Shown here piece after piece: positions 1 through 64,000 of a DNA stretch of 64,000 nt. The number at the start of each line of letters is the position of its first letter. Within the stretch, counting starts at the first letter, position 1. Source of the DNA: Bacteroidales bacterium. Its GTDB lineage: Bacteria; Bacteroidota; Bacteroidia; Bacteroidales; UBA4417. The DNA lies in NCBI GenBank assembly GCA_963665485.1, contig OY762227.1, forward strand, positions 876,440 to 940,439. The letters are read 5' to 3'. The notes below the pieces were generated by a model. It worked only from the letters and a program-made list of their open reading frames with translations, did not search any database and was not told the DNA's origin. The position numbers and the translations under genes were made by a program.

Positions 1-1718
1 TTCCCAAACAATGAATGATAGGCAGAATTTACACTGTTGAGTATACGGTCCTTAAATGAAACCTCTTTTATATCGTAATCCACTGCCTGGGCAAAATACA
101 GATTACCAGGTTTGAGGTCGATCTTTTTAGAGAAGGCACCCTTAACTCTCTTCTTTGAAAAATTCTTTTGAACAATTTTGCTATCCTGATCAAAGAATAG
201 CTCAGAAATAAAAGAATTCCCTGGATTTATTGTATAGGATTGTGTGCCTGTTAAAATCACGAAATTATCAGTTTTCACCCAATTGGTGCTGGTTCTTATA
301 TCCAAAAACGAAAACCCTTTGGACGTGATTCCTTCCACTAATGTCTTGAGTAATTCGATATCCAGAAATGGATGAAAAAAGCAACCTGCCACCCCATCGC
401 GAACCTGCCTGATAGCTTCCGCATTGCTGATCAGTGTTTGTACAGCTTTCTCAGAGTCCCGGATATCCGGCTTAAGAGGAACATATCCGAGGTTTTCCGG
501 AATTATTTTCTGAGCATACAAATCCTTGTTTATCAGATATGGGAAATACTGACCATAATTGAATTCATCGATTGACATACGCTGTTCGACAGCCGTGCTG
601 AAATACCTGGATATTACATTGAAAAATGCAGCCGAAGCCATATAATGAGGCGTTTCCCATGCAACTGGATATAGCCCGTTCTTCACAAATTCATCTAATC
701 CCATCTCGATTTTGTTTGCAAATTCTTCCGGGTTCTCCCCTGGTAATGGTTTTGAGTTAGCGGCATCCCAAAATTCACCATCGTTGGCAGTGATGCCGGT
801 ATATTGGTGAGTGGTTCCATGCATCACTACAGAGCCTCCGTTTGCGACCATGTATTTAAGAGCGTCAACAAGTTCTGGTCTGTCAGAAAGGCTGACTCTG
901 CTATTTTCCTGCGGATTTACATAAAAGGGCACAACCGCAACCAGGAATGGAATTCCTTTAGCAGACAGGAAATCAGCCACCTGTCGGAGTTTCGCCGGTT
1001 CGTAAAGCGGAGTAACATCCTCAATCCTGAGAACTGCGGTATGTAATTCCGGGTGAAGCTCATTAAGAATATCATGCAACTTATCAGCAAAAAGAAGGTA
1101 TCGGTCTGTAACTTTTGCACCCAGGAAAGGCAAATCAGCCACATAGACAAGGTTGCCGGACTTCACCATATAAGGTGTCCGCGCTTTTGTGCCCGAAGAA
1201 TAAGCTTCGGCCCAGGCTTCAACCTGATTCCTGTTTTTTATCTGAATGAGATTGATTTCGCTATTACCCTTTGTATATGTATATGAATTTGTTTTTACAG
1301 CGTCAAACTCCGATGTTTCCATATGCCTGATAATTTCAAAGCCATATTTATTTTGGTTTTGAATATTTTTAACCAGTTCAGAAATCCCTGTATTCAGCCA
1401 AACAACAGGTTTACCAGAGTTTATGATGTCCCGGATCAGAACCGCAGAAGGATGGTTTTCCGCAGAAAATCCCACATAAAAAAGGTAGTCAAATTGGTCA
1501 ATTTCATGTGTTTTATAAGCACCTATACTTTTGAAATTAACTTTAGTGTTGAAATGCCCGAGCAGTTGTGCCAGATCCCTTGCCGCGCCACTTGATTCAC
1601 TTTTGAGATCCGGTTCTTTTTCTGTAATTATCAGAACTTTTTTCAAAGGATAGCCCTGAGCGGTTGCAGTTACACAGAGCAGGGCTAAAATGAATTGAAG
1701 AAAAACTATCTTTTTCAT
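1..1718 (-). CDS. DUF2334 / polysaccharide-deacetylase-like secreted protein (partial; C-terminus runs off the window)
   Basis: Missing from the ORF track because no stop codon lies inside the window. My hand translation from ATG 1716-1718 stays open down to base 1 (MKKIVFLQFILALLCVTATAQGYPL...GGSVVMHGTTHQYTG...SVNSAYHSLFG). It has a signal peptide. The VVMHGttHqY block is recalled from the DUF2334 family. The + ORFs at 372-1595 are short antisense ORFs. Confidence 0.7.
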   Translation of the reverse strand, partial: MKKIVFLQFILALLCVTATAQGYPLKKVLIITEKEPDLKSESSGAARDLAQLLGHFNTKVNFKSIGAYKTHEIDQFDYLFYVGFSAENHPSAVLIRDIINSGKPVVWLNTGISELVKNIQNQNKYGFEIIRHMETSEFDAVKTNSYTYTKGNSEINLIQIKNRNQVEAWAEAYSSGTKARTPYMVKSGNLVYVADLPFLGAKVTDRYLLFADKLHDILNELHPELHTAVLRIEDVTPLYEPAKLRQVADFLSAKGIPFLVAVVPFYVNPQENSRVSLSDRPELVDALKYMVANGGSVVMHGTTHQYTGITANDGEFWDAANSKPLPGENPEEFANKIEMGLDEFVKNGLYPVAWETPHYMASAAFFNVISRYFSTAVEQRMSIDEFNYGQYFPYLINKDLYAQKIIPENLGYVPLKPDIRDSEKAVQTLISNAEAIRQVRDGVAGCFFHPFLDIELLKTLVEGITSKGFSFLDIRTSTNWVKTDNFVILTGTQSYTINPGNSFISELFFDQDSKIVQKNFSKKRVKGAFSKKIDLKPGNLYFAQAVDYDIKEVSFKDRILNSVNSAYHSLFG

Positions 1719-1733
1719 TGGATCTGTTATTAA

Positions 1734-2912
1734 TTAAATATGTGAAAAGCTCAATTCCAGTGGGATGAACTCTTCCACAACTTCATCCGTAAATCCAAAA
1801 AAGTTCTTAAGGATCCTTACCGTTCTCTGAGCAGAAAGACCATCACCGTATGGATTGATCGCATTGGCCATTTTCCTGTATTCCACTTCATTTTCGATAA
1901 GCTGAACGGCTGTTTCAAATATCCTGTTTTCACCCAGTCCTACCAGTTTGGCAGTCCCGAAATCAACAGCGTCGGGTCTTTCAGTTACAGTACGAAGCAC
2001 CAGTACTGGTATTCCGAAATGAGGTCCTTCTTCCTGAACTCCACCGGAATCTGTCATTATGAGGTACGATTTTGACATCAGGTTAACAAAATCAAGGTAG
2101 TCGAGAGGATTGATCAAAGTGATATTAGGTTGATCCTTTAGGATAGGAAACACTACATCGCGAACAATCGGATTCATGTGAACCGGAAAGATGAAAGTTA
2201 AATGCGGAAATTTCAATGCAAGGCGTTTTATTGCATTACATGCTCCTGTCATGGGTTTTCCCCAGTTTTCCCGCCTGTGCATGGTTACCAGGATAATCTT
2301 TGTTCCGCTCTCAACAACAGCGTCTATAACTGGGTCCAAAAACCTGTGCTTGCCGGTTACAGTATAATCCAGCGCATCAATTACCGTGTTGCCGGTAATG
2401 AAGATTGTTTTCGGGTCAATATTTTCTTTTATGAGCGCCTTTTTGGCCATCCCGGTCGGGGCAAAATGCAGATCTGTAATACATCCCGTTATTCTCCTGT
2501 TGATTTCTTCAGGAAATGGATTTGCCTTGTCATTTGTTCTTAAGCCGGCTTCAATATGACCAACAGGTATCTTATTGTAAAAAGCTGCAAGGCTGCCAAT
2601 ACAGGTAGTGGAAGTATCGCCCTGAACCAAAACCATATCGGGCTTTTCGACGGCAAAAATATCATCAAGGCCGGTTATTAACTTTGCAGTCAAACCTGCA
2701 AGGGTTTGCCTGGGTGACATAATGTCAAGATCGAAGGAAGACCTGATGTTAAAAACATCCAGAACCTGGTCAAGCATTTGCCGGTGCTGAGCTGTTGCTA
2801 TTGTTAGTACATCAAAGTACTGCTCATTTTTTTTCAATTCAAGAATGATGGGAGCCATCTTAATCGTATCCGGTCTTGTACCAACTACTACTACAATTTT
2901 CTTTTTAAACAT
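1734..2912 (-). CDS. wecB: UDP-N-acetylglucosamine 2-epimerase (non-hydrolysing)
   Basis: 392 aa. N-terminal VVVGTRPDTIKMAPI, HIEAGLRT and DSGGVQEE blocks are typical of the WecB/MnaA family. Its start abuts the stop of the upstream ORF (2912/2914). Confidence 0.93.
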   Translation of the reverse strand: MFKKKIVVVVGTRPDTIKMAPIILELKKNEQYFDVLTIATAQHRQMLDQVLDVFNIRSSFDLDIMSPRQTLAGLTAKLITGLDDIFAVEKPDMVLVQGDTSTTCIGSLAAFYNKIPVGHIEAGLRTNDKANPFPEEINRRITGCITDLHFAPTGMAKKALIKENIDPKTIFITGNTVIDALDYTVTGKHRFLDPVIDAVVESGTKIILVTMHRRENWGKPMTGACNAIKRLALKFPHLTFIFPVHMNPIVRDVVFPILKDQPNITLINPLDYLDFVNLMSKSYLIMTDSGGVQEEGPHFGIPVLVLRTVTERPDAVDFGTAKLVGLGENRIFETAVQLIENEVEYRKMANAINPYGDGLSAQRTVRILKNFFGFTDEVVEEFIPLELSFSHI

Positions 2913-2913
2913 T

Positions 2914-3750
2914 TTAACGACTTTTATCTTTATTAGTCAGAGTATAACTGATACTCCCGGAGAAAAAAAATGGATTACCCGGCAAACTTGATTCGAGTGG
3001 CTTGTCGAGATTCAGAGGAATGTCATAATGGGGTGAAAGTTTCAATGAAAATGAGCGAAGGGTGAATGTAAACGGGAGCTGAAAGCTTAGACACAGCGGT
3101 AAGAACTTGAAAGACTCCACCTGTGTGGGTATTTCAGATTCAAGATAGTTAATGAAGGTTACTGAGTATTTTGTACCCAATATGGAAACGAATGTCGGTG
3201 AAACAGCAATGGATCCTTTTTCCCGGTATAACACGTTTATATATCTGGCTAAGGAAAACTCCTCATACCAACTGGTCCTGCCACCGCCGAAACTAAAGCC
3301 CAGGTAATTATTAACCGAAAAAAATTTAAGATTTAACCCTGTTCCTAGGTTAATTACATTGAAAAGCACCTTCTCGTCCTGTACCCTGTTAAATAAATAC
3401 GCATAACCGGGTGTTAAAGTCAATTTAGGATGGATTTGGAATTTATAGGCAATTCCAAGGTCAGTTTCAGTTATAAGACCATCAGTTTTTTCCATTCCAT
3501 AACTATACATGTTTAATGCTAAACCTGACTTATGATAAAAGACAACAGAAGGATTGAACCCTATTTGCTCAACACCATAATTTCTGCCTGAATAAATCAC
3601 ACTTGATAAGACATCAATTGAAAAAACAGCTGAATTCCGACCTTTTACCTGAGCACTGTCCGCCGGAGTATTTTGAGCATGCAAATGACCTCCAAGCAAC
3701 CATTGGAAAATCACAATGCAAAAACAAATGGGTATTCTCCTGAATTCCAT
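2914..3750 (-). CDS. hypothetical outer-membrane beta-barrel-like protein
   Basis: 278 aa with a signal peptide ending HLHAQ. Alternating hydrophobic/aromatic strand pattern throughout. First gene of an apparent operon with wecB and the DUF2334 gene. Confidence 0.55.
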   Translation of the reverse strand: MEFRRIPICFCIVIFQWLLGGHLHAQNTPADSAQVKGRNSAVFSIDVLSSVIYSGRNYGVEQIGFNPSVVFYHKSGLALNMYSYGMEKTDGLITETDLGIAYKFQIHPKLTLTPGYAYLFNRVQDEKVLFNVINLGTGLNLKFFSVNNYLGFSFGGGRTSWYEEFSLARYINVLYREKGSIAVSPTFVSILGTKYSVTFINYLESEIPTQVESFKFLPLCLSFQLPFTFTLRSFSLKLSPHYDIPLNLDKPLESSLPGNPFFFSGSISYTLTNKDKSR

Positions 3751-4070
3751 AAAAAGATCAGATGTTCATTAGTTATTTTTAACTTGTTGATTTACTCATA
3801 CAAATCTACAATGGCCAGAAAGCGATAAAAAGTAATTTCAGCCAAAGGCATCAACAAATAAGTAGAAAGCTGTTTTTTACCGTTCAAACTTTTTTCAGGT
3901 TATTATGAATCCAGGAATGCTGCTTTCCAATGTATAAAGTCTGGCATAATCCATTCATATTCAACATACACCATATATAGTTGATCCTTGAAGCTAATCC
4001 ACTTTACTCAATCACGGTAAGTTTTCTTAGCCTCTAAGTATTGATTTATTGAAAAGTAATGCCAATGACT

Positions 4071-4103
4071 TTTTGACACACAATTGTTTAAAAACCAGCG
4101 GTC
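4071..4103 (+). repeat. 33-nt conserved intergenic motif, copy 1 (TTTTGACAC-N-AAAAACCAGCGGTC)
   Basis: ttttgacacacaattgtttaaaaaccagcggtc. It matches the reverse complements of 5521-5553 and 26004-26036. Confidence 0.75.
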
Positions 4104-4250
4104 AGAATTCAGGAAAATATCCCGGAAATGTTAAAGGAATGAAATTATGTTAGAGAAGCCTGCAGCTAATACCAATAATAAGATGAAAACACAAAAAAGA
4201 CAATTAATCCTTTTCATCCTGTTGAAATGAGGATTAACTGTAAATCCTGA

Positions 4251-4562
4251 TCTGCAGGCATTAAATTCAAGCCTTGTGACATAGGGAAAGCTTTACTGAC
4301 AGCCGCGCTTACAGTTAAGGTAGCCATCGAAGATCCTGATATCAATGACCGTCAAAATCATAGCGCTGCAGATGTTGATAACCAGGATATCTTGTTTGTT
4401 TTTGGCAACCTCGAAAAAGTTCCCCGTAACCATTTATGCGCGTTTAGCAGGTTACTTAGTACAAAAGGTGTAACTTACACTCCACAGTATATTTCCGCAA
4501 AGTATTTCAATCAGATTATTTCATCTAAACAGGAAACAAGTTCGGTAGTTTGTCCAAATTAA
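4251..4562 (+). pseudogene. decayed DUF2202 (ferritin-like) paralog, C-terminal remnant
   Basis: The frame ending at TAA 4560-4562 reads ...LTAALTVKVAIEDPDINDRQNHSAADVDNQDILFVFGNLEKVPRNHLCAFSRLLSTKGVTYTPQYISAKYFNQIISSKQETSSVVCPN. It aligns by eye with the C-terminus of the intact gene at 22216-22965 (DNQDILFVFGNLE and TYTPQYIS identical). There is no start codon in this frame. A possible signal-peptide stub (MKTQKRQLILFILLK*) starts at 4183. Confidence 0.65.
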
Positions 4563-4581
4563 AAAACTTCTGTTTTTTCGT

Positions 4582-4616
4582 AAAAGCACTTGTCTGATTG
4601 ACAGGTGCTTTTTTTA
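4582..4616. terminator. bidirectional intrinsic terminator hairpin
   Basis: agcacttgtc-tgatt-gacaggtgct is flanked by A-rich 5' sequence (aaaag) and a T-run on the 3' side. It lies between the DUF2202 remnant (+) and the MarC gene (-). Confidence 0.6.
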
Positions 4617-5222
4617 TATTCTTAAAGTTGATATAAAATTCGAAATCCCGGTAAAGATCATTTGCGCTCCTATGGTAGCAACAATCAAACCCGTTATTCG
4701 GATAAGCGCATTCATCAGGTTAAACCTGTTCAGCAGTTTACCTATTCGTATCGCGTTGAGCATGAGTAGCAGGTTTATTCCAATTGCAATGGCAATGGCA
4801 ATAATTGTAACAAGTTTGCCATAGTGTTCCGGAAAAGTCACCGCGGCAGTGATAGTCGCAGGTCCCGCAATCATAGGCATCGCAATAGGCACAGCCGACA
4901 GATCAACCAGTTTCACATTCTGGTCAAGCTGAAGAAAGCTGCCTTTCTGCAAACCGGTAATTCCATTATAAAACAAAACAACCCCGCAGGTAACCCTGAA
5001 AGCATATAACTCAATATGAAACACATACGTAAAGATGAAATGTCCCAGGAATAAAAATGCAATCAGTATTATCAACGCTGTAAGCGATGATTTTGTTGAG
5101 AGGTATCTTAATTCCTTATTAGAGAATTGATCCTGTAACGAGCTTATTACCAGAATTTTGTGTACAGGATTAATCAATGCTAAAATCGCAACGATGGCAC
5201 TGACCAATAAATTAATTTCCAT
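4614..5222 (-). CDS. MarC-family (UPF0056) integral membrane protein
   Basis: 202 aa with about six hydrophobic helices. N-terminal ...ALINPVHKI... and overall size fit the MarC/NAAT family. Confidence 0.8.
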   Translation of the reverse strand: MEINLLVSAIVAILALINPVHKILVISSLQDQFSNKELRYLSTKSSLTALIILIAFLFLGHFIFTYVFHIELYAFRVTCGVVLFYNGITGLQKGSFLQLDQNVKLVDLSAVPIAMPMIAGPATITAAVTFPEHYGKLVTIIAIAIAIGINLLLMLNAIRIGKLLNRFNLMNALIRITGLIVATIGAQMIFTGISNFISTLRI

Positions 5223-5520
5223 TTTGCGGGATTATTAAAACTGGTTTAAAAGCAGGATTTCACGTTTACTAAATTGGTATTCCTGTTTCTGCTAACTGTC
5301 TCAGAATTTCAATGTCAAAATTAGTCTTTCTTTCAGCACTAATCTGAGGTTATAAAATTTCTCCATCCAGTTTCAATCAATTAATACTATGGAAGATATC
5401 CATCCGTGAACCGTATTAAATGTAATTCAAGTGCTGTTAAAAACAAAGAAATAATGTATCCGGTAAACAGAGAAGTTTTTTATCTGGGCTTTACAATCGA
5501 TATATTTTAAAAAAAAATAA

Positions 5521-5553
5521 GACCGCTGGTTTTTGAATAGTAATGTGTCTAAA
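5521..5553 (-). repeat. 33-nt conserved intergenic motif, copy 2
   Basis: gaccgctggtttttgaatagtaatgtgtctaaa. The reverse complement aligns with copy 1 (GACAC and AAAAACCAGCGGTC blocks identical). Confidence 0.75.
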
Positions 5554-5801
5554 TAAGTTGAACTCATTAACTTCGGTTGTCTCTTACAATTTTGATGATA
5601 AAACTGCAAAATAACAGTATCATTTTTACGCTTGGGAAAATCATTTCAGGCAATCAAATATCAATAAGTACTAAGGTTAAAACAATGCATATATCGGAAA
5701 TGTTGACATATTTATTTCATTGTTGTATATTAGCTGACAATATACGTTGCTTTAAAAAATGATAAATTCAGAGATGTATCATCTAACTTAAAAATAAAAT
5801 T

Positions 5802-6230
5802 ATGTTTAACACAGCCCATTTACACCCATTAATTGTACATTTCCCGATAGCTTTATTGATCGTTGGCTTTATTGCTGATTCGGTCTACCTGCTTTACAAA
5901 AAAGAGGTTTGTCTCTCAAAGGTTGGCTTTTACCTCATGCTTGCGGGTACGCTTGGAGCTGTTGCCGCGGTTCTGAGTGGCAATTTCTTTACCGAAGACA
6001 TGTCAGGAAGTGTTGAAGTTATTCGTGAGCGTCACGAAACCTTTGCAAATATTACAATGTATGTGATGATTGCTGCCAGTATCCTTAGAATTTATCTGGT
6101 TCAAAAAGGCAAAGCAGAATCAAAAGCCGCGCTGGGAGTTTACATCCTTTATCTGATTGGCGTAATATCGGTTGGATATACCGGCATGTTGGGCGGAACA
6201 ATGGTCTTTAATTTTATGATTGGATTATAA
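5802..6230 (+). CDS. DUF2231-like membrane protein
   Basis: 142 aa, 4 TM helices. The N-terminal HPLIVHFPIALL motif is characteristic of DUF2231. Confidence 0.8.
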   Translation: MFNTAHLHPLIVHFPIALLIVGFIADSVYLLYKKEVCLSKVGFYLMLAGTLGAVAAVLSGNFFTEDMSGSVEVIRERHETFANITMYVMIAASILRIYLVQKGKAESKAALGVYILYLIGVISVGYTGMLGGTMVFNFMIGL

Positions 6231-6263
6231 TTAACAATTTCAATTAACACTAAATTCAGAAAA

Positions 6264-6893
6264 ATGAAAAAAGTAATGATTTTTGTAATGGTACTGGCAA
6301 CAGTGGCATTGATGGCAGGATGTAAATCAAAGAGTGCAAAGGAAACATCTCCAAAAACTATTGAAAACCTCAAAGCCGGCATCATTGGCGAAACAACCGC
6401 AAGCGCAAAGTATGCTGCCTATGCCGTTAAAGCCACAGAAGAAGGTTTTATGCCGATTGCCCAACTGTTTAAGGCCGCTTCAAAAGCCGAAAGCATTCAT
6501 GCAGCCAATCATCTTAAAGTGCTCGAAAAACTTGGCGAAAAAATGGATCCTATTGATCCTAAGTTTGAAGTAAAAACTACCAAAGAAAATTTACAGTCTG
6601 CTATTGAAGGAGAATCATATGAGTTTATAACCATGTATCCTGGTTTTATTCAGTCAGCCAAAGATGAAAATGTAAATGATGCTGTTACTTCATTTACCTG
6701 GGCACTTGATACAGAAAAGAAACATAAGGATTTCTATCAGAAAGCCCTCGACGCTATTGATAAAGAAGCGGTTGCATCACTTCCTACATCGTTTTTTATT
6801 TGCCCCAAATGTGGCAATACCTATGATGCCGGGACAGAAACTGAAAAATGTGATTTCTGCAAGACTCCAAAAGAAAAATATATCGCCATTTAG
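6264..6893 (+). CDS. rubrerythrin-family protein with lipoprotein signal peptide
   Basis: Lipobox LMAGC. Two ExxH diiron motifs (AESIHAANH, TEKKHKDFY) plus paired Glu (GETTASAKY, EGESYEF). C-terminal rubredoxin-like CPKCG...CDFCK. Confidence 0.88.
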   Translation: MKKVMIFVMVLATVALMAGCKSKSAKETSPKTIENLKAGIIGETTASAKYAAYAVKATEEGFMPIAQLFKAASKAESIHAANHLKVLEKLGEKMDPIDPKFEVKTTKENLQSAIEGESYEFITMYPGFIQSAKDENVNDAVTSFTWALDTEKKHKDFYQKALDAIDKEAVASLPTSFFICPKCGNTYDAGTETEKCDFCKTPKEKYIAI

Positions 6894-6935
6894 TTTTCTA
6901 GTTTAAATTTCTCTTCTTTTACTAAAAAGTCAGTT

Positions 6936-8393
6936 ATGGCAAGGGTAGTAGTATTGGGTGCCGGCATTGCCGGGCATACCTCCGCGCAGATACTTAAGCG
7001 GAAACTCGGTCGAAATCATGAAGTAATTGTGATCAGTCCGAACACAAAGTATCAGTGGATTCCATCCAATATTTGGGTGGGCATTGGCCAGATGACCGCT
7101 AAGCAAGTCACCTTTGAGCTCGCACCGGTTTACAAAAAGCTGGGCATTGATTATAAACAGGCCAAAGCCACAGCTCTGTTCCCTGACGGAGATGCCGATC
7201 ACCTGAAACCCTTTGTTGCCATTGAATATACCTCACCGGATAAAACCGGACAGACTGACAAAATAGAATATGATTACCTGGTAAACGCAACGGGTCCAAA
7301 GTTAAATTTTGGCGCTACCGAAGGGCTTGGCCCCGAAGGCTATAGCGAATCCGTTTGCACATATACGCACGCGGGCCATGCATGGGAGAGATTACAGGAA
7401 TCTCTCGACAAAATGGCGAAAGGTGAAAAGCAGCGCTTCCTGATAGGCACCGGCCATCCAACAGCCACCTGCCAGGGCGCTGCTTTTGAATATGCATTAA
7501 ATGTGGCTTTTGAAATAAATAAGCGCAAACTCAACGACAAAGCCGAAATAACATGGCTTACCAACGAGTATGAAGTGGGCGATTTTGGAATGGGCGGAGC
7601 ATTTATAAGGAAAGGCGGATATATGACTTCCACCAAGATATTTACTGAATCCATTCTTTCCGAGTATGGCATTAAATGGATAAAACGTGCCGGCATTACA
7701 AAACTTGAAAAAGGGAAAGCGCACTACCAGACACTTGATGGTGAAATACATGAGCAGGAATTTGATTTTGCCATGCTTATACCGGCATTTGCAGGAGTCG
7801 GAATTAAAGCGTTTGCTAAAGATGGTTCCGACATTACTACGGATTTGTTTGCCCCCAGTGGTTTTATGAAGGTAGATGCCAACTACCAGCCTAAAGACTT
7901 CGAAGACTGGTCAGTAGCCGACTGGCCATCGGTATATCAAAGTCCTAAATTCGATACTATTTTTGCTGCAGGAATTGCATTTGCTCCTCCTCATGCTATT
8001 TCGAAACCTATGACAAACAAAAACGGGCTGGCTATTTTCCCTACACCGCCTCGTACAGGCATGCCATCAGGAGTTATGGGCAAGGTTGTTGCGCTGAACA
8101 TTGCTGAAAGTATACTAAGCGGTCGAAAGACACTTAATCACAAAGCATCGATGGGCAAAATGGGTGCCGCGTGTATTATTTCATCCGGCTATGGCCTGCG
8201 TGACGGTATGGCTGCTTCCATGACCGTATACCCCATAGTGCCGGATTTTGAAAAGTACCCACAATGGGGCCGGGATAGTTCTTACACCATGGGTGAACCC
8301 GGTCTTGCCGGCCATTGGATTAAACTCGTCCTGCATTTTTTATTTATTTACAAGGCTAAGGCTAAACCCTTTTGGTGGTTGATTCCTGAATAA
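6936..8393 (+). CDS. sulfide:quinone oxidoreductase-like FAD-dependent oxidoreductase
   Basis: 485 aa. N-terminal VVVLGAGIAGHT dinucleotide fold, conserved Cys contexts (ATCQGAA, GAACIIS) and a C-terminal amphipathic tail. The layout matches SQR/FCSD-type flavoproteins. Confidence 0.78.
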   Translation: MARVVVLGAGIAGHTSAQILKRKLGRNHEVIVISPNTKYQWIPSNIWVGIGQMTAKQVTFELAPVYKKLGIDYKQAKATALFPDGDADHLKPFVAIEYTSPDKTGQTDKIEYDYLVNATGPKLNFGATEGLGPEGYSESVCTYTHAGHAWERLQESLDKMAKGEKQRFLIGTGHPTATCQGAAFEYALNVAFEINKRKLNDKAEITWLTNEYEVGDFGMGGAFIRKGGYMTSTKIFTESILSEYGIKWIKRAGITKLEKGKAHYQTLDGEIHEQEFDFAMLIPAFAGVGIKAFAKDGSDITTDLFAPSGFMKVDANYQPKDFEDWSVADWPSVYQSPKFDTIFAAGIAFAPPHAISKPMTNKNGLAIFPTPPRTGMPSGVMGKVVALNIAESILSGRKTLNHKASMGKMGAACIISSGYGLRDGMAASMTVYPIVPDFEKYPQWGRDSSYTMGEPGLAGHWIKLVLHFLFIYKAKAKPFWWLIPE

Positions 8394-8416
8394 GCTATTA
8401 TTGAAGCGATGAATCC

Positions 8417-8602
8417 CTAACCCCCAACCCCTAAAACCTTATTAAGATGATTAAGAAAAATATAGTAAAAGGATATAAAGACGAAGCCTATCCCCCAGTT
8501 CCAACTGGGAATACCCGTTTCTGGCGCAAATTCTTTCCATGGCAGATAGTTCGGTTCTTTGTGCTGAACCTCAAAATTATGCGGATAATTATCGGGGGAC
8601 AC
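8417..8602 (-). CDS. hypothetical small membrane protein (uncertain)
   Basis: 61-aa ORF with one hydrophobic helix (IGFVFISFYYIFL), convergent with the SQR-like gene. No family recognised. Confidence 0.3.
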   Translation of the reverse strand: MSPDNYPHNFEVQHKEPNYLPWKEFAPETGIPSWNWGIGFVFISFYYIFLNHLNKVLGVGG

Positions 8603-8638
8603 TCATAATCCGTGTGAGTTCCTTAATACTTTATCAAT

Positions 8639-9226
8639 ATGATATCAGAAAAACAAAAACTGATTAATTTGATCAGGCAGACCATGCCAATGTCTGACAA
8701 TATAGCCAGTGAGATAGCAGAAAATTTCGAACCAGTTTCTTTAAATAAAAATGATTTATTGTTAAAGGAAGGATCGGTATGCAACGATTACTTTTTTCTT
8801 GAGCAAGGATTTATGAGAGCTTATACCTTTGACACGGAAGGAAATGAAGTTACAACTAATTTTTATGGACGAAACTCCATCGTGTTTGAAGTTGCATCCT
8901 ATATTAAAAGAACACCATCCCGGGAAAACATCCAGGCATTAACAGATTGTTTTGGCTGGAAAGGAAATTATACCAATCTTCAGAATTTATTTCATACCAG
9001 CCCTGAATTCAGAGGGTTTGCCAGGGTTGTTTTAGTAAATAGTTTTATCGAATTAAAAGAGAGAACACTATCAATGATTAACCTTACAGCCGAAAAAAGG
9101 TATGAGATATTATTAAAATCCAGGCAGGATATTATTCAAAATGTTTCTATTAAGCACATAGCCTCCTTTTTAGGTATAACAGACACTTCTTTAAGCAGAA
9201 TCAGAAAAGAAATTGCCATTAAATAA
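8639..9226 (+). CDS. Crp/Fnr-family transcriptional regulator
   Basis: 195 aa with a cNMP-binding-like beta-roll and a C-terminal HTH (IASFLGITDTSLSRIRKE). Confidence 0.85.
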   Translation: MISEKQKLINLIRQTMPMSDNIASEIAENFEPVSLNKNDLLLKEGSVCNDYFFLEQGFMRAYTFDTEGNEVTTNFYGRNSIVFEVASYIKRTPSRENIQALTDCFGWKGNYTNLQNLFHTSPEFRGFARVVLVNSFIELKERTLSMINLTAEKRYEILLKSRQDIIQNVSIKHIASFLGITDTSLSRIRKEIAIK

Positions 9227-9299
9227 TTTCCTGTCAAATGGCAAGATATCCTTAAAGTAAAATCATGAACATTTGCTCTGTTATTAATTTTATAGAAGC

Positions 9300-9932
9300 A
9301 TGAATAACAGGCAAAAAAATGAGAGAAGATTCTGGGATAAATACGCTTCTTATTACGATTCCTTTATCCGGAATGTTGTAGGTAAAACATACAAATCCAT
9401 TCTTGAAAATATAGATTTGGAATTAAATGCAAATCAGGCTGTACTTGAGATTGGTACCGGGACCGGAATAATTCCGTTTGCTATTTTCTCAAAAGTATCG
9501 TCGATTGTTGCAACGGATATTTCGCCTGATATGATTAAAATCGCCGCTCAGAAGCAAGCCGATTTAAATATCAGGAACATTGATTTCCGGGTTCAGGATT
9601 CATATAACCTGACTTTCCCGGATAATTCGTTTGATGTAGTGATCGCATCCAATTTATTACACTTGCTTTATGAACCGGAGAAGCCAATAGCCGAAGTGAA
9701 AAGAGTATTGAAAGATAACGGAGTTTTTATTGCTCCGACATTTTGCGTGGGTGAAAATCTGAGAAGCAGGGTAATTACAACTATGGCTGGAATAATCAGC
9801 GGATTTAAAATTATAAATAACTGGAGCATCCGGGACTTCAAAGTTATGTTAACAAATAATGGATTGAACATTGTTAAAGTTGTGACGATTGATGGCCGGT
9901 TTCCATTAGTTTATATAGTGCTGAAAAAATAA
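9300..9932 (+). CDS. class I SAM-dependent methyltransferase
   Basis: Motif I VLEIGTGTG, followed by an acidic loop (ATDISPDM) and a post-I/II pattern. Confidence 0.88.
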   Translation: MNNRQKNERRFWDKYASYYDSFIRNVVGKTYKSILENIDLELNANQAVLEIGTGTGIIPFAIFSKVSSIVATDISPDMIKIAAQKQADLNIRNIDFRVQDSYNLTFPDNSFDVVIASNLLHLLYEPEKPIAEVKRVLKDNGVFIAPTFCVGENLRSRVITTMAGIISGFKIINNWSIRDFKVMLTNNGLNIVKVVTIDGRFPLVYIVLKK

Positions 9933-10061
9933 AAAAATGTAATACCATATTGGGCCAAAGTTGATTTTCGTAAGACGTGGATTATAAATATATGTATCAT
10001 TAGTAACTATTTGAAATGTTAACCGTTATACCAATCTAACTCAATTCTAATTAGTTACACA

Positions 10062-11444
10062 ATGAAGAATTCTATCGTTTATTTTATTTCCTTTTTCCTG
10101 GTTTCATATTGCAATGCACAGGAAAACTGTAATTGCGAACAGGCATTGAAACAATTAATCCGGAAAGTAGAAACAGAATATCCCGGGTTTAAAGATAAAA
10201 CGAAGGACAAACTGGTATATACTAATTATAAAGAGACTCTGCTAGTAAATGCCCGGAATATTCAGGAACCAGCTTGTATAGGGTTATTGAGAAGCTATAA
10301 AGATTTCTTTAAAGACGGGCATATTTCCATTTTCCCGGTTGAGGAGGGGAAAAATGTTCAACTAAATAATAATCCGGATAATAAGGTTGCCATCAGCCTG
10401 AAAGAGTTTCAAAAGTTATTGCTCAGCACTACCGATCCATTGGAAGGGGTTTGGAGATCCGGAACCTATAAAGTTGGAATAGTTAAAATGAACAACGAAT
10501 ACCAGGGATTTATTATTGAGGCGGATACTACTTACTGGAAAGCGAATGAAATTAAATTCCGGTTATCCGAAAACGGAAAGGCAAACTACTATTTGCGCGA
10601 TCACTCTTTGTCAGAAGAAACGTATGAACTGGTTAATGGATGGGTTTTGTATTTCAATAACTCTAAGTATTATAAAGAGTTACCAAAGCCAAACCTGTCA
10701 GAAAGTGAAATTAAATCCAGAATAAACGAGATTGAAGGATGCTATTTTAAAAAAGTGTCCCCAAAAACGGTTTTGCTTTGCCTTTCAAGCTTTGAGCATA
10801 ATTATGTTGAACGAATCGGGAAATTATTGGCAGATAACAAGCAGGCAATTGAAAGCAGCGAAAATTTAATTATTGACGTAAGAAATAATCTTGGCGGCAC
10901 CTATGATGCTTATGATGAACTTTTTCCATACATCCTTACAAATAATATCAGGGGTTTAGGAATGGAATTCCTGGTTACGCAAACCTTAATTGATGATATA
11001 GCAAGTTGGTACGATGATGAGGAAGGAAAGAAAAAAGCCAATGAATGGATAACCCTGTTTAAAGGCAAGATGGGTGAATTTGTGAATACCGATACCACCG
11101 ATATTTATATCAATGAAATAAAACCTGCAGAACACAGCCCAAAACAGGTAGTTATACTGGCAAATCGCAGAACGGCCAGTTCCGGAGAGGCATTTGTGTT
11201 TGATGCCAGGCAGAGTAAAAAAGTAAAAATATTGGGCACGCCAACCTATGGTGCCCTGGATTATGGTTCAGCCAGTTTTTTCAGTTTGGGATGCAAAAAT
11301 TATAAACTAATGATGCCAACCTGGAGATCGATGCGACTTCCTGAATATCCAATAGATAACATTGGCATTCAACCGGATATCTACCTGGATAAATCGGTTA
11401 AAGATTGGGTTCAGTTTGCGGTAGATTATCTGGAGAATAATTAA
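10062..11444 (+). CDS. S41-family peptidase (secreted)
   Basis: Signal peptide. IIDVRNNLGG and SSGEAFVF blocks are typical of the S41 tail-specific protease catalytic domain. Confidence 0.78.
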   Translation: MKNSIVYFISFFLVSYCNAQENCNCEQALKQLIRKVETEYPGFKDKTKDKLVYTNYKETLLVNARNIQEPACIGLLRSYKDFFKDGHISIFPVEEGKNVQLNNNPDNKVAISLKEFQKLLLSTTDPLEGVWRSGTYKVGIVKMNNEYQGFIIEADTTYWKANEIKFRLSENGKANYYLRDHSLSEETYELVNGWVLYFNNSKYYKELPKPNLSESEIKSRINEIEGCYFKKVSPKTVLLCLSSFEHNYVERIGKLLADNKQAIESSENLIIDVRNNLGGTYDAYDELFPYILTNNIRGLGMEFLVTQTLIDDIASWYDDEEGKKKANEWITLFKGKMGEFVNTDTTDIYINEIKPAEHSPKQVVILANRRTASSGEAFVFDARQSKKVKILGTPTYGALDYGSASFFSLGCKNYKLMMPTWRSMRLPEYPIDNIGIQPDIYLDKSVKDWVQFAVDYLENN

Positions 11445-11610
11445 GTTTAGTAATTCCTGGCCCTAAGAAATACCAATATAAAACCCTGAAAAAATATATT
11501 CATCAGGCCAACATAAATCCATTGAGTTTGTGTAATTTGCACTAGTTCCCCACTATGACACTTAAATAAGAATATTTTAAGATTTCATTGAACGATTTAA
11601 TACTAAATCG

Positions 11611-12426
11611 ATGTTTGAATACAAAGAATTAAGTGTAACCGAATCCCTGAAATCTTCCATAAATAAACTTTGGATATTCATAAACCATGACACTAAAGCA
11701 ATTGAAGCTAACAAAACTATAGTGCCAAATGGGTTTTTCAATATTGCTTTTATCACCGGTAAAGGCGCAATGGTTACATTCAATACAGAGGTAACTGAAC
11801 TGAAGCATGGCATCTATTTTTGCGGCCAGGCAACCCAGTCCGTTTCAGTTGACATTTTACCCGCAACCAAAGTAATTATGGTCCAGTTATTTCCCTGGAC
11901 AGCTTCCATGTTTACTGATTTTGATATGAAGGAATGCAGGAATAAGATTGTCCCAATAAACCGGATAAATAAGGATTTTGAAAGTGAAGCAGGCACTGTC
12001 AGTCAGGATGACGAAAACAATGTTTTAGATTTTTTACACGAGCAGTTTAATGACTTTTTAACTAAAAATGAACATACTAATTTAGTTCACGAAAGTTGCC
12101 TGATAATTATGAAAAAAGGTGGCCAGGGTTCAATCAACGATCTTAGCCGACAGCTAAACTGCTCTTCACGCCATTTGCAGATTTTATTCCTGAGATACAT
12201 CGGGCTGAGTCCCAAAGAATTTTCCATTATTATCAAAATGCGAAATGCTATCGACGGAATTGCTTATCCATCTGCCACTGCTGAAAGCTCTTTGACAAGT
12301 CTTGCCCTCGACAACGACTTCTACGACCAGGCGCATTTCAATAATGCTTTTAAAAACATTATAAAAACACAACCCCGGAAATTCATTCCGTCCCGATATA
12401 TTTTAGCTTTTAAAAAAAAGGACTAA
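11611..12426 (+). CDS. AraC-family transcriptional regulator
   Basis: C-terminal double HTH with DFYDQAHFNNAFKNIIKTQPRKF, typical of AraC/XylS. Confidence 0.85.
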   Translation: MFEYKELSVTESLKSSINKLWIFINHDTKAIEANKTIVPNGFFNIAFITGKGAMVTFNTEVTELKHGIYFCGQATQSVSVDILPATKVIMVQLFPWTASMFTDFDMKECRNKIVPINRINKDFESEAGTVSQDDENNVLDFLHEQFNDFLTKNEHTNLVHESCLIIMKKGGQGSINDLSRQLNCSSRHLQILFLRYIGLSPKEFSIIIKMRNAIDGIAYPSATAESSLTSLALDNDFYDQAHFNNAFKNIIKTQPRKFIPSRYILAFKKKD

Positions 12427-12497
12427 GGCATTCGCATTTTTACAATTTTTAATGTTTGTATAGCACTTTCTTTGCCCCGTAACCAAAAATAACTCTT

Positions 12498-13742
12498 ATG
12501 AAAATAGCCCTGTTATTCTTAGGATTTGTAATATATACAACATCCTTAATCGGACAGAATATTTCTCAGAAATACTCCGTCTTTATCCGGAAGGCAGACT
12601 CACTGTACCAGGTAAAAGACTATAAGAACTCTGCTCTTATGTTTTCTGATGCTTTTAAGGCACCTGATGCTAAAATAACAATGAATCATCGGTACAACGC
12701 CGCATGTTCCTATGCTTTAGCAAACAATGCGGATAGCGCGTTCTTTCATTTAAATTACATCGCAACAGTAATGAATTACACCAATTACGGGCATATAAAG
12801 TCTGACCCGGATTTAAAATCGTTATACACGGACAGCAGGTGGAAACCCCTGATTGAAATAGTTAAAGCAAATAAAGACAAGGCTTTTGCCAGCTTAGACT
12901 TTATTACTTTAAACGGGTACAAGGTTGAAGTATATACAGCCGGTATGAAGAATAATCAAATTAATAAACCAGTAATCGTATTCGAAAACGGAATGGCCGA
13001 CACCTATGACAGGTGGAAAGCTATAATTGATGAAGTTTCAAAAACAAATGCTGTTTTTGCCTATAACCGTCCAAGAATTGGAGAGTCCATGGACGACAGC
13101 CTGCCTCCAACAACTGAGCATATAGTTACTAATCTGAGAAAGATGCTATCTGAGAAAGGACTAAAACCTCCTTATTTATTGGTATCACATTCTTTTGGCG
13201 GAGCTTATATCAGAAGTTTTGCCTCATACTATCCCAATGAAATTGCGGGTCTGATTTTTATTGATCCTATTGATTTCACGAAAAAGGGTGATATGGGTGA
13301 CCAGCCTTACCTGGAAATCGGGCTTACCCAGCATCAGATTGATTCCCTGTTTGGGCAGCCGTATAAGAATTTTATTGAAAAGCTCTATACGGAAATGCCT
13401 AAGTATTATGTAGAAGAAGTAAAAATATCAAGACAATTGACCAAAACAGATTTTGCAGAGTGCGACCGGAATCCTTTGCCTGACGTACCGGTATATTTTA
13501 TTAAGGCAGGTGGATTTCCTAATTCTGAACCACCAACAATTTATGACAGGGAAAAGATGTGGCGAATTAACAGTAACATCCAGATGAAACGGTGGTTAGA
13601 ACTTTTATATCCCCTGAAATATGGAAAGTTATTTTATTGTTCAAACTCAAGCCATTTTGTTCAGGCGGATGAACCCGACCTGGTAATTTCGAGCATAAAA
13701 CTGGCTTTAACCGATTATGATAAGATTCAAAAAGCTAAATAA
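12498..13742 (+). CDS. secreted alpha/beta hydrolase with N-terminal TPR-like region
   Basis: Signal peptide. Nucleophile elbow VSHSFGGAY, with a late His context (SSHFVQADEP). Confidence 0.78.
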   Translation: MKIALLFLGFVIYTTSLIGQNISQKYSVFIRKADSLYQVKDYKNSALMFSDAFKAPDAKITMNHRYNAACSYALANNADSAFFHLNYIATVMNYTNYGHIKSDPDLKSLYTDSRWKPLIEIVKANKDKAFASLDFITLNGYKVEVYTAGMKNNQINKPVIVFENGMADTYDRWKAIIDEVSKTNAVFAYNRPRIGESMDDSLPPTTEHIVTNLRKMLSEKGLKPPYLLVSHSFGGAYIRSFASYYPNEIAGLIFIDPIDFTKKGDMGDQPYLEIGLTQHQIDSLFGQPYKNFIEKLYTEMPKYYVEEVKISRQLTKTDFAECDRNPLPDVPVYFIKAGGFPNSEPPTIYDREKMWRINSNIQMKRWLELLYPLKYGKLFYCSNSSHFVQADEPDLVISSIKLALTDYDKIQKAK

Positions 13743-13897
13743 ACCAACCGCTACAAACGCTATATGAAATAAGGTTTCATCGGTAATTCAAGCATTCTGC
13801 ATCGCTTAGATATGGTGTAGATGGACAGGAAATTAGCCGACAATCCCTTATTGCATATATTTCCAAACTTTAATCGCTACTAAAAAAATATTGACCT

Positions 13898-14791
13898 ATG
13901 AGAAAGATTATTTTAATGACAATACTTATTGGATTTATTTCATGCAATTCAAAGATTAGTAAAAGAACAAATGTTGCACAGGAGAAAATTGAGGATAACC
14001 AGGAACTTTCTGAAATGTTCAAAAGCGACCAGGCAGATAGAACGAATCATATCGATAGAGTTATATTGCAAAAGAACGATAGCTTAAGAGAAGCAAGAGT
14101 CTATGAATTATTAGATTCAGATAAGGTGCGTACATCATTAGACTATACTAATTCCGCATTGATTTTTCATCATGGAGAAGACTCTGTTGCATATGCTATG
14201 GCTGTAAAACTAATGCGAAAATCTATAGAATTGGATTCAACAAGAAATAAATGGTATCTGGCTGTATTAACTGACAGATATTTATTGAGTATAAATAAAC
14301 CTCAAATTTATGGTACGCATTATAAGAGATTGGATAATAACATTGTTGTGAGAGAAGAACTGGACTCAACAAAAATTACTGACGCTGAAAGAGTAGAATA
14401 TGGTGTGGAAACTTTAGCTGAGCAAAGAGAGAAATTAAAAAATCTGAACCGGAAAAAACTTACAGAATTGCTGGATGAAGGGAAAACCATTGATGAAATA
14501 ATACTAATTGTCAAACAAGGGGAAGGCAAGGAATCTGAATATGATTTACGTGAAAATTGGATTAATAACTTTGGTTATCAACTTCTGAATCAGGGAGACA
14601 AGGAAGAAGCCTTAAAAATATTTAAATTAAATACCGAATTGCATCCAAGTGGTTCTAATGCTTTTGATAGTTACGGAGAGTGTCTTTTAGCATTAGGACA
14701 AAAGGAACAAGCCATTATAGCGTATAAAAAATCTTTAGCATTAAATCCAAAGAATAAAAATGCTGAAAAAATATTATCAGAAATTGAATAA
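13898..14791 (+). CDS. TPR-repeat lipoprotein
   Basis: Lipobox GFISC. The C-terminal TPR module (EEALKIFKLNTELHPSGSNAFDSYGECLLALGQKEQAIIAYKKSL) also occurs in the next gene. Confidence 0.7.
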   Translation: MRKIILMTILIGFISCNSKISKRTNVAQEKIEDNQELSEMFKSDQADRTNHIDRVILQKNDSLREARVYELLDSDKVRTSLDYTNSALIFHHGEDSVAYAMAVKLMRKSIELDSTRNKWYLAVLTDRYLLSINKPQIYGTHYKRLDNNIVVREELDSTKITDAERVEYGVETLAEQREKLKNLNRKKLTELLDEGKTIDEIILIVKQGEGKESEYDLRENWINNFGYQLLNQGDKEEALKIFKLNTELHPSGSNAFDSYGECLLALGQKEQAIIAYKKSLALNPKNKNAEKILSEIE

Positions 14792-14861
14792 CAAAGCATA
14801 ACGTGCGATAAAAAGCTAACAGCTAAAAAAATAAATCTCATTCATTATAATTCAATATACA

Positions 14862-16082
14862 ATGAGAACTTTGAAATTACTGCTAATTATTCTGCTTTTT
14901 GCTGAAACAATATACGCTCAAAACGACGACAATATAGTTATTGCGAAAGGAATCAAAATAAACTCCACTGTATTGGGAGAAGAGCGTATAATTTATGTTT
15001 CTGTTCCCTCTGGTTATGACGATTCGAAGGATTCGTACCAGGTGTTGTATATTCTGGATGGAGTTTCTGAAGCTATTGGCCTTGTAAAATATTTATCAGA
15101 TTATGGAACTTGTCCTCCTTTAATAATAGTTTCTATCGAAGAAGTTAATCCTTCAAGAGACATGTTTCCCTCCAAGCCCAAATATAGCAGGGGAACGCAG
15201 CCAGCAAAACCATGGTACAATAAAAAAGAAGACGACGAACTAAGAGTGTCCCGGCCTGGTGAAAAAATCGGTGAAGCAGATAAATATCTTTCATTTATTG
15301 AGACGGAACTTTTTCCCTTGATCGAAAAGAACTACCGTACAGCCCCTTATCGGATTTGCTGTGGTCACTCGAAAGGTGGTCTTTGCGTAACCCACGCATT
15401 TATTTCACATACAACTATGTTTAACGCCTATATTGCTCTTAATCCTTCTCTTTACTGGGACGATGGTTTGGTTATGAAAACCGCGGAGGAAAAACTCGCA
15501 GGCATGGACTTTAAACACAAACAATTTTATTTTGATATAGGTGGGAACGAAGTACCGTCTACAATTGGCGACGCATTTGATTTTGCCCGGATCATACGGC
15601 AGAATGCATCTTCTGACCTGAGATGGAAACTTGATTTTCTGGCGAATGAAAGCCACAGCAGCGGAACAGCACAAGGAATCATTAATGCACTGAAATTTAT
15701 TTACGAAGACTGGGATTTTAACACCGACAAAATAAAGACAGATGGAATAAGCGCAATCGACAGTTTTTATAAGAATCTTTCAGACAGGTTTGGATACGGG
15801 ATTTCTTACGATGTAAGCCTTTTAAATAAGTATGGATGGGGATATCTGCGTAACGGCCAGTATGAAGAAGCCATTAAAATATTCAAAGAAAATACGTTAA
15901 GGTTCCCTGGTTCACCGGATTCATACAACTATCTGGGGGAGGGATATCTGGCAGCTAAAAATACTGATATGGCAATCAGTAGTTATGAGAAGGCAGTAAA
16001 ACTGGCTGCAAGTTTGAAAGATGATAATAAAGTGGCATTTTTAAAGAGCAGGATTGAAAGCATTAAATCAGGCAAAAAGTAA
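14862..16082 (+). CDS. secreted esterase-family alpha/beta hydrolase with C-terminal TPR module
   Basis: Signal peptide. GHSKGG nucleophile elbow in a putative-esterase-like core. C-terminal TPR module (EEAIKIFKENTLRFPGSPDSYNYLGEGYLA). Confidence 0.78.
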   Translation: MRTLKLLLIILLFAETIYAQNDDNIVIAKGIKINSTVLGEERIIYVSVPSGYDDSKDSYQVLYILDGVSEAIGLVKYLSDYGTCPPLIIVSIEEVNPSRDMFPSKPKYSRGTQPAKPWYNKKEDDELRVSRPGEKIGEADKYLSFIETELFPLIEKNYRTAPYRICCGHSKGGLCVTHAFISHTTMFNAYIALNPSLYWDDGLVMKTAEEKLAGMDFKHKQFYFDIGGNEVPSTIGDAFDFARIIRQNASSDLRWKLDFLANESHSSGTAQGIINALKFIYEDWDFNTDKIKTDGISAIDSFYKNLSDRFGYGISYDVSLLNKYGWGYLRNGQYEEAIKIFKENTLRFPGSPDSYNYLGEGYLAAKNTDMAISSYEKAVKLAASLKDDNKVAFLKSRIESIKSGKK

Positions 16083-16242
16083 AACCTGGCTTTTACCGAT
16101 AAATTAAAATGATTGATTTAAGTACAACTAAAAGCCTCAGGAACCTGGATTAATTAACAGGAAGAAAAGAGACTTATAGTTGTGGCTCACAATCTAATTC
16201 ACTTTTATGAAGTAGCCGCTACATTGAATTACTAATGCAAGA

Positions 16243-16863
16243 TTACTTTATCAATTTCAATCCACTCTGCGCCGAGCTATCGTTAGGCCGGAGAATAAGC
16301 GCGTGATTGAACAATACCCTTGCATCTGCTGATTTGCCGGTACTTAGTTTCGACCAGGCAAGCATTATCACCGAATCGTAATCCAACGGATAAAGATTAA
16401 CTACTTTCTCGAAAAGTTTTGTTGCATTAACAAAGTCTTTGCGGTTATAATAAATAACACCCAGCCAGTAATTGGCAATTGTATTCTGGGGATCAATTTT
16501 AAGTATTTCAACATAGTGAGCCTTAACTTTATCCCAGCTTTCGACTGCGCTAAGCGGTTTTACACAACCAAAACGAGCTTCGATGGCATACGGCTTCAGG
16601 CTTATGGATTTTTCGTAATATTTAATTGATTCGGTGTATTGCTTTGCCAGGTAACAAAGCCATCCAAGCCTTATGTTTACAATATAGCTATCAGCTTTAT
16701 AAATCGTTTTCATGGTATTGATAGCTGCCACATAATTGCCGGATTTCTCCGACTCATAGCTTTTAACAAAAGTTGCCTGGGTGGCAGCGGTATTCTGCGC
16801 CATGATGTATCCGAACATGACGGTTAAGATGGCAGTTAGTGAGATTCTTCTTAAAGTTTCCAT
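16243..16863 (-). CDS. secreted TPR-repeat protein
   Basis: 206 aa with a signal peptide and several 34-residue TPR-like repeats. Overlaps the upstream ORF by 13 nt. Confidence 0.78.
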   Translation of the reverse strand: METLRRISLTAILTVMFGYIMAQNTAATQATFVKSYESEKSGNYVAAINTMKTIYKADSYIVNIRLGWLCYLAKQYTESIKYYEKSISLKPYAIEARFGCVKPLSAVESWDKVKAHYVEILKIDPQNTIANYWLGVIYYNRKDFVNATKLFEKVVNLYPLDYDSVIMLAWSKLSTGKSADARVLFNHALILRPNDSSAQSGLKLIK

Positions 16864-17993
16864 ATTAGTCCTCCTAAAAATGATTGCTGAATGTATTGAT
16901 TTGTGGTTTGCTCCACCTGTTTGGTATCGTAAAGGTAATTCCCGTATAAAGTTAGGTTTTTGTTGAGATTCCAGAATAAAGACAATCCGGTTCTGAACAA
17001 AGTAGGATCAATCGAATTATAAATATAAAGCGCGTTGTGATCATTGTAGTTTTGTATGTTACCAATTGTAACGGTTCCTTCGGCCCAAACTGATTTAAAA
17101 ACACGTGCCCCGGCATATTGAGAGAAAATCAGCCGGTTATTTCCTTTTTCAAGCATACCACTAAGGTACGTATTAAAATAAATATTGGATTTCCCCGGCA
17201 AGGTGACTCCGGCAAGTAAGCCAATTTGTTTGAAATCTCCAATATCATACCTGAAAAATGATCCGTTTACACCCAAAACAAACCGGTTTATGTGGGTCGA
17301 AAGTGATCCAAACACAAGGTTTCCGGGATATTTATATCCATCCAGGCTAGTATTCAGGTGATGATATGCCAGAGAAAGAGATGTATGCGAGGTTATGGAC
17401 CAGTTTACTAAGGCAAAATAGTCAGGCTGTTTTATCAGGGTTGTATCAACTGTTTGCTTATAATTTGATGCCGATTGATAGATTGACAGCCGGTAACCAG
17501 TTTGCGTATAAATTCCTGCGCGGTAATAAGTTGGATTTGAACGGGTGCCGCTGTTATTGCTTTTGTAATTGTATTCCAGGTCAATGGAAGCAATTGGATT
17601 GAACGCGTTAATACCAAGCCTGTTCTTAGTCCCGTCTGAAAGTTTTTTTGCATGAACACGCGCATACGCAATGTTGCCGGTATTTAATCCGCAATAATAG
17701 AGATACTCACGGGTGTCGGGATCAAAAACATCAAATTCCAGCGCTTTTTCATACTGTTTCTGCGAAGCGTAATAATCTGCCTTATTAAAATACGCGTACC
17801 CCATTCGTTGCCTCAGTCGTTTGAAATCTATATTCTGTGCCAAAGCCTGTTTCCCTGTTTTAATCAGATTTTCCCAATCACCAGTCAGATAACACTGATA
17901 CGTTATGCTGTCAGCCGAAGCCTGGGTTAGTGTATCCTGCGCTTTTAGTATCACCGGAAATAGGAGCAGGATGGCAATTATGAGTTTATACAT
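16851..17993 (-). CDS. hypothetical outer-membrane beta-barrel protein with N-terminal TPR-like region
   Basis: 380 aa with a signal peptide. The C-terminal two-thirds has alternating beta-strand patterns and ends ...GGLIWKL (OMP-like terminus). Overlaps the upstream gene by 16 nt. Confidence 0.6.
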   Translation of the reverse strand: MYKLIIAILLLFPVILKAQDTLTQASADSITYQCYLTGDWENLIKTGKQALAQNIDFKRLRQRMGYAYFNKADYYASQKQYEKALEFDVFDPDTREYLYYCGLNTGNIAYARVHAKKLSDGTKNRLGINAFNPIASIDLEYNYKSNNSGTRSNPTYYRAGIYTQTGYRLSIYQSASNYKQTVDTTLIKQPDYFALVNWSITSHTSLSLAYHHLNTSLDGYKYPGNLVFGSLSTHINRFVLGVNGSFFRYDIGDFKQIGLLAGVTLPGKSNIYFNTYLSGMLEKGNNRLIFSQYAGARVFKSVWAEGTVTIGNIQNYNDHNALYIYNSIDPTLFRTGLSLFWNLNKNLTLYGNYLYDTKQVEQTTNQYIQQSFLGGLIWKL

Positions 17994-20188
17994 GTAGCTT
18001 TTATTTGAGTTTTATTAGATTGAAAACTGAATTCTTTAATGCAATTATCCTGGACTTTTATTGTGCTGTTGCTTTCGTTGCGGGATTTACCCCAAATGGT
18101 GACATCAATTCCTGATGTCAGTGTGATTGATCCGGTATCGAATATTGTATCGCTTGCTGAAACACCAACAGTATAAACAGCCTTAATATATGTAAAGAAA
18201 GGCGCAATAAAATCATGCATCCAGATGCGTGTTTTTTTATTCCTGATGGTACTGAGAGGCATTACATCCTTAACCGCAACAGCATCAGGGTTCACCAGAA
18301 ACACTTTATAGGCTGAAAGGTAAAAGTAGTAAAGCAGTGATTTCTTATCGCCGTAAAAAGCTGTAAAGTAAAACATGGAACCATCATTTACATAATAGGC
18401 AACCGATTCGGTAGTCTTACTGTAAAGGTATTTGGAGTTAAACGCATCCGTATAAGCATCCCATTTTTCAGTTATTTCAATCCCATTTTCGTTAACAAAA
18501 CTGTACGTGAGGCTTGTATCTGGCATAATATCGAATGCTGTTTTAAGCAAATTATTGGTCGAAATACCTGAAACCAGAGACTTTTCAGTTGGTACACAAA
18601 ATTGCTGGAGTGCTTTTTCTGTTTTCCCGTTCTGATGAAAGTAAGCAATAGGATAATAAATGGTTTTTGCGCCAAGCAGCGGAGTAGTCTGTACCTGGAA
18701 ATGCAGGTGAGGTTCGGGTGAGCGGCCTGAGTTACCACAGGAAGCCAGCAAATCACCTCGTTTTACATATTGTCCTTTCACTACTTTAAACGATCCTCTT
18801 TTCAGGTGTGACATCTGGGTATAAAGTCCGGGTAAATGCCTTATTATAATTGAATTACCCCAATTACTCGATGTATTCACTTTCCCGATCTCGTTATCAT
18901 CAATGGTATCAATTACTTCTTCTACAATGCCATCGGCGGGGGCAAGCACAGGTTTGTTATAACAATAATAGTTCTCGCAAAGCAGTCCGTTGGAACTATA
19001 TGTTTTCATTTTTTCGTCATAGATCATAAAATCGAGGGCTTTGCCCCAATCACCTTTATGGGTATATTCCCCATCGTATCCCTGGGTTACACTCCACTCG
19101 CCCCAGAAAGGCAGGTAAAGCGGAAAATAAAGAAACTGAGCGAGCCGGTCCTGGTTGTTTTTAAAGGTATAGAGGTTTATTTCGGGCGAGTAATATTGAA
19201 TCGGCGTAAGTTTTAATTTAGATGGATACACCCTTAACCTCAGGAAATAAACAAACAAGATCACCACAAATGAAAATGGTAGCGAAAAAACCGGCAACTG
19301 AACAAAGCCAAATAGCCTGGTCATAAACAGCAAAACCAGCGATGTAAGCGGAACCAGTAATACACTCCATAAATACGAATAGCCTGAAGGAATTATGAAA
19401 AAACCTCCGATAGCAATGGCTACCATGATGTAGTTAGCTCCAATATTGTAATACGTGATACTCGCTGCTTCTGAGCCTGAGAACTGGGCAAACACGTAGG
19501 CTGAAAGAAATCCCAGAATTGATAATGAAAATGCAATCCGCGAACTCAGCAGGAGTATTATTGAAATTACTATACCGGCAATGAGATTACTTTGAAAAAA
19601 TATGGAACTCATCGACCGGAGATAAATATCCAGCATTTTGTTAATCGGCAGCGAATCAATGGTTTGAAAAAAGTTGAGCATGGAACTGCCACCAATGGCA
19701 TACACTTCATTCATCCAGTATATGTTACGTTGCGTTAATCCCAGGTTTTCAAATTGTGAGGCGGGAAGAACAATAAACCAGAATGTAATTACAAATGGAA
19801 TACTAAGAAATGGTAAGCCATTCTTACCAAGCCATCCCCCCAAAGTAACCGAAAGTATAAGCGTTAATAATGCGGCAATCAACAACAGACTAAAAAAAAC
19901 ATACCCTGCGTCAAAGAATGTTCCCATTCCCATCCCGGTTAATAAAGCATTGAAACTATAGATCCCGTTTTTAAGCTGAGCCTTATCCAATCCCATTGAG
20001 TTAGCCAGAAGTACAGTGACCACAACAGCAATTAAACCGCTTAACCCGGCATAAAAGTTGAAAAATGTAACCAACAACAGAACAGATGCCAGTAACTTAT
20101 TGTTGAAAAAGAAGATGGCAGAATAACTGTTCAGGATGGCCGGCAGGATAGTATTGCGGAAAGTATCAATATATTGGCGGGTGGGCAT
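17978..20188 (-). CDS. urea-transporter (UT)-like polytopic membrane domain fused to an M23 metallopeptidase domain
   Basis: 736 aa. The N-terminal ~340 aa is polytopic and opens with a UT-family-like block (LNSYSAIFFFNNKLLA...GLSGLIAVV). The central region carries an M23/LytM signature (GNSGRSPEPHLHFQV, upstream HKGDWGKALDF). Confidence 0.78.
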   Translation of the reverse strand: MPTRQYIDTFRNTILPAILNSYSAIFFFNNKLLASVLLLVTFFNFYAGLSGLIAVVVTVLLANSMGLDKAQLKNGIYSFNALLTGMGMGTFFDAGYVFFSLLLIAALLTLILSVTLGGWLGKNGLPFLSIPFVITFWFIVLPASQFENLGLTQRNIYWMNEVYAIGGSSMLNFFQTIDSLPINKMLDIYLRSMSSIFFQSNLIAGIVISIILLLSSRIAFSLSILGFLSAYVFAQFSGSEAASITYYNIGANYIMVAIAIGGFFIIPSGYSYLWSVLLVPLTSLVLLFMTRLFGFVQLPVFSLPFSFVVILFVYFLRLRVYPSKLKLTPIQYYSPEINLYTFKNNQDRLAQFLYFPLYLPFWGEWSVTQGYDGEYTHKGDWGKALDFMIYDEKMKTYSSNGLLCENYYCYNKPVLAPADGIVEEVIDTIDDNEIGKVNTSSNWGNSIIIRHLPGLYTQMSHLKRGSFKVVKGQYVKRGDLLASCGNSGRSPEPHLHFQVQTTPLLGAKTIYYPIAYFHQNGKTEKALQQFCVPTEKSLVSGISTNNLLKTAFDIMPDTSLTYSFVNENGIEITEKWDAYTDAFNSKYLYSKTTESVAYYVNDGSMFYFTAFYGDKKSLLYYFYLSAYKVFLVNPDAVAVKDVMPLSTIRNKKTRIWMHDFIAPFFTYIKAVYTVGVSASDTIFDTGSITLTSGIDVTIWGKSRNESNSTIKVQDNCIKEFSFQSNKTQIKATCINS

Positions 20189-20226
20189 ATCGGGAGTGTT
20201 AAAGGAAAGTTCGTTACAGGTTAATA

Positions 20227-20279
20227 GTTTCTGGTTTCAAGTTTCTGGTTTCAAGTTTCTGGTTTCAAGTTTCTGGTTT
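20227..20279. repeat. 14-bp tandem repeat, about 3.8 copies (GTTTCTGGTTTCAA)
   Basis: Three perfect units (20227-20268) plus 11 matching bases. It sits 39 nt upstream of the UT-M23 start codon. The unit length is not a multiple of 3 and the repeat is intergenic. Confidence 0.95.
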
Positions 20280-20357
20280 TCTGAGTTCAGGATTCGAATG
20301 TTTTAGTTCACTATTTTCTACTTTCCCATTTTTAAAACCATACTTCATTTCTTCCTT

Positions 20358-20588
20358 TTACTGCCGGTACATTCTGAAAATTTCTTTCCTGGTCGGGCAG
20401 GTACAAATGAATGAATCTCCGAAAGACATTTTGTAATAGCAAGGTGACTTTTCAATGTTCTCAATGAAATGTACATTATGGTTGATGCAACTTTCCACTT
20501 TACAATAAACATGTTTATCGCTGTTCAGGCAATCAAAATTCTTGTGACATTTAAAAGTACCTGCAACTATCCGCTTGTCGATTTCCAT
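20358..20588 (-). CDS. small Cys-rich protein (76 aa), unknown function
   Basis: Seven Cys (C14, C20, C29, C34, C50, C62, C64), including a CTC pair. No signal peptide. Lies between the decarboxylase and the UT-M23 gene. Confidence 0.6.
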   Translation of the reverse strand: MEIDKRIVAGTFKCHKNFDCLNSDKHVYCKVESCINHNVHFIENIEKSPCYYKMSFGDSFICTCPTRKEIFRMYRQ

Positions 20589-20704
20589 TTGAAATGGTTT
20601 AATTCATCAGTTTATAAGCACTACATTAATCATTTACAATTGCCATCAACTTTTTGTTGCGGGGTAAGAGACTGAGACAGTGAAAATAACCATTTTAACT
20701 GAAG

Positions 20705-22051
20705 TTACCTCAGATATTCCGGAATCTGCTCATTCGAAAGCATATTCTCAAGTGTTTCGGCTTTCCGTATCACGTGAGTATTGTTTTCATTGTCAATTAA
20801 AACAATATTGGGCCGCAAGGTTATAAACTGCATCCATTGAGTCATATTGTAAGCGCCTACTTTATGCACAACCACGTGATTTCCCTTTTCGAGTAAAGGC
20901 AAAGTTATGCTTTCGCGAATGATGTCGATATTCATGCAAAGCGGACCGTACAAAACCATTTCTTCGGTATGCTGGCCGTAGGATTGAGTTGTGCTGATCT
21001 GGTGATCGTACCAGAAAGCCGTGAACAAAGTGTTAACGCCAAAATCGAGTATGGTAGCTCTCCGACCGTCCGAAAGCCGTTTGTTTGCCAAAACAGTTCC
21101 CAGTAAAAAACCTGCATCATCAATAAGAACGCGACCCGATTCAAGAATCAGTAAAGGCAGGTCTTCCTGTTTGAAACCATAGCCAAGAATTACATCTGTA
21201 ATTGCGTCGGCAAACTGGTCGATGGAAGGAACTGTATCGGAACCAGGCAGATAAGCACCTTTCAGCGTATTTGTTGAAGGAAAACCTCCGCCAAGGTCAA
21301 TATATTGAAGGACCTTATTGAATTTCTCTTTCACGCTCCATGTTAATTCGCACATTTTTGTGGCTGCCGTAGAATATGCCGATGGCGAAAGCATGAAAGT
21401 TCCGATATGGCAATGAAGCCCGACCAGGTCGAGATTTTCGGAATTGATAATACGGGTAATGGCTGTCCATGCCTGACCGTTTTCGAAGTTAAAACCAAAC
21501 CTATCCCATTTTGGATAAATGCCGGTATCCATATTTACGCGGATGGCTACGCGGGGTTTCAGGTTATTTTCTTCACTCAGTCTGATAAGCGAATAAAGTT
21601 CGTCGAAATGATCGATATGAATAAGCGAATTGTTGCGTGCGGCGGTAACAAGTTGTTCATCAGTTTTGTCGGGACCATTGAAAATGATTTTGTTTCCCGG
21701 GACTCCGTTGTTAAGCGCTTTCTCGTATTCAAATCCGGAAACCACTTCGGCCCATGAGCCTTCCTGGTGAAATATCCGGCAAACGGCATCCATATAATTG
21801 GTTTTATACGACCACGCAAACTGAACTTTTGGATAACGGGTTTTAAAAATCCGAGTCGCATTCTGATAATTCCGCCGGATTTGTTTCTCCGAAAGCACAA
21901 ATAACGGTGAACCATATTCATTAATCAGGCTTTTTACCGGTATGCTTTCGATGTGGGTTACAGGAATATTTTCAGTGCGGGTACCGAATTTGTTCATAAG
22001 CCCGGTACTCATTTTCTGAATTATTGGTCTTTCGTATCTTAGTTTATCCAT
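20705..22051 (-). CDS. fold-type III PLP-dependent decarboxylase (Orn/DAP/Arg decarboxylase family)
   Basis: Lys motif WSYKTNY, HCHIGT, DLGGGF, ESGR and GPLC (active-site Cys) blocks follow the LysA/ODC layout. It has an extra ~35-aa N-terminal extension. Confidence 0.88.
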   Translation of the reverse strand: MDKLRYERPIIQKMSTGLMNKFGTRTENIPVTHIESIPVKSLINEYGSPLFVLSEKQIRRNYQNATRIFKTRYPKVQFAWSYKTNYMDAVCRIFHQEGSWAEVVSGFEYEKALNNGVPGNKIIFNGPDKTDEQLVTAARNNSLIHIDHFDELYSLIRLSEENNLKPRVAIRVNMDTGIYPKWDRFGFNFENGQAWTAITRIINSENLDLVGLHCHIGTFMLSPSAYSTAATKMCELTWSVKEKFNKVLQYIDLGGGFPSTNTLKGAYLPGSDTVPSIDQFADAITDVILGYGFKQEDLPLLILESGRVLIDDAGFLLGTVLANKRLSDGRRATILDFGVNTLFTAFWYDHQISTTQSYGQHTEEMVLYGPLCMNIDIIRESITLPLLEKGNHVVVHKVGAYNMTQWMQFITLRPNIVLIDNENNTHVIRKAETLENMLSNEQIPEYLR

Positions 22052-22152
22052 GGATTTGTAAAATTATTAATGTTGAATGAGCTTCACCTGCGGCAAATTA
22101 CTCATTTAATTAAATATGAGTGAATATGAAGCTGATGATGATCCGGATGTTT

Positions 22153-22209
22153 TCAAAAAAAGTAAAATCAGGGTGCATTTATACTATCTGTTTGTTTGCA
22201 CCCTGATTT
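22153..22209 (-). terminator. intrinsic terminator after the DUF2202 gene
   Basis: A 12-bp stem (aatcagggtgca / tgcaccctgatt) is followed on the minus strand by a T-run (plus-strand aaaaaaa at 22154-22160). Confidence 0.72.
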
Positions 22210-22215
22210 GAAATC

Positions 22216-22965
22216 TTAATTTGTACAAACACCACTTCCGGTTTCGTTAGTATTTGCAATTATCTCATTAAAATACTCCAGGCTAATATACTGTGGTGTA
22301 TAAGTTGCAGCTTTTACCTTTAATTGTCTGTTGAAAGCCCGCATGTGATTTCGTGATCCTCTTTCGAGATTTCCAAATACAAACAGTATGTCCTGGTTAT
22401 CAATATCGGTAGTAATGTGTGTGTGTAAATCATAAATATCAAGGTCTTCGATGGTTGCTCCGACAGTAAAAGCCGAAATCAATGAAGTGCTTCCTTTGGC
22501 CACCAGGCTGTTATAGATTGCCTGAAGGGTTGTATTTACAAATACACCGCCTGTATGATTCACAGCAGGATCTGAAAGGCCATATTTAAGCAACAATGTT
22601 TCAACAGCCTTTGCATGTTGTGTTTCGCTTTTCGAAATATTATTGAAAACCGGTACATTGTAAATGGAGAATAACAACACATACACATCCTTCGCAAGGA
22701 GTTCTTCCTCGCGCATAGTGGTGAGAGCCTCAATTTCGGCTGCCGACAATGCTTCAACCGGTAAGGCATTGATACAACTATCAACCCATATGGCATCGGC
22801 ACGGCCTACGGTTTTTTCAATAATAGCATCATGTTGATCGGCAACATATTCTTCGGCTGTGTCCTTCGAACAACTACCTAACTGCATTGATCCGATCATT
22901 ACTGATACAAGGAACAATATTCTTAATCCTTTATTTTTCATCTTATTAAGTTTTATTTTTTGCAT
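22216..22965 (-). CDS. DUF2202 ferritin-like lipoprotein
   Basis: Lipobox QLGSC. LSAAEIEALTTMREEELLAKDVY...SETQHAKAVETLLLKYG matches the DUF2202 pattern. Confidence 0.82.
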   Translation of the reverse strand: MQKIKLNKMKNKGLRILFLVSVMIGSMQLGSCSKDTAEEYVADQHDAIIEKTVGRADAIWVDSCINALPVEALSAAEIEALTTMREEELLAKDVYVLLFSIYNVPVFNNISKSETQHAKAVETLLLKYGLSDPAVNHTGGVFVNTTLQAIYNSLVAKGSTSLISAFTVGATIEDLDIYDLHTHITTDIDNQDILFVFGNLERGSRNHMRAFNRQLKVKAATYTPQYISLEYFNEIIANTNETGSGVCTN

Positions 22966-23269
22966 TTGTAATTTGCATGCTTCGATTCCGAGTTTGCTTT
23001 AAACTATGAGCGCATGTTAAACCCATATTCCAATTCATTTTATAATTACTAATCTTTTGTATTAATCCTGGTTGATTCCATGTTGACTTTTATTAACTGA
23101 AAAGTGCCGGCAGGAATCATCGGTTCACCATAGGTGTGTTCACGGGAAGCCACATTTACTGCAATTTTTAGTACAATGAGTATACATTCTAATTTAGTTT
23201 TTATATGATAAATTATCTATTAAAAGATATTCAGCCTATTAGTTTTCAGCTTCAGGATTTTATAAATGA

Positions 23270-24346
23270 CTAGAGTTCTCCTGTTCCCGATATTTTCTGG
23301 AATTCACTCACATCAGTGATCAGATCCCATGCATAGCGTATAAACATCTTACCCACTTTGTATTCGGTGAAAGGCTCAACTTCCTGACCCATAGCCATTT
23401 TCACCAATGAGGCCGGCTGGTTTTGTCCGGCTGCCGCTGTTAAATATATCCAGGCAGGAAACCGGGGATTAACTTCCATGATATAAGGCTTCCCATCTTC
23501 CGACTGCATAATTTCGAGTTCACAGCCACCACGCCATTTGGTTACTTTAATAAACTTACGGGCGAGTTCTACATAGGATGAATCATCAATCGTAATCCCT
23601 GACCATGCTTTACCTTTATCAGTTATGTAAAGTTTTCGCATTGGTATTACGCTGATTGCTTTTCCTTCGCCATCACCCAAAGCGGCAACATTGATTTCAG
23701 TACCGTTGATAAACTCCTGTACAATAATAGGCAGCCCCCATTTTGCCTGTAATTTATAAAAAGCTTTCTGGGCCTGCTCCAAAGTATTTACAATAATAGC
23801 ATCGTAAAATTTCCCTTTTATTACCATTGGGTAGCCTATTTCTTCAGCAGTTTCTTCGAGGTCTTTAGCCTGATGGATAATTTTATCGGCAGGCACAAGT
23901 AAGCCATTCTTTTTGCCGAATTCGTACAGCTTAACCTTGTCGCGGGCTTCAAACTGATCCAGATCAGGCAGAAATGTGTGTATCCCGGTTTCGGCCAGTT
24001 TATCTCTTAGTTTGATAAAATTAAAAAGTTCCGCATCAAAATTCGGGATGATCAGATCAATTTTTTCAATCTTGTGAATATACATTAACCTGGCCATGAG
24101 TGTATCAGTTCCGGCTGATGGATAAGGAATCTGATACGTTTTATCAACCAGGTCGTGCATGTAGGCGCCAGGTTCAAGCGATTCGTACGCCAGCCCGATA
24201 ATGCGCAAATTAAAATCGTGGCAATCGCGTATGGCTCGTATTACGGCCACACCTGGTCCGGGGCTGTCGATAGCATTGAGCCCGGTAACAGCGATTACGA
24301 GTTGTTTATTGTTGAAATTGTTAGTATCTGTGGCTTGTGCTTTCAT
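23270..24346 (-). CDS. ATP-grasp domain ligase
   Basis: 358 aa. YPMVIKGKF..., IVQEFINGTE and MEVNPRFPAW blocks are typical of the ATP-grasp fold (biotin-carboxylase/PurK-like arrangement). Confidence 0.88.
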   Translation of the reverse strand: MKAQATDTNNFNNKQLVIAVTGLNAIDSPGPGVAVIRAIRDCHDFNLRIIGLAYESLEPGAYMHDLVDKTYQIPYPSAGTDTLMARLMYIHKIEKIDLIIPNFDAELFNFIKLRDKLAETGIHTFLPDLDQFEARDKVKLYEFGKKNGLLVPADKIIHQAKDLEETAEEIGYPMVIKGKFYDAIIVNTLEQAQKAFYKLQAKWGLPIIVQEFINGTEINVAALGDGEGKAISVIPMRKLYITDKGKAWSGITIDDSSYVELARKFIKVTKWRGGCELEIMQSEDGKPYIMEVNPRFPAWIYLTAAAGQNQPASLVKMAMGQEVEPFTEYKVGKMFIRYAWDLITDVSEFQKISGTGEL

Positions 24347-24497
24347 CAGGATTGTTTTGTATTTCAGGTTATTGACCTGCCAGGTGATTTGTGATTATTT
24401 TATGTGGTAATTGCATAAGGTGGTTTTTAGTTTTTTATCAATTAATTTTTTCACCACCCGGGCTGTATTAATTGCTGATTCTACTATTATGCTTATT

Positions 24498-25298
24498 TCA
24501 TTTGCTGACTGCAAGTTTAAAAGATTTTGATTTATATGTATTTGACTCAATTCTATAAATATATATCCCGGCAGGTAGTTCACTTGTTTTCACCAGGATT
24601 GAATTGAATGTATGGTCAATAGTATACGACTTTACCATTTCCCCGCTCATAGCATAGAGTTTCAATTCCGCCTGCCTGACATTGGATGGCAATGAATAGG
24701 GAATTGTGACTTCGTTGCTGGCAGGGTTTGGATATGCGCTGCTCAGCGAACTTTTAAGTTCCTCCGGGGATCCTGTCGTTAATGGGTTTAACTTGCCCGG
24801 GATGGAATAAACCATTGTGTTTACAGTTTCCGGGAATACTGAAAAGTCATAAATCCACATAAATAATTTTGAACCGGTTTCTGCCGGATAGATGTATGAG
24901 TAACCGGCGTAAGGCATACTTAACAATATTGTTCCGTTTTCATTTACGATTCGGGTATCGTAAGTATAGTATTTAAGAGTTGTATTGTAATTACACGAAA
25001 CATAAAGCATCTCAATCAAATTATCGGTATTGAAAAGATCTTCAGTAACAAACTGTATATCGCAGAGGTAATAATTGGCCGGAATGCTAAGATTTAAGGT
25101 CTTCCAAATTGAATGATCATTATTATAAAGTCGGCACTGCGTGTTAGCTACATCCATTACATAATATTTGTATCCAGCTAATGGAAGGTGAATATAAGCT
25201 GCAGAAACTCCTGTGTAAGTATGCTCATAGGAGATTTGAGCCGAGGAGCGAAATGCAAAAAAAACAAAAACCGAAATAAAAAATGCAATTTGTTTCAT
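24498..25298 (-). CDS. secreted protein with T9SS type-A C-terminal sorting domain
   Basis: Signal peptide. The C-terminal ~80 aa (AYPNPASNEVTIPYSL...AGIYIYRIESNTYKSKSFKLAVSK) matches the Por_Secre_tail pattern. Confidence 0.85.
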   Translation of the reverse strand: MKQIAFFISVFVFFAFRSSAQISYEHTYTGVSAAYIHLPLAGYKYYVMDVANTQCRLYNNDHSIWKTLNLSIPANYYLCDIQFVTEDLFNTDNLIEMLYVSCNYNTTLKYYTYDTRIVNENGTILLSMPYAGYSYIYPAETGSKLFMWIYDFSVFPETVNTMVYSIPGKLNPLTTGSPEELKSSLSSAYPNPASNEVTIPYSLPSNVRQAELKLYAMSGEMVKSYTIDHTFNSILVKTSELPAGIYIYRIESNTYKSKSFKLAVSK

Positions 25299-25446
25299 AG
25301 CAAAGGGATTTAATGTAATAAGTAATCGTATCGGGATTAGTTTTTATTTATTGCTTTGAAAGCCTGATTTTACCAGGCTATATTTGATATCAGGATTTTT
25401 CTTTCATTTTTAAAGAAATCGATGGTCATCTTCCATCCTGAATAAC

Positions 25447-25686
25447 CTATTCAAGAATAGATGCTTCCTTTAACTGAGACACAAAGTCATCAAGATCTTT
25501 TTCGAACTGCACCTCATCCACATCATACTTTTCACACATATGGGCTTTAATTGCGCTTACATTATTATCTTCTTTCAGCAAATTGATAATTTCAGCTCCA
25601 ATGGGGTTTGTTGAAAATGAATCGCCTGTACCTGGATTAAAAATAAATCCTTCTTCGCTGCTTGCTATATTTTTTCGGAGTTTCAT
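25447..25686 (-). CDS. PqqD-family (RRE-type peptide chaperone) protein
   Basis: 79 aa. GFIFNPGTGDSFSTNPIGAEIINLLKED...AIKAHMCEKYDVDEVQFEKDLDDFVSQLKEASIL follows the PqqD pattern (beta strands followed by a helical bundle). Confidence 0.78.
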   Translation of the reverse strand: MKLRKNIASSEEGFIFNPGTGDSFSTNPIGAEIINLLKEDNNVSAIKAHMCEKYDVDEVQFEKDLDDFVSQLKEASILE

Positions 25687-26003
25687 TGTAGTAATGTTTT
25701 AAATGTAGTGAGAGATGCTTTTGCCAGATGTACTTATTTCAATTTGCAATTATGAATCATGGCATATTCCATCTTTCCCAAATCAAACTAGATGTTAATA
25801 CGATGAAACAAAGATAATCTGATGAATTGCGCTATAAAAATGAATTCAGCAAAATGCCTGTTACGATAAGTGGAAAGGAATATTTGACAGGTAAACAGGA
25901 TACACTTTATTTACCTGATTTCCATGACGATTAATTCTGAAGATTTTCTTTGTATAAAACCCCTTGAAAAAAAAGAATGCAAAATTTCAGAATATTGAAA
26001 ACC

Positions 26004-26036
26004 GGCCACTGGTTTTTGACTGTTAAAGTGTCAAAA
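26004..26036 (-). repeat. 33-nt conserved intergenic motif, copy 3
   Basis: ggccactggtttttgactgttaaagtgtcaaaa. The reverse complement ttttgacactttaacagtcaaaaaccagtggcc aligns with copies 1 and 2. This copy contains the perfect palindrome TTTTGAC-N9-GTCAAAA. Confidence 0.75.
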
Positions 26037-26277
26037 TCAGCGATGCAGAAATGTAGAATCATTTACCCAACAGAGCCTTGCTAACCCGAAACATGTTTCT
26101 GTCAAATAATAAAAAAATCTTTGTCATTAAATCACTTTAAACGTTCTAAATTATATGATCCCATCGGCCACACTATAACTCTACCTCATTGAAGTAGACA
26201 AATGAAGATAGAAAGAGTGACGAATAGAATTTTTATAATTTTGAAAGAATATAGTCATCCTGCAAATAAATATTCCC

Positions 26278-27321
26278 ATGAAACGACTTCTGCTACCCGA
26301 TCTGCTTAAAGGTCTCGCTGCATTCTTTATGGTTCAGATTCATATTACTGAACTTTTTATCGATTCCGCTGGCAGGGAAAGCGCGGTTGGCAAGACCACG
26401 TTGTTTCTGGGAGGACCTTTCGCAGCTGTAGTTTTTATGATCGTGATGGGATATTTTATTGCTAAAAACAAAGGATCATCAACACAACACTTGCTGAGGG
26501 GAGTTAAAATTTTTATGCTCGGATTTTTTCTGAATATAGGTCTGAATTTTCATCTGCTTTTCAAAATAAAATTTGACAACTGGTCTTATAATCCTCTGGA
26601 ATATATATTTGGTGTTGATATTTTATACCTTGCGGGGATGAGTATCATTATACTGGCTTGCCTTAAATTATTTAAAAATGGCCAGGAATGGGCTTCTTTA
26701 ATTTTACTGCTTGCAGTTATAGTGCTAACGGGTTTTATGAATGAAAAACTAATGGTCACGAACCATTTCTTTGTGTTGCCATTTATTGCCGGTGCTTATT
26801 CGTGGTCATATTTCCCTTTGTTCCCCTGGCTGGCATATCCATTAACTGGTTTTATTTTTGCTCAGCACCAGGAGAAAATCATCCTCTTTTTCAACAAGCA
26901 GAAGGTTATTTCATTTATTCTGGTTGCAGCAATTGCAGCACTGGTCCTAATATTTTACAAAAAGGGCATAAATACTACTATTGATCTGCCATTATATTAT
27001 CATCACACTGCCGGATATGCACTTTGGGCTTTGGGATTAACCCTCCTCTGGACACTTTTCCTTCAGCTTATATTGAAACTGTTTCCCGATACTAAGGTTG
27101 GGAATTTCTTATGCTGGATCGGTAGAAACATAACACTTTTCTATGTGATCCAATGGCTGATTATCGGGAACATTGCGACAGCTATTTATCAGAGCAAACC
27201 TATTAACAGCTATATTTATTGGTTTGGAGGCATTTTTTCAGCAACGGTTTTACTCGTGTTTTTGATTGAAAAACTAAAACTAATGTTACTCCGGAAATCC
27301 CAAAAGACAGCTCCCGAATAA
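26278..27321 (+). CDS. DUF1624 / heparan-alpha-glucosaminide N-acetyltransferase-like membrane acyltransferase
   Basis: 347 aa, polytopic. The N-terminal DLLKGLAAFFMVQIH block is typical of the family. Confidence 0.75.
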   Translation: MKRLLLPDLLKGLAAFFMVQIHITELFIDSAGRESAVGKTTLFLGGPFAAVVFMIVMGYFIAKNKGSSTQHLLRGVKIFMLGFFLNIGLNFHLLFKIKFDNWSYNPLEYIFGVDILYLAGMSIIILACLKLFKNGQEWASLILLLAVIVLTGFMNEKLMVTNHFFVLPFIAGAYSWSYFPLFPWLAYPLTGFIFAQHQEKIILFFNKQKVISFILVAAIAALVLIFYKKGINTTIDLPLYYHHTAGYALWALGLTLLWTLFLQLILKLFPDTKVGNFLCWIGRNITLFYVIQWLIIGNIATAIYQSKPINSYIYWFGGIFSATVLLVFLIEKLKLMLLRKSQKTAPE

Positions 27322-27362
27322 CAACTGATACCTCAAGCAACAAGTTGTGATTTCCAGAATGC

Positions 27363-28082
27363 TTATACAATAAAAGTCCTGTCCACAAAAGCCTGAAAGT
27401 TTTCTTTATACTGTTCACCAACAGGGATGTAAACATTCCGGTCGAAAACTATACGGTTCCGTTCTATCACCTTTATACGTTCAAGGTTAACGATAAATGA
27501 TCGGTGAATGCGCATAAATTTGTCTTTCGGAAGCTGTTCCTCCATCACTTTCAACCGGATAAGTGTTGTAACCGGTTCATCATTCACAAGATGAATCTGA
27601 ATATATTCATTCGAACTTTCTATGTATTTGATTTCAGAAAAGAAGATTCGTATCATTTTGTATTCCGATTTTACAAACAGGCTGTCATGAGTAGTTTGAA
27701 TTAATTCTTCTTGTTTCCGGTTCAATTCAAACCATGTTTTCGCTTTGTTTGCCGCCTTTAGAAAACTGGCATAGCTGATTGGTTTCAATATATAATCCAG
27801 GGCATCTACCTTAAACCCTTCAATCGCATACTCGCTATATGCTGTTGTAAAAATAATCTGTGGCTTTTGTGTAAGCGATTTTACAAAGTCCATGCCGTTC
27901 AGGTCAGGCATGTTTATGTCAACGAACATCAGGTCAACCGCGTTGTTTGCCAGGAATTCCATAGCATCAAAAGCATTATGACATAATGCTAAAACTTCAA
28001 GAAACGGTGTTTTCCCGATATAAGAGCTTATTTGCTTTAGCGCAAGCGGCTCATCGTCAATTGCTATGCATTTTATTTTCAT
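27363..28082 (-). CDS. LytTR-family response regulator
   Basis: Receiver domain (IAIDDEPLAL...DLMFVDINMPD) plus a C-terminal LytTR domain (HRSFIVN). Confidence 0.93.
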   Translation of the reverse strand: MKIKCIAIDDEPLALKQISSYIGKTPFLEVLALCHNAFDAMEFLANNAVDLMFVDINMPDLNGMDFVKSLTQKPQIIFTTAYSEYAIEGFKVDALDYILKPISYASFLKAANKAKTWFELNRKQEELIQTTHDSLFVKSEYKMIRIFFSEIKYIESSNEYIQIHLVNDEPVTTLIRLKVMEEQLPKDKFMRIHRSFIVNLERIKVIERNRIVFDRNVYIPVGEQYKENFQAFVDRTFIV

Positions 28083-29295
28083 ACACTGGTATAGTTAATT
28101 CTACTTCATATTCTTTTTCGCTTTCAAGAATATTGAGGATATAATCACTCTTAAACAGAAGTTCCAGGCTTTTTTTAATATTAGTCAAACCAATACCGGA
28201 ATAGCTTTTTTCATCACTTTCCTTAGTCTTGAATTTGCTGTTCCGGATATTACAATTCAGCCTATCATCCTTTTGTTCTATTTTGAACATAACAAAGGAT
28301 TCAGCCTGGTAACTTATGCCATGTTTAAAGGCATTTTCAAGAAACGAAATAAAAAGCATAGGAGGTATCTCAATGTCCCGGATATCTTCAGGAACCTGAA
28401 GACTAATAGATACATTATCCGGGAATCGTAATTTCATAAGCGTTATATAGCTTTCAATAAAAGCAATCTCTTTTTTCAGTGTAGTTTGTCCGTGAGCCGT
28501 ATCATACAGCAAATAGCGCATCATAACAGATAACTGAATAATAGTGTTTTTAGCGTCTTCTGCATTAATATCGATGAGAGCATGAATATTATTCAGTGTA
28601 TTCATAAAAAAATGAGGACTTATCTGGTGCCGCAATAAAGCCAGTTCTGTTTTAAGTTGCTCTTTCTCCAGATCTTTCCGTTTGCTCTCCTCGTTAAGCC
28701 ATTGTGATACTAATTTAAAAGCTGTTCCGACTCCAACAACCAGAATGGAAAGTAGAAGATTGTCAACAAAAATCATAAATAATGATTTCGATGCTGGTTC
28801 AGTTACAGGATTGTATCCCATTGGTGGCGGCATTCCGGGCCCCAATTCCATAGGTGGCATTCCAGGTCCCAGGTTCATTGGCGGCATCGCTAGTGGCTGA
28901 GGTGGTAATATAAACATCTTAACTAAGATTGTAGCCCCAATAACCAGAAGTATTGTTATAAGTGTTATTCCAACATAAGACCGGTATTTCTTTTGAAAAA
29001 GGAATTTTGGAACAAGCCATAAGGTATTCAATACAAAAATGAACAAAAACGAGAACATGCTTGCCCATTCCCCGAATACTTTAATCCAGTTTATTGTATT
29101 GTTAATCCGCTGACTAAAAAAGGGAACGGAAAATACAGCCATCCAGATTACAATAAAAACAAAGAATTCAATTATTCGTATGTTAAATATTTTAGTTTTC
29201 ATAATTTCAATTTCACACAACCTGACGCATTTACAAAGGTATGTTTGACAAAGCTCAATAACAAAAAATATCAGTATAATGCCAAAAGAGTTCAA
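28057..29295 (-). CDS. LytS/YehU-type sensor histidine kinase
   Basis: His-kinase block LRHQISPHFFMNTLNNIHALI and an HATPase region (GIGLTNIKKSLELLF). The true start is more likely the MKTK Met at 29202. Contains a Pro/Met/Gly tandem repeat linker. Confidence 0.88.
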   Translation of the reverse strand: MNSFGIILIFFVIELCQTYLCKCVRLCEIEIMKTKIFNIRIIEFFVFIVIWMAVFSVPFFSQRINNTINWIKVFGEWASMFSFLFIFVLNTLWLVPKFLFQKKYRSYVGITLITILLVIGATILVKMFILPPQPLAMPPMNLGPGMPPMELGPGMPPPMGYNPVTEPASKSLFMIFVDNLLLSILVVGVGTAFKLVSQWLNEESKRKDLEKEQLKTELALLRHQISPHFFMNTLNNIHALIDINAEDAKNTIIQLSVMMRYLLYDTAHGQTTLKKEIAFIESYITLMKLRFPDNVSISLQVPEDIRDIEIPPMLFISFLENAFKHGISYQAESFVMFKIEQKDDRLNCNIRNSKFKTKESDEKSYSGIGLTNIKKSLELLFKSDYILNILESEKEYEVELTIPVYENKMHSN

Positions 29296-29569
29296 TGAAA
29301 CAGAACAATTAATAAGCAGAAAGTTTATAACGTGGTGATTTTATCTATCCATTTATGCCGGGATTTGCATTAATTTCCATGCTTCTGGCACAGCTACCCC
29401 TTAATTTTTGTCTCAGTTTAAGCTATCCGGAAACAATGATTTCTCCGGTGATGGTAATAGCAAAAAAAAACCTAAACGTTAGGGAAAAAGCATGTTCTAC
29501 TCTTTAATGATACCCCCAGAACTGAAGCTAAAAATAATTAATATGGTTGAGTAAAAATTAAGAGTATTT

Positions 29570-29608
29570 AAAAACAAAACGCCGTATATAAATGATATAC
29601 AGCGTTTT
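29570..29608 (-). terminator. intrinsic terminator downstream of tRNA-Ala
   Basis: Hairpin aacgccgtatat-aaatg-atatacagcgtt, followed on the minus strand by TTTTGTTTTT. Confidence 0.7.
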
Positions 29609-29632
29609 ATGATTTATATTTCATTCAAAAAG

Positions 29633-29706
29633 TGGAGCGTATGGGAGTCGAACCCATGACCTTCAGACTGCCAGTCTGACACTCTAGCCAACTGAGCTAA
29701 CGCCCC
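29633..29706 (-). tRNA. tRNA-Ala (anticodon GGC)
   Basis: Hand-folded cloverleaf GGGGCGT/ACGCTCC acceptor with the G3:U70 Ala identity pair. Anticodon loop CTGGCAG, T-arm ATGGG-TTCGACT-CCCAT, discriminator A. CCA is not encoded. Confidence 0.93.
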
Positions 29707-29766
29707 GAAACAGAGGGGCAAAATTAAGAAACTTTCCTAATTTTACACAAAATAAGATTATTATTT

Positions 29767-30321
29767 ATGAAACGCCTGTTTGCAGCTATAAAAATACATC
29801 CGTCAGCGAGTTATATCAGGCTTTTTAATGAAATATCTTCATCGCTGCGGCATGAAAGGATTAAATGGACGCAGCCCGAAAACATCCACCTGACTTTGAA
29901 ATTCTTTGGTGAAACAGATGAAACTAAAATTCCTGCAATCTGCCTCGCTCTTGAATCTGCGCTTGCTCAATCAGAAACATTCACAATCAAAATCGCAAAT
30001 ACAGGTATTTTCGGAAGCCGCTACGATCCTAAAGTGATTTGGTTTGGAATCGAGAAGCAGGATGAATTGGAAAACCTGGCGCGAAATATTTTTGCCGAAC
30101 TTGCAAAATGCGGCTGGGAAGCTGACCGGCAAAATTTTGTTCCACATCTTACCATTGGCAGGATCAAGGGATTAAAGGATAAACCTCTTTTTCAACAGAT
30201 AATAAGCAAATACAATACCGTTGAAATACAGGAAGAAAACGTTACCGAAATAATACTTTACGAAAGTATACTACTTCGCGAAGGACCGATGTATGTGAAT
30301 GTATTTTCAGCTTTACTTTAA
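29767..30321 (+). CDS. thpR: RNA 2',3'-cyclic phosphodiesterase (2H phosphoesterase, LigT/ThpR)
   Basis: Two H-x-T-x motifs (HLTLKF, HLTIGR) at the expected spacing in a 184-aa protein. Confidence 0.88.
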   Translation: MKRLFAAIKIHPSASYIRLFNEISSSLRHERIKWTQPENIHLTLKFFGETDETKIPAICLALESALAQSETFTIKIANTGIFGSRYDPKVIWFGIEKQDELENLARNIFAELAKCGWEADRQNFVPHLTIGRIKGLKDKPLFQQIISKYNTVEIQEENVTEIILYESILLREGPMYVNVFSALL

Positions 30322-30575
30322 AACAAAATTATTCCTTAGCGTAATTGATTAACCAAATCTAATGTTGCCCAATTCAGATCTTTGACAGACAAAGACTTGC
30401 CATATCAGGTTTAACCTAACTAGCACTAATGCCTCAACATTCGCTTCCATTGTGAATTCTGTGTTAAATGCCATGGCTATTTTTTCTGCATTTTGTCCTG
30501 CCAAAATTCCGAAAAGCCTCATTGTCAGCGTCCCTAAAAGCCTGACGATCATGCAATATTAACTATCTTTGTACT

Positions 30576-31196
30576 ATGAAACTAAACGAAATCAATGAAT
30601 TCAAATCCTCACCACAGATAATAAAACGGCTGAACGAATTCGGATTTAGTAAAATATTCGCTGAAGGGTCTGTAATATTTAATGAAAATGTTAACATTAA
30701 AGCCATACCGATTGTAACAAACGGAAGCATAAGAATAATGCGCACGGATGAAGAAGGAAGGGAAATTCTACTTTATTACATCACTTCCGGAGAAAGCTGC
30801 ATCATGTCGTTTATGGGTGGGATGCACCACGATACCAGCAAAGTAAAAGCCATTGCTGAGGAAGAAACACAAATACTGTTTATTCCAACCGATAAAATGG
30901 GTTTACTCATTAAAGAATTTCCCGAATGGTTAGAATATATTTTTCGCTTGTATCATGAGCGATTCGAAGAGCTGCTGGATGCTGTAAATGCGATAGCATT
31001 CAAAAAACTGGATGAGCGCATATATAGTTTAATTAAGAAGAAATGTGAATTAATGAAAAATAATGCCCTTAATATAACACACGAACAATTAGCCAATGAG
31101 TTAGGAACTGCCCGTGTAGTGGTTTCGCGATTGCTGAAACAGATGGAGGACGAGGGTTTGGTGAAATTAGGCAGAAATAAAATTTCACTTGTGTAA
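30576..31196 (+). CDS. Crp/Fnr-family transcriptional regulator
   Basis: cNMP-binding-like domain plus C-terminal HTH (LANELGTARVVVSRLLKQMEDEG). Confidence 0.85.
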   Translation: MKLNEINEFKSSPQIIKRLNEFGFSKIFAEGSVIFNENVNIKAIPIVTNGSIRIMRTDEEGREILLYYITSGESCIMSFMGGMHHDTSKVKAIAEEETQILFIPTDKMGLLIKEFPEWLEYIFRLYHERFEELLDAVNAIAFKKLDERIYSLIKKKCELMKNNALNITHEQLANELGTARVVVSRLLKQMEDEGLVKLGRNKISLV

Positions 31197-31497
31197 CAAA
31201 TGTTGCTGCACATCAAATTTCAAAATATCACTTTTGTAGAATATTAATTTGTTCACTCCGATTCAATCAAAGTGAACTAAATTATGGGAATCACTGAAAA
31301 AATGGTAAGAGTTCATTTAGGTGTGGCAATACCAGGTCTGTGATTAACCAATCTGATTTCAGGAAATTTTATAACCGGACTTTTTGTTCTTGAAGGTTTT
31401 TCATCCCTGCAAGTCTATTGGTTTTTTGCCCTTTGAATCTGCTATTCGGTAACTCAACTCTAAAGAAAACTACGTAAATCTAAAAATCAGAAAGAAA

Positions 31498-31809
31498 TTG
31501 TTCGAATCAATCATACGTTTATTTAGTAAAGAAAAAACCGATTACGCCCAATTAGTAAAGGATGGTGCTGTAATTCTGGATGTACGCTCCAAAGGAGAAT
31601 ATGCCGGGGGTCATATAAGAGGCTCAGTAAATATAGCCGTAGAGCAACTTGGCAACAATCTTCATAAATTGAAAAATAAAAGTAAACCTATTATTACCTG
31701 CTGCGAATCAGGGATGAGGAGTGCAGCGGCAAAAAATATCCTGAAATCGAACGGATATTCAAATGTATACAACGGAGGTAGTATACATCGTTTGCGAAAC
31801 AAATTATAA
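31498..31809 (+). CDS. single-domain rhodanese
   Basis: 103 aa with a TTG start. Contains DVRSKGEYAGGHIRGS and the active-site loop CCESGMRS. Confidence 0.88.
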   Translation: MFESIIRLFSKEKTDYAQLVKDGAVILDVRSKGEYAGGHIRGSVNIAVEQLGNNLHKLKNKSKPIITCCESGMRSAAAKNILKSNGYSNVYNGGSIHRLRNKL

Positions 31810-31941
31810 TCTGCCTCTAAGTGAATGGAAATGGTATTTAAAAGGTCGGAAGACTGAAGAAAGAACAAACTGGAATTTGATTCCATTGGAAAATTCCTGA
31901 TGAAAGACAGTTGGTCAACAAAGCCCTTCTATCCTTGCTAA

Positions 31942-32259
31942 ATGACATTTTTAGAAATATTTCCGACTTCAGACAAAATAAATATGCACACTAAATTAAC
32001 AGCAGAATCACAATTTATAATGAAAGAAAGAATTTTATCAAACTGGACATTTACGCGGGCATTCTATCTCATCATGGGATTTTTTGTAATCATTCAGTCA
32101 TACATGGGTCAACAATGGTTTGGAATAGCCTTTGGTGGCTATTTTGCGGCGATGGGTTTGTTCGCTTTTGGTTGCGCATCGGGAAACTGTATTGGCGGTA
32201 ATTGTTCAACTGAGTCAGATCTAAAATCCAATCAGGGTACACATTCTGAACAAAAATAA
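31942..32259 (+). CDS. small membrane protein with C-terminal Cys/Gly-rich motif
   Basis: Two TM helices, then FGCASGNCIGGNC. The likelier start is the MKER Met at 32020. Confidence 0.6.
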   Translation: MTFLEIFPTSDKINMHTKLTAESQFIMKERILSNWTFTRAFYLIMGFFVIIQSYMGQQWFGIAFGGYFAAMGLFAFGCASGNCIGGNCSTESDLKSNQGTHSEQK

Positions 32260-32266
32260 TAATCGT

Positions 32267-32980
32267 ATGACAAAGTATTTATCTATCATTTTAGTTGCAT
32301 TTGCACTTGTTTTCAACAGTTGCACCAACGGGCAATCATCGCCGTCCAATTCTACTGTTTCTGCGATCGAATTTTCGAAGAAAATTACAGAACTCCCTGG
32401 TGCTCCGATTATTGATGTCAGAACTCCCGGAGAATTTTCGCAAGGCCATTTGAAAAACGCCTTAAACTACGACATAAGCTCAGGTGAATTTGAAAATAAA
32501 ATCGCATCCCTCGACAAATTAAAACCGGTTTTAGTTTATTGTTTAAGCGGCAGCAGAAGTTCCTATGCGGTTAGATTTATGAAATCAAACGGTTTTAAAG
32601 AAGTATATGAGTTATATGGGGGCATGATGAAATGGAGAGCTGCCAACCTTCCTGAAACTACGGATAGAACAGTAGCTTCAACAGGTATGAGTAAACAACA
32701 ATTTGATAACCTGCTAGTTACAGATAAATTAGTGTTGATAGATTATTATGCTGACTGGTGCGCTCCCTGCAAAAAAATGAAGCCTTACCTGGATGAAATA
32801 TCGAAGGATATGGCCGATAAAGTGGTGGTGATTCGTATTAATGCCGACGAAAGTGCAGCACTTTGTAAAGAATTGAAAATTGATGCCATACCTGTATTAC
32901 AGATTTACAGGAACAAAATGCTTATCTGGGCAAATACCGGATTTATTGAAAAAGAAGCGGTTATTAAACAATTAAAATAG
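32267..32980 (+). CDS. rhodanese-thioredoxin fusion lipoprotein
   Basis: Lipobox FNSC. Rhodanese loop CLSGSRS. Thioredoxin motif WCAPCKKM. Confidence 0.9.
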   Translation: MTKYLSIILVAFALVFNSCTNGQSSPSNSTVSAIEFSKKITELPGAPIIDVRTPGEFSQGHLKNALNYDISSGEFENKIASLDKLKPVLVYCLSGSRSSYAVRFMKSNGFKEVYELYGGMMKWRAANLPETTDRTVASTGMSKQQFDNLLVTDKLVLIDYYADWCAPCKKMKPYLDEISKDMADKVVVIRINADESAALCKELKIDAIPVLQIYRNKMLIWANTGFIEKEAVIKQLK

Positions 32981-33213
32981 ATCATATTCTATTCACTCAC
33001 TTATTCTCTTCCATATAAACTTCACACGGAGTATCGCAAATACCGGATACACTTTATAATTGGAACGAAGATCATTCAGAAAGCACGGATAAAGAAGCCT
33101 ATTTTCCTGAATAGATTCTATGTGGCTAATGTGACGAAAAATAAAAATTATTCGGAAAACAAATTACTCAGCGATGTTATGTGACCTACATACCTCCATG
33201 GTTAATCCTGCAA

Positions 33214-33249
33214 AATAAAAAACCCTACGGAAACGAATCCCGCAGGGTA
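33214..33249 (-). terminator. intrinsic terminator after 33281-33631
   Basis: Hairpin accctacgg-N9-ccgcagggt (one wobble), followed on the minus strand by a T-run. Confidence 0.6.
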
Positions 33250-33280
33250 TAAAAACTAACCAAATTTTTTATCTTTAATC

Positions 33281-33631
33281 TTATTCAGTCTTAGGAGGCT
33301 CGACTTCGCTTTCTTTACGATGTTTCTCGATAAAGAAATCGATGATCAGCGCCATTCCACCAAATATGGATGCCATGGAGAAATAAGCTGCTTCGGCCGA
33401 CATTACCTGGTATTTTGCCATAAATTCGGCAATCAGTAATCCAAGTCCGACACCAAATAGTAAAAGACCCCATTTGAGCGAAGAATAGCAACGGCCGTCT
33501 TCTTTAAGTATGGATGCATCACGGCCGCTTTGTATCAGCGCCATACGTTCTTTTTTGCGGTACGACATATATACAATGCCCAGTATCATAGCAAAAAATG
33601 CTATCGGAATCCACAATCCTTCGTTTTGCAT
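33281..33631 (-). CDS. small membrane protein (DUF6249-like, uncertain)
   Basis: 116 aa, 3 TM helices, with a YRKKERMALIQSG segment after TM1. Divergent from the ECF sigma gene. Confidence 0.65.
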   Translation of the reverse strand: MQNEGLWIPIAFFAMILGIVYMSYRKKERMALIQSGRDASILKEDGRCYSSLKWGLLLFGVGLGLLIAEFMAKYQVMSAEAAYFSMASIFGGMALIIDFFIEKHRKESEVEPPKTE

Positions 33632-33929
33632 AATAATTGTATTAAAAAGTTCTTAAATCTGTTCTCTGCTCATTATGACGTAACTTTTTATTCAAGGTTA
33701 CAAAAAAATGAATTTTGTTGTAATTTTACTCCAGCTCCGGATAGCACCAATTTGCAATAACTCTTATAAGCAAAACAAACACATTGCACATCTGTTATTC
33801 TAAGTACGTTGTACTTTTTGCTATTTAACCTTGCTTTTTATTTTATTACTTTAGCTTAACCTCGTTAACACGGCACTTCTTGTTTATATCCTATGTAACC
33901 TTTTTCAACAACCTGCGTCATAATAACAC

Positions 33930-34499
33930 ATGAAAGAACAGGACGATATTTTTCACGTGCAGAGAGTGCTGGCAGGAAATACTGCAGCATATGCCGTTCT
34001 GGTTGAAAAACATAGTGATATGGCGTTCACAATTGCCAATAAAATTGTGCGAAGCCGTGAAGATGCCGAGGAAATTGCCCAGGATGCCTTTGTTAAAGCT
34101 TATCAATCGCTACGTTCTTTTAAAGGTGATTCGAAATTCAGTACCTGGTTGTACCGTATAGTTTATAATGCAGCCATTTCGCATACCCGTCGTAAAAAAC
34201 AGGATTTCACCCAGCTCGACGAACGCGTGGTAAGCGATACAACAGAAGATGAAATTTTTGAAAACCTTGATACTCTTGATGCCGAACTCCAGTCGAAACT
34301 GGTAAATGAAGCCATCAATAAACTGCCAGCAGACGAAAGTGCCATTGTTACGCTCTTTTATCTTAAAGAAAATACCATCGACGATATCAGCCAGATCACA
34401 GGGCTGAGCGTGTCGAACGTAAAAGTAAAGCTGTTCCGTATCCGAAAAAAGCTCTATGACGAATTACAAACGAAGATGAAAATGGAAACAGTGTTATAA
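33930..34499 (+). CDS. ECF-type RNA polymerase sigma-70 family factor
   Basis: Region 2 (AEEIAQDAFVKAY...FSTWLYRIVYNAAI) and region 4 HTH (IDDISQITGLSVSNVKVKLFRIRKKL). Confidence 0.9.
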   Translation: MKEQDDIFHVQRVLAGNTAAYAVLVEKHSDMAFTIANKIVRSREDAEEIAQDAFVKAYQSLRSFKGDSKFSTWLYRIVYNAAISHTRRKKQDFTQLDERVVSDTTEDEIFENLDTLDAELQSKLVNEAINKLPADESAIVTLFYLKENTIDDISQITGLSVSNVKVKLFRIRKKLYDELQTKMKMETVL

Positions 34500-34537
34500 T
34501 AAATTGTACTTTTGAACCCTAAAATACTGAATGAACC

Positions 34538-34975
34538 ATGACAACCGATAAAAACAACCACGATGAAGCGATCCGTCGCATTGTCAGCCGTACAAGGCTC
34601 GACAAGCCTTCGGAAGGATTCAGCGCGCGTATCATGGATCGCCTGCTCGCCACACAACCTGAGCCAGTAAAAAAATGGATGATCACCTACCAATATGGAA
34701 TTCTTGCCATTGCTGCAGGTGTTGCCATAATGATGCTGATTTTCCCTGCCTGGACGGTTTTCGATTTTGATGTTAAAATGGTTGGAACCTCCGCCGCACA
34801 AATGGCTGGAAACCTTTTTGCTGAAGGTGCAGTATGGATTGGACAAATGTTCGGCAAAATTGGCGCTTTAGGCAAATACGCATATTTTATCCCTGTTTCG
34901 GTTGCTATACTGCTGGTTTCCGTTTTCGACCAGGTAATTAGCCGTAAACCCCAGGTTGATCGCGCAAAAAGCTAA
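34538..34975 (+). CDS. putative anti-sigma / membrane protein
   Basis: Immediately downstream of the ECF sigma gene. Short cytoplasmic N-terminus followed by TM helices. Confidence 0.55.
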   Translation: MTTDKNNHDEAIRRIVSRTRLDKPSEGFSARIMDRLLATQPEPVKKWMITYQYGILAIAAGVAIMMLIFPAWTVFDFDVKMVGTSAAQMAGNLFAEGAVWIGQMFGKIGALGKYAYFIPVSVAILLVSVFDQVISRKPQVDRAKS

Positions 34976-34999
34976 AACAGAAATCTCCTTATATGAATG

Positions 35000-35037
35000 A
35001 AAATCATTTTGCCAATCCCGGTAAAATGATTTTTTTT
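35000..35037 (+). terminator. intrinsic terminator after the sigma/anti-sigma pair
   Basis: An 11-bp AT-rich stem (aaaatcatttt / aaaatgatttt) with a 12-nt loop, followed by a T-run. Confidence 0.55.
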
Positions 35038-35068
35038 ATCTTCACATTTCAAATCAAAAACAGTAAAA

Positions 35069-35947
35069 ATGCTTCCGGAAGAACTGAAAAACTCAGTTGA
35101 GATTACCTTAAGAACTCAATTCGAAAAACAGGTGGAAATTTCCGAAATCCGGTCCGTTGGAGGGGGATGCATAAATGAAGCTTATTCGTTAAAAACCAAT
35201 GCTGGCAAATACTTTATCAAATATAATTCAGCTTCAGCTTTTCCCGGGATGTTCGAAAAGGAAGCAACCGGGCTGAAAATACTGGCTGAAACGAAAACCA
35301 TTGAAATTCCGGAAGTGATAGTTGCGGCCAAAACTTACGACTATGCTTATCTCTTACTTCAATTTATAGAAACCGGTGTTAGCTCGCGTAATTTCTGGAA
35401 TGATTTCGGCATAAAGCTGGCTGATTTACATCGGAATACCAATGAATATTTCGGACTTGATCATAATAATTATATTGGATCTCTGGTGCAGACAAATAAT
35501 CCTTATCCCGATTTTTACAGTTTCTTTATCTCGGAGCGTATCGAACCCCAGCTGAAAGAAGCCCGCAACAAAGGCGCTTTCAGCCAAAGTGAAACACGAT
35601 ATTTTGATTCACTTTTCAACGCCCTACACAATATTATCCCCGTCGAAAAGCCCGCGCTTATTCATGGAGATCTCTGGAGTGGGAATTATATGGTTACCGC
35701 AGGTGGTTCTCCTTGCCTGGTTGATCCGGCTGTTTATTACGGTCACCGGGAAGCGGATATTGCAATGACACAGCTTTTCGGAGGATTTCAGCAGGAATTT
35801 TATGGCGCATATAACCAGGCATGGCCCATGGAAAAAGACTGGCAAAAACGTATGGATATTTTTAATCTTTACCCATTGCTGGTGCATGTTAACTTGTTCG
35901 GTGGCAGCTATGCCCGACAGATTTTGCAGATTATCCGGCAATTTTGA
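35069..35947 (+). CDS. fructosamine kinase-family protein
   Basis: LIHGDLWSGN catalytic loop and the overall 292-aa layout of the fructosamine-3-kinase/APH-like family. Confidence 0.88.
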   Translation: MLPEELKNSVEITLRTQFEKQVEISEIRSVGGGCINEAYSLKTNAGKYFIKYNSASAFPGMFEKEATGLKILAETKTIEIPEVIVAAKTYDYAYLLLQFIETGVSSRNFWNDFGIKLADLHRNTNEYFGLDHNNYIGSLVQTNNPYPDFYSFFISERIEPQLKEARNKGAFSQSETRYFDSLFNALHNIIPVEKPALIHGDLWSGNYMVTAGGSPCLVDPAVYYGHREADIAMTQLFGGFQQEFYGAYNQAWPMEKDWQKRMDIFNLYPLLVHVNLFGGSYARQILQIIRQF

Positions 35948-36094
35948 GTAATTTCGGGCCTTGGAATTAATTAATTTTGAGTTGTCCTTAAAATTCGGAC
36001 AACTGAACGAATTATTCGCAACTGATTTTTTAACCAAATCTATCTTCAAAAATCTTTGCGCATTTTTATCACTTATTAATAAAAAATCAACACA

Positions 36095-37333
36095 TTGAAC
36101 TTTTCAACATTCGGCTTCAGTCCTACCTTAATGGAAGGCATTGAAGCAATAGGCTACGAAGAAGCAACCCCTGTACAGGAATCAGCAATACCGGTAATTC
36201 TCGCAGGACGCGATTTAATCGCTTCGGCACAAACAGGCACCGGGAAAACAGCCGCATTTTTACTTCCGGTTATCGAAAAACTTTCGGCCATGCCGCATGA
36301 TAACCAGGTAAAAGCCATGGTAATTGTACCAACTCGTGAACTTGCCCTGCAGATTGATCAGCAGATGGAAGGATTTTCGTATTACACAAAAGTGAGCTCT
36401 ATTGCCATTTACGGCGGAACTGACGGAACTGTATTTTCGCGCGAAAAACAAGCGCTAACCGAAGGCGCCGATCTTATAGTTTGTACGCCTGGCCGCCTGA
36501 TGGCTCATCTCAACATGGGTTATATAAAATTCCCGGAACTTAAATTCCTGATTCTCGACGAAGCCGATCGTATGCTCGATATGGGATTTCATGAAGATAT
36601 TCTTAAAATTTTATCCTACCTGCCAAAGCAACGCCAGAACCTGATGTTTTCGGCTACCATGCCTTCGAAAATGCGTCACCTGGCAAAACAAATTCTTCAC
36701 GATCCGTTCGAAATTAATATCTCCATTTCCAAACCGGCCGAGAAAATCCTTCAGAAAGCTTACGTGGTATACGATACCCAGAAAATTCCGCTGATTAAAA
36801 TGCTGCTGAAAGAAACGGTAATGAAGCGCGTTTTGATTTTCTGTTCAACCAAGGAAAAAACACGCCAGCTTTACCATGAACTGAAGAAAACTGGGATTAA
36901 AGCCGAAGAAATACATTCCACCCTTGAACAATCAGCCCGCGAAAATGTGATTATTCGTTTCAAAAGCGGCGACATTCCAGTGCTTGTAGCCACCGATATT
37001 GTTTCACGCGGTATTGATATTGAAGATATTGATATGGTTATTAATTTCGACGTTCCTCACGATGCCGAAGATTATATTCACCGTATCGGCCGCACAGCAC
37101 GTGCTTCAGCCGAAGGAACTGCAGTGACTTTTATCAACGAAAGAGACCAGCAGCGGTTTGGCGCCATCGAAACTCTACTGGAACGCGAAATTGAAAAATC
37201 TCCTGTTGCTGAAGAATATGGCGAAACACCAGCCTACAATCCTAAAATAAGGAGGAAAGATGAAGGACGGAAATTTGGCGGGAAAAGGAAGAATGGTAGA
37301 AAACCGGGTAATCCGGGAAAGCGGAAAGGTTAG
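36095..37333 (+). CDS. DEAD-box ATP-dependent RNA helicase
   Basis: Q motif (F...TPVQ), AQTGTGKT, DEAD, SAT and HRIGRTAR, with a basic C-terminal tail. TTG start. Confidence 0.94.
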   Translation: MNFSTFGFSPTLMEGIEAIGYEEATPVQESAIPVILAGRDLIASAQTGTGKTAAFLLPVIEKLSAMPHDNQVKAMVIVPTRELALQIDQQMEGFSYYTKVSSIAIYGGTDGTVFSREKQALTEGADLIVCTPGRLMAHLNMGYIKFPELKFLILDEADRMLDMGFHEDILKILSYLPKQRQNLMFSATMPSKMRHLAKQILHDPFEINISISKPAEKILQKAYVVYDTQKIPLIKMLLKETVMKRVLIFCSTKEKTRQLYHELKKTGIKAEEIHSTLEQSARENVIIRFKSGDIPVLVATDIVSRGIDIEDIDMVINFDVPHDAEDYIHRIGRTARASAEGTAVTFINERDQQRFGAIETLLEREIEKSPVAEEYGETPAYNPKIRRKDEGRKFGGKRKNGRKPGNPGKRKG

Positions 37334-37432
37334 GCTTAAGCTTATCATTTTGAATTATTTCTGGCATGTATTTTGATTTAATAGTGTACTGAATCTTAAA
37401 CCTGAAATTCATTTAAATATAAAATTATTACT

Positions 37433-39235
37433 ATGAAAAAGGCCACAACTGCACTTGTGATCAGTATGATTGCATTTCAATCTTTTACATCTGCTCAGAC
37501 AGAAAAGGAAATTAAATCGAAAATTTCAAACGTAACGGTTTATTCTTCCGGAGCACAGATTGAAAGAACCGCCACATTCGACATACAGCAAGGTAAATCT
37601 CTTTTAGCGTTTAAAAATCTTTCTCCCTATATAAACAAAGAGAGCATAAGGGTGGACGGCGATGGTAACTATACAATATTAAATGTTCAGCTTCAGAATG
37701 ATTACCTAAATGAGCTTGAAAAAACCAAAGAAATAAATGACCTGAATGCCGGGATTCAGCAATACCAGGATAAAATTGAAGATGAAGAAACATGGATTAA
37801 GATACTGACTGAGAAACTGGAATTTCTGAAAGCAAATAAAAGTATTACGGGAAAGGAGCAGTCCGTTAACCCGGAAGTTTTCAAATCCCTGAACCTGATT
37901 TACGGTGAGAATTTTGAGAAATATTCCCTGGAAGTGCTGAAAAGAAAACGCCTGATAAAAGACTATACCAAAGAAACCGAAAAACTCGAAAATCAACTCA
38001 GCACATTGAATTCGAAGAGCGAGCTTCCATCAGGCACTATTACTATTATGGTGGATGCTAAAAAAGCGCAAAACTCAACCATCAAATTAGACTACCTGGT
38101 TGATAATGCGAGATGGTACCCTTCGTACGACATTCGCTTTGTAGATATTAACAAACCGCTAACTGTTTCATTTAAAGCGAATATCAGCCAGAATACGGGT
38201 GTGGACTGGAAGAATGTGGATTTAAAGCTTGCTACAGCCAAAACCAATGTATCCGCTCAAATTCCTTATCTGAATGCAAATTACCTGCAATTTTACTATC
38301 CGGGTTACTCTAATGATATGTTACAAGGAAAAGTTTCCGGTGTTCAACTTTCAAATAATGCCGGTTCTGTTGGAGCCTCATCTGAATTAAAAATTCGAGG
38401 AATTGCTTCACTTAATGGTAACAATACACCACTTTATGTTGTGGATGGTGTACCTCAATCCGATGTTTCTTCCTTAAATCCTGATGAGATAGAAAGTGTG
38501 AATGTATTAAAGGATGCTGCGTCAACGGCACTTTATGGATCTCGTGGTACAAATGGTGTTGTTATTATTACAACGAAGCAGGATTCAGATAAATCAGATG
38601 TTCCTTTAACTATTACAGCTAAAAACGAGACTTCAAATGAATATATTGTTGATTCTCAGCAATCCGTAAACTCTGATAACAAACTCAATTCAATAACTTT
38701 CAGGGAAACACAACTGAATGCAACTTATGAATATCAATCCATTCCCAAATTATCAAAAAATGTATACCTGGTAGCTAAAATCAACGATTGGTATAAAGCC
38801 GATTTAATGGATGGTGAGGCAAATATCTACCTTGAAAATTCGTATGTCGGAAAATCCAGGATCAACACTCAACAGTTCAGCGATACACTGGATATTTCCT
38901 TTGGTATTGATAATAACATCAGTGTTAACAGGGAGAAAATTAAGGAATTCTCGCAATCTGAATTTATAGGTTCAAATAAAAAAGCAACGTACGCATGGAA
39001 ATTAACCATACGTAACAATAAGCCTTATGCCATTAAAGCCAAACTGTTCGACCAGGTCCCGGTTTCGTCCAATAAGGATATACAGGTTGAAACTCTTGAG
39101 CTTTCGGGCGGAGTTATGAATGAAAATACAGGTAAAGTTGTTTGGACTATTGATTTGAAACCTAACGAAACAAAGCAAGTGATACTGAAATACTCAGTAA
39201 AATCACCTAAAGATAAAACGGTGCTGGTTGATTAG
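37433..39235 (+). CDS. MuiA-family (DUF4140/DUF4139) secreted protein with embedded TonB-plug-like segment
   Basis: Signal peptide. N-terminal VTVYSSGAQIERTA (DUF4140-like), a coiled-coil, then a DUF4139-like C-terminus. Residues ~296-382 read like a SusC/TonB plug N-terminus (LYVVDGVP...VNVLKDAASTALYGSRGTNGVVIITTK). Confidence 0.78.
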   Translation: MKKATTALVISMIAFQSFTSAQTEKEIKSKISNVTVYSSGAQIERTATFDIQQGKSLLAFKNLSPYINKESIRVDGDGNYTILNVQLQNDYLNELEKTKEINDLNAGIQQYQDKIEDEETWIKILTEKLEFLKANKSITGKEQSVNPEVFKSLNLIYGENFEKYSLEVLKRKRLIKDYTKETEKLENQLSTLNSKSELPSGTITIMVDAKKAQNSTIKLDYLVDNARWYPSYDIRFVDINKPLTVSFKANISQNTGVDWKNVDLKLATAKTNVSAQIPYLNANYLQFYYPGYSNDMLQGKVSGVQLSNNAGSVGASSELKIRGIASLNGNNTPLYVVDGVPQSDVSSLNPDEIESVNVLKDAASTALYGSRGTNGVVIITTKQDSDKSDVPLTITAKNETSNEYIVDSQQSVNSDNKLNSITFRETQLNATYEYQSIPKLSKNVYLVAKINDWYKADLMDGEANIYLENSYVGKSRINTQQFSDTLDISFGIDNNISVNREKIKEFSQSEFIGSNKKATYAWKLTIRNNKPYAIKAKLFDQVPVSSNKDIQVETLELSGGVMNENTGKVVWTIDLKPNETKQVILKYSVKSPKDKTVLVD

Positions 39236-39246
39236 AATCAGAGGTC

Positions 39247-40632
39247 TTATTTCTTCCCTTCCCTCCGCTCATCCCAAAGTTCCTTAAAACTTTTTGGTGC
39301 CACTTCGGGTAATTCCCGGCGTGGTCCCCAGGCTGCGGCAAAAAACTTCTTAAGCGCTTTATTTTTGTTTTTGCCGCTGAGCATATCAATATATTTGCGT
39401 TTGCCCATAGCCGTTTTGTATGCGTACATCACGGTTTTATCAAAACGGCTGGCAAACCCTTCTTTTACCGAATCGTTTCGGTTGTATAACAGCAATTCGT
39501 GGAGGTTGATTTTAACCGGGCATACTTCGGTGCAGGCTCCACAAAGGGAAGAAGCGAAACTCAGGTGTTTAAAATCCTTCATTCCCCGCATCCATGGTGT
39601 GATAACGGATCCGATTGGTCCGCTGTAAGTGGTTCCGTAAGCGTGTCCGCCTATGCTTTTATACACAGGGCAAACATTTAAACATGCACCACAACGGATA
39701 CAACCTAAAGCACGGCGTTGGTTTTTATGAGCCAGTATTTCAGTGCGGTTGTTATCGAGCAGGATCACATACATTTCTTCCGGACCGTCGTTTTCGCCTT
39801 CCTGTCGCGGACCGGTAATAATTGAATTATAAACAGTCATATTCTGGCCGGTTCCGTGTGTTGCCAGTAAAGGCCAGAAGAGATCAAGGTCGCGGAGTTT
39901 GGGAATAAGTTTTTCGATTCCTGCAATTACAATATGCACTTTCGGAAACGACATACTCATCAATGCGTTGCCTTCGTTTTCAGTAAGGCATACAGCTCCT
40001 ATATCGGCCACCAGGAAATTGGCTCCTGTTATTCCTATATCAGCATTGAAAAATTTCTCACGTAACAAGCTTCTGACATAAGTAGTAATTTGCTGCGGTG
40101 TACTGTTGGCATCCAAACCAAATTTCTCATTAAAAAGCTCAGCCACCTGTTCTTTCGATTTGTGCATGGCCGGGGTAACAATATGGTAGGGCTTTTCGCC
40201 GGCAAGCTGAACGATATATTCTCCAAGATCTGTTTCGAGTGATTCTATCCCTGCCTTTTCGAGGTGCTCGTTTAATGCAATTTCCTCGGTGACCATCGTT
40301 TTGCTTTTCACAATATGCTTAGCCTGTTGCTTTTTCACAATTTTAAGCACCTCATTCACCGCTTCGGCACCATCCTGGGCCCAGATTACTTTACCACCCC
40401 TGGATTGAAAAGCTGATTCGAAGTCAACCAGGTATTTAGGCATATCTGTAATTACCTTGTTTTTAATATGCGCGGCACGATTTTTAGCTAATTCAAGATT
40501 GCAATATTGTTCCTTTCCTTTTACAACAGCGGCATCGTAACGCGAAATATTAAATGCGAGTATTGCCCTGTGTGTTTTATCAAACGCTGTTTTTTCGCTG
40601 TCGGTTACAAACCTGGTATAGGAATCACTCAT
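39247..40632 (-). CDS. lutB: LutB/LldF-family iron-sulfur lactate-utilisation protein
   Basis: LUD-type N-terminal region plus two ferredoxin motifs (CIRCGACLNVCPVY, CGACTEVCPVKI). Confidence 0.85.
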   Translation of the reverse strand: MSDSYTRFVTDSEKTAFDKTHRAILAFNISRYDAAVVKGKEQYCNLELAKNRAAHIKNKVITDMPKYLVDFESAFQSRGGKVIWAQDGAEAVNEVLKIVKKQQAKHIVKSKTMVTEEIALNEHLEKAGIESLETDLGEYIVQLAGEKPYHIVTPAMHKSKEQVAELFNEKFGLDANSTPQQITTYVRSLLREKFFNADIGITGANFLVADIGAVCLTENEGNALMSMSFPKVHIVIAGIEKLIPKLRDLDLFWPLLATHGTGQNMTVYNSIITGPRQEGENDGPEEMYVILLDNNRTEILAHKNQRRALGCIRCGACLNVCPVYKSIGGHAYGTTYSGPIGSVITPWMRGMKDFKHLSFASSLCGACTEVCPVKINLHELLLYNRNDSVKEGFASRFDKTVMYAYKTAMGKRKYIDMLSGKNKNKALKKFFAAAWGPRRELPEVAPKSFKELWDERREGKK

Positions 40633-40706
40633 GAAGTTTCAATTAAAGTACGAGTTAATTTTAGTGTGATGTAAACCTGTGTTTCAAAGGTATTATCATC
40701 AATTAG

Positions 40707-41153
40707 CTACTGCAAAGGTATTTTATCAATCCGGGTTTTATGCCTTCCGCCTTCGAATTCAGCAGTTAAAAATTCATTTACGGCACTTAGCGCCTCATAT
40801 TGTGAAATATACCTTCCGGGTAAACATATTACATTTGCATCGTTATGCTGGCGGGCAAGCCGTGCTATTTCGGTATTCCAGCACAATGCCGCTCGTATAC
40901 CTGCATGTTTGTTTGCCGTCATACAAATTCCGTTGCCGCTGCCGCAAATCAGGATTGCCATTGGATACTGACCGTTTTCAACAGCCGAAGCCACCGGATG
41001 GGCAACATCAGGATAATCTATACTATCCGGTGTATATGACCCAAAATCCCGCACTGAATACCCTGATTCAGCGAGTTTTATCTTAATATATTCCTTCAGT
41101 TCGTAACCACCCTGATCACAGCCTAAAGCTATAGTTTTCGATTTGTCAACCAT
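40707..41153 (-). CDS. rpiB: ribose-5-phosphate isomerase B
   Basis: 148 aa. IALGCDQGGYELK and ICGSGNGICMTANK blocks of the RpiB/LacAB family. Confidence 0.93.
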   Translation of the reverse strand: MVDKSKTIALGCDQGGYELKEYIKIKLAESGYSVRDFGSYTPDSIDYPDVAHPVASAVENGQYPMAILICGSGNGICMTANKHAGIRAALCWNTEIARLARQHNDANVICLPGRYISQYEALSAVNEFLTAEFEGGRHKTRIDKIPLQ

Positions 41154-41698
41154 TGTTAGTAAGTTATTAATTGTAAAAAATCAGTGAAATGGAATATAGC
41201 TCATTTGCTTTCATAATTAACCACTTACACTATGAAACAAAAGTACATCCAAAAACAAGTTAATTCATTATCAGGTGAATAGATTTATTAAACAATTATT
41301 GTTAATAAGTGCTTACTTTTGTTACTAAAATGTGCATAGAATTTGCTTGCTCTTAACAATTAATTCACAGGTACAGGTTGGAGTGGGTGCCGCAAAAAGT
41401 TTGCTCTAGTTATGAGTCTTTTTGCAACATGCTATGAACATTTTTTACCTGTTTGTAAGATGTAAATTTTATAACCGGGGTTGCAATGAACAGATTGTTA
41501 ACAACTACAGTAAAGAGATAAATATCAGAACTTAAACCTCGTTACAATTGTTTATAACCTGTGAATAAACACTTGCTTGCAACAATAAAAAATAAAAACT
41601 GTAAAAACTGCTAACACTATGAACAGACTAATATTAATAACATATTAATTAAATAAAAAGAAATAATTATTATTTACTGAATAAGAAAGGTTGGAAAA

Positions 41699-42634
41699 AT
41701 GGAGAATGAAGAACTGATAAAAAAAATTCAGAAACTAAAGAAAGAAAAGAATGCGGTAATCCTGGCTCATTATTACCAGGTGGCCGAAATTCAGGATATC
41801 GCCGACTTTATTGGCGACAGTTTACAACTTTCGCAAAAAGCTGCCGAAACTGCCGCCGACATTATTGTTTTTGCCGGAGTTCATTTTATGGCCGAAACGG
41901 CGAAAATATTGTCGCCTTCAAAAAAAGTGCTTTTGCCGGATCTTGACGCTGGTTGTTCTTTGGCTGCCAGTGCGCCTGAAAAAGAATTTTCCGATTTTGT
42001 TAAACAACATCCTGAACATAAAGTAATTACGTATATAAATTGTACCGCTGCAGTAAAAATGTGGTCGGATGTAATAGTGACTTCCAGTAATGCGGTTAAA
42101 ATTGTTGAATCCTTTCCAAAAGATCAGAAACTTATTTTTGCACCGGATAAAAACCTTGGCGCTTATATAAATGGATTAACCGGCCGCGAAATGCTACTTT
42201 GGGATGGTGCTTGCGAAGTGCACGAAACCATCCGTACCGAAAGCATTCTGAAACTAAAAGAGGAACATCCTGATGCTAAACTTATTGCCCATCCTGAATG
42301 TAAAAGGCCGGTTTTAATACTTGCTGATTTTGTTGGTTCAACCGCTGCAATGCTCGATTTTACTGCTAAGGATAGTTGTCAGAAGTTTATAGTCGCCACC
42401 GAAACCGGGATAATTCACCAGATGCAAAAACTATCGCCGGATAAACAATTTATTGTTGTTCCTTCGGATGAAACTTGTGCCTGCAACGATTGTCCGTATA
42501 TGAAGTTGAATACACTGGAGAAATTATATCTTTGTATGCTTAACGAAAAACCTGAAATTACTTTATCCAACGAAGTTATGGAAAAAGCTAAAATGCCTAT
42601 ATTACGTATGCTCGAATTGTCAAAGAACAGGTAG
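41699..42634 (+). CDS. nadA: quinolinate synthase
   Basis: 311 aa. [29 protein letters not shown] and three Cys contexts typical of NadA. Confidence 0.94.
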
Positions 42635-42691
42635 GGTTGGAAAATAGAAAATTGTTAATGGAAAATAGCTTATAGTGAAGTGCATTAACAA

Positions 42692-44344
42692 TTGAATTTT
42701 AAGAATTTAAAGTTTAGTGTAAAATCATTCGAAATGAAGCCTGTTTTCCATTTTCCATTTTCTATTAACTTTAAAAAAACTTTACAAAATTACTTTGTAT
42801 TCACTTCAAAAAGTATTTTGTTGAAAACTCTGGTTTTGCTTGCTTTTTCTTTGTTGTTTGTTGTTTCTTCCCATGCACAGGAACAACAAATAAATACTGT
42901 CACTGATGGAATTGCAAAATTCTATTATCCGAATGGAAAGCTTTCGAGCGAAGGAACCATGCAAGGAGGAAAACCTGACGGATACTGGAAAACTTACTTT
43001 GAAAACGGGGTGATTAAATCGGAAGGAAACCGTAAAAATTTTTTGCTCGACAGTGTTTGGAAATTTTATAATGATTCAGCCAAACTGTTAGTTTCAATTA
43101 CCTATTCTGCTGATAAAAAGAATGGGTTAAAAACTACCTACCGTGAAGGCGAAATGACTACCGAAACCTTTGTAAACGATATCAAGCAAGGTCCTACCAC
43201 GTATTTTTATCCGAATGGAAAAGTCCGTTTGATTGTAAATTATGTTGATGGTCTTGAAAATGGAATAGCCCGCGAACTCGATACTGATGGAAGTGTTATA
43301 ACTTACATGGAATACAAAAAAGGATTCCTGGTAAGCCGTGAACGAATTAACCGAAAAGACAGCAAAGGCTTAAAGCAGGGACGTTGGAAATATTTTTACG
43401 ATAACAATATAGTAAAACTGGAAGGAACCTATAAAGACGACAAGAAGAACGGCTATTTTAAAGACTATGATGAAAACGGAAGCTTGTTAACTATCAAAAA
43501 GTTCGTTAATGATGTTGAGCAGGTTCAGGCACAGGAAATCACCAGCCTGAAATTAAAAACAGATTATTATCCCAGCGGAAAAGTTAAAACCATTGCCAGT
43601 TATAACGGCGATGTTCCCGAAGGTGTGCGTCGCGAATACAGTGAGGACGGTAAAATTACAGCCGGTTATATTTTTACAAAAGGAGCGCTTACAGGCGAAG
43701 GTATTGTGGATGAAGAAGGAAATAAAGATGGAGACTGGCGCGAATATTACCAAGATAAAACAGTACGTTCAATTGGTACGTATTCCAAAGGAAAGCCTGT
43801 TGGTAACTGGAAGTATTATTATGAAAACGGAAAACTCGAATCGGAAGGAAAATATACGAAAACCGGTTTGTTGGATGGTACCTGGCGCTGGTATTTTGAG
43901 GATGCAAGTATAAGGCGCATCCAATCTTATATTGGAGGAATGGAAGATGGTGAGTATGAAGAACACGATGAAACCGGGCGATTGATTGTTAAAGGGCAAT
44001 TTGCTGAAGGCGTGGAAGAAGGAGAATGGGTGTATGATTTTGGTAACTACCGTGAACTTGGAAGTTATAAAGGCGGTGCGCGTTTCGGGAAATGGAAATC
44101 GTATTATGCTGATGGAACACTTAAGTTTGAAGGCGAATATATCGACGATAACCTGAATGGAAAAGTTAGCTGGTACTGGCCAACCGGTAAATTAAAAGAC
44201 CAGGGCAATTATCTTAACGGCAGCCGCGAGGGTGACTGGATCACATTTAATGAAGACGGAACTCCTTTCCTGATCATTACGTATCGTGGTGATGTTGAAA
44301 AACGCTATGATGGAATTGTGATTAAACCGGCGTTTGAGGAATAG
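42692..44344 (+). CDS. MORN-variant (YwqK-like) repeat protein, secreted
   Basis: Many copies of the G.W..Y..NG.l..eG.Y..g...G motif. Signal peptide ends SSHAQ. The start may be the ATG at 42734. Confidence 0.82.
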   Translation: MNFKNLKFSVKSFEMKPVFHFPFSINFKKTLQNYFVFTSKSILLKTLVLLAFSLLFVVSSHAQEQQINTVTDGIAKFYYPNGKLSSEGTMQGGKPDGYWKTYFENGVIKSEGNRKNFLLDSVWKFYNDSAKLLVSITYSADKKNGLKTTYREGEMTTETFVNDIKQGPTTYFYPNGKVRLIVNYVDGLENGIARELDTDGSVITYMEYKKGFLVSRERINRKDSKGLKQGRWKYFYDNNIVKLEGTYKDDKKNGYFKDYDENGSLLTIKKFVNDVEQVQAQEITSLKLKTDYYPSGKVKTIASYNGDVPEGVRREYSEDGKITAGYIFTKGALTGEGIVDEEGNKDGDWREYYQDKTVRSIGTYSKGKPVGNWKYYYENGKLESEGKYTKTGLLDGTWRWYFEDASIRRIQSYIGGMEDGEYEEHDETGRLIVKGQFAEGVEEGEWVYDFGNYRELGSYKGGARFGKWKSYYADGTLKFEGEYIDDNLNGKVSWYWPTGKLKDQGNYLNGSREGDWITFNEDGTPFLIITYRGDVEKRYDGIVIKPAFEE

Positions 44345-44358
44345 AATTATTTTTAGAC

Positions 44359-44811
44359 TTGATTACTTTTTTTGAAAACAGGACAGCCGGATATTTTAAC
44401 ATAATTTCCATAATATTAAATAGTTATACCTCTATGAATTCAGACGCTATTAAACTTGATATTACTGAACAGATTTCAAAAACGAATGAGAGCTTATCAA
44501 ATTATTGGGGATCTCCATGGTTTAAGGGAATATTGGAAGAAGACCTGGATTCACTTAAAAATGTGCATAAAAAAGTGACGAGGTATTATAAAATGCAATT
44601 AGTTATGTCTGTATTATTATCCGGATCTATTCTAGTTATTTTATTATTAAATTCTTTGGAAATTTTACATAAAGATCTGAATAAAGCTGGATTACTTATA
44701 CTATTCATGATTACCTATTTGCTAGGTTTTTACAGATACTACAAAGTAAAAGTTAACCTTGAGCACAAAATCTATTTGCTTGGTCTTAGGAGCAAAATTG
44801 ATAAGCATTAA
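44359..44811 (+). CDS. hypothetical membrane protein
   Basis: Two C-terminal TM helices. The likelier start is the ATG at 44434. No family recognised. Confidence 0.5.
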   Translation: MITFFENRTAGYFNIISIILNSYTSMNSDAIKLDITEQISKTNESLSNYWGSPWFKGILEEDLDSLKNVHKKVTRYYKMQLVMSVLLSGSILVILLLNSLEILHKDLNKAGLLILFMITYLLGFYRYYKVKVNLEHKIYLLGLRSKIDKH

Positions 44812-45290
44812 AATCAGACTTCATTCTGAGCCCTTCAATAAACATTATCTAAAATGTTCATTTTATACGAATTGCGGTCATTCTTTGCACAGTAGTAGTT
44901 TGCCAGTAATTACATTCCATTAAATTTTACCACCACAAATCGAAAAAGGCAAAACGCTGATGAAAGTGCCTGAGGAGCGGTGTACTACCCGAGGGTATTC
45001 CGACAAGGAAAAGGATCTCCAGGATATTTCGAACGTGCTGTGGGCAGCTTAGGCTATAAATCAGGTATTGGAAATACTTAAAGCTTCAAGTGATTCTTAA
45101 ATGGACAAAATTTTGAGTTAGATTCATTTCAGAGCCAAATTTTTATTTTCTGGCTTTTCGTTTTCATACAATACATGAATTCGATTGAAAAATAAATATT
45201 TATTAAAAAAGTTGTATTTGTTAAATTGTAACATATATTTGTATATGCCATATCTATATAAATTAATTAATTCACACTAAATCCCTGGTT

Positions 45291-45947
45291 ATGAAAAAGC
45301 TGCTTGTCATTATTGTTAGCGCAATAATTCTCATCACATGTTTTTCTTGTGAAAAACTTCTTAAAAAAGATGATCCCTCAGTATTGAACGGTAACCAGTC
45401 CTCAATGGGTAAGGTCGGAGTTACGGTCGAATCAAGTTCTGTGGAAATTGCTGGAATAAGCAATTGTACAGCCTCAGTTACTGCATTGGAAGGTGGAGTA
45501 TCTTCTTACAGCGGTTCGGCTACAGTTAAAAATGTTTTATTGAAAAACCTGGTGGCCAATATACCAGGAATTACTATTAACGGGGATAAGGTTACGGCGA
45601 CTAATATACAGTTTAAGTTAACAGATGAAGGCTTTGAATGCAAGACTGGTCCAGCAGCCGGAGTATTAGTCAAGTACGATTCCAATGTTGGGGATACCTA
45701 CCCGATCGGTTCAACTGGTAAAGTCAGGACGGTTGTAGCTAAAACAGGACTTGACGATTATCCTTACGGTTTTTATTTAATCAAAGTAATACAAGTTGAG
45801 GAAAATCCCAGTTATCTCAAGAGTGGCTCCGGAATTACCAAAATTACATACGTAGCCAATCACAAATATGGGCTTGTTGGAGTTAAAGTGGCAATGGATG
45901 ACGGAACAAGTTCCACGTTTCCAATTTATACCAGTGCTGAAAATTAA
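45291..45947 (+). CDS. hypothetical lipoprotein
   Basis: Lipobox ITCFSC. No family recognised. Confidence 0.62.
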   Translation: MKKLLVIIVSAIILITCFSCEKLLKKDDPSVLNGNQSSMGKVGVTVESSSVEIAGISNCTASVTALEGGVSSYSGSATVKNVLLKNLVANIPGITINGDKVTATNIQFKLTDEGFECKTGPAAGVLVKYDSNVGDTYPIGSTGKVRTVVAKTGLDDYPYGFYLIKVIQVEENPSYLKSGSGITKITYVANHKYGLVGVKVAMDDGTSSTFPIYTSAEN

Positions 45948-45986
45948 TCCTGAGAATTTTGTTTAGCCAAGTGCGAATGAAATTTA

Positions 45987-46469
45987 ATGGTAAATTCATA
46001 TTTCGAAAACCTTGTCTACATGAAAAAATTCTTATTACCCTATCCCTGGAAATTCGCCGGTATATTTTTAAGCCTTTGCGGTATTGTGTTGGCCATTTTT
46101 TATTTATGGTTTGATTTCAGGTTTACTTTGCCTGTATTTGCTGCATATTCTTCATTTCTGGAAACAAAAATGTTTACCACCTTCAGTACTAACTTTGCTG
46201 ATGATCTTATCCTTTTACTTCTTCTTATCGGTTTAGGACTGATTGTGTTTACAAAGGAGAAAATTGAAACTGAACAAATGGATTTATTTCGGACAAAAGC
46301 AGCCGCATTTGCCTTCATTGCAAATATTATTTTTCTTATTTTCTCAGTACTGTTTATCTTCGGAAGCGGGTTTATCGGTGTCCTTGTTCTGAATCTTTTC
46401 TCATTGCCAATATTATACCTGATCATTTTTAACTTTCTGAAACGAAAGCAGCGGGATAATATTCACTAA
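45987..46469 (+). CDS. hypothetical membrane protein
   Basis: Four predicted TM helices. The likelier start is the ATG at 46020 (MKKFLLPYPWKF). Confidence 0.6.
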   Translation: MVNSYFENLVYMKKFLLPYPWKFAGIFLSLCGIVLAIFYLWFDFRFTLPVFAAYSSFLETKMFTTFSTNFADDLILLLLLIGLGLIVFTKEKIETEQMDLFRTKAAAFAFIANIIFLIFSVLFIFGSGFIGVLVLNLFSLPILYLIIFNFLKRKQRDNIH

Positions 46470-46480
46470 GCAAAATAAGT

Positions 46481-46520
46481 AAAAACAGCCTGACTCAACC
46501 TTTACGTCAGGCTGTTTTTA
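46481..46520. terminator. bidirectional intrinsic terminator
   Basis: aaaaacagcctgac-N11-gtcaggctgttttt lies between convergent genes, with an A-run 5' and a T-run 3'. Confidence 0.78.
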
Positions 46521-46573
46521 TCAGGAAATCAATTCTTATCCCGGAATGCTTGTTACCGGAATATATCAGCTCC

Positions 46574-47473
46574 TTACTCTATTTCATAGCCCTCAACAAC
46601 AACAAATCCGTCTCCGCCCAAAAAGGTCTTCGACCATGTTGCGGGTTCAGAATCGGATATAAAATATGTTCCTTTTTCGAGCTTTATATTTGGTTCGGCT
46701 ATCCATTTGGCGCTTGGTGTTTTGTTTTTACCCGTCTTTCCAAAAGCTTTATAACTACCTATAACATAGTCGTCAGAGTCTGAAATTGTTATTTTCCCTC
46801 CGCGTGGTGTTCCCATACCATCATTGTAATGATCGGTTGTAATTCTGGTAATCAAAGTAGGATTCCTGATCGTTAATTTGGTTGGATTCTTAGGATTTTT
46901 GTTTTTCGGTTCTTCGGTATGGCCTACTTCCAGGATTACTTCCGAGTGTATTACGTTTTCTGATACTTCGTTTGATTGTTCAACATCAGGATTTGCTAAT
47001 TTCTGTGAAACAATTTGATTTTCTCCTTTCGATTTTTGTTTAGCTAATTCCTGATCCATCAGGCTCTGCGGTTTGGAATTTTCCGTAATAATGATATTTG
47101 AAGCAATTTCTGCCGGCGTTTTCTTATCCGTGGGAAAATACATAGAATAGCCAAACCAACCAACAGCGCTAAGAGCTCCTGATATCAGTACAATCCATAA
47201 CCATATCCTGGTTTTTTGTGTCTTATTTGATGATTTGCTTTCCTGGGTTGGCTGAGTATTGGGTTGTGCGGAAAAACGGGGTGTATCAGTTGCCTTCTGA
47301 AGAATATCGTTATTATATTCCGATACCGGCGGTGTCCCGATAATAGAAAGTTCAGTTAGAGGCTCTGGTTTTATCTCAGTTCTGGCTACAATTGAGTTTC
47401 TGTCAAATCCACATTCCTGACAGAAACGTGCGTCAGGCTCAAATCTGGTTCCGCATTGTGGGCAAAAATTCAT
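46574..47473 (-). CDS. zinc-ribbon membrane-anchored protein
   Basis: N-terminal MNFCPQCGTRFEPDARFCQECG zinc ribbon, a low-complexity linker, one TM helix, and a C-terminal globular domain of unknown family. Confidence 0.72.
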   Translation of the reverse strand: MNFCPQCGTRFEPDARFCQECGFDRNSIVARTEIKPEPLTELSIIGTPPVSEYNNDILQKATDTPRFSAQPNTQPTQESKSSNKTQKTRIWLWIVLISGALSAVGWFGYSMYFPTDKKTPAEIASNIIITENSKPQSLMDQELAKQKSKGENQIVSQKLANPDVEQSNEVSENVIHSEVILEVGHTEEPKNKNPKNPTKLTIRNPTLITRITTDHYNDGMGTPRGGKITISDSDDYVIGSYKAFGKTGKNKTPSAKWIAEPNIKLEKGTYFISDSEPATWSKTFLGGDGFVVVEGYEIE

Positions 47474-47817
47474 CGTTGATATAATTTAACGAATCTGTAA
47501 AATTAAACCTTTCGTAACTATACACCCTCTTAATTCTCCATTTTTGCCACAGATTTCACAGATGAGTACAGATTTTAAACTATCTTCAATAGGTTTTTAT
47601 GTAAAAATTGACAGATTTGATATATTCCTAATCCGCGAAATGGTTCGGCATGCTCACCACATGCCTGTGGCATGTTTTTGTTTTTCAATACTTTGATGGG
47701 GCTGCATAGTTACAACCCTTCTGTTAATAACCTGGAAAATCTGTTATACAACAAATAGGTTTTATAGGGTGTAATTGACTTTCAGACTGGATACTAATCC
47801 GGTTCACTTCATGCTAA

Positions 47818-48597
47818 TTAAAAAATAAGCCCGAGAACAGAAGCAAATATTGCTGCCAATACTAAACCTATAACAAACATGGCAATAATGGTTAGCGCTA
47901 CATAACCTGCAACTTTGTCATTTGGTGTTTTTTTCAATACAGGCAAACCAATTGCGAATAGATAAATAGCATACAATCCGATTAACAAAACAAGCACACT
48001 CAAGCTGGTGGATAGCAGCAACAGAATACCAGCAACCCATTGAGGTGTAGAAGCATAAACAGCCAATTGCAGAGAACGTCCGAAATTTTTCTCCGATTCA
48101 AACGATGGAGCAAGCTTGTCTATTACCCAGGCTAATAAGTAAACTCCAATTATTGCTGCAAGTAATTGTACCAATCCTTTCTGAATTCCATACCCAATAC
48201 TTTGTGTATGCAAACCCATAAAGGAATAACCAATGATTCCATATCTGATAAAGGCAGAAACGGTAGGTATAAGCGCCAGTATCAAGGCGTAACCTCCAAC
48301 CAGTTTCATGGGATCAGGCTGTTCTGCTTCAATTACATGCCATTCCTCTTTAGGTTTGGTGAGTATGTTTATAACACGCTGAACAAGATTGGTATTTCCT
48401 GTAATTGCTTCTTTAAAAGCGCTTGAGGCTTCTTTAGCTTGTTCATAAACAGGTTCCTGTTGCCGGTAGTCGGGCTGAGGCTCAGGTATTGGTTCAAGCG
48501 TTGGTGAAGGTGACACAACTGCAACAGGAGTTCCGCAGGCTGTACAGAATTTGGCTTCCGGTTTCAGCTCTGCTCCACAATTCGGACAGAATTTCAT
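47818..48597 (-). CDS. zinc-ribbon + Yip1-domain membrane protein
   Basis: N-terminal MKFCPNCGAELKPEAKFCTACG, followed by a 5-TM Yip1/DUF1282-like domain. Confidence 0.78.
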   Translation of the reverse strand: MKFCPNCGAELKPEAKFCTACGTPVAVVSPSPTLEPIPEPQPDYRQQEPVYEQAKEASSAFKEAITGNTNLVQRVINILTKPKEEWHVIEAEQPDPMKLVGGYALILALIPTVSAFIRYGIIGYSFMGLHTQSIGYGIQKGLVQLLAAIIGVYLLAWVIDKLAPSFESEKNFGRSLQLAVYASTPQWVAGILLLLSTSLSVLVLLIGLYAIYLFAIGLPVLKKTPNDKVAGYVALTIIAMFVIGLVLAAIFASVLGLIF

Positions 48598-48721
48598 AAG
48601 CGTTTTGTTTTGGTTAATGATTTTGGGTTGTATAAATCAGCATATTCCTTCAAAAGCAAATGAAAAGATTGACTTGTAGCAAATATATAATTTTATATGA
48701 CATCATACAACAGTGTAAAAA

Positions 48722-50884
48722 CTAACGGACAAGGTCAAAATCCATCTGCTTCTTTTGCAGATCAATCTTTTTAACCTTGATCCGGATATTATCGCCGAGT
48801 CGATAAATTTTCCCCCAGCGCTGGCCTATGATCCTGTAATTTTCTTCGTCCAAATAATAAAAATCGTCGTTCATCAGCCTGAGCGAAACCATGCCTTCGC
48901 ATTTGCTTTCGGTAAGTTCAACAAAGATTCCCCATTTGCTTACGCCCGAAATCAAACCGTCGAACTCCTCCCCTATTCTATCCATCAGGTATTCAGCCTG
49001 TTTGTATTTCACGCTGGCACGTTCGGCTTCCATGGCTTTGCGTTCCATATCCGAGGAATGCTGGCATTTTTCAGCATATTCATCCTGCGAAGCACTCGGC
49101 TTTTCATCGAGATACCATTGCAGTAAACGATGTACCATCAAATCGGGATAACGACGGATGGGAGAAGTAAAGTGTGTGTAATATTTAAATGAAAGTCCGT
49201 AGTGGCCGATGTTCTGCGTAGAATACTCGGCTCTTGCCATGGTTCGTATGGCAATGGTTTCAATCATATTTTCCTCACCTTTTCCGAGGATCTGGTCAAA
49301 CAAAGAGTTGAATGAAGCTGTAATACTTTTGCGGCTGGTGGTTTGAAAACCATACCCCAACTTTTTCAAAAACTCCGAGAAACGTACCAGTTTTTCAGGA
49401 TTTGGTTCATCATGGATACGGTAAACAAAGGTCTTGGATTCGCCATCCTTATTCTTTTTTATGGCAATTTTTTCAGCTACCCGGCGGTTGGCCAGTAGCA
49501 TAAAATCTTCTATCAGGTAGTTTGCTTCTTTTTGCTCCTTGATCATTACTCCGATTGGCTTGCCTTTTTCGTCAAGTTTAAACTTAACTTCCTGCGATTT
49601 AAATGCTATGGAGCCTTTCTTGAATCGTTCTTCACGCAATTTCGAAGATAGATTATGCAAGGTCATCAACTCATTTTTGAAATCACCTTCGGCGCCTTCT
49701 ATTATTACCTGGACTTCCTCGTAGGCATATCTTCTATTCGATTTAATGACGGTTCGGCCAAACCATTCGCTCAGTATTTCTGCCTTGTCATTCAATTTGA
49801 AAACTGCTGAAAAGCAAAGTTTTTCCTCATCAGGTCTGAGCGAACAAACCAGGTTCGAAAGCTGCTCGGGAAGCATTGGAATGGTGCGGTCGACCAGGTA
49901 AATGGAAGTTCCGCGTTCGTAAGCTTCAGTATCAATAGCGGTTCCCGGTGTTACATAATGCGAAACATCGGCAATATGAACTCCTACTTCCCAGTTCCCG
50001 TCAGGCAATTTTTGCAACGAAAGAGCATCGTCGAAATCTTTTGCATCTACCGGGTCGATGGTGCAGGTCCAGATATCACGGAAGTCGCGACGTTTGGCAA
50101 GCTCTTCCGGAGAAACTACATTCTGTATACGTTTTGCTTCAGCTTCGGCAGCTTTGGGAAACTCGAGCGGGAAATCAAATTCAGCCAGGATGGCATTCAT
50201 TTCCACATTATTGTCGCCAGGCTGACCAAGCACATGTATAATTTCACCAATAGGGTTCGTAGCTTTTTCGGGCCATTCAGTGATCAGCGCCACAGCTTTC
50301 TGTCCGTGTTTTGCGCCTTTCAATGCTGTGAGTGGAATATAAATATCAACATTAATCAACTGGCTGTCGGGCACCAGGAAGGCAAATCGTTTTGATACGT
50401 GAACGATACCAACAAACTGTTTCTTGGCACGCTCAACTATTTCAACAATAACACCTTCGGGCCTTCGGTCCTTACGTTTCGGGAAAAGGTGCACTTTAAC
50501 TTTATCGCCGTTCAGGGCATGATTGGTATTATTAGATTCTATAAATACATCTTCCGGCAAGTCGGGGCTTATGATATATGCTTTGCCGGTGGCTTTCATA
50601 TCAACAATTCCCGTTACCGTATTAGCTCTGGCAATTGCGGTTTTAAGTTTTGGGTTTAGTTTATATTTTCCGCGGTTCATTTCGACCAGCGAGCCTTGAA
50701 TGCAAAGTTGTTCAAGGATTGAGCGCACCTGGTCTTTTTCCCGTTTATCGGTAATTCCAAGCTGCGAAGCTGTTTGACGGAAGTTGTACGAGTTATCGGA
50801 ATTCTCCGAAAACAGGTTAAATATCCTGTTTGTAAATTCGTTGCGGGCTACATTAGCCTGCGGATTTTGTTTCTTTTTTGACAT
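48722..50884 (-). CDS. rnr: ribonuclease R
   Basis: 720 aa. Cold-shock-like N-terminus, RNB domain (DPVDAKDFDDALS...), and a C-terminal S1 domain. Confidence 0.94.
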   Translation of the reverse strand: MSKKKQNPQANVARNEFTNRIFNLFSENSDNSYNFRQTASQLGITDKREKDQVRSILEQLCIQGSLVEMNRGKYKLNPKLKTAIARANTVTGIVDMKATGKAYIISPDLPEDVFIESNNTNHALNGDKVKVHLFPKRKDRRPEGVIVEIVERAKKQFVGIVHVSKRFAFLVPDSQLINVDIYIPLTALKGAKHGQKAVALITEWPEKATNPIGEIIHVLGQPGDNNVEMNAILAEFDFPLEFPKAAEAEAKRIQNVVSPEELAKRRDFRDIWTCTIDPVDAKDFDDALSLQKLPDGNWEVGVHIADVSHYVTPGTAIDTEAYERGTSIYLVDRTIPMLPEQLSNLVCSLRPDEEKLCFSAVFKLNDKAEILSEWFGRTVIKSNRRYAYEEVQVIIEGAEGDFKNELMTLHNLSSKLREERFKKGSIAFKSQEVKFKLDEKGKPIGVMIKEQKEANYLIEDFMLLANRRVAEKIAIKKNKDGESKTFVYRIHDEPNPEKLVRFSEFLKKLGYGFQTTSRKSITASFNSLFDQILGKGEENMIETIAIRTMARAEYSTQNIGHYGLSFKYYTHFTSPIRRYPDLMVHRLLQWYLDEKPSASQDEYAEKCQHSSDMERKAMEAERASVKYKQAEYLMDRIGEEFDGLISGVSKWGIFVELTESKCEGMVSLRLMNDDFYYLDEENYRIIGQRWGKIYRLGDNIRIKVKKIDLQKKQMDFDLVR

Positions 50885-51069
50885 TTTAATTCTTTTTGAT
50901 TCATTTCCCGGGCCGTTTTGCCCGAAATACTATTTGTGTATGACTATACAACAGTTTTCATCAGCTAAAGTAGTATTATCCTATTGTTAATTTTATTGCT
51001 CCACTCCTACTTGCCAATTTCACACTCTCCATTTTATCGTTAATTCGCTCCTCGCTCTTCACCCCTCTT

Positions 51070-52806
51070 TTACAGGACAATGCCTTTAGGGATTGCATCC
51101 AGCAGCAATCGTGTATACTCTGATTGTGGATTTGTATAAACCTCATCGGCTTCGCCCATTTCCTGGATTTCACCATTTTTCATTACCATCAACCTATCGC
51201 TCATATAACGAACAACAGACAGATCGTGGCTGATAAACAAATATGTGAGCCCAAATTCTTTTTTTAAATCATTGAGTAAATTCAACACCTGGGCCTGCAC
51301 TGAAACATCTAATGCTGAAACGGATTCATCGCAAATAATAAACTCAGGTTCAACCGCCAGTGCCCGGGCAATGCATATCCGCTGCCTTTGTCCACCGGAA
51401 AACTCATGAGGATATCTTCCATAGTGCGAAGCTTCTAATCCAACTTTTTGAAGTAACTCTGAAACTTTGGCTTTTCTGGAATTTTCATTTCCATGAAGCT
51501 TATGTACACGCATTGGTTCAATAATGGATTCACCAACAGTAATTCGGGGATTGAGTGATGAATAAGGATCCTGGAAAATGATCTGTAACTTCTTACGAAG
51601 ATTGAGAAGATCAGTGGCTTTCAGATCATTTACCTGCACATTTTTATAAATGGTGTTCCCGGAACTTGGCTCAATTAAACGAAGAATTGTTCGGCCCAAT
51701 GTTGTTTTTCCACAACCCGATTCGCCCACTAACCCTAGTGTTTCGCCTGGATAGACTTCGAACGAAACATTGTTTACAGCTTTGTATTGTTTTACAGGTT
51801 TTCCGGCAATATTACGTTTTGTTGTAAAAACTGTATTGATTCCCTGCGTTTTTAAAATTGGGTCAGAGGAATAAAGCTTCTTGTGAAACCGGGAACGCTC
51901 ATCTTCAGTTATAAATGTATCGTCAACATTTCCGGAACCTTCTGTAAAGTCTGCAATTACTTTTAATCTATGTGGCCGTTTCCCCAAGGGTGGTCTGCAG
52001 GCAAGCAATCCTTTGGTATAAGGATGTTGTGGGTGATTAAATATTTGCTTAATAATTCCTTTTTCTACAATCTGACCTTTATACATAACAAGCACATTGT
52101 CTGCAATATCGGCTATTACATCCAGGTTGTGTGAAATAAATATCAGGCTGATATTGTGCTTCTTTTGCAATGTTCGAAGCAATTCGAGAATAGTTTTCTG
52201 AACAGTTACATCAAGCGCCGTTGTAGGCTCGTCGGCGATCAGAATATCGGGATTACAGGCAAGAGCCATGGCAATCATCACTCGTTGTTTCTGTCCGCCT
52301 GAAACCTGGTGAGGATAGGCACAGTAGGTACTTTCGGGATCAGGAAGCATTACTTCTCTGAACAAGTCCAGTGTGCGGGTGCGCGCCTCGCGGCGTGAAA
52401 CTTTTTCGTGTTCCAGTATATTTTCCATCACTTGCTTTCCACATCGGTAAGCCGGGTTTAGCGAAGTCATTGGTTCCTGGAAAATCATGGCGATTTTTTT
52501 ACCACGCCACAGTCGCATTTCCTTTTCAGGAAGTTCCAGAAGATTTGTTTTTTCGACCGCTGAAGTATGAAAAATTATGGACCCTGAATTTATTCTTCCG
52601 TTTGGTTTTGGTATAAGCCCCATAATGGCTAGCGAAGTAAGCGATTTGCCTGAGCCTGATTCGCCTACAATGCCCAGAGTGGTTCCACGCTCAAGCTCGA
52701 ACGAAACACGATTTACAGCAATATGATCTTTTCCTTCCTGGCTGAACGAAATACTTAGATCGTTTAGGGTAAGAATGGTATTTTCAGAGTTTCCGATAGA
52801 ATTCAA
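51070..52806 (-). CDS. ABC transporter ATP-binding protein with two fused NBDs (Dpp/Opp-type)
   Basis: Two Walker A motifs ([16 protein letters not shown]), two signature motifs ([16 protein letters not shown]) and two Walker B motifs ([16 protein letters not shown]). Confidence 0.93.
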
Positions 52807-52825
52807 GAGCGGTTTTTTAGTTTAA

Positions 52826-53545
52826 TTAAGTTTTAATCAGACCTTTTATAAGGGCAAGTTGTATAATGGCGTCAGCAAGTTCTTTTTCAGTAAAACGACT
52901 ACGATTCAATTCGGCATCATAGGCTGAGCTGTCGGGTTTTTTACCTAAAAGCCTGGTGATAAGCAATTGACGTTCCTCATCACGTTTATGAACATATTCA
53001 GTAGCATAAGCTTTACTGAAATCAAGTCTGCGGGCTATTTCGGCAATACGCCAATCTTCGGGGGCAACGAGCCTAACGTGAAGCGAAAGATTGATATCGT
53101 GACAGATACTGGCTCCCCCTCTTCCAATAATTATTACTTTTCCGTTATTAGCGAACTGCCTGATGACATCGTGCACCGTATTCAATATTTTCTGATCACT
53201 TTTATGCGAATGTTGAGAAAGTGCGCCAACGATCTGATCCATCATTCCCCGGTTTTTATCATCGATAACATTTTTTAATGCTGCAGGATCAAGGTTTAAT
53301 TGTTCGGCTGATTCCTGAAGAATTTCACGGCTGATAAATCTCCATTTTCCTTCTTTGTTTCCTTCAGGTTTAACTGAAGGATTTCTTTTGTTGAGTTCTT
53401 CGCATATGGCCCAGGCAATTCCTCTGGCACCGCATCCGGTTTGCCTGGATATGGTTATTACCGGACCTGGCTCTGTAACGGTGCGTAAAATATTGATGTC
53501 ACCGCCAATACGCTTATTCATATATTCGAATAGCCTGTTTTCCAT
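52826..53545 (-). CDS. cytidylate-kinase-like family protein
   Basis: ITISRQTGCGARGIA P-loop-like start and the ~240-aa layout of the Cytidylate_kin2 family. Confidence 0.75.
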   Translation of the reverse strand: MENRLFEYMNKRIGGDINILRTVTEPGPVITISRQTGCGARGIAWAICEELNKRNPSVKPEGNKEGKWRFISREILQESAEQLNLDPAALKNVIDDKNRGMMDQIVGALSQHSHKSDQKILNTVHDVIRQFANNGKVIIIGRGGASICHDINLSLHVRLVAPEDWRIAEIARRLDFSKAYATEYVHKRDEERQLLITRLLGKKPDSSAYDAELNRSRFTEKELADAIIQLALIKGLIKT

Positions 53546-53700
53546 GGTAATCTCCTTTCTTTAATTAAAAAAGTTTCAGCGTTAAAGGGTTCATTTGCCT
53601 GCGGCGTTCAATGTATATCTTTCCAAAATAAAAGTACCGATTCACAATCTCCTTGTTTTCTTTCGTTTCCTATGCCTCTCACCACTTCTCCATGCCTATT

Positions 53701-55053
53701 TTATTCTTCATTAATCCGTTCTCTTATTGCTTCCGTTTCATTTTCAAATCCAGGTTTTCCGAGTAAAGCAAAAATATTGTTTTTATACGTTTCCACGCCA
53801 GGCTGATTAAATGGGTTAATTCCCAGCAAATATCCACTTAGCCCACAGGCGAATTCAAAGAAGTAGATCAATTCGCCTAGCGAACGTTCATCAATAGTTG
53901 GCAATAAAATATCGAGATTGGGAACTTCCCCGTCAATATGCGCCAGCGTAGTTCCCAGGGCAGCCATTTCATTTACCTGATGAAGTGTTTTTCCGGATAA
54001 ATAATTCAGACCATCTATGTCAGCCTCATCAGCAGGGACCGAAAGTAAATTTTTTGATTTCTGAATATGAATTACAGTTTCGAAAAGCATGCGCTGGCCT
54101 TCCTGGATGTATTGCCCCATCGAGTGCAGGTCGCCAGTAAAATCGGCGCCTGACGGGAATAAACCTTCATTTTCCTTACCTTCACTTTCACCGAAAAGCT
54201 GTTTCCACCATTCAGTGAAATAATGCAGCGAAGGTTCATAATTAACAAGAATTTCGATTTGGCTTCCCATTCGGTACAACGAAGTCCGGATTGCGGCATA
54301 GCAGGCTGCCGGATTATCAATTAATGAAGATGTTTCAACACAAGCCTTTCGCATCTCATTTGCGCCTTCAATAAGTTCCCTGATATTGTATCCTGCTATG
54401 GCAACCGGCAACAAACCAACAGGCGTAAGCACTGAATACCGCCCTCCTATATCATCCGGAATTACATAAGTTTTATACCCGTTCTTTTCCGAAAGGCTTT
54501 TTAATGTTCCTTTTGAACTATCGGTGATGGCAATAATCCGGCTGGAAGCTTCATCGGGTCCATATTTTTTTTCAATATGATTTTTTAAAAGCCTGAAAGC
54601 AATTGCGGGTTCAATAGTTGTGCCGGATTTTGATACAACTAAAATGGCATATTCCTTTTTATCAAGCAGTTGAATCAGTTCCGAATGGTAATCCTGGCTG
54701 ATATTGTTGCCTGCATACAAAACAACCGGATTTTTGTTCCCGGTTAAGAAGCCGTGAAAAGGTGAAGAAAGCGCTTCAATTATAGCTTTGGAACCCAGGT
54801 AAGATCCTCCGATTCCAATTACAACCAGTATTTCAATTTTTTCACGTATTGACTTAGCGTCAGCTTCAATAGTGTTGAGAAGGCTCTCACCTGTTCTGGC
54901 AGGAAGATCAATCCAACCCAGGAATTGATTCCCTTTCCCTGCTTTTTCTATAAGCAGGCTATGACTTATATCGACTTCGTCCTGCATTAAATAAATCTCT
55001 TCTTCCGAAAGAAAACGTGTTACATGTTTATATTGGAATTCGAGATTTATCAT
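53701..55053 (-). CDS. pgi: glucose-6-phosphate isomerase
   Basis: 450 aa. GIGGSYLG, VVSKSGTTIEP and the C-terminal catalytic-region pattern of the short PGI class. Confidence 0.94.
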   Translation of the reverse strand: MINLEFQYKHVTRFLSEEEIYLMQDEVDISHSLLIEKAGKGNQFLGWIDLPARTGESLLNTIEADAKSIREKIEILVVIGIGGSYLGSKAIIEALSSPFHGFLTGNKNPVVLYAGNNISQDYHSELIQLLDKKEYAILVVSKSGTTIEPAIAFRLLKNHIEKKYGPDEASSRIIAITDSSKGTLKSLSEKNGYKTYVIPDDIGGRYSVLTPVGLLPVAIAGYNIRELIEGANEMRKACVETSSLIDNPAACYAAIRTSLYRMGSQIEILVNYEPSLHYFTEWWKQLFGESEGKENEGLFPSGADFTGDLHSMGQYIQEGQRMLFETVIHIQKSKNLLSVPADEADIDGLNYLSGKTLHQVNEMAALGTTLAHIDGEVPNLDILLPTIDERSLGELIYFFEFACGLSGYLLGINPFNQPGVETYKNNIFALLGKPGFENETEAIRERINEE

Positions 55054-55159
55054 TGTTGATAAAATTGAGTAATTTCCGTCTTATCATCTTTAAGAGTATA
55101 AAATTACTAAAAAAAATGCAGAATGCCATATCGTTATTGATAATTTAGCAGTTTTATAA

Positions 55160-55276
55160 TAAAAAATGCGGCCCAGTATGTGAGCCGCATTTCCCCAAAC
55201 AAACAACAAAACCAGTTATAAAAATATCTCTGTAACCAGCAGAGACTTGTAAGAATAACCTTATGTTTAACTAACC
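55160..55276 (-). ncRNA. candidate sRNA, paralog A (novel; boundaries approximate)
   Basis: Minus strand: TACTTTTG box (plus 55281-55288). Then ATCGGTTAGTT..., inner hairpin UCUCUG-CUGGUUA-CAGAGA (55227-55245), a GU-rich run, and terminator stem 55165-55172/55184-55191 plus a U-run. Confidence 0.5.
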
Positions 55277-55537
55277 GATACAAAAGTACTACCACGAACA
55301 CCAGCATAATGTTAACGAAATAAAAAGATCGTTAAAATAAGTTAAGGGATTAAAATCGTTTTTATATCCTCTACAGTAAAGAAGCGGTAACTGATATGTT
55401 ATCCACAAATTTCGAAGACAAAACAGATTAGTAAATTAGGGCTGATAAATAACCGATACAATTCCATTAGCAGGCTTAAATATTCGTGACGTTGTGGCCT
55501 GATGAGCTGCAGGGGATTGAAGAAATATAAACCGATA

Positions 55538-55653
55538 AATAAAAAATGCGGCCCTGATAGGAACCGCATTTTTTCAAACAAACAACAAAACCTCTTAATA
55601 AAATTCTCTATAACCAATAGAGACCTGATATAATAACTTTTGTTCAACTAACC
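55538..55653 (-). ncRNA. candidate sRNA, paralog B
   Basis: TATCTTTG box (plus 55658-55665). The inner hairpin UCUCUA-UUGGUUA-UAGAGA (55605-55623) is compensatory relative to copies A and C. Terminator stem 55545-55551/55564-55570 plus a U-run. Confidence 0.5.
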
Positions 55654-55803
55654 GATACAAAGATAGGGTAAGAATCAAGTTTTTGTTGTTAACGAAAAGT
55701 AAAGAACGTTAAAATTTGTTAAGTAACTGAATTATTTAAATGCCTGAGAAATTATAAATTAGTCTCAAGCTTTTAGTTGAAAAAAAGCACCCTTTAACGG
55801 GCA

Positions 55804-55908
55804 AATAAAAAATGCGACCCATGGTATGAGTCGCATTTCCCAAACAAACAACAAAACCGTTAAACAAACATCTCTGTAACCAGCAGAGAATTGATAATAA
55901 CATTTTGC
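55804..55908 (-). ncRNA. candidate sRNA, paralog C, 3' portion (separated from its promoter and first ~18 nt at 57208-57238 by the IS)
   Basis: Inner hairpin 55871-55889 and terminator stem 55811-55818/55830-55837 (GCGAC/GUCGC). The sequence is continuous with 57208 onward once the IS and one TSD copy are removed. Confidence 0.45.
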
Positions 55909-57207
55909 CACTAGTGTCCACTAAATTTTAACAATCGTTCTTTGAAATCCTTGTGTATCTATATATTGCGAGCGTTTTAGCTGCGTGACGATTTGAAATG
56001 CCTAAGTTAGGTGGTAAATTTTCTGTTACCATGAATAAAGGCAAATATGTTTACGCACAGTTGATCGAGTTCTTACCGCAAAGAGTTTTTGACGGGTATG
56101 TAGCAAAGTATTCAGGTAATAAATTTGTGAGATACTTTACATGTTGGAACCAGCTGCTTTGTATGATTTTCGGTCAACTTACCAATCGGGATAGTCTTCG
56201 TGATTTGATTGTTGCTATTGATGCTCACAGTCGAAAAACCTATCATCTGGGTTTTGGTAAAAGTGTAACCAGGAGTAATTTAGCAAAGGCGAACGAGAGT
56301 CGTAACAGTAAGATATTTGAAGAGTTTGCATACCATCTTATTGATGTTGCAAGAAGGAAACGAGCTAATGATGATTTCGAGATTAAGGGTAAAGTCTATG
56401 CATTTGACTCTTCTACTATCGATCTCTGCCTGAATGTATTTTGGTGGGCCAAATTTCGTAAAGCAAAGGGAGGAATAAAACTCCATACACTTTATGACAT
56501 TTCCACACAAATCCCAGCATTCATACACGTTACAGCAGCATCCGTAAATGATGTAAACGCAATGGATGTAATTCCTTACGAAACTGAAGCATACTATATT
56601 TTCGACCGAGGTTACGTTGATTATACCAGACTCAATAAAATCACCAATCACTCAGCATATTTTGTGATAAGAGCTAAATCTAATCTCAATTTTACGAGAA
56701 TGTACTCTAATAGAATTGATAAAACTAAAGGTGTTCAATGCGATCAGATTGGGAAACTAGCAGGGTTTTATGTAGCAAAACAATACCCTGAAAAATTACG
56801 CAGAGTTAAGTTTTATGATGTGGAAACCAAGCGAACTTTTGTTTTCCTGACCAATAACTTTGAGTTGACAGCCGAACAAATTGCGTTGCTTTACAAAAAT
56901 CGTTGGCAAGTTGAGTTATTCTTCAAGTGGATAAAACAACATTTAAAGATAAAAGCCTTTTGGGGAACTTCTGAAAATGCTGTTCGTATCCAGATTTACA
57001 CCGCAATCATCACTTATTGTTTGGTGGCGATTGCAGGGCACGACCTTAAAATTGAACGTTCGACCTACGAAATATTACAGGTCTTAGGCATATCCCTACT
57101 TGATAAAACGCCTGTAAAACAGCTGTTTACAAATATAGATTACAAAGATGTCAATGAACTGAATTATAATCAACTGTTATTCAGTTAGTTTAAAGTGGAC
57201 ACTAGTG
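55909..57207 (+). mobile_element. IS4-family insertion sequence (1299 bp) with a 9-bp target-site duplication
   Basis: Terminal inverted repeats CACTAGTGTCCACT (55909-55922) and AGTGGACACTAGTG (57194-57207). Direct repeat ACATTTTGC at 55900-55908 and 57208-57216. A single transposase ORF lies inside. Confidence 0.9.
55998..57188 (+). CDS. IS4-family DDE transposase (DUF4372 N-terminus)
   Basis: MNKGKYVYAQLIEFLP...FTCWNQLLCMIFGQLTNRDSLRDL is the typical DUF4372 start. The DDE_Tnp_1-like core includes YKNRWQVELFFKWIKQ. The likelier start is the ATG at 56031. Confidence 0.9.
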   Translation: MPKLGGKFSVTMNKGKYVYAQLIEFLPQRVFDGYVAKYSGNKFVRYFTCWNQLLCMIFGQLTNRDSLRDLIVAIDAHSRKTYHLGFGKSVTRSNLAKANESRNSKIFEEFAYHLIDVARRKRANDDFEIKGKVYAFDSSTIDLCLNVFWWAKFRKAKGGIKLHTLYDISTQIPAFIHVTAASVNDVNAMDVIPYETEAYYIFDRGYVDYTRLNKITNHSAYFVIRAKSNLNFTRMYSNRIDKTKGVQCDQIGKLAGFYVAKQYPEKLRRVKFYDVETKRTFVFLTNNFELTAEQIALLYKNRWQVELFFKWIKQHLKIKAFWGTSENAVRIQIYTAIITYCLVAIAGHDLKIERSTYEILQVLGISLLDKTPVKQLFTNIDYKDVNELNYNQLLFS

Positions 57208-57488
57208 ACATTTTGCTCAACTAACCGATACAAAAGTAATATCATGTATCCCGGTGGGATGTTAACGAAAGTAAAAGAACGTTAAATAATGTTAAGCAAG
57301 TATATAACTGATGGCTAGGCACTATAAATTTGCAGGAGTTATAACGCCGGTTTGCTGTAAGATATAGGATCAGGCGCAAGCCGGTAAGTGCAAAAGGACC
57401 GAAGTACAGTTATTTCCATATAGTTGTTAATTCAGGATTCAATCTACCTGCTGTTAACAGGATAGAATTAAAAACATATACCAAGCGT

Positions 57489-59054
57489 GTGAAGAAGCAA
57501 TTACTTGTTTTATTAATAGTGATCATGTCAGTCGCAATGTCTGTATTTATAGGCATTCAGGTATACTGGATCAAGAATTCACTGCAACTCAGGGAAGCCA
57601 ACTTCAGGCGCAGTATCGACGATGCTGTAAATGGCGCATTATTAAAGCTCGAAGCAATTGAACTTTCCCGACGTACCACTAACCGATCACTAGAACTTTT
57701 GCGTGACACAAGTGTGATACAAATGAATGCATCCGGTATACAAAATATTTCTAATTCTGATACACAAGGTATTGAAATGGCAAAACAACCGGCCCTGGAA
57801 GGCCGGATCCTTGCATCATCCGGTAAAAGCCAGGAACAAAATAATGATTCGGAGAAAAATATCCGGGGAACACTTCCTCCCGGTATTACCGAGAACTATT
57901 CAGAAGTAGCCGCCGTGCGCAAGCAATTTATGTTGAATTATCTGATGAACCAGGCGTTAGGTGATGAAGGAAATAAAGATATTGAAACAAAGATTTCAGT
58001 CGCCAGGATCGACACTTTGCTCAGACAGGAATTTGCGAACAGGGGAATCCGGATTGAGTACGAATTTGGTGTCTTCAGTCCTGACCGTAATAAGATAGTT
58101 CTTAAAAAAAACGAGAATTATCCGGATCAATTACTTTTAAAAGGTTTTCCATTTCCTTTGTTTTCGGGCAGCGGCATTGCAACGCGTGACTTTCTGCTGC
58201 TTTATTTCCCGCAGCAATCAAAATACAACCTGCAGAGCCTGTGGGGGATGATGATGGTTTCCCTGTTACTTGTACTTGTTATTATTGCTGCGTTCAGTTA
58301 TTCGGTTTTCACTATCATCAGGCAGCGTAAATTATCGGAACTTAAGAACGACTTTATCAATAACATGACTCACGAGTTCAAGACACCGATTTCGACCATC
58401 TCACTGGCTTGCCAGGCGCTTTCGGATAAAGACATTCCCCGAAGTAACGAAATGTATGCCGACTATATTAACATCATTGGTGACGAAAATCACCGGCTGG
58501 GTGAAATGGCGGAAAAAATCCTGCAAACTGCGATTCTTGAAAAAGGCAATCTCCACCTCAGGCCCGAAGCTATTGATATGCATATGCTGATTGCTGACGC
58601 TATACATAAAATTGCCATTCAGATAGAGATACGTGATGGAGTAATTACCCAGTCATTTCATGCAGAACATCCTTTGATTAAGGCCGATAAGGTACACTTA
58701 TCAAATGTTATTTTTAATTTACTTGATAACGCCAATAAATACTCGCCACGAAAACCACAGATCATGGTTTCGACAGCTGATGCCGAAAATGGTATTTTCA
58801 TCAGTGTTACTGACAAGGGGATGGGAATCAGCAAAGCCAATCTGAAACGAATTTTTGAAAAATTATACCGTGTTCCTACCGGAGATGTTCATAATGTAAA
58901 AGGATTCGGACTTGGGCTCAGTTACGTTAAATTTATTGTCGAAAAACACGGAGGCTCAATTTCAGTAGAAAGCGAACCCGGAAAAGGTAGTACCTTTACC
59001 TTGTTTCTGCCATATGTTGTTCCTGAACAAAACAAACCAGGTAAAACAAAATAG
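57489..59054 (+). CDS. sensor histidine kinase (RprX-like)
   Basis: Two TM segments. H-box NMTHEFKTPIST, N box LLDNANKY, G boxes DKGMGI and GFGLGLS. GTG start. Confidence 0.9.
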   Translation: MKKQLLVLLIVIMSVAMSVFIGIQVYWIKNSLQLREANFRRSIDDAVNGALLKLEAIELSRRTTNRSLELLRDTSVIQMNASGIQNISNSDTQGIEMAKQPALEGRILASSGKSQEQNNDSEKNIRGTLPPGITENYSEVAAVRKQFMLNYLMNQALGDEGNKDIETKISVARIDTLLRQEFANRGIRIEYEFGVFSPDRNKIVLKKNENYPDQLLLKGFPFPLFSGSGIATRDFLLLYFPQQSKYNLQSLWGMMMVSLLLVLVIIAAFSYSVFTIIRQRKLSELKNDFINNMTHEFKTPISTISLACQALSDKDIPRSNEMYADYINIIGDENHRLGEMAEKILQTAILEKGNLHLRPEAIDMHMLIADAIHKIAIQIEIRDGVITQSFHAEHPLIKADKVHLSNVIFNLLDNANKYSPRKPQIMVSTADAENGIFISVTDKGMGISKANLKRIFEKLYRVPTGDVHNVKGFGLGLSYVKFIVEKHGGSISVESEPGKGSTFTLFLPYVVPEQNKPGKTK

Positions 59055-59120
59055 AATTACACAGAATAAAACATACAATCCAATAATATACTGGTAATTA
59101 ACACGTTAATAATACCGAAT

Positions 59121-59828
59121 ATGGAAAACGAAAAGATAAAGATCTTGCTTGCCGAAGACGACCGTAATCTTGGCACTATTCTTCGTACTTACCTCGAAGC
59201 TAAGGGATATGTTCCCAGGCTTTGCATTAACGGACAAGAAGCACTTGATGTTTTCAGCAAGGAATCCTTTGATTTTTGTGTTGTGGATGTAATGATGCCG
59301 ATTAAAGATGGGTTTACACTGGCTAAGGATATACGTAAAGTAGATACGCAGATCCCGATCCTGTTTCTGACAGCCAAATCGCTGGAAGATGATAAACTTA
59401 AAGGCTTCCAGGCCGGAGGTGACGATTATCTTACAAAGCCATTCAGCATGGATGAACTTCTGGCCCGTATCGAAGCCATTCTGAGACGATCGGTTAAAGT
59501 AACCGATGGTAAAACGGATAAAGGAACTTTTACTTTGGGTAATTTCGTTTTCGATTATAATCATCAAAACCTGCATCTGAACGGTGAAGATCAGAAACTT
59601 ACCAGTAAAGAAGCGGAATTGCTAAAAATATTATGCGAGCATGTGAACCAGGTTGTTGACCGTAGTTTTGCGTTGAATCGGATCTGGCAAAACGATAGTT
59701 ATTTCAATGCCAGGAGTATGGATGTTTATATCGCCAAAATCCGCAAATACCTGAAAGAAGATACTTCGGTTGAACTGATCAACGTTCATGGTATTGGATT
59801 TAAACTGGTTACTGAGAATCCGGCCTGA
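59121..59828 (+). CDS. OmpR/PhoB-type response regulator (RprY-like)
   Basis: Receiver domain (ILLAEDD...VDVMMP...TAK) and a winged-helix output domain (LTSKEAELLKIL...YIAKIRKYL). Confidence 0.93.
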   Translation: MENEKIKILLAEDDRNLGTILRTYLEAKGYVPRLCINGQEALDVFSKESFDFCVVDVMMPIKDGFTLAKDIRKVDTQIPILFLTAKSLEDDKLKGFQAGGDDYLTKPFSMDELLARIEAILRRSVKVTDGKTDKGTFTLGNFVFDYNHQNLHLNGEDQKLTSKEAELLKILCEHVNQVVDRSFALNRIWQNDSYFNARSMDVYIAKIRKYLKEDTSVELINVHGIGFKLVTENPA

Positions 59829-59981
59829 TAAATTACCAATTTCAAGGAACAAGATCCAAATTCGAGGGGAAAAAATAGAAAGTTGTTTCTTAAAACTCAA
59901 AGAAACAGGTTTTGGTAATTTGAGGCTTGTAACTTAAATTCAGGCTGTAACAGATTATTCGTCTCGCAGTATACCTGCGGC

Positions 59982-60671
59982 TCATTTCGGGTTAACTTTC
60001 CTATTGATAACTTTGAGCGCTTCTTTCCGGCTCAGGTTGCTCAGTGTATGGCTGTTTACAAAGTCTATAACGGCTTGAGGAAATGTTTTTGAGTATTGCC
60101 TCAACGACCAGCCAATGGCTTTGCGTATAAAGAAATCAGGATGATCGGCCAGGCGTTCGCAAAGGTTGAAAAGCAAGTTTCTGTCAGCGGTTTTGTTATC
60201 GCGTAACTGGTGTAACAGGCATGACCGCTGTAACCAGAGATTTCCTGATTGCATCCACTTTTCAATATACTGCATTTTGAGTTCAGGGTATCGTTTAAAC
60301 AAAACACCTGCAATATTCGGAGCTATAAAATCAACTGAATCCCACCACGATTTATTTGTTATCATCCATTCAGCCAGATCGAGTTGGCTTTGATCTGCTT
60401 TTTTGACGAATTTCCCCACAATTTCCAGGGCTGCATATTGCCATTCGCGCTGTGGTTGTTCCCAGGCATAGTGAACCATTTCCTCTAGTTGTTCGTAGGG
60501 TGGATACCCGGATTTTTCAATAAACTCTATTGTCAACTTCCTGCGCAAGGGCGATGTCAGCCCGTAATATTCGAAAAGATCGCGCATATAGGCTTTAGCG
60601 CCAGCTGCTGTGGCAGGATTGGCATGCTTTTCAAAAGCACTCCGGAGCTCAGCAAAATACTTTTCTATCAT
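59982..60671 (-). CDS. DNA alkylation repair protein (AlkD-like HEAT-repeat family)
   Basis: 229 aa, helical-repeat protein. ...KAYMRDLFEYYGL..., WWDSVD and FIRKAIGWSLRQYSK blocks are typical of the family. Confidence 0.82.
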   Translation of the reverse strand: MIEKYFAELRSAFEKHANPATAAGAKAYMRDLFEYYGLTSPLRRKLTIEFIEKSGYPPYEQLEEMVHYAWEQPQREWQYAALEIVGKFVKKADQSQLDLAEWMITNKSWWDSVDFIAPNIAGVLFKRYPELKMQYIEKWMQSGNLWLQRSCLLHQLRDNKTADRNLLFNLCERLADHPDFFIRKAIGWSLRQYSKTFPQAVIDFVNSHTLSNLSRKEALKVINRKVNPK

Positions 60672-60762
60672 ATTTTTCGACTGTTTTTGAGGTTAAATTC
60701 TGTATTACTTTTTTTGCTTCAGAACAATTGTTTTGGAAATATGGTTTCCCCAGAAGGCGGAT

Positions 60763-62877
60763 TTACTTTTTAGTTTTTTCCTCGTATTTGGAGTTCAAAA
60801 CTCCCAAAGTATATTCACCTTTCTGCAAGTTATCAACTATAATTTTACCTTCGGTCCTGGAGCCCTTAAGGATAAACTGGGTTTTTCCCCAGGCGCGTCC
60901 CGCGCCAGTCCGATAAAGCATGATAAGTGAATCTTTCGAATCATTTAGAAGAGTAATGTCAAGATTTTCGGTTGCTTTGTATGTAAATTCTCCGTTTGCC
61001 TTGAAACCGCCTGGAAATATCCCTTCAACTGTCCAGGAACGTGTGTCGGAAACCCGGATTCCGGGCAGGAGCACATTTAAACTATCAGGAGCTACCCAGT
61101 TGTGAGTAATACGAACTAAGGCTGAATCAGCCAACGTTTCTACATATAGTTTACAAAAGGTTTGCTTGTAGTCATATTCACCGGTGTGTTTTATGATTTT
61201 AAATTCATCGGTTGTAGCATCCGAAATTTTTTCATCCAAATCTGCCATTATTGTAGTCGGGAGAAATGGAAGATGAATGGTTTTGCATCCGTGAGCACCC
61301 GAAAACACAAGGGTATCAGTAATTTTTTGCCAGGAGCCATCCATAAACGTTATTTCCAGGTGATTTGAATTCGCATATCGGGTTGTACCTTTAAGTTTCT
61401 GGCGGACGAAAACCTGAACATCATATCCGTTTCCTGATTTAACATTAACCGCCGAATCAATTGAGAAATGAGGAAATCCCGGCGCAAATACCCAGGCGTC
61501 GAAAAAAGGGACCAAATCAATTTTGCTATAGGATGAAAGAAAATTACGCAGATCATAAGTAGAAGAATAATTGTATGCATATTGCTGCAAGTATGCTTTA
61601 ACTCCGTCAAAAAATAAGCTATCGCCCAGATATCCACGGAGCGTATGAACAACCTGTCCTCCTTTCTGATAAACAGTTTTTCCATATGTAATTGTCTGAG
61701 GGATTCCATACAAAGCGAAATAGCCGCCATCAGTTATTGCGGTTTTTTGCAGTACATCCTTAAGTTTAGAGCGCATATTGTCCTTGTAAGCTTGTTTGCC
61801 GTAAATTCCTTCGCGGTAAAGAGATTCACACCAAACAGCCCAGCCTTCGTTAAGCCACATGTCTTCTGCCGAAGCGCAGGTAACTTTATCGCCAAACCAC
61901 ATATGCGAAAGTTCGTGGGCATACCACCATTCGCTTTCAGTTGTTCCGGTCCAGGCGAAGAAGGGATAACTTACATTTGAAGCATGTTCCATAGCTCCCA
62001 ATCCTCCCGGAGTTCCGGTATAACCAACCCTTTCAAATGGGTAAGGCCCGAAACAATTTTCGAAAACCCGGAGAATATTTTTCATATTTACAAAAGTACC
62101 GGCTGTTTTTTCCAAATCAGCAGGTTTGCAATAATAAGTGATTGGTATACTTGCCCTCAGGCCATTGAATGTATCTGCCACTAATTCGTATTTGCCGGTG
62201 GTGGCTGAAATTAAATAAGTGGGAAGCGTATAGTTAGTTCTCCAGTGCCAGGTGGAGGTATTGTTACCATTATTGGTTACACCAATCAAAGTACCTCCGC
62301 TTATAGCTTTTTTATCGTTTGCAACTGTCAGATATACATCATATAAAGCCCTGTCGTGAAAATCATCAAGGCATGGGAACCAGGCTTTTCCAAGGTTGTG
62401 AGGAATGGCGTCGAAACCTACACCCAGATTAAGCGCGTAATCTCCTGAAAAATGGAATCCGCCCCATCCGCTTGGATCAACAAAAGGTTTCCCATGATAA
62501 TAAATTACAGCCAGGATGGTATCGCCTGTAGCTATTGGTGCATTAAGTTTAATACTGAGCTTGTTAGTGGAAAGTTTGAAAGATATAATTTTGGAAGTAT
62601 TAACGAACACTGAGTCGACAGCCAGGTTGGCAAGTTCCAGCTTAATAGCTGAAAGCTTCCTGGTTTTGGAAACAAGTTTTGCTTCGGTGTAACCTTGTAT
62701 TGTTTTATTCGTCAGATTGATATCTGTTAAATGGATACCATAGTGAATTGCGTGTATTGTATCGCTGTACAATACCGTTTTCCGATTTTCTTTCAGCAGG
62801 AATTGAGCAAAAACGGTATTTGGGCTGTTTAATAAAAAAAATATTGTTAAAAATGCAATTAAAAATGGTTTTGTCAT
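60763..62877 (-). CDS. M1-family metallopeptidase (aminopeptidase N-like), secreted
   Basis: GAMEH exopeptidase-like motif, HELSHMWFGD zinc motif and downstream WLNEGWAVW. Signal peptide present. Confidence 0.9.
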   Translation of the reverse strand: MTKPFLIAFLTIFFLLNSPNTVFAQFLLKENRKTVLYSDTIHAIHYGIHLTDINLTNKTIQGYTEAKLVSKTRKLSAIKLELANLAVDSVFVNTSKIISFKLSTNKLSIKLNAPIATGDTILAVIYYHGKPFVDPSGWGGFHFSGDYALNLGVGFDAIPHNLGKAWFPCLDDFHDRALYDVYLTVANDKKAISGGTLIGVTNNGNNTSTWHWRTNYTLPTYLISATTGKYELVADTFNGLRASIPITYYCKPADLEKTAGTFVNMKNILRVFENCFGPYPFERVGYTGTPGGLGAMEHASNVSYPFFAWTGTTESEWWYAHELSHMWFGDKVTCASAEDMWLNEGWAVWCESLYREGIYGKQAYKDNMRSKLKDVLQKTAITDGGYFALYGIPQTITYGKTVYQKGGQVVHTLRGYLGDSLFFDGVKAYLQQYAYNYSSTYDLRNFLSSYSKIDLVPFFDAWVFAPGFPHFSIDSAVNVKSGNGYDVQVFVRQKLKGTTRYANSNHLEITFMDGSWQKITDTLVFSGAHGCKTIHLPFLPTTIMADLDEKISDATTDEFKIIKHTGEYDYKQTFCKLYVETLADSALVRITHNWVAPDSLNVLLPGIRVSDTRSWTVEGIFPGGFKANGEFTYKATENLDITLLNDSKDSLIMLYRTGAGRAWGKTQFILKGSRTEGKIIVDNLQKGEYTLGVLNSKYEEKTKK

Positions 62878-62964
62878 ATGTTTATTTGATAGTTACAATA
62901 ACTTTGTAAAATTAATTCAATAACATATACATTAACTAAAATCAGGAACTATAAACTGTTTTCC

Positions 62965-64000
62965 ATGAGAAAATATTTTTTGATAATTTGTTGCCTTGTG
63001 CTGGTATCTTCGTTGAAGGCACAGGAAGTTTGGACACTTGAAAAATGTGTTGAATACGCGCTCACCAATAATATCCAGGTAAAACAACAGCTTCTGCAGG
63101 TGAAAAATGAGCAGGCTTTGTTGCAACAGGATAAGCTCAGCCTTCTTCCTTCGGTTAACGGCGGAGCCAGCCATGGATATAACTTTGGTCAGACCGTTGA
63201 CCGTTATACCAATCAATTTGCCACCAACAGGGTGCAAAGTGATAACTTTTATCTTGGGTCTTCCGTTACACTTTTTGGCGGTCTCCAGAAGATAAATCAG
63301 ATCAAACAACGTAAGAAGGACCTGGAAGCCACGCATTTCGACACTGATAAATTCATGGATGATATGTCGCTGAATATAGCAACAGGATATCTGCAGATAC
63401 TCTACTACAAAGAGTTGGTTAAAACAACACAAAATCAGCTTAATGCAACTGAATTGCAATCAAAAAGATTAAAAATACTTGTTGATGCCGGATCATTGGC
63501 ACAGGGTGATTTTTATACACTCGAAGCTCAGCGCGCTTTAGATAATTCTCAGGTTGTAAGTGCCCGCAATAACCTGGATATAGCCTATCTTACACTGGTT
63601 CAGATGCTGGATTTGCCCACAACTCAGGGCTTTGAAATTGAAACACCCGACCTGGAAATGGCATTACAACCAAGTCTGGCAGCGTCGCCCGAACAAATTT
63701 ATGGTTTCGCATTGGAGACTCAACCTGTTATCAAAAGTGCTGAATCAAGAGTTAAAAGTTCCGAAATCGGGTTATCGATGGCACAAGGTGGTCAGTCGCC
63801 AACGCTAACCTTACAGGGTTCATTAGGAACCGGATTTTCGGGAGCCAACAAAGTACTCGATACAATCAACTATTCTTACAATACAAAACCTTTTGCCGAT
63901 CAGGTAAAAGACAATTTCAACCGTTCTATTTCGCTCAATCTGAATGTTCCTATTTTTAACGGATGGGCAGCACGTACTGCTATTAGCCGGGCTAAAATAA
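62965..64000 (+). CDS. TolC-family outer-membrane efflux protein (partial; C-terminus off the window)
   Basis: Missing from the ORF track because there is no stop in the window. My translation from ATG 62965 stays open to 64000: MRKYFLIICCLVLVSSLKAQEVWTLEKCVEYALTNNIQVKQQ...LPSVNGGASHGYNFG...FNGWAARTAISRAKI. This is the typical TolC/OprM repeat pattern. The minus ORF at 62932-63459 is antisense noise. Confidence 0.85.
   Translation, partial: MRKYFLIICCLVLVSSLKAQEVWTLEKCVEYALTNNIQVKQQLLQVKNEQALLQQDKLSLLPSVNGGASHGYNFGQTVDRYTNQFATNRVQSDNFYLGSSVTLFGGLQKINQIKQRKKDLEATHFDTDKFMDDMSLNIATGYLQILYYKELVKTTQNQLNATELQSKRLKILVDAGSLAQGDFYTLEAQRALDNSQVVSARNNLDIAYLTLVQMLDLPTTQGFEIETPDLEMALQPSLAASPEQIYGFALETQPVIKSAESRVKSSEIGLSMAQGGQSPTLTLQGSLGTGFSGANKVLDTINYSYNTKPFADQVKDNFNRSISLNLNVPIFNGWAARTAISRAKI

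Follow-up and report, generated by a model that had tools for sequence, protein, structure and literature searches.

Results

Genes at the locus

The window, a 64,000-nucleotide stretch of a Bacteroidales genome, contains nine minus-strand ORFs between positions 16,243 and 25,686. Their coordinates, and the domain calls obtained from Pfam and NCBIfam profile searches of the nine proteins, agree with those of an earlier note on this DNA. In transcription order, the genes encode a 79 aa PqqD-like RRE protein (25447..25686; PF05402, 55 bits, upholding the PqqD call), a T9SS-sorted protein (24498..25298; PF18962 tail), a 358 aa CPS-like ATP-grasp ligase (23270..24346; Pfam ATPgrasp_Ter/ATP-grasp_3), a DUF2202 lipoprotein (22216-22965; PF09968, 173 bits), a 448 aa fold-III PLP decarboxylase (DC; 20705..22051; PF02784 and PF00278), a 76 aa Cys-rich protein (20358..20588), a single protein containing UT and M23 domains, a 380 aa outer membrane (OM) protein (16851..17993) and a 206 aa secreted TPR protein with a signal-peptide-like N-terminus (16243..16863; TPR_2/TPR_1/TPR_19). 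The 380 aa gene overlaps the UT-M23 gene by 16 nt and the TPR gene by 13 nt. As the earlier note stated, the DUF2202 gene has its own terminator (22165-22209), a perfect 13-bp hairpin (22165-22177/22197-22209) and then a T7 run. Genes for a LytS-type histidine kinase (28057-29295) and a LytTR response regulator (27363-28082) lie upstream in the same orientation.

The 380 aa protein had no family matches in the domain search, and its N-terminal TPR region was confirmed by profile. A high-confidence AlphaFold2 (AF2) model (pLDDT 92.9) comprises a signal peptide, three TPRs (residues 24-126) and a 14-strand β-barrel (residues 132-379), in agreement with its earlier identification as an OM barrel. 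Foldseek retrieved OmpG (2iwv; TM 0.66), PelBC (9h80), BcsC (9b8a) and AlgE; as modelled, the protein resembles the TPR-barrel exporters PelB and BcsC, as well as OmpG.

Six genes form a conserved system

We examined gene neighbourhoods in a close set of 54 genomes (Bacteroidales and Pedobacter) and a distant set of metagenomic loci, counting genes as present among testable loci. Six of the nine genes constitute a conserved system: those for PqqD, the ATP-grasp, the DC, UT-M23, the TPR-barrel OM protein and the 206 aa TPR protein. They are syntenic at almost all testable loci of the close set. PqqD is beside the ATP-grasp at 50/51 testable close loci and 72/73 distant loci, and the DC is present at 52/53 and 72/72, respectively. 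UT-M23 was found at 42 of 43 close loci (a UT fusion at 59/61 distant loci), the OM protein at 35 of 36 close loci, and the secreted TPR protein at all 33 close loci and 49/52 distant loci. PqqD, ATP-grasp and DC recur together with UT-M23 and the secreted TPR protein in metagenomic loci with GC contents of 0.31-0.73 (type A), and in most of these a secreted TPR protein of ~200-230 aa is encoded 3' of UT-M23. The system is thus not restricted to Bacteroidota. Overall, the number of bacterial genomes with this gene set is well above one hundred. Synteny at >120 loci, together with natural PqqD+ATP-grasp (P0432) and ATP-grasp+DC (P0412) fusions, indicates that PqqD, ATP-grasp and decarboxylase form one set, and the co-occurrence counts agree with its proposed coupling to the UT-M23 protein, OM barrel and TPR protein. 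Synteny therefore supports the earlier view of the locus as an undescribed, functionally linked unit; we found no published description of the gene system or its wiring.

The LytS/LytTR pair has orthologues at four of the compared loci (L001-L004; PF06580, and Response_reg plus LytTR). It adjoins the system at a majority of testable close loci (response regulator 31/48, kinase 30/42) and lies in the same tight operon in Pedobacter, but is not conserved at distant loci.

Co-occurrence across genomes, far above chance for the six genes, is variable for the remaining three, none of which recurs at distant loci. The T9SS protein is found only in the window's own sub-lineage (L001, L005-8, L010 and L013). 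DUF2202 is present at eight loci in two different positions: between ATP-grasp and DC (L005-7), or upstream of PqqD (four Paludibacter loci). The 76 aa ORF matches nothing in Pfam, NCBIfam or PADLOC, and has homologues only in L005 (86%) and L024 (64%), two among roughly 58 related loci; the suggestion that it is a LysW-like carrier is rejected on these grounds. All three genes are lineage-specific insertions rather than core pathway members, DUF2202 being a recurrent accessory one.

The ligase and the decarboxylase

The ATP-grasp is 78-95% identical to its orthologues across Bacteroidales and 61-65% identical to those in Pedobacter. Its NCBIfam match is PRK12767 (CPS-like), although all Pfam and NCBIfam scores are below cutoff. 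The best matches of a family profile were 2pn1 (2e-22) and CarB residues 649-876 (2e-18); PylC and Ddl scored about 1e-3, and LysX/RimK were not among the matches. A LysX-, RimK- or graspetide-like ligase is therefore rejected in favour of a relative of CPS-like proteins and CarB modules.

A second possibility was that the DC is simply the housekeeping lysA product. However, the DC scores below the lysA model cutoff, and its nearest solved structure is FigC/FslC (7kh2; 7.5e-61), compared with 5.6e-44 for the best DAPDC. The catalytic residues K83, H215, GGG, E304/R307 and C372 are invariant. In both types of system (type B is described below), T344, M373, I375 and Q405 take the place of the specificity residues of DAPDC and FigC: as in FigC, neither the Arg that binds DAP nor the acidic residue following the catalytic Cys is retained, and the citrate binders of FigC are I and Q. 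This pocket is conserved in both M23-type and sirtuin-type architectures. We conclude from these comparisons that the DC is not LysA but belongs to the DAPDC-related clade of FigC, SbnH, AcsE, MccE and BtrK; apart from DAPDC itself, the enzymes of this clade remove the carboxyl group from amino acids that are conjugated or tethered (PMC7857480). The earlier idea of tethered ligation and decarboxylation is consistent with this placement.

The decarboxylase carries a leader-like tail

The PqqD protein is nearest to lasso B1. Its top NCBIfam match is the lasso PqqD chaperone, and its top PDB match, TbiB1 (5v1u), aligns end to end. LppB grips a YxxP leader through N33/D70/F74/M78 (PMC13381572); the corresponding residues N27 and D64-x3-F68-x3-L72 are kept in 121 (N27), 116 (D64), 98 (F68) and 116 (L72) of 124 non-redundant members. 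These matches strongly suggest a lasso-B1-type RRE. A conserved small ORF that might encode a precursor peptide was sought in two independent clusterings, and none was found; in Pedobacter, the gaps between genes of the operon measure 4-90 nt.

B1 proteins recognise a [Y/W]xxPx[L/I] motif in lasso leaders (PMC10368454, PMC6784204). A matching motif lies in residues 1-23 of the DC (21983..22051, minus strand; MDKLR-Y6-ER-P9-I-I11-QKMSTGLMN-K21-F-G23), a YxxPxI...K tail that the earlier note overlooked. FigC and DAPDC lack the tail, their alignments beginning at residue 36/41. Substitutions occur only at third codon positions and in-frame stops precede the ATG, indicating that the tail is translated. 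The consensus is [Y/W/F]xxPx[L/I]-x9-K. All 49 close orthologues have Y..P.[LIVMF] and, with F/W variants included, the motif occurs in all tails except one, against a background of 1.7%. The Lys at +15 is found in 95 of 96 non-redundant tails. K-F-G is confined to M23-type systems (about 60/62 of them); sirtuin-type tails read K-[H/Y/Q]-x, with Gly in 0/20. The ATP-grasp-DC fusion keeps the motif in its inter-domain linker, alongside a separate PqqD. Motif and codon pattern thus argue strongly that the probable ligand of the RRE is the DC's own N-terminal tail rather than a separate peptide, and a ligand so placed would explain why there is no precursor-peptide gene.

The UT-M23 protein and its sirtuin counterpart

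The UT-fold, urea-transporter-like domain (residues 17-315, 19244..20140; PF03253, 175 bits) has ten TM segments, aligns full-length to dvUT and UT-B, and has invariant LPxxSxPF boxes. The Q-T-T-Q urea ladder is replaced by A24-S129-S302-S195, and is degenerate across the family. In the M23 domain (residues ~360-505, 18674..19111; PF01551, 59 bits), all 65 non-redundant sequences have H377, D386, H461, H494 and H496. A sister architecture (type B) has two ATP-grasps and, at the M23 position, an NAD-dependent, CobB-like sirtuin (191-216 bits to CobB-type deacylase models) with or without an acetyl-CoA-dependent GNAT.

The M23 domain might be read as a periplasmic wall hydrolase. The C-terminal β-rich domain (residues ~520-736, 17981..18631) offers some support for that location: its weak LolA/RseB/FABP-like open-barrel resemblance (Foldseek E about 0.01) is more usual in the periplasm. 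This domain is the sole reasonably confident part (pLDDT 65-87) of a poor AF2 model (pLDDT 50), so that sidedness rests on topology rules and sirtuin-fusion homology. Beyond the UT domain the protein has no further TM segment, the K/R-rich linker carries a positive charge, and sister systems have sirtuin/GNAT domains where M23 sits here; hence, the M23 domain is most likely cytoplasmic.

Discussion

Our best overall explanation is a widespread system of several proteins, built around a cytoplasmic enzyme pair that an RRE organises. We put its probability at roughly 40%; the mechanistic steps past co-occurrence and motif matching are all ones that we infer. The RRE probably binds the DC tail (Y6-E-R-P9-I-I11 ... 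K21-F-G23), docking the DC onto the ligase. The ligase would then make an amide-linked amino-acid conjugate with free α-amino and α-carboxyl groups, from which the DC would produce an amine, by a logic that can be likened to FigA/FigC and BtrJ/BtrK. The likeliest attachment point would be tail lysine K21, a built-in carrier on a 14-22-residue flexible arm, at a position similar to that of the residue that a lasso RRE presents beside its partner enzyme's site of action.

Several observations count against this scheme. CarB and biotin carboxylases, the nearest characterised relatives of the ATP-grasp, activate bicarbonate or carbamate, not amino-acid side chains. There are two orphan ATP-grasp paralogues without partner genes, and the system variant with the ATP-grasp-DC fusion, which has no UT fusion, carries Arg in place of the tail Lys.

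The UT-fused M23 may cut at or next to the tail lysine (K-F-G), releasing or resetting the conjugate; in sister systems a CobB-like acyl-lysine deacylase, with or without GNAT, takes its place. A sirtuin moves an acyl group onto ADP-ribose and does not free it, so 'reset' or 'regulate' fits better than 'release'. More speculatively, the UT-fold pore without a urea ladder, together with the 206 aa TPR protein and the TPR-barrel OM protein, could move the product across the envelope, although pores of the UT type are narrow and as a rule do not admit charged solutes. It is similarly speculative that the LytS/LytTR pair might control the operon in Bacteroidota. What would set this system apart, with no prior description found, is an RRE recognition tag carried by the decarboxylase itself.

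A syntenic six-gene core

All nine minus-strand ORFs that an earlier note had read as one unit in this window are present as claimed, and its domain calls are backed throughout by Pfam and NCBIfam: a PqqD family protein (PF05402, 55 bits), a T9SS tail, an ATP-grasp ligase, a DUF2202 protein, a fold-III PLP decarboxylase (hereafter DC), a UT domain fused to M23 (UT-M23), and a TPR protein. The 76-aa and 380-aa proteins match no family in either collection. The last three genes overlap, by 16 nt and 13 nt, and the GC content of the window is unremarkable. Homologues of the ATP-grasp protein number in the thousands in the searched library, the best 120 clusters being 78–93% identical, and so do those of the UT-M23 fusion. 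Public records name the encoded proteins "PqqD family protein", "carbamoyl-phosphate synthase large subunit", "diaminopimelate decarboxylase", "urea transporter" or "hypothetical protein", and we found no description of the gene set in the literature.

Scanning one genome per species with the ATP-grasp protein yielded 54 loci (the close set), from Bacteroidales (Paludibacter, Prolixibacteraceae, Mariniphaga, Tangfeifania, Lentimicrobiaceae, Rikenellaceae) and from seven Pedobacter/Sphingobacteriaceae. We mapped the window proteins onto these loci and found a syntenic core of six genes, encoding PqqD, the ATP-grasp protein, DC, UT-M23, the 380-aa protein and a 206-aa TPR protein. For each partner we counted only loci with enough DNA to test it: PqqD was present in 50 of 51, DC in 52 of 53, UT-M23 in 42 of 43, the 380-aa protein in 35 of 36, and the TPR protein in 33 of 33. 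The co-occurrence across genomes that the earlier note had proposed to test is borne out, far beyond chance, for these six genes. Between Bacteroidales and Pedobacter, identity is 70% for DC and 63% for the ATP-grasp protein. A LytS-type kinase and a LytTR regulator are encoded directly upstream in about two thirds of the close loci; in Pedobacter they belong to one tightly packed eight-gene operon.

The other three genes lie outside the system. The T9SS protein is confined to the sub-lineage of the window, DUF2202 is found in eight loci, where it takes one of two positions, and the 76-aa ORF occurs in two related loci besides the window; none of them recurs in the distant loci described below, and we therefore do not count them as pathway members. 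Of the earlier interpretation, the triad of PqqD, ATP-grasp and DC holds up, together with the logic of tethered ligation and decarboxylation. The Cys-rich 76-aa protein, put forward as a LysW-like carrier, has no family match and is not conserved. It has seven Cys residues, is encoded between DC and UT-M23 (20358–20588), and is probably the product of a real gene, with counterparts at L005:14959–15186 (86%) and L024:2506–2733 (64%). The DUF2202 ferritin-like lipoprotein gene (22216–22965) is also found upstream of PqqD in four other loci (L026, L029, L033 and L035); insertion at two positions in two lineages hints at a loose functional association, perhaps one involving metal or redox chemistry. 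The terminator ascribed to this gene is there: directly after it, at 22165–22209, stands an inverted repeat whose 13-bp arms match perfectly around a 19-nt loop, and a T7 run comes next. This hairpin would break transcription between the ATP-grasp gene and DC in the window lineage, and the downstream half may therefore need its own promoter or read-through.

Other features flank the core. In the sub-lineage of the window alone (L001, L005–L009), the two-component system and PqqD are separated by a gene (26278–27321, plus strand) for an Acyl_transf_3/HGSNAT-like membrane acyltransferase. A tRNA-Ala(GGC) gene (29632–29706, minus strand) lies immediately upstream of the kinase gene, and a plus-strand ORF (29767–30321) encodes two HxT motifs (HLTLKF, HLTIGR) which, by eye, we take to be those typical of LigT-like 2H phosphoesterases. 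Three consecutive secreted proteins with hydrolase/DUF6624 modules and TPRs (12498–16082, plus strand) flank the system and are not conserved with it; their esterase (PF00756) and DUF6624 domains were assigned from an identical contig, L059. An Rfam scan for RNA elements found a tRNA alone, and a promoter and terminator consensus scan gave counts not above those for shuffled sequence. No core protein matches a PADLOC model of anti-phage defence, and we set aside a defence system for that reason.

Two architectures and natural fusions

An exhaustive search of 50%-identity representatives defined a wider ATP-grasp family of 236 clusters at E <= 1e-30, which includes tandem double ATP-grasp proteins of ~710 aa and natural fusions of PqqD to ATP-grasp (protein P0432) and of ATP-grasp to DC (protein P0412). 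We collected the genomic contexts of wider-family members, and 80 metagenomic loci retrieved with a double-ATP-grasp profile. Among testable loci of this distant set, PqqD was present in 72 of 73, DC in 72 of 72, a UT fusion in 59 of 61 and a TPR protein in 49 of 52.

The loci fall into two architectures. Type A loci resemble the window, encoding PqqD, ATP-grasp, DC and UT fused to M23, often a barrel-like protein, and a secreted TPR protein of ~205 aa; their GC content ranges from 0.31 to 0.73. Type B loci (L060, L064, L067–L092, L127, L130 and L131; for example, L064:8366–15217) encode a large TPR protein, with a signal-peptide-like start in most, together with PqqD, two ATP-grasp modules (in tandem or paired), DC and a UT domain joined to a CobB-like sirtuin. 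The sirtuin domains score 191–216 bits against CobB-like models, and a GNAT domain is present in 3 of ~21 type B loci. These UT-sirtuin fusions appear to be new to description. A variant, in L061–L063 (for example, L061:1–17750), has no UT fusion and combines an 871-aa ATP-grasp-DC fusion and a separate PqqD with a giant TPR protein (>1900 aa), a TonB_C-like protein, a HEAT-repeat protein, a 637-aa unknown protein and a hybrid sensor kinase. We also observed orphan ATP-grasp paralogs with no partner genes, at L050:4372–5421 (64% identical to that of the window) and L065:10001–11056 (44%); one of them adjoins a class I/II aminotransferase gene.

The decarboxylase and the ligase differ from their housekeeping relatives

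The closest solved relative of DC is the N-citrylornithine decarboxylase FigC/FslC (7kh2, 7.5e-61), ahead of the best true diaminopimelate decarboxylase (DAPDC; 5.6e-44) and the more distant BtrK (1.8e-22). We mapped DC residues using the FigC paper and its printed alignment (PMC7857480). The catalytic residues are all invariant. Thr344 stands in for the Arg with which DAPDC binds the distal carboxylate (Arg343 of MjDAPDC), and Met373 for the acidic residue that follows the catalytic Cys in DAPDC. Both replacements are shared with FigC, and neither residue varies among 49 close orthologs and 69 distant sequences. The citrate binders of FigC, His357 and Arg387, correspond to Ile375 and Gln405, giving DC a neutral pocket in which Q405, I375 and W347 replace R387, H357 and T330 of FigC; the specificity positions are conserved in both architectures. 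DC also falls below the equivalog cutoffs for lysA (TIGR01048, 223.6 against 297.9) and for FslC (NF041039, 232 against 500). Given these scores and the replaced specificity residues, DC is neither lysA, the identity that would have undone the earlier proposal, nor a citryl-amino-acid decarboxylase. The non-DAPDC members of the FigC/SbnH/AcsE/MccE/BtrK clade decarboxylate amino acids that are conjugated to something larger (PMC7857480). Judged by sequence, DC belongs to this clade, and its specificity residues are of the conjugate type.

By profile, the ATP-grasp protein is nearest to the uncharacterised CPS-like protein 2pn1 (2e-22) and then to the ATP-grasp modules of CarB (2e-18), with PylC, Ddl and BL00235 at ~1e-3 to 1e-4 and neither LysX nor RimK among the profile matches. 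It scores 19 bits against the LysX_arch model (cutoff 276) and 21 against purK (cutoff 318), so the protein is not the housekeeping PurK either. Every CPS and biotin carboxylase equivalog score is far below cutoff, and no locus encodes a CPS amidotransferase subunit or BCCP. No MdnB/MdnC-type graspetide maturase model appears among the listed NCBIfam matches of the protein, whose top relatives are CPS-like.

A lasso-type leader motif on the decarboxylase

The key feature of the system, which the earlier note had not seen, is a lasso-type leader on the decarboxylase. The identification of the 79-aa protein as a PqqD/RRE protein is upheld by its Pfam match and by retained pocket residues. It has the RRE fold and is most similar to lasso B1 proteins, with TbiB1 the best PDB match, aligned end to end. 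Discrete lasso-peptide RREs recognise the leader motif [Y/W]xxPx[L/V/I/A/F] (PMC10368454, PMC6784204), which is gripped in LppB by N33, D70, F74 and M78 (PMC13381572). The counterparts of these residues are N27 and D64-x3-F68-x3-L72, kept in 121, 116, 98 and 116 of 124 non-redundant PqqD sequences, respectively. Thus, PqqD shares with the B1 RREs (TbiB1/TbiA, FusB1, LppB) a stand-alone fold of ~80 aa, an Asn at the end of strand beta3, and a D-x3-F-x3-L face on helix alpha3.

DC begins with an extension (residues 1–23, the tail) that is absent from FigC and DAPDC. In the window it reads MDKLR-Y6-E-R-P9-I-I11-QKMSTGLMN-K21-F-G23. The motif Y..P.[LIVMF] is present in 49 of 49 close DC orthologs and, counting F/W at the first position or YEPMxL (some type B proteins), in all but one tail overall, against a background of 1.7% of random 48-residue windows. 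A Lys lies 15 (±1) residues after the aromatic residue in 95 of 96 non-redundant tails. From an ATG that precedes the Tyr by five codons onward, all variation falls at third codon positions; 5' of this ATG, the conservation breaks down and stop codons turn up in frame. Hence, the tail is translated, and the 435-aa public calls, which start at Met14 and lack the YERPII motif, clip it. Public gene callers differ on the start of DC, giving 435, 440, 448, 453 and 456 aa within one 90% cluster, the named members of which are all labelled "diaminopimelate decarboxylase".

The motif persists where the gene order changes: in the ATP-grasp-DC fusion of L061–L063 it stands as YVRPSI in the inter-domain linker, a separate PqqD is still there, and Arg replaces the otherwise invariant Lys. 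In lasso numbering this Lys is at position -2, beside the point at which the RRE-presented peptide and the partner enzyme meet. The residues that follow it track the enzyme fused to UT: K-F-G in ~60 of 62 tails from M23-type loci, and K-[H/Y/Q]-x, with Gly in 0 of 20, in sirtuin-type loci. From these sequence patterns we consider it likely that PqqD binds the DC tail.

Trp replaces Tyr at the motif start (WxKPx[L/I]) in a type A subgroup (L100, L110, L114, L118, L119, L124, L126, L132 and L143), mirroring the Y/W split of lasso leaders; PqqD proteins of this subgroup differ at positions 38 and 66 and are shorter C-terminally. We dismissed this covariation (columns 66 and 38 and the C-terminus) as evidence, since the ten W-type loci are probably one lineage. 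We likewise rejected a lasso-like macrolactam formed on the new N-terminus after a K-F|G cut: acidic residues at +5/+7 are kept in close orthologs alone and not in distant type A proteins.

No precursor-peptide gene or separate carrier at the loci

The earlier note had remarked that the usual RiPP partners are missing, and this holds: radical SAM, YcaO and lasso enzymes, LanM and other class-defining RiPP enzymes are absent from the Pfam and NCBIfam matches of the locus. A B2 transglutaminase-like leader peptidase and an Asn-synthetase-like cyclase C are absent from all loci, which have M23 or sirtuin and ATP-grasp domains instead. All-against-all clustering of small ORFs near the core (58 close and 87 distant loci) gave nothing beyond near-identical genomes or genus level, arguing against a cis-encoded precursor peptide, and the Pedobacter operon has no room for a precursor gene. 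No locus protein contains a PP-binding (phosphopantetheinyl carrier) domain. PqqD itself is a poor candidate for a LysW-like carrier with a C-terminal Glu, since its C-terminus varies (ILE, LLDL, LLEE) and has no universal Lys or Glu.

The UT fusion and the envelope proteins

The UT domain (PF03253, 175 bits) can be aligned from end to end with dvUT and mammalian UTs (UT-B) and, like other members of this trimeric channel family (UT/SLC14, dvUT, Yut), keeps both LPxx(S/T)xPF boxes. Urea is recognised by the ladder Q(Pa)-T(5a)-T(5b)-Q(Pb) (PMC11589576). The corresponding residues in the window differ, being A24-S129-S302-S195, and family members of types A and B alike have a degenerate ladder; the domain also scores 112 against the Yut equivalog TIGR03441 (cutoff 274.6). 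It has the UT fold and probably no specificity for urea.

The M23 residues H377, D386, H461, H494 and H496 (Zn ligands or catalytic His) are invariant in 65 of 65 proteins. We place M23 and the C-terminal beta domain, by inference, on the cytoplasmic side of the membrane, because no transmembrane segment follows the UT domain, the linker is rich in K/R, and type B proteins have NAD- and acetyl-CoA-dependent domains in the same place, just 20–35 residues past the last helix. An AF2 model of UT-M23 (pLDDT 50) was too poor to indicate domain arrangement or sidedness, and Foldseek searches with it gave weak M23 and LolA-like hints. In most type A proteins, the linker (residues 326–340 of the protein encoded at 17978–20188) contains a conserved element, (Q)xxSPExN(L)Y, which cannot be read as a general YxxPxL site; the idea, prompted by YYSPEI, of another RRE site here was rejected on the same grounds (5 of 34 type A and 0 of 12 type B proteins, against a background of 8%).

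For the 380-aa protein, a model with pLDDT 92.9 has a signal peptide, three TPRs and a 14-strand barrel, in agreement with the outer membrane (OM) barrel proposed earlier. Structural matches are to OmpG and, by TPR-barrel layout, also to PelB, BcsC and AlgE. The system thus resembles the PelB, BcsC, PgaA and AlgK/AlgE exporters in having a periplasmic TPR and OM barrel, a separate secreted TPR protein, and translational coupling with an inner-membrane component. It differs from them in its OmpG-like barrel of 14 rather than 16–18 strands, in having three TPRs, and in lacking a synthase partner: no locus encodes a polymer synthase or glycosyltransferase. That the product leaves by way of the UT-fold pore, the TPR protein and the barrel is speculative.

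Discussion

We propose that DC carries its own substrate on its tail, in a precursor-less, RRE-dependent machine. The lasso-type RRE would hold the DC tail and offer Lys21 to the ATP-grasp enzyme, which would put an amino acid on it as an isopeptide; the DC domain would then decarboxylate the residue tethered on its own swinging arm, and M23, by a K-F|G cut, or the sirtuin in sister systems, would unload the arm where a re-purposed UT-fold pore opens. We give this scheme as a whole roughly one chance in four, and its parts differ in strength. That the ATP-grasp enzyme makes an amide-linked amino-acid conjugate that DC then decarboxylates seems to us somewhat more probable than its opposite. 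The tail lysine as the attachment point is a tentative suggestion, and it is similarly tentative that the M23 or sirtuin domain may act on that lysine.

None of the known families that we considered admits the system as a member. Lasso leaders share with the DC tail the [Y/W]xxPx[L/I] motif, with a functional site ~15 residues on, and lasso RREs likewise have an ATP-dependent amide-forming enzyme and a peptidase as partners. However, the motif here heads a 448-aa PLP enzyme rather than a short precursor, no core peptide is present, position -2 is Lys rather than Thr, M23 or sirtuin stands in place of the transglutaminase-like B2 protein, and ATP-grasp in place of the Asn-synthetase-like cyclase. 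In rhizoferrin synthesis by FigA/FigC (FslA/FslC), ligation precedes decarboxylation of a conjugated amino acid, as may be the case here, but with a NIS synthetase rather than an ATP-grasp enzyme, and siderophore transport genes are missing from our loci. In butirosin synthesis (BtrI/BtrJ/BtrK) and in LysW/LysX systems, ATP-grasp enzymes load an amino acid on a small carrier for tethered modification (BtrK decarboxylates) and a hydrolase releases the product. By contrast, the loci described here have no ACP or LysW, the ATP-grasp protein is CPS-like rather than LysX-like, and the candidate carrier is the tail lysine of DC itself. Pearlin and fosfazinomycin scaffold-peptide pathways re-use RiPP recognition machinery for small-molecule assembly (PMC13622209). 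In these, and in RiPP enzyme-substrate fusions such as the borosins (OphMA), a ribosomal polypeptide includes the segment to be modified or serves as its base, and a peptidase frees a small product; the system described here has no homologous enzymes and has its tag on a downstream tailoring enzyme, and modification of the tail is only proposed.

The main rival keeps the docking of RRE and tail but lets it merely join the ATP-grasp enzyme and DC. A soluble N-omega-acyl or N-carbamoyl amino acid would be converted into a mono-acyl or ureido diamine by rhizoferrin-like logic, with ATP-grasp in place of the NIS synthetase and, in type B, a second ligation by the second ATP-grasp; the free product would exit via the UT-fold pore, and the tail Lys and M23 or sirtuin would be accessory. 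We regard this as a serious possibility, though well short of probable. A FigC-like DC with a neutral pocket is consistent with it, as are the CPS/biotin-carboxylase-like character of the ATP-grasp protein, the resemblance of the tandem form to CarB, a UT fold that suggests a small polar amide or urea-like solute, the DUF2202 ferritin-like accessory in some loci, the TonB_C-like neighbour in one variant, and the ATP-grasp-DC fusion that lacks the tail Lys. However, this explanation does not account for the near-invariant Lys at +15 or for the tracking of K-F-G and K-H/Y with M23 and sirtuin; a protein-lysine deacylase and an endopeptidase are odd for tailoring a small amine, the urea ladder of the pore is degenerate, and there is no conserved uptake receptor or typical exporter. 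An unlikely alternative is that the tail is a control element of DC, held by PqqD and switched by acylation and deacylation of the Lys in type B (by GNAT and the CobB-like sirtuin, possibly with the ATP-grasp enzyme) or by M23 cutting at K-F|G in type A, with the UT-fold domain as a membrane sensor of a small solute. CobB/GNAT pairs classically control enzymes through a single lysine (Acs/Pat/CobB), the tail sequence correlates with the type of fused enzyme, two-component systems are adjacent, and a UT domain with a degenerate pore motif need not carry urea. Nevertheless, control of DC leaves a strictly conserved and tightly constrained ATP-grasp protein (78–95% identity) without a clear catalytic role and the secreted TPR and OM barrel partners unexplained, and the rarity of GNAT among type B loci is a further difficulty.

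The remaining explanations are less probable still, or refuted. In a catabolic reading, the barrel, TPR protein and UT channel import an amide- or peptide-like nutrient such as a cell-wall fragment, to be hydrolysed by cytoplasmic M23 or sirtuin and processed by the ATP-grasp enzyme and DC. Points in its favour are that UT channels work in both directions, that the OmpG-like barrel resembles a porin, and that M23, DAPDC-like and Ddl-like folds have cell-wall associations. We consider this improbable, since it gives the RRE-tail pairing no role, the sirtuin version is at odds with wall peptides, DC lacks DAP-binding residues, and an ATP-consuming ligase is unusual in catabolism. A classical RiPP cluster with its precursor encoded elsewhere in the genome would fit a genuine RRE, and peptide-scaffolded small-molecule pathways such as that for fosfazinomycin exist (PMC13622209), but more than 130 loci contain no conserved small ORF, the cognate leader motif is already on DC in every locus, and no class-defining RiPP enzyme is present; we consider it very improbable. 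Lastly, public annotation uses exactly the names expected for a chance neighbourhood of housekeeping genes (lysA, a CPS/purK-like ligase, a urea transporter and a wall hydrolase). We regard this reading as refuted on sequence grounds: the lysA, yut and purK equivalog cutoffs are all missed, the DAP-binding residues are gone, and synteny and fusions reach across phyla.

RREs are thought to serve the presentation of ribosomal precursor peptides. An RRE whose cognate leader is on a tailoring enzyme would, if confirmed, widen the RRE concept and affect genome mining, in which RRE-Finder-type tools would flag such loci as orphan RiPP clusters. The fusions of a UT-fold channel to an apparently cytoplasmic M23 domain, or to a sirtuin, are unprecedented. 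The system is undescribed, widespread (thousands of homologues of the ATP-grasp protein and of UT-M23, and loci that cover a wide range of GC content) and strongly constrained. The labels "diaminopimelate decarboxylase", "carbamoyl-phosphate synthase" and "urea transporter", under which its proteins are wrongly annotated throughout, distort how the metabolism of lysine, arginine and urea is reconstructed for environmental Bacteroidota. Since cultured Pedobacter species carry it, the hypothesis is directly open to experiment there. What the system makes, and passes to the cell envelope, is probably an amine-bearing metabolite or a protein modification. If DC does carry its own substrate, the machinery would form a new class, in several bacterial phyla, apart from RiPPs, NRPS and LysW- or ACP-tethered pathways.

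Follow-up and report, generated by a model that had tools for sequence, protein, structure and literature searches.

Between a glucose-6-phosphate isomerase gene (pgi) and a two-component system, the window (the whole 64,000-nt stretch of Bacteroidales DNA analysed here) carries three tandem units, each of which we interpret, with a fair degree of confidence, as an independent gene for a trans-acting regulatory small RNA (sRNA) of ~117 nt that is activated by an RprY-type regulator and has a G/U tract as its working part. This reading rests on the observed anatomy of the units and on their conservation, covariation and synteny; transcription, regulator binding, mode of action and targets are inferred.

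Three paralogous units, one of them split by an insertion sequence

The original prediction of three tandem paralogous minus-strand units was borne out: all features of A, B and C were found at the coordinates listed below, which are also those of that prediction, with a mean column identity of 81% in the alignment of the three units, and TTTGTATCGGTTAGTT and GGTTTTGTTGTTTGTTTG are invariant across them. Each unit consists of a 35-bp box, a 22-nt spacer, a TAnnTTTG element, an RNA of ~117 nt and an intrinsic terminator. The location claimed for the array, between pgi (53701..55053) and a two-component system (kinase and regulator, 57489..59828), was likewise confirmed.

53701..55053, minus strand: pgi (glucose-6-phosphate isomerase), conserved downstream neighbour in the orientation of the sRNAs, with no functional link shown
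55311..55345, minus strand: upstream box of unit A, TTAACTTATTTTAACGATCTTTTTATTTCGTTAAC, with four TTAAY half-sites in 10-bp phase, of which the third is degenerate; a candidate site for an RprY-type response regulator
55281..55288, minus strand: -7 promoter element of unit A, TACTTTTG, which follows the box after 22 nt
55158..55279, minus strand: predicted sRNA A, ~120 nt, 5' end AUCGGUUAGUU, based on motifs, fold and covariation
55246-55226, 55213-55195 and ~55192-55164, minus strand: inner hairpin, G/U tract and terminator hairpin of sRNA A, the last followed by a U-run
55688..55722, minus strand: unit B upstream box TTAACAAATTTTAACGTTCTTTACTTTTCGTTAAC
55658..55665, minus strand: unit B -7 promoter element TATCTTTG
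55536..55656, minus strand: predicted sRNA B, with inner stem (~55624-55604) and G/U tract (55592-55574), then terminator and U-run
57261..57295, minus strand: upstream box of unit C, TTAACATTATTTAACGTTCTTTTACTTTCGTTAAC, flanked by the sRNA promoter on one side and the divergent kinase promoter on the other
57231..57238, minus strand: unit C -7 promoter element TACTTTTG
57209..57229, minus strand: 5' fragment of sRNA C AUCGGUUAGUUGAGCAAAAUG, severed from the remainder by an insertion sequence (IS)
55803..55908, minus strand: 3' fragment of sRNA C, including the duplicated 8 nt, with inner hairpin (55889-55871), G/U tract (55858-55840), terminator GCGAC/GUCGC and U-run

The element in copy C meets all criteria of the IS4 family, namely a DDE transposase, terminal inverted repeats (14 bp; 55909-55922 and 57194-57207) and a target-site duplication (8 bp, CATTTTGC; 55901-55908 and 57209-57216).

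55909..57208, plus strand: IS4-family insertion sequence, 1.3 kb, disrupting sRNA C
55998-57188, plus strand: transposase ORF with DDE_Tnp_1 and DUF4372 (NF033592 at 275 bits)

Given the 8-bp duplication, the non-duplicated C unit consists of 57296-57209 plus 55900-55803. As judged from its sequence, copy C is now inactivated by the insertion.

Conservation of the locus across uncultured lineages

Close homologues were found at 19 genome loci, where arrays of one to four copies add up to 38 units, and their carriers are environmental Bacteroidales and Lentimicrobiaceae metagenome-assembled genomes (MAGs). The gene order is conserved, with the kinase and regulator genes reading away from the sRNA(s), which are followed in their own orientation by pgi, a cytidylate-kinase-like gene and an ABC ATPase gene. 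Multi-copy arrays are restricted to the clade whose regulator is at least ~92% identical to that of the window; the window's lineage amplified a single ancestral gene to three paralogues, which are conserved between species.

A metagenome scan with the box alone retrieved 120 stretches, ~100 of them beside an RprX-like kinase, an RprY-like regulator or pgi. The resulting set of 131 non-redundant units has a divergent RNA body (median RNA length 117 nt). What persists is the box with its spacing, the terminator and, just ahead of the latter, a C-poor, G/U-rich tract; the units fall into at least five seed classes across uncultured Bacteroidota lineages. The finding was to be abandoned if the units proved to be fragments of a known repeat or mobile element, which the data do not bear out: none of 72,556 plasmid and 50,697 phage records gave a match, and the synteny is fixed in many species.

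A phased upstream box and an RprXY-like two-component system

The pattern TTAAC-N4-TTTAACG-N4-TT-N4-TT-NN-TTAAC occurs exactly three times in the 64 kb (55311-55345, 55688-55722 and 57261-57295), with a chance expectation of 0.00 (0.01 for a looser pattern). Three phased TTAAC repeats per unit had been proposed; the phasing of 10 bp holds, but the count is four TTAAY half-sites, the consensus over 124 units being TTAAC, TTAAC, TTaa(y) and TTAAC at positions 1, 11, 21 and 31, with the third degenerate in the window's lineage. The repeats and TAyyTTTG had also been described together as promoter boxes. This is right for TAyyTTTG, the -7 element of Bacteroidota, whereas the TTAAC repeats resemble a binding site for a response regulator of the OmpR/PhoB type and not a core promoter box. 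Both sequence marks of an OmpR/PhoB-type promoter are present, that is, direct-repeat half-sites with a periodicity of ~10-11 bp and fixed phasing to the core promoter.

In 124 of the 131 units from the box-only scan the spacer between box and -7 element measures 22 nt, and each unit so spaced satisfies the criterion of an sRNA gene that it have its own promoter element at a fixed distance (TAnnTTTG 22 nt past the box). It is the length of the spacer that is fixed; its sequence is not conserved, while the box consensus is (124 units). As the unit consensus contains no conserved -33 element upstream of TAnnTTTG, the promoter probably depends on an activator bound at the box. In loci whose regulator is 72-81% identical to the window's, conservation is higher in the box than in the RNA body; orphan copies distant from the two-component system retain the box, and loci with a bona fide RprY have a spacer of 12 nt, one helical turn less.

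57325..57332, plus strand: TAAATTTG, a candidate -7 element for the kinase/regulator operon that reads away from the sRNAs, separated by 29 nt from the distal end of box C
57489..59054, plus strand: sensor histidine kinase (HisKA and HATPase_c), oriented away from the sRNA array and judged RprX-like from its position
59121..59828, plus strand: OmpR-family response regulator, best NCBIfam match RprY (NF051850)

The spacing between box and kinase -7 element is the same in 45 kinase-proximal units and in L076, L078 and L080 (28-29 nt), so that one bound region could serve both autoregulation and sRNA induction.

RprY was the best and only strong NCBIfam match for all regulators. That of the window scored 320.2 bits against NF051850, below the equivalog cut-off of 370 bits (next, PhoB at 186.8), and the regulators of sRNA-bearing loci scored 311-331 bits. 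Four regulators (L109, L204, L205 and L206) pass the cut-off at 372.7-382.6 bits, and TTAAC repeats lie upstream of the kinase in these loci too. The stretch DSYFNARSMDVYIxKLRKYLK, which we take to align with the recognition helix of PhoB, is invariant in 17 regulators that are only 55-77% identical to each other. The neighbouring system is RprXY-like and probably the regulator of the sRNAs, with binding and activation inferred from the linkage in ~100 loci, the geometry of the repeats and the invariant helix stretch. Protein searches for the rprXY loci of Bacteroides, Prevotella and Porphyromonas returned uncultured MAG proteins only. RprXY, a conserved two-component system, was scored essential in a transposon screen of B. 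fragilis (PMC4072883); in P. gingivalis it was tied to sodium and oxidative stress, and RprY was reported to bind its own promoter (PMC5706477). The literature found gives neither a DNA motif nor a clear signal for RprXY.

Covarying hairpins and absence of a reading frame

Double substitutions that preserve pairing had been noted in both stems and are present: the inner stem is UCUCUG/CAGAGA in A and C and UCUCUA/UAGAGA in B, and the terminator stem is GCGGC/GCCGC in A and GCGAC/GUCGC in C. Each RNA folds with a z of about -4.3 to -4.6 relative to dinucleotide shuffles. The structure would have been refuted by homologues with substitutions breaking the stems; instead, 57 distinct close homologues keep both hairpins by compensatory changes, with 94% of cells paired. 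Changes on both sides were found at nine pairs in 44 cells, against 17.6 ± 3.2 cells after shuffling (none of 500 shuffles reached 44), and the covariation score was 0.232, against 0.171 for shuffled alignments and at most 0.105 with partners slid. The terminator helix is paired in 98.6% of cells, has four pairs with double changes and is followed by a U-run, which meets the criterion of an intrinsic terminator; that the predicted RNA ends there is supported by this covariation. Helix P1 (GUUAU/AUAAC) showed no compensatory change, and both P1 and a long-range helix between the 5' region and the G/U tract were rejected, neither having compensatory support.

The absence of a conserved reading frame also held up. 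The sole near-invariant ATG among the 57 RNAs sits in the terminator arm (another occurs in 19 of the 57), and between it and the 3' end lie 23 to 34 nt depending on the RNA, with length differences that are not divisible by three; therefore, no frame is kept. Homologues, covariation and synteny together support the view that these are duplicated, structured and non-coding RNA genes with their own promoters and terminators, their transcription being inferred only.

The G/U tract and the search for targets

Directly 5' of the terminator, the units of the window carry the G/U tract GGUUUUGUUGUUUGUUUGG. Across the 131 units, G+U make up 81% of the 20 nt that precede the terminator, compared with 55% elsewhere, and in 96 units these 20 nt contain no C. 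Members of class 1 all have an identical tract, and each of the other seed classes retains a G/U tract as well; the loop motif and the 5' motif are missing from the other classes, and of these motifs only the G/U tract is shared. Its single-strandedness, assumed in the original prediction, is not established: in a partition-function test its unpaired probability was 0.445, against 0.449 for the rest of the RNA, that is, without enrichment of accessibility. RNAalifold predicts pairing between part of the tract and the 5' region, and covariation speaks neither way.

Target tests were negative or weak overall, and no convincing target emerged. Among 52 start regions in the window, the best match (-19.4 kcal/mol) was to the M1 peptidase gene at 60763-62877, which was kept only as a lead, the site being retained in ~5 of 12 orthologues and not consistently conserved. 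The mRNAs of pgi, kinase and regulator were rejected as targets, as duplex energies of each locus's seed with its own gene starts equalled those with genes of other classes (-11.9 versus -12.0, -13.2 versus -13.5 and -12.1 versus -12.2, respectively), and the seed showed no co-varying complementarity to the starts of these three genes. For the same reason a ACACACAA/UUGUGUGU match in L080 was taken as chance. The 17-mer complement of the seed is absent from the window outside the sRNA genes themselves.

Relation to known RNAs

The original prediction had been unable to assign the units to a known RNA family, and the covariance search agreed. At gathering thresholds, the only match of Rfam 15 models, which include OmrA-B, GcvB and the Bacteroidota motifs, in the whole window was a tRNA, and in E-value mode only terminator-like chance matches were obtained (E ≥ 0.14); 20 loci of other seed classes gave no match in gathering mode. 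No description of the family of units A-C was found in the literature, and MasB, SnoA and FopS were rejected as identities on locus and anatomy.

Several known systems resemble the units in part. OmrA and OmrB, the EnvZ-OmpR-dependent sibling sRNAs of enterobacteria, are likewise tandem paralogues, each with its own promoter and terminator, under an OmpR-family regulator (demonstrated for OmrA/B, inferred here), and their copies share one conserved segment and otherwise differ; yet they have no sequence or Rfam relationship to the units, in which the conserved segment adjoins the terminator instead of forming the 5' end, and which lie directly beside the regulator operon, use a Bacteroidota -7 promoter and belong to a phylum reportedly without Hfq. 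GcvB targets C/A-rich elements of ABC-transporter mRNAs through its G/U-rich R1 seed. The units share with it a G/U-rich tract that is nearly free of C and the most conserved part of the RNA, and which would suit pairing with C/A-rich, translation-enhancer-like leaders; homology is lacking, and GcvB is controlled by GcvA/GcvR, the units (by inference) by a two-component regulator. A regulatory product divergent from its controlling two-component operon, with sites in the shared intergenic region, is the known architecture of Qrr1-5 with LuxO and of cpxP with CpxRA, and the Qrr RNAs also differ in copy number between lineages. Unlike the units, Qrr promoters need sigma-54 and LuxO, and cpxP encodes a protein. 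In one RprY clade (L109) the divergent gene encodes a signal-peptide protein.

FopS/GibS, the multi-copy sRNAs of Bacteroides thetaiotaomicron (PMC11697453), come from the same phylum, and for them, as for the units, Hfq-independent repression of translation through pairing close to the start codon has been put forward. FopS is 65-70 nt long, has a 5' seed and canonical promoters, is dispersed over 14 loci and occurs in Bacteroidaceae only (PMC11697453), whereas the units are ~117 nt long, arranged in tandem at one locus, with a 3'-proximal G/U tract and an activator-type box. The FopS/GibS criteria of 65-70 nt, a 5' R1 seed and a canonical promoter are therefore unmet (median 117 nt, 3'-proximal tract, activator box), although FopS sequence homology was not part of the comparison.

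Discussion

Under the favoured interpretation, an activator would occupy the four half-sites of the box, which end 22 nt upstream of the -7 element, and the likeliest candidate is the phosphorylated RprY-like, OmpR-family regulator of the divergent RprX/RprY-like system, whose binding is inferred. Transcription may start a few bases after TAnnTTTG, both RNA ends being placed by motifs only. By analogy, the G/U tract would block initiation of translation on several mRNAs by pairing with their C/A-rich or A-rich leaders or start regions, and the variable 5' domain with its covarying hairpin may confer stability or extra specificity.

The RNA could instead act through a protein, its G/U tract and GGUU(A) repeats binding a protein of the RRM or KH type, such as have been reported in place of Hfq in this phylum, for sequestration or delivery in place of seed pairing. 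The hairpin loop CUGGUUA is conserved while its stem covaries, which points to sequence-specific contact; in the window's lineage GGUU(A) recurs in three conserved places (5' end, hairpin loop and G/U tract), multi-copy arrays suit dosage or titration, no base-pairing target was found, and RbpB binds multi-copy sRNAs in B. thetaiotaomicron (PMC11697453). We nevertheless consider this unlikely: no protein partner is linked in the neighbourhood, the loop and 5' motifs do not extend beyond one seed class, and the text of the RbpB paper (PMC11697453) mentions no short binding motif rich in G and U, the top motif there being 41 nt long and the terms 'GU-rich' and 'U-rich' absent. Still less credence was given to a cis-acting pgi leader, in which a regulator-dependent promoter and an attenuator would set pgi expression by read-through with the short RNA as a by-product. 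In most loci pgi does follow in the same orientation, 60-150 nt past the last terminator and down to 52-60% pgi identity, but the terminators are strong and conserved, each tandem copy has its own box, promoter and terminator, and the interval from the terminator to the pgi start codon contains a conserved motif resembling a promoter. Moreover, the orphan copies (L003, L036 and L072) and the Lentimicrobiaceae loci (L082 and L090) have no pgi downstream, and no alternative antiterminator pairing was found.

The superior conservation of the box over the RNA body across distant loci, and its amplification along with the units, would also suit a DNA-level element, with arrays serving mainly to supply additional binding sites for the regulator close to its own operon, as a buffer or titration device, and the RNA lacking a function of its own. 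This is very improbable, given the G/U tract that is kept in every class, the compensatory changes in the RNA helices and the fixed 22-nt phasing to the -7 element, which indicates selection on the transcribed product. That the units are pieces of a repeat or mobile element, or encode a small protein, is scarcely credible: they are repeated, one abuts a transposase gene and nearly all copies contain an ATG, but the plasmid and phage records hold no match, the syntenic position is fixed across many species, the transposase is that of the IS in copy C, an insertion with inverted repeats and a target duplication of its own, and the conserved ATG lies in a terminator arm without a maintained frame.

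RNA-based regulation in Bacteroidota is poorly charted. The promoters of the phylum are unusual, and to our knowledge it has no Shine-Dalgarno-led initiation, no Hfq and no ProQ. Against this background, the locus supplies a candidate RprY recognition sequence (four TTAAC half-sites in 10-bp phase) and a candidate first-line target gene, while the family of 131 natural sequence variants offers a means to define the structure and the seed of the RNA. Only tentatively, we propose that a divergent G/U-rich sRNA, not a protein gene, is the most conserved direct output of the Bacteroidota RprX/RprY system, and that much of the RprXY response is post-transcriptional and would be carried out by a single riboregulator, with a seed that now comes in at least five classes. 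We know of no described sRNA in Bacteroidota that is driven by a two-component system; if confirmed, the units would represent one spread across many uncultured lineages of the phylum and would provide a handle on how such RNAs reach their targets without Hfq.

Three units share one anatomy

Three minus-strand units, with their parts in the order originally predicted, are present at 55158-57296. The units and their neighbours are as follows.

53701-55053 (-), pgi
55158-55346 (-), sRNA unit A
55536-55722 (-), sRNA unit B
55803-55908 and 57208-57296 (-), sRNA unit C, in two pieces
57489-59054 (+), RprX-like sensor kinase
59121-59828 (+), RprY-like OmpR-family regulator

Alignment of A, B and C gave a mean column identity of 81%, with TTTGTATCGGTTAGTT, GGTTTTGTTGTTTGTTTG and most of the upstream box and terminator base invariant. 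Each unit consists of six parts.

Part 1, box: 35 bp, TTAACAnntTTTAACGttnnTTaannTTcnTTAACA
Part 2, spacer: 22 nt from the last TTAAC to the -7 element, fixed in length, unconserved in sequence
Part 3, -7 promoter element: TAnnTTTG
Part 4, RNA: ~117 nt, starting near AUCGGUUAGUU, with a 6-7-bp hairpin of conserved loop CUGGUUA
Part 5, G/U tract: GGUUUUGUUGUUUGUUUGG in the window's type
Part 6, A-run, then GC-rich hairpin, then U-run

The TTAAC repeats of the box are phased as originally described, but they number four TTAAY half-sites (at 1, 11, 21 and 31) rather than three, the third being degenerate in the window's lineage. Within the 64-kb window the box pattern is confined to the units, once in each, against a chance expectation of 0.00-0.01. 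TAnnTTTG is the Bacteroidota -7 promoter element, and no conserved -33 partner for it was found in the units. The predicted RNAs A, B and C each fold more stably than 200 of 200 dinucleotide shuffles (z from -4.3 to -4.6).

The inner hairpin (minus strand, 55246-55226 in copy A and 55889-55871 in copy C), followed by AUAUUUUU or a similar run, was itself terminator-like in the scan, and the terminator finder halted there in ~10 homologues; early termination at this point could give a short RNA of ~55 nt without the G/U tract. The sole gathering-level Rfam match in the window is a tRNA gene at 29633-29706 (-).

Both hairpins covary across species

RNAalifold on 37 RNAs recovered the inner hairpin and the terminator. 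Covariation was then quantified from 57 distinct RNAs, with shuffled and partner-slid controls:

Covariation in the two hairpins (observed; shuffled; partners slid)
Cells paired: 94%; 91.0%; 30-56%
Pairs changed on both sides: 9; 6.1; 2-6
Cells changed on both sides: 44; 17.6 +/- 3.2 (0 of 500 reach 44); 2-21
Covariation score: 0.232; 0.171; <=0.105

Examples of the pair types among the 57 RNAs are UA 36, CG 14 and UG 6 in the inner stem, GC 37 and AU 6 in the closing pair, and GC 34, GU 16 and AU 7 in the terminator. Since the covariation counts lie above both kinds of control, the compensatory change proposed for both hairpins is upheld across species; the absence of a conserved reading frame was likewise confirmed among the homologues.

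Close homologues and a larger family

When one genome per species was scanned for the pattern, all true homologues came from metagenome-assembled genomes (MAGs) of uncultured Bacteroidales, Lentimicrobiaceae and Bacteroidota; the remaining matches lacked every other unit feature and were rejected as chance. With a profile search the total came to 38 units spread over 19 loci, each holding one to four copies in tandem. The predicted location between pgi and the two-component system was reproduced, with nearly all loci showing the order regulator, kinase (both pointing away), sRNA array and pgi, followed by a cytidylate-kinase-like gene and an ABC ATPase. Units of three loci (L003, L036 and L072) are orphans placed elsewhere, and all three retain the box. 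Copies A, B and C are each closer to orthologues in other MAGs than to one another, thus the triplication is older than those MAG species. Arrays of more than one copy are limited to the clade with regulators at least ~92% identical, more distant loci having one copy.

The orphans at L036 1094-1288 and L072 4118-4313 keep the box intact. One has nitrosative/oxidative stress genes as neighbours, with glutathione peroxidase-MarR on one side and a receiver-only regulator, Rrf2, ScdA/hemerythrin and NorB on the other; the second sits in a defence island, flanked by a TOTE-type primase-helicase and a PD-(D/E)XK nuclease. In Lentimicrobiaceae loci (L082 ~600-1100, also L090), three ~135-bp tandem repeats follow the sRNA terminator, each containing GGTTGATTTGTTGATTTGTTGAGTCGTTGAGTCGATG and then a GC-rich hairpin.

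At loci reached via regulators 72-81% identical, other sequence has taken over part or all of the RNA body, while the box, -7 element, G/U-rich stretch and terminator are kept. A box-only metagenome scan returned at least 120 stretches. Among the matches listed, ~100 share the window's arrangement and adjoin pgi, a kinase resembling RprX or a regulator resembling RprY (56-97% identical to that of the window), the rest being mostly low-complexity TTTAACGTT repeats or coding coincidences. The pooled set, drawn partly from these listed stretches, holds at least 131 non-redundant units: in 124 of the 131 the spacer measures 22 nt, and RNA length varies from 47 to 145 nt with a median of 117. G+U makes up 81% of the last 20 nt ahead of the terminator stem, versus 55% elsewhere, and 96 of the 131 units have no C in these 20 nt. 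At least five tract types were distinguished: the window's GGUUUUGUUGUUUGUUUGG, plus UUUGUUUAUUGAUU, UUGGUUUUUGGUUU, GGUUUUUGUUUCAUAG and GUGUGUUGUU. None of 20 representative loci of this larger family matched any Rfam family.

Copy C is split by an IS4-family element

A 1.3-kb IS4-family element lies 21 nt into the sRNA of copy C, cutting off the promoter and first bases from the remainder.

55909-57208, IS4-family element
55998-57188, transposase ORF (DDE_Tnp_1 and DUF4372; NF033592 at 275 bits)
55909-55922 and 57194-57207, 14-bp inverted repeats
55901-55908 and 57209-57216, 8-bp target duplication

Deleting the element and one duplication copy in silico regains the full C unit. Two short contigs with an identical kinase (L001 and L002) end ~25 nt past the 5′ fragment of copy C, consistent with a contig break at the IS repeat.

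Linkage to the RprXY-type two-component system

The top NCBIfam match of the window's regulator is RprY, at 320 bits versus 187 for the next family, which is below the 370-bit equivalog cut-off; regulators of sRNA-bearing loci all likewise match RprY best (311-331 bits). Seventeen of them, 55-77% identical to one another, share an invariant DSYFNARSMDVYIxKLRKYLK, which is aligned here with the recognition helix of PhoB; its invariance agrees with that of the TTAAC half-sites. TTAAC repeats also lie ahead of the kinase in L109, L204, L205 and L206, the four loci whose regulators exceed the cut-off (372.7-382.6 bits).

In kinase-proximal units the far end of the box is followed, after 28-29 nt, by another -7 element, which lies on the opposite strand (57325-57332 in the window, TAAATTTG), and thus the box sits between two divergent promoters. 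Among the four loci above the RprY cut-off, L109 has a full box at 2527-2561 (same sequence in L132) ahead of a 281-aa signal-peptide protein (MYKHPVLI...SSIAQD) in place of an sRNA, which recalls cpxP-cpxRA. In L204 and L205 the distance from the box to the -7 element is 12 nt, shorter than 22 by one helical turn, and non-coding G/U-containing sequence comes next; in L206 only two repeats are left and the divergent gene is absent. On the minus strand of L204 (~3140-3300), a divergent non-coding transcript is predicted, with a C/A-rich segment GACACAAAACACAAACA, the complement type of the G/U tracts at other loci, and a G/U-rich stretch ahead of a bidirectional terminator.

We propose that the phosphorylated regulator would bind the box as tandem dimers, activate the sRNA promoter(s) and act on its own operon. 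Binding is inferred; the model fits the repeat geometry, fixed phasing, absent -33, strict linkage and boxes of the orphan copies. RprY autoregulation has been reported in P. gingivalis (PMC5706477), and literature searches turned up no link of RprX or RprY to any small RNA.

Genes of central carbon metabolism recur beside the kinase/regulator operon across lineages: pgi in most loci, fructose-1,6-bisphosphatase and phosphoglycerate kinase (L082 3682-4686; L080 10204-11460). This may be coincidence or a hint to physiological role.

Possible modes of action

The C-poor G/U tract is, besides the terminator, the sole RNA feature common to all classes and is taken as the working part. GcvB, its closest analogue, pairs with C/A-rich leaders, and pairing of the tract with C/A-rich or A-rich leaders is by this analogy the best-supported mode, not established by target tests. 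The tract is present as predicted; the single-strandedness claimed for it is not established, folding predicting no greater accessibility for it than for the RNA body. When the seed was run against 52 start regions from the window, one stood out, with -19.4 kcal/mol across the start codon of the M1 peptidase gene (60763-62877, -; background 1% tail, -17.1 kcal/mol), yet the strong site is retained in only ~5 of 12 orthologues. No seed-matched complementarity was found at the starts of pgi, kinase or regulator. Bacteroides FopS and GibS pair at start regions (PMC11697453); as identities of the sRNA family, FopS or GibS, MasB and SnoA were excluded by their loci and anatomy.

A protein partner for the RNA is kept alive as an alternative by the loop CUGGUUA, conserved above a covarying stem, and by the recurrence of GGUU. 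That each unit is merely the leader of pgi is disfavoured: the terminators are strong, every copy has a promoter, some copies are orphans and some loci lack pgi. Downstream of the sRNA terminator, moreover, a promoter-like motif is conserved ~25-35 nt before the pgi start codon at many loci (for example L088, L100 and L127; window ~55090-55110), as TACTTTCG or ATCTTCGT in distant classes and ATACTCTC or similar in the window's clade, which points to a slightly atypical promoter belonging to pgi itself.

A separate motif, ATTAATTTTACAAAGTTATTGTAAC, is strongly conserved 25-30 nt ahead of the M1 peptidase start codon (window ~62878-62950; also L006, L007, L021, L038, L053, L076, L078 and others). 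It holds the palindrome TTACAA-N5-TTGTAA, as well as TAACTTTG when read on the opposite strand, and is retained even at 58-60% peptidase identity. The L076 orthologue has a faint Por_Secre_tail match.

Discussion

The feature is real and strongly supported, in the absence of expression, binding or target data. It is a new family within a familiar kind of small RNA gene, and the candidate site for its regulator is unusually clear. Among known systems OmrA/OmrB comes closest in function, being tandem siblings controlled by an OmpR-family regulator, and the nearest locus architectures are qrr1-luxO and cpxP-cpxRA. RprXY was scored essential in B. fragilis (PMC4072883), and it is to an RprXY-type system that this sRNA family is coupled across many uncultured Bacteroidota lineages.
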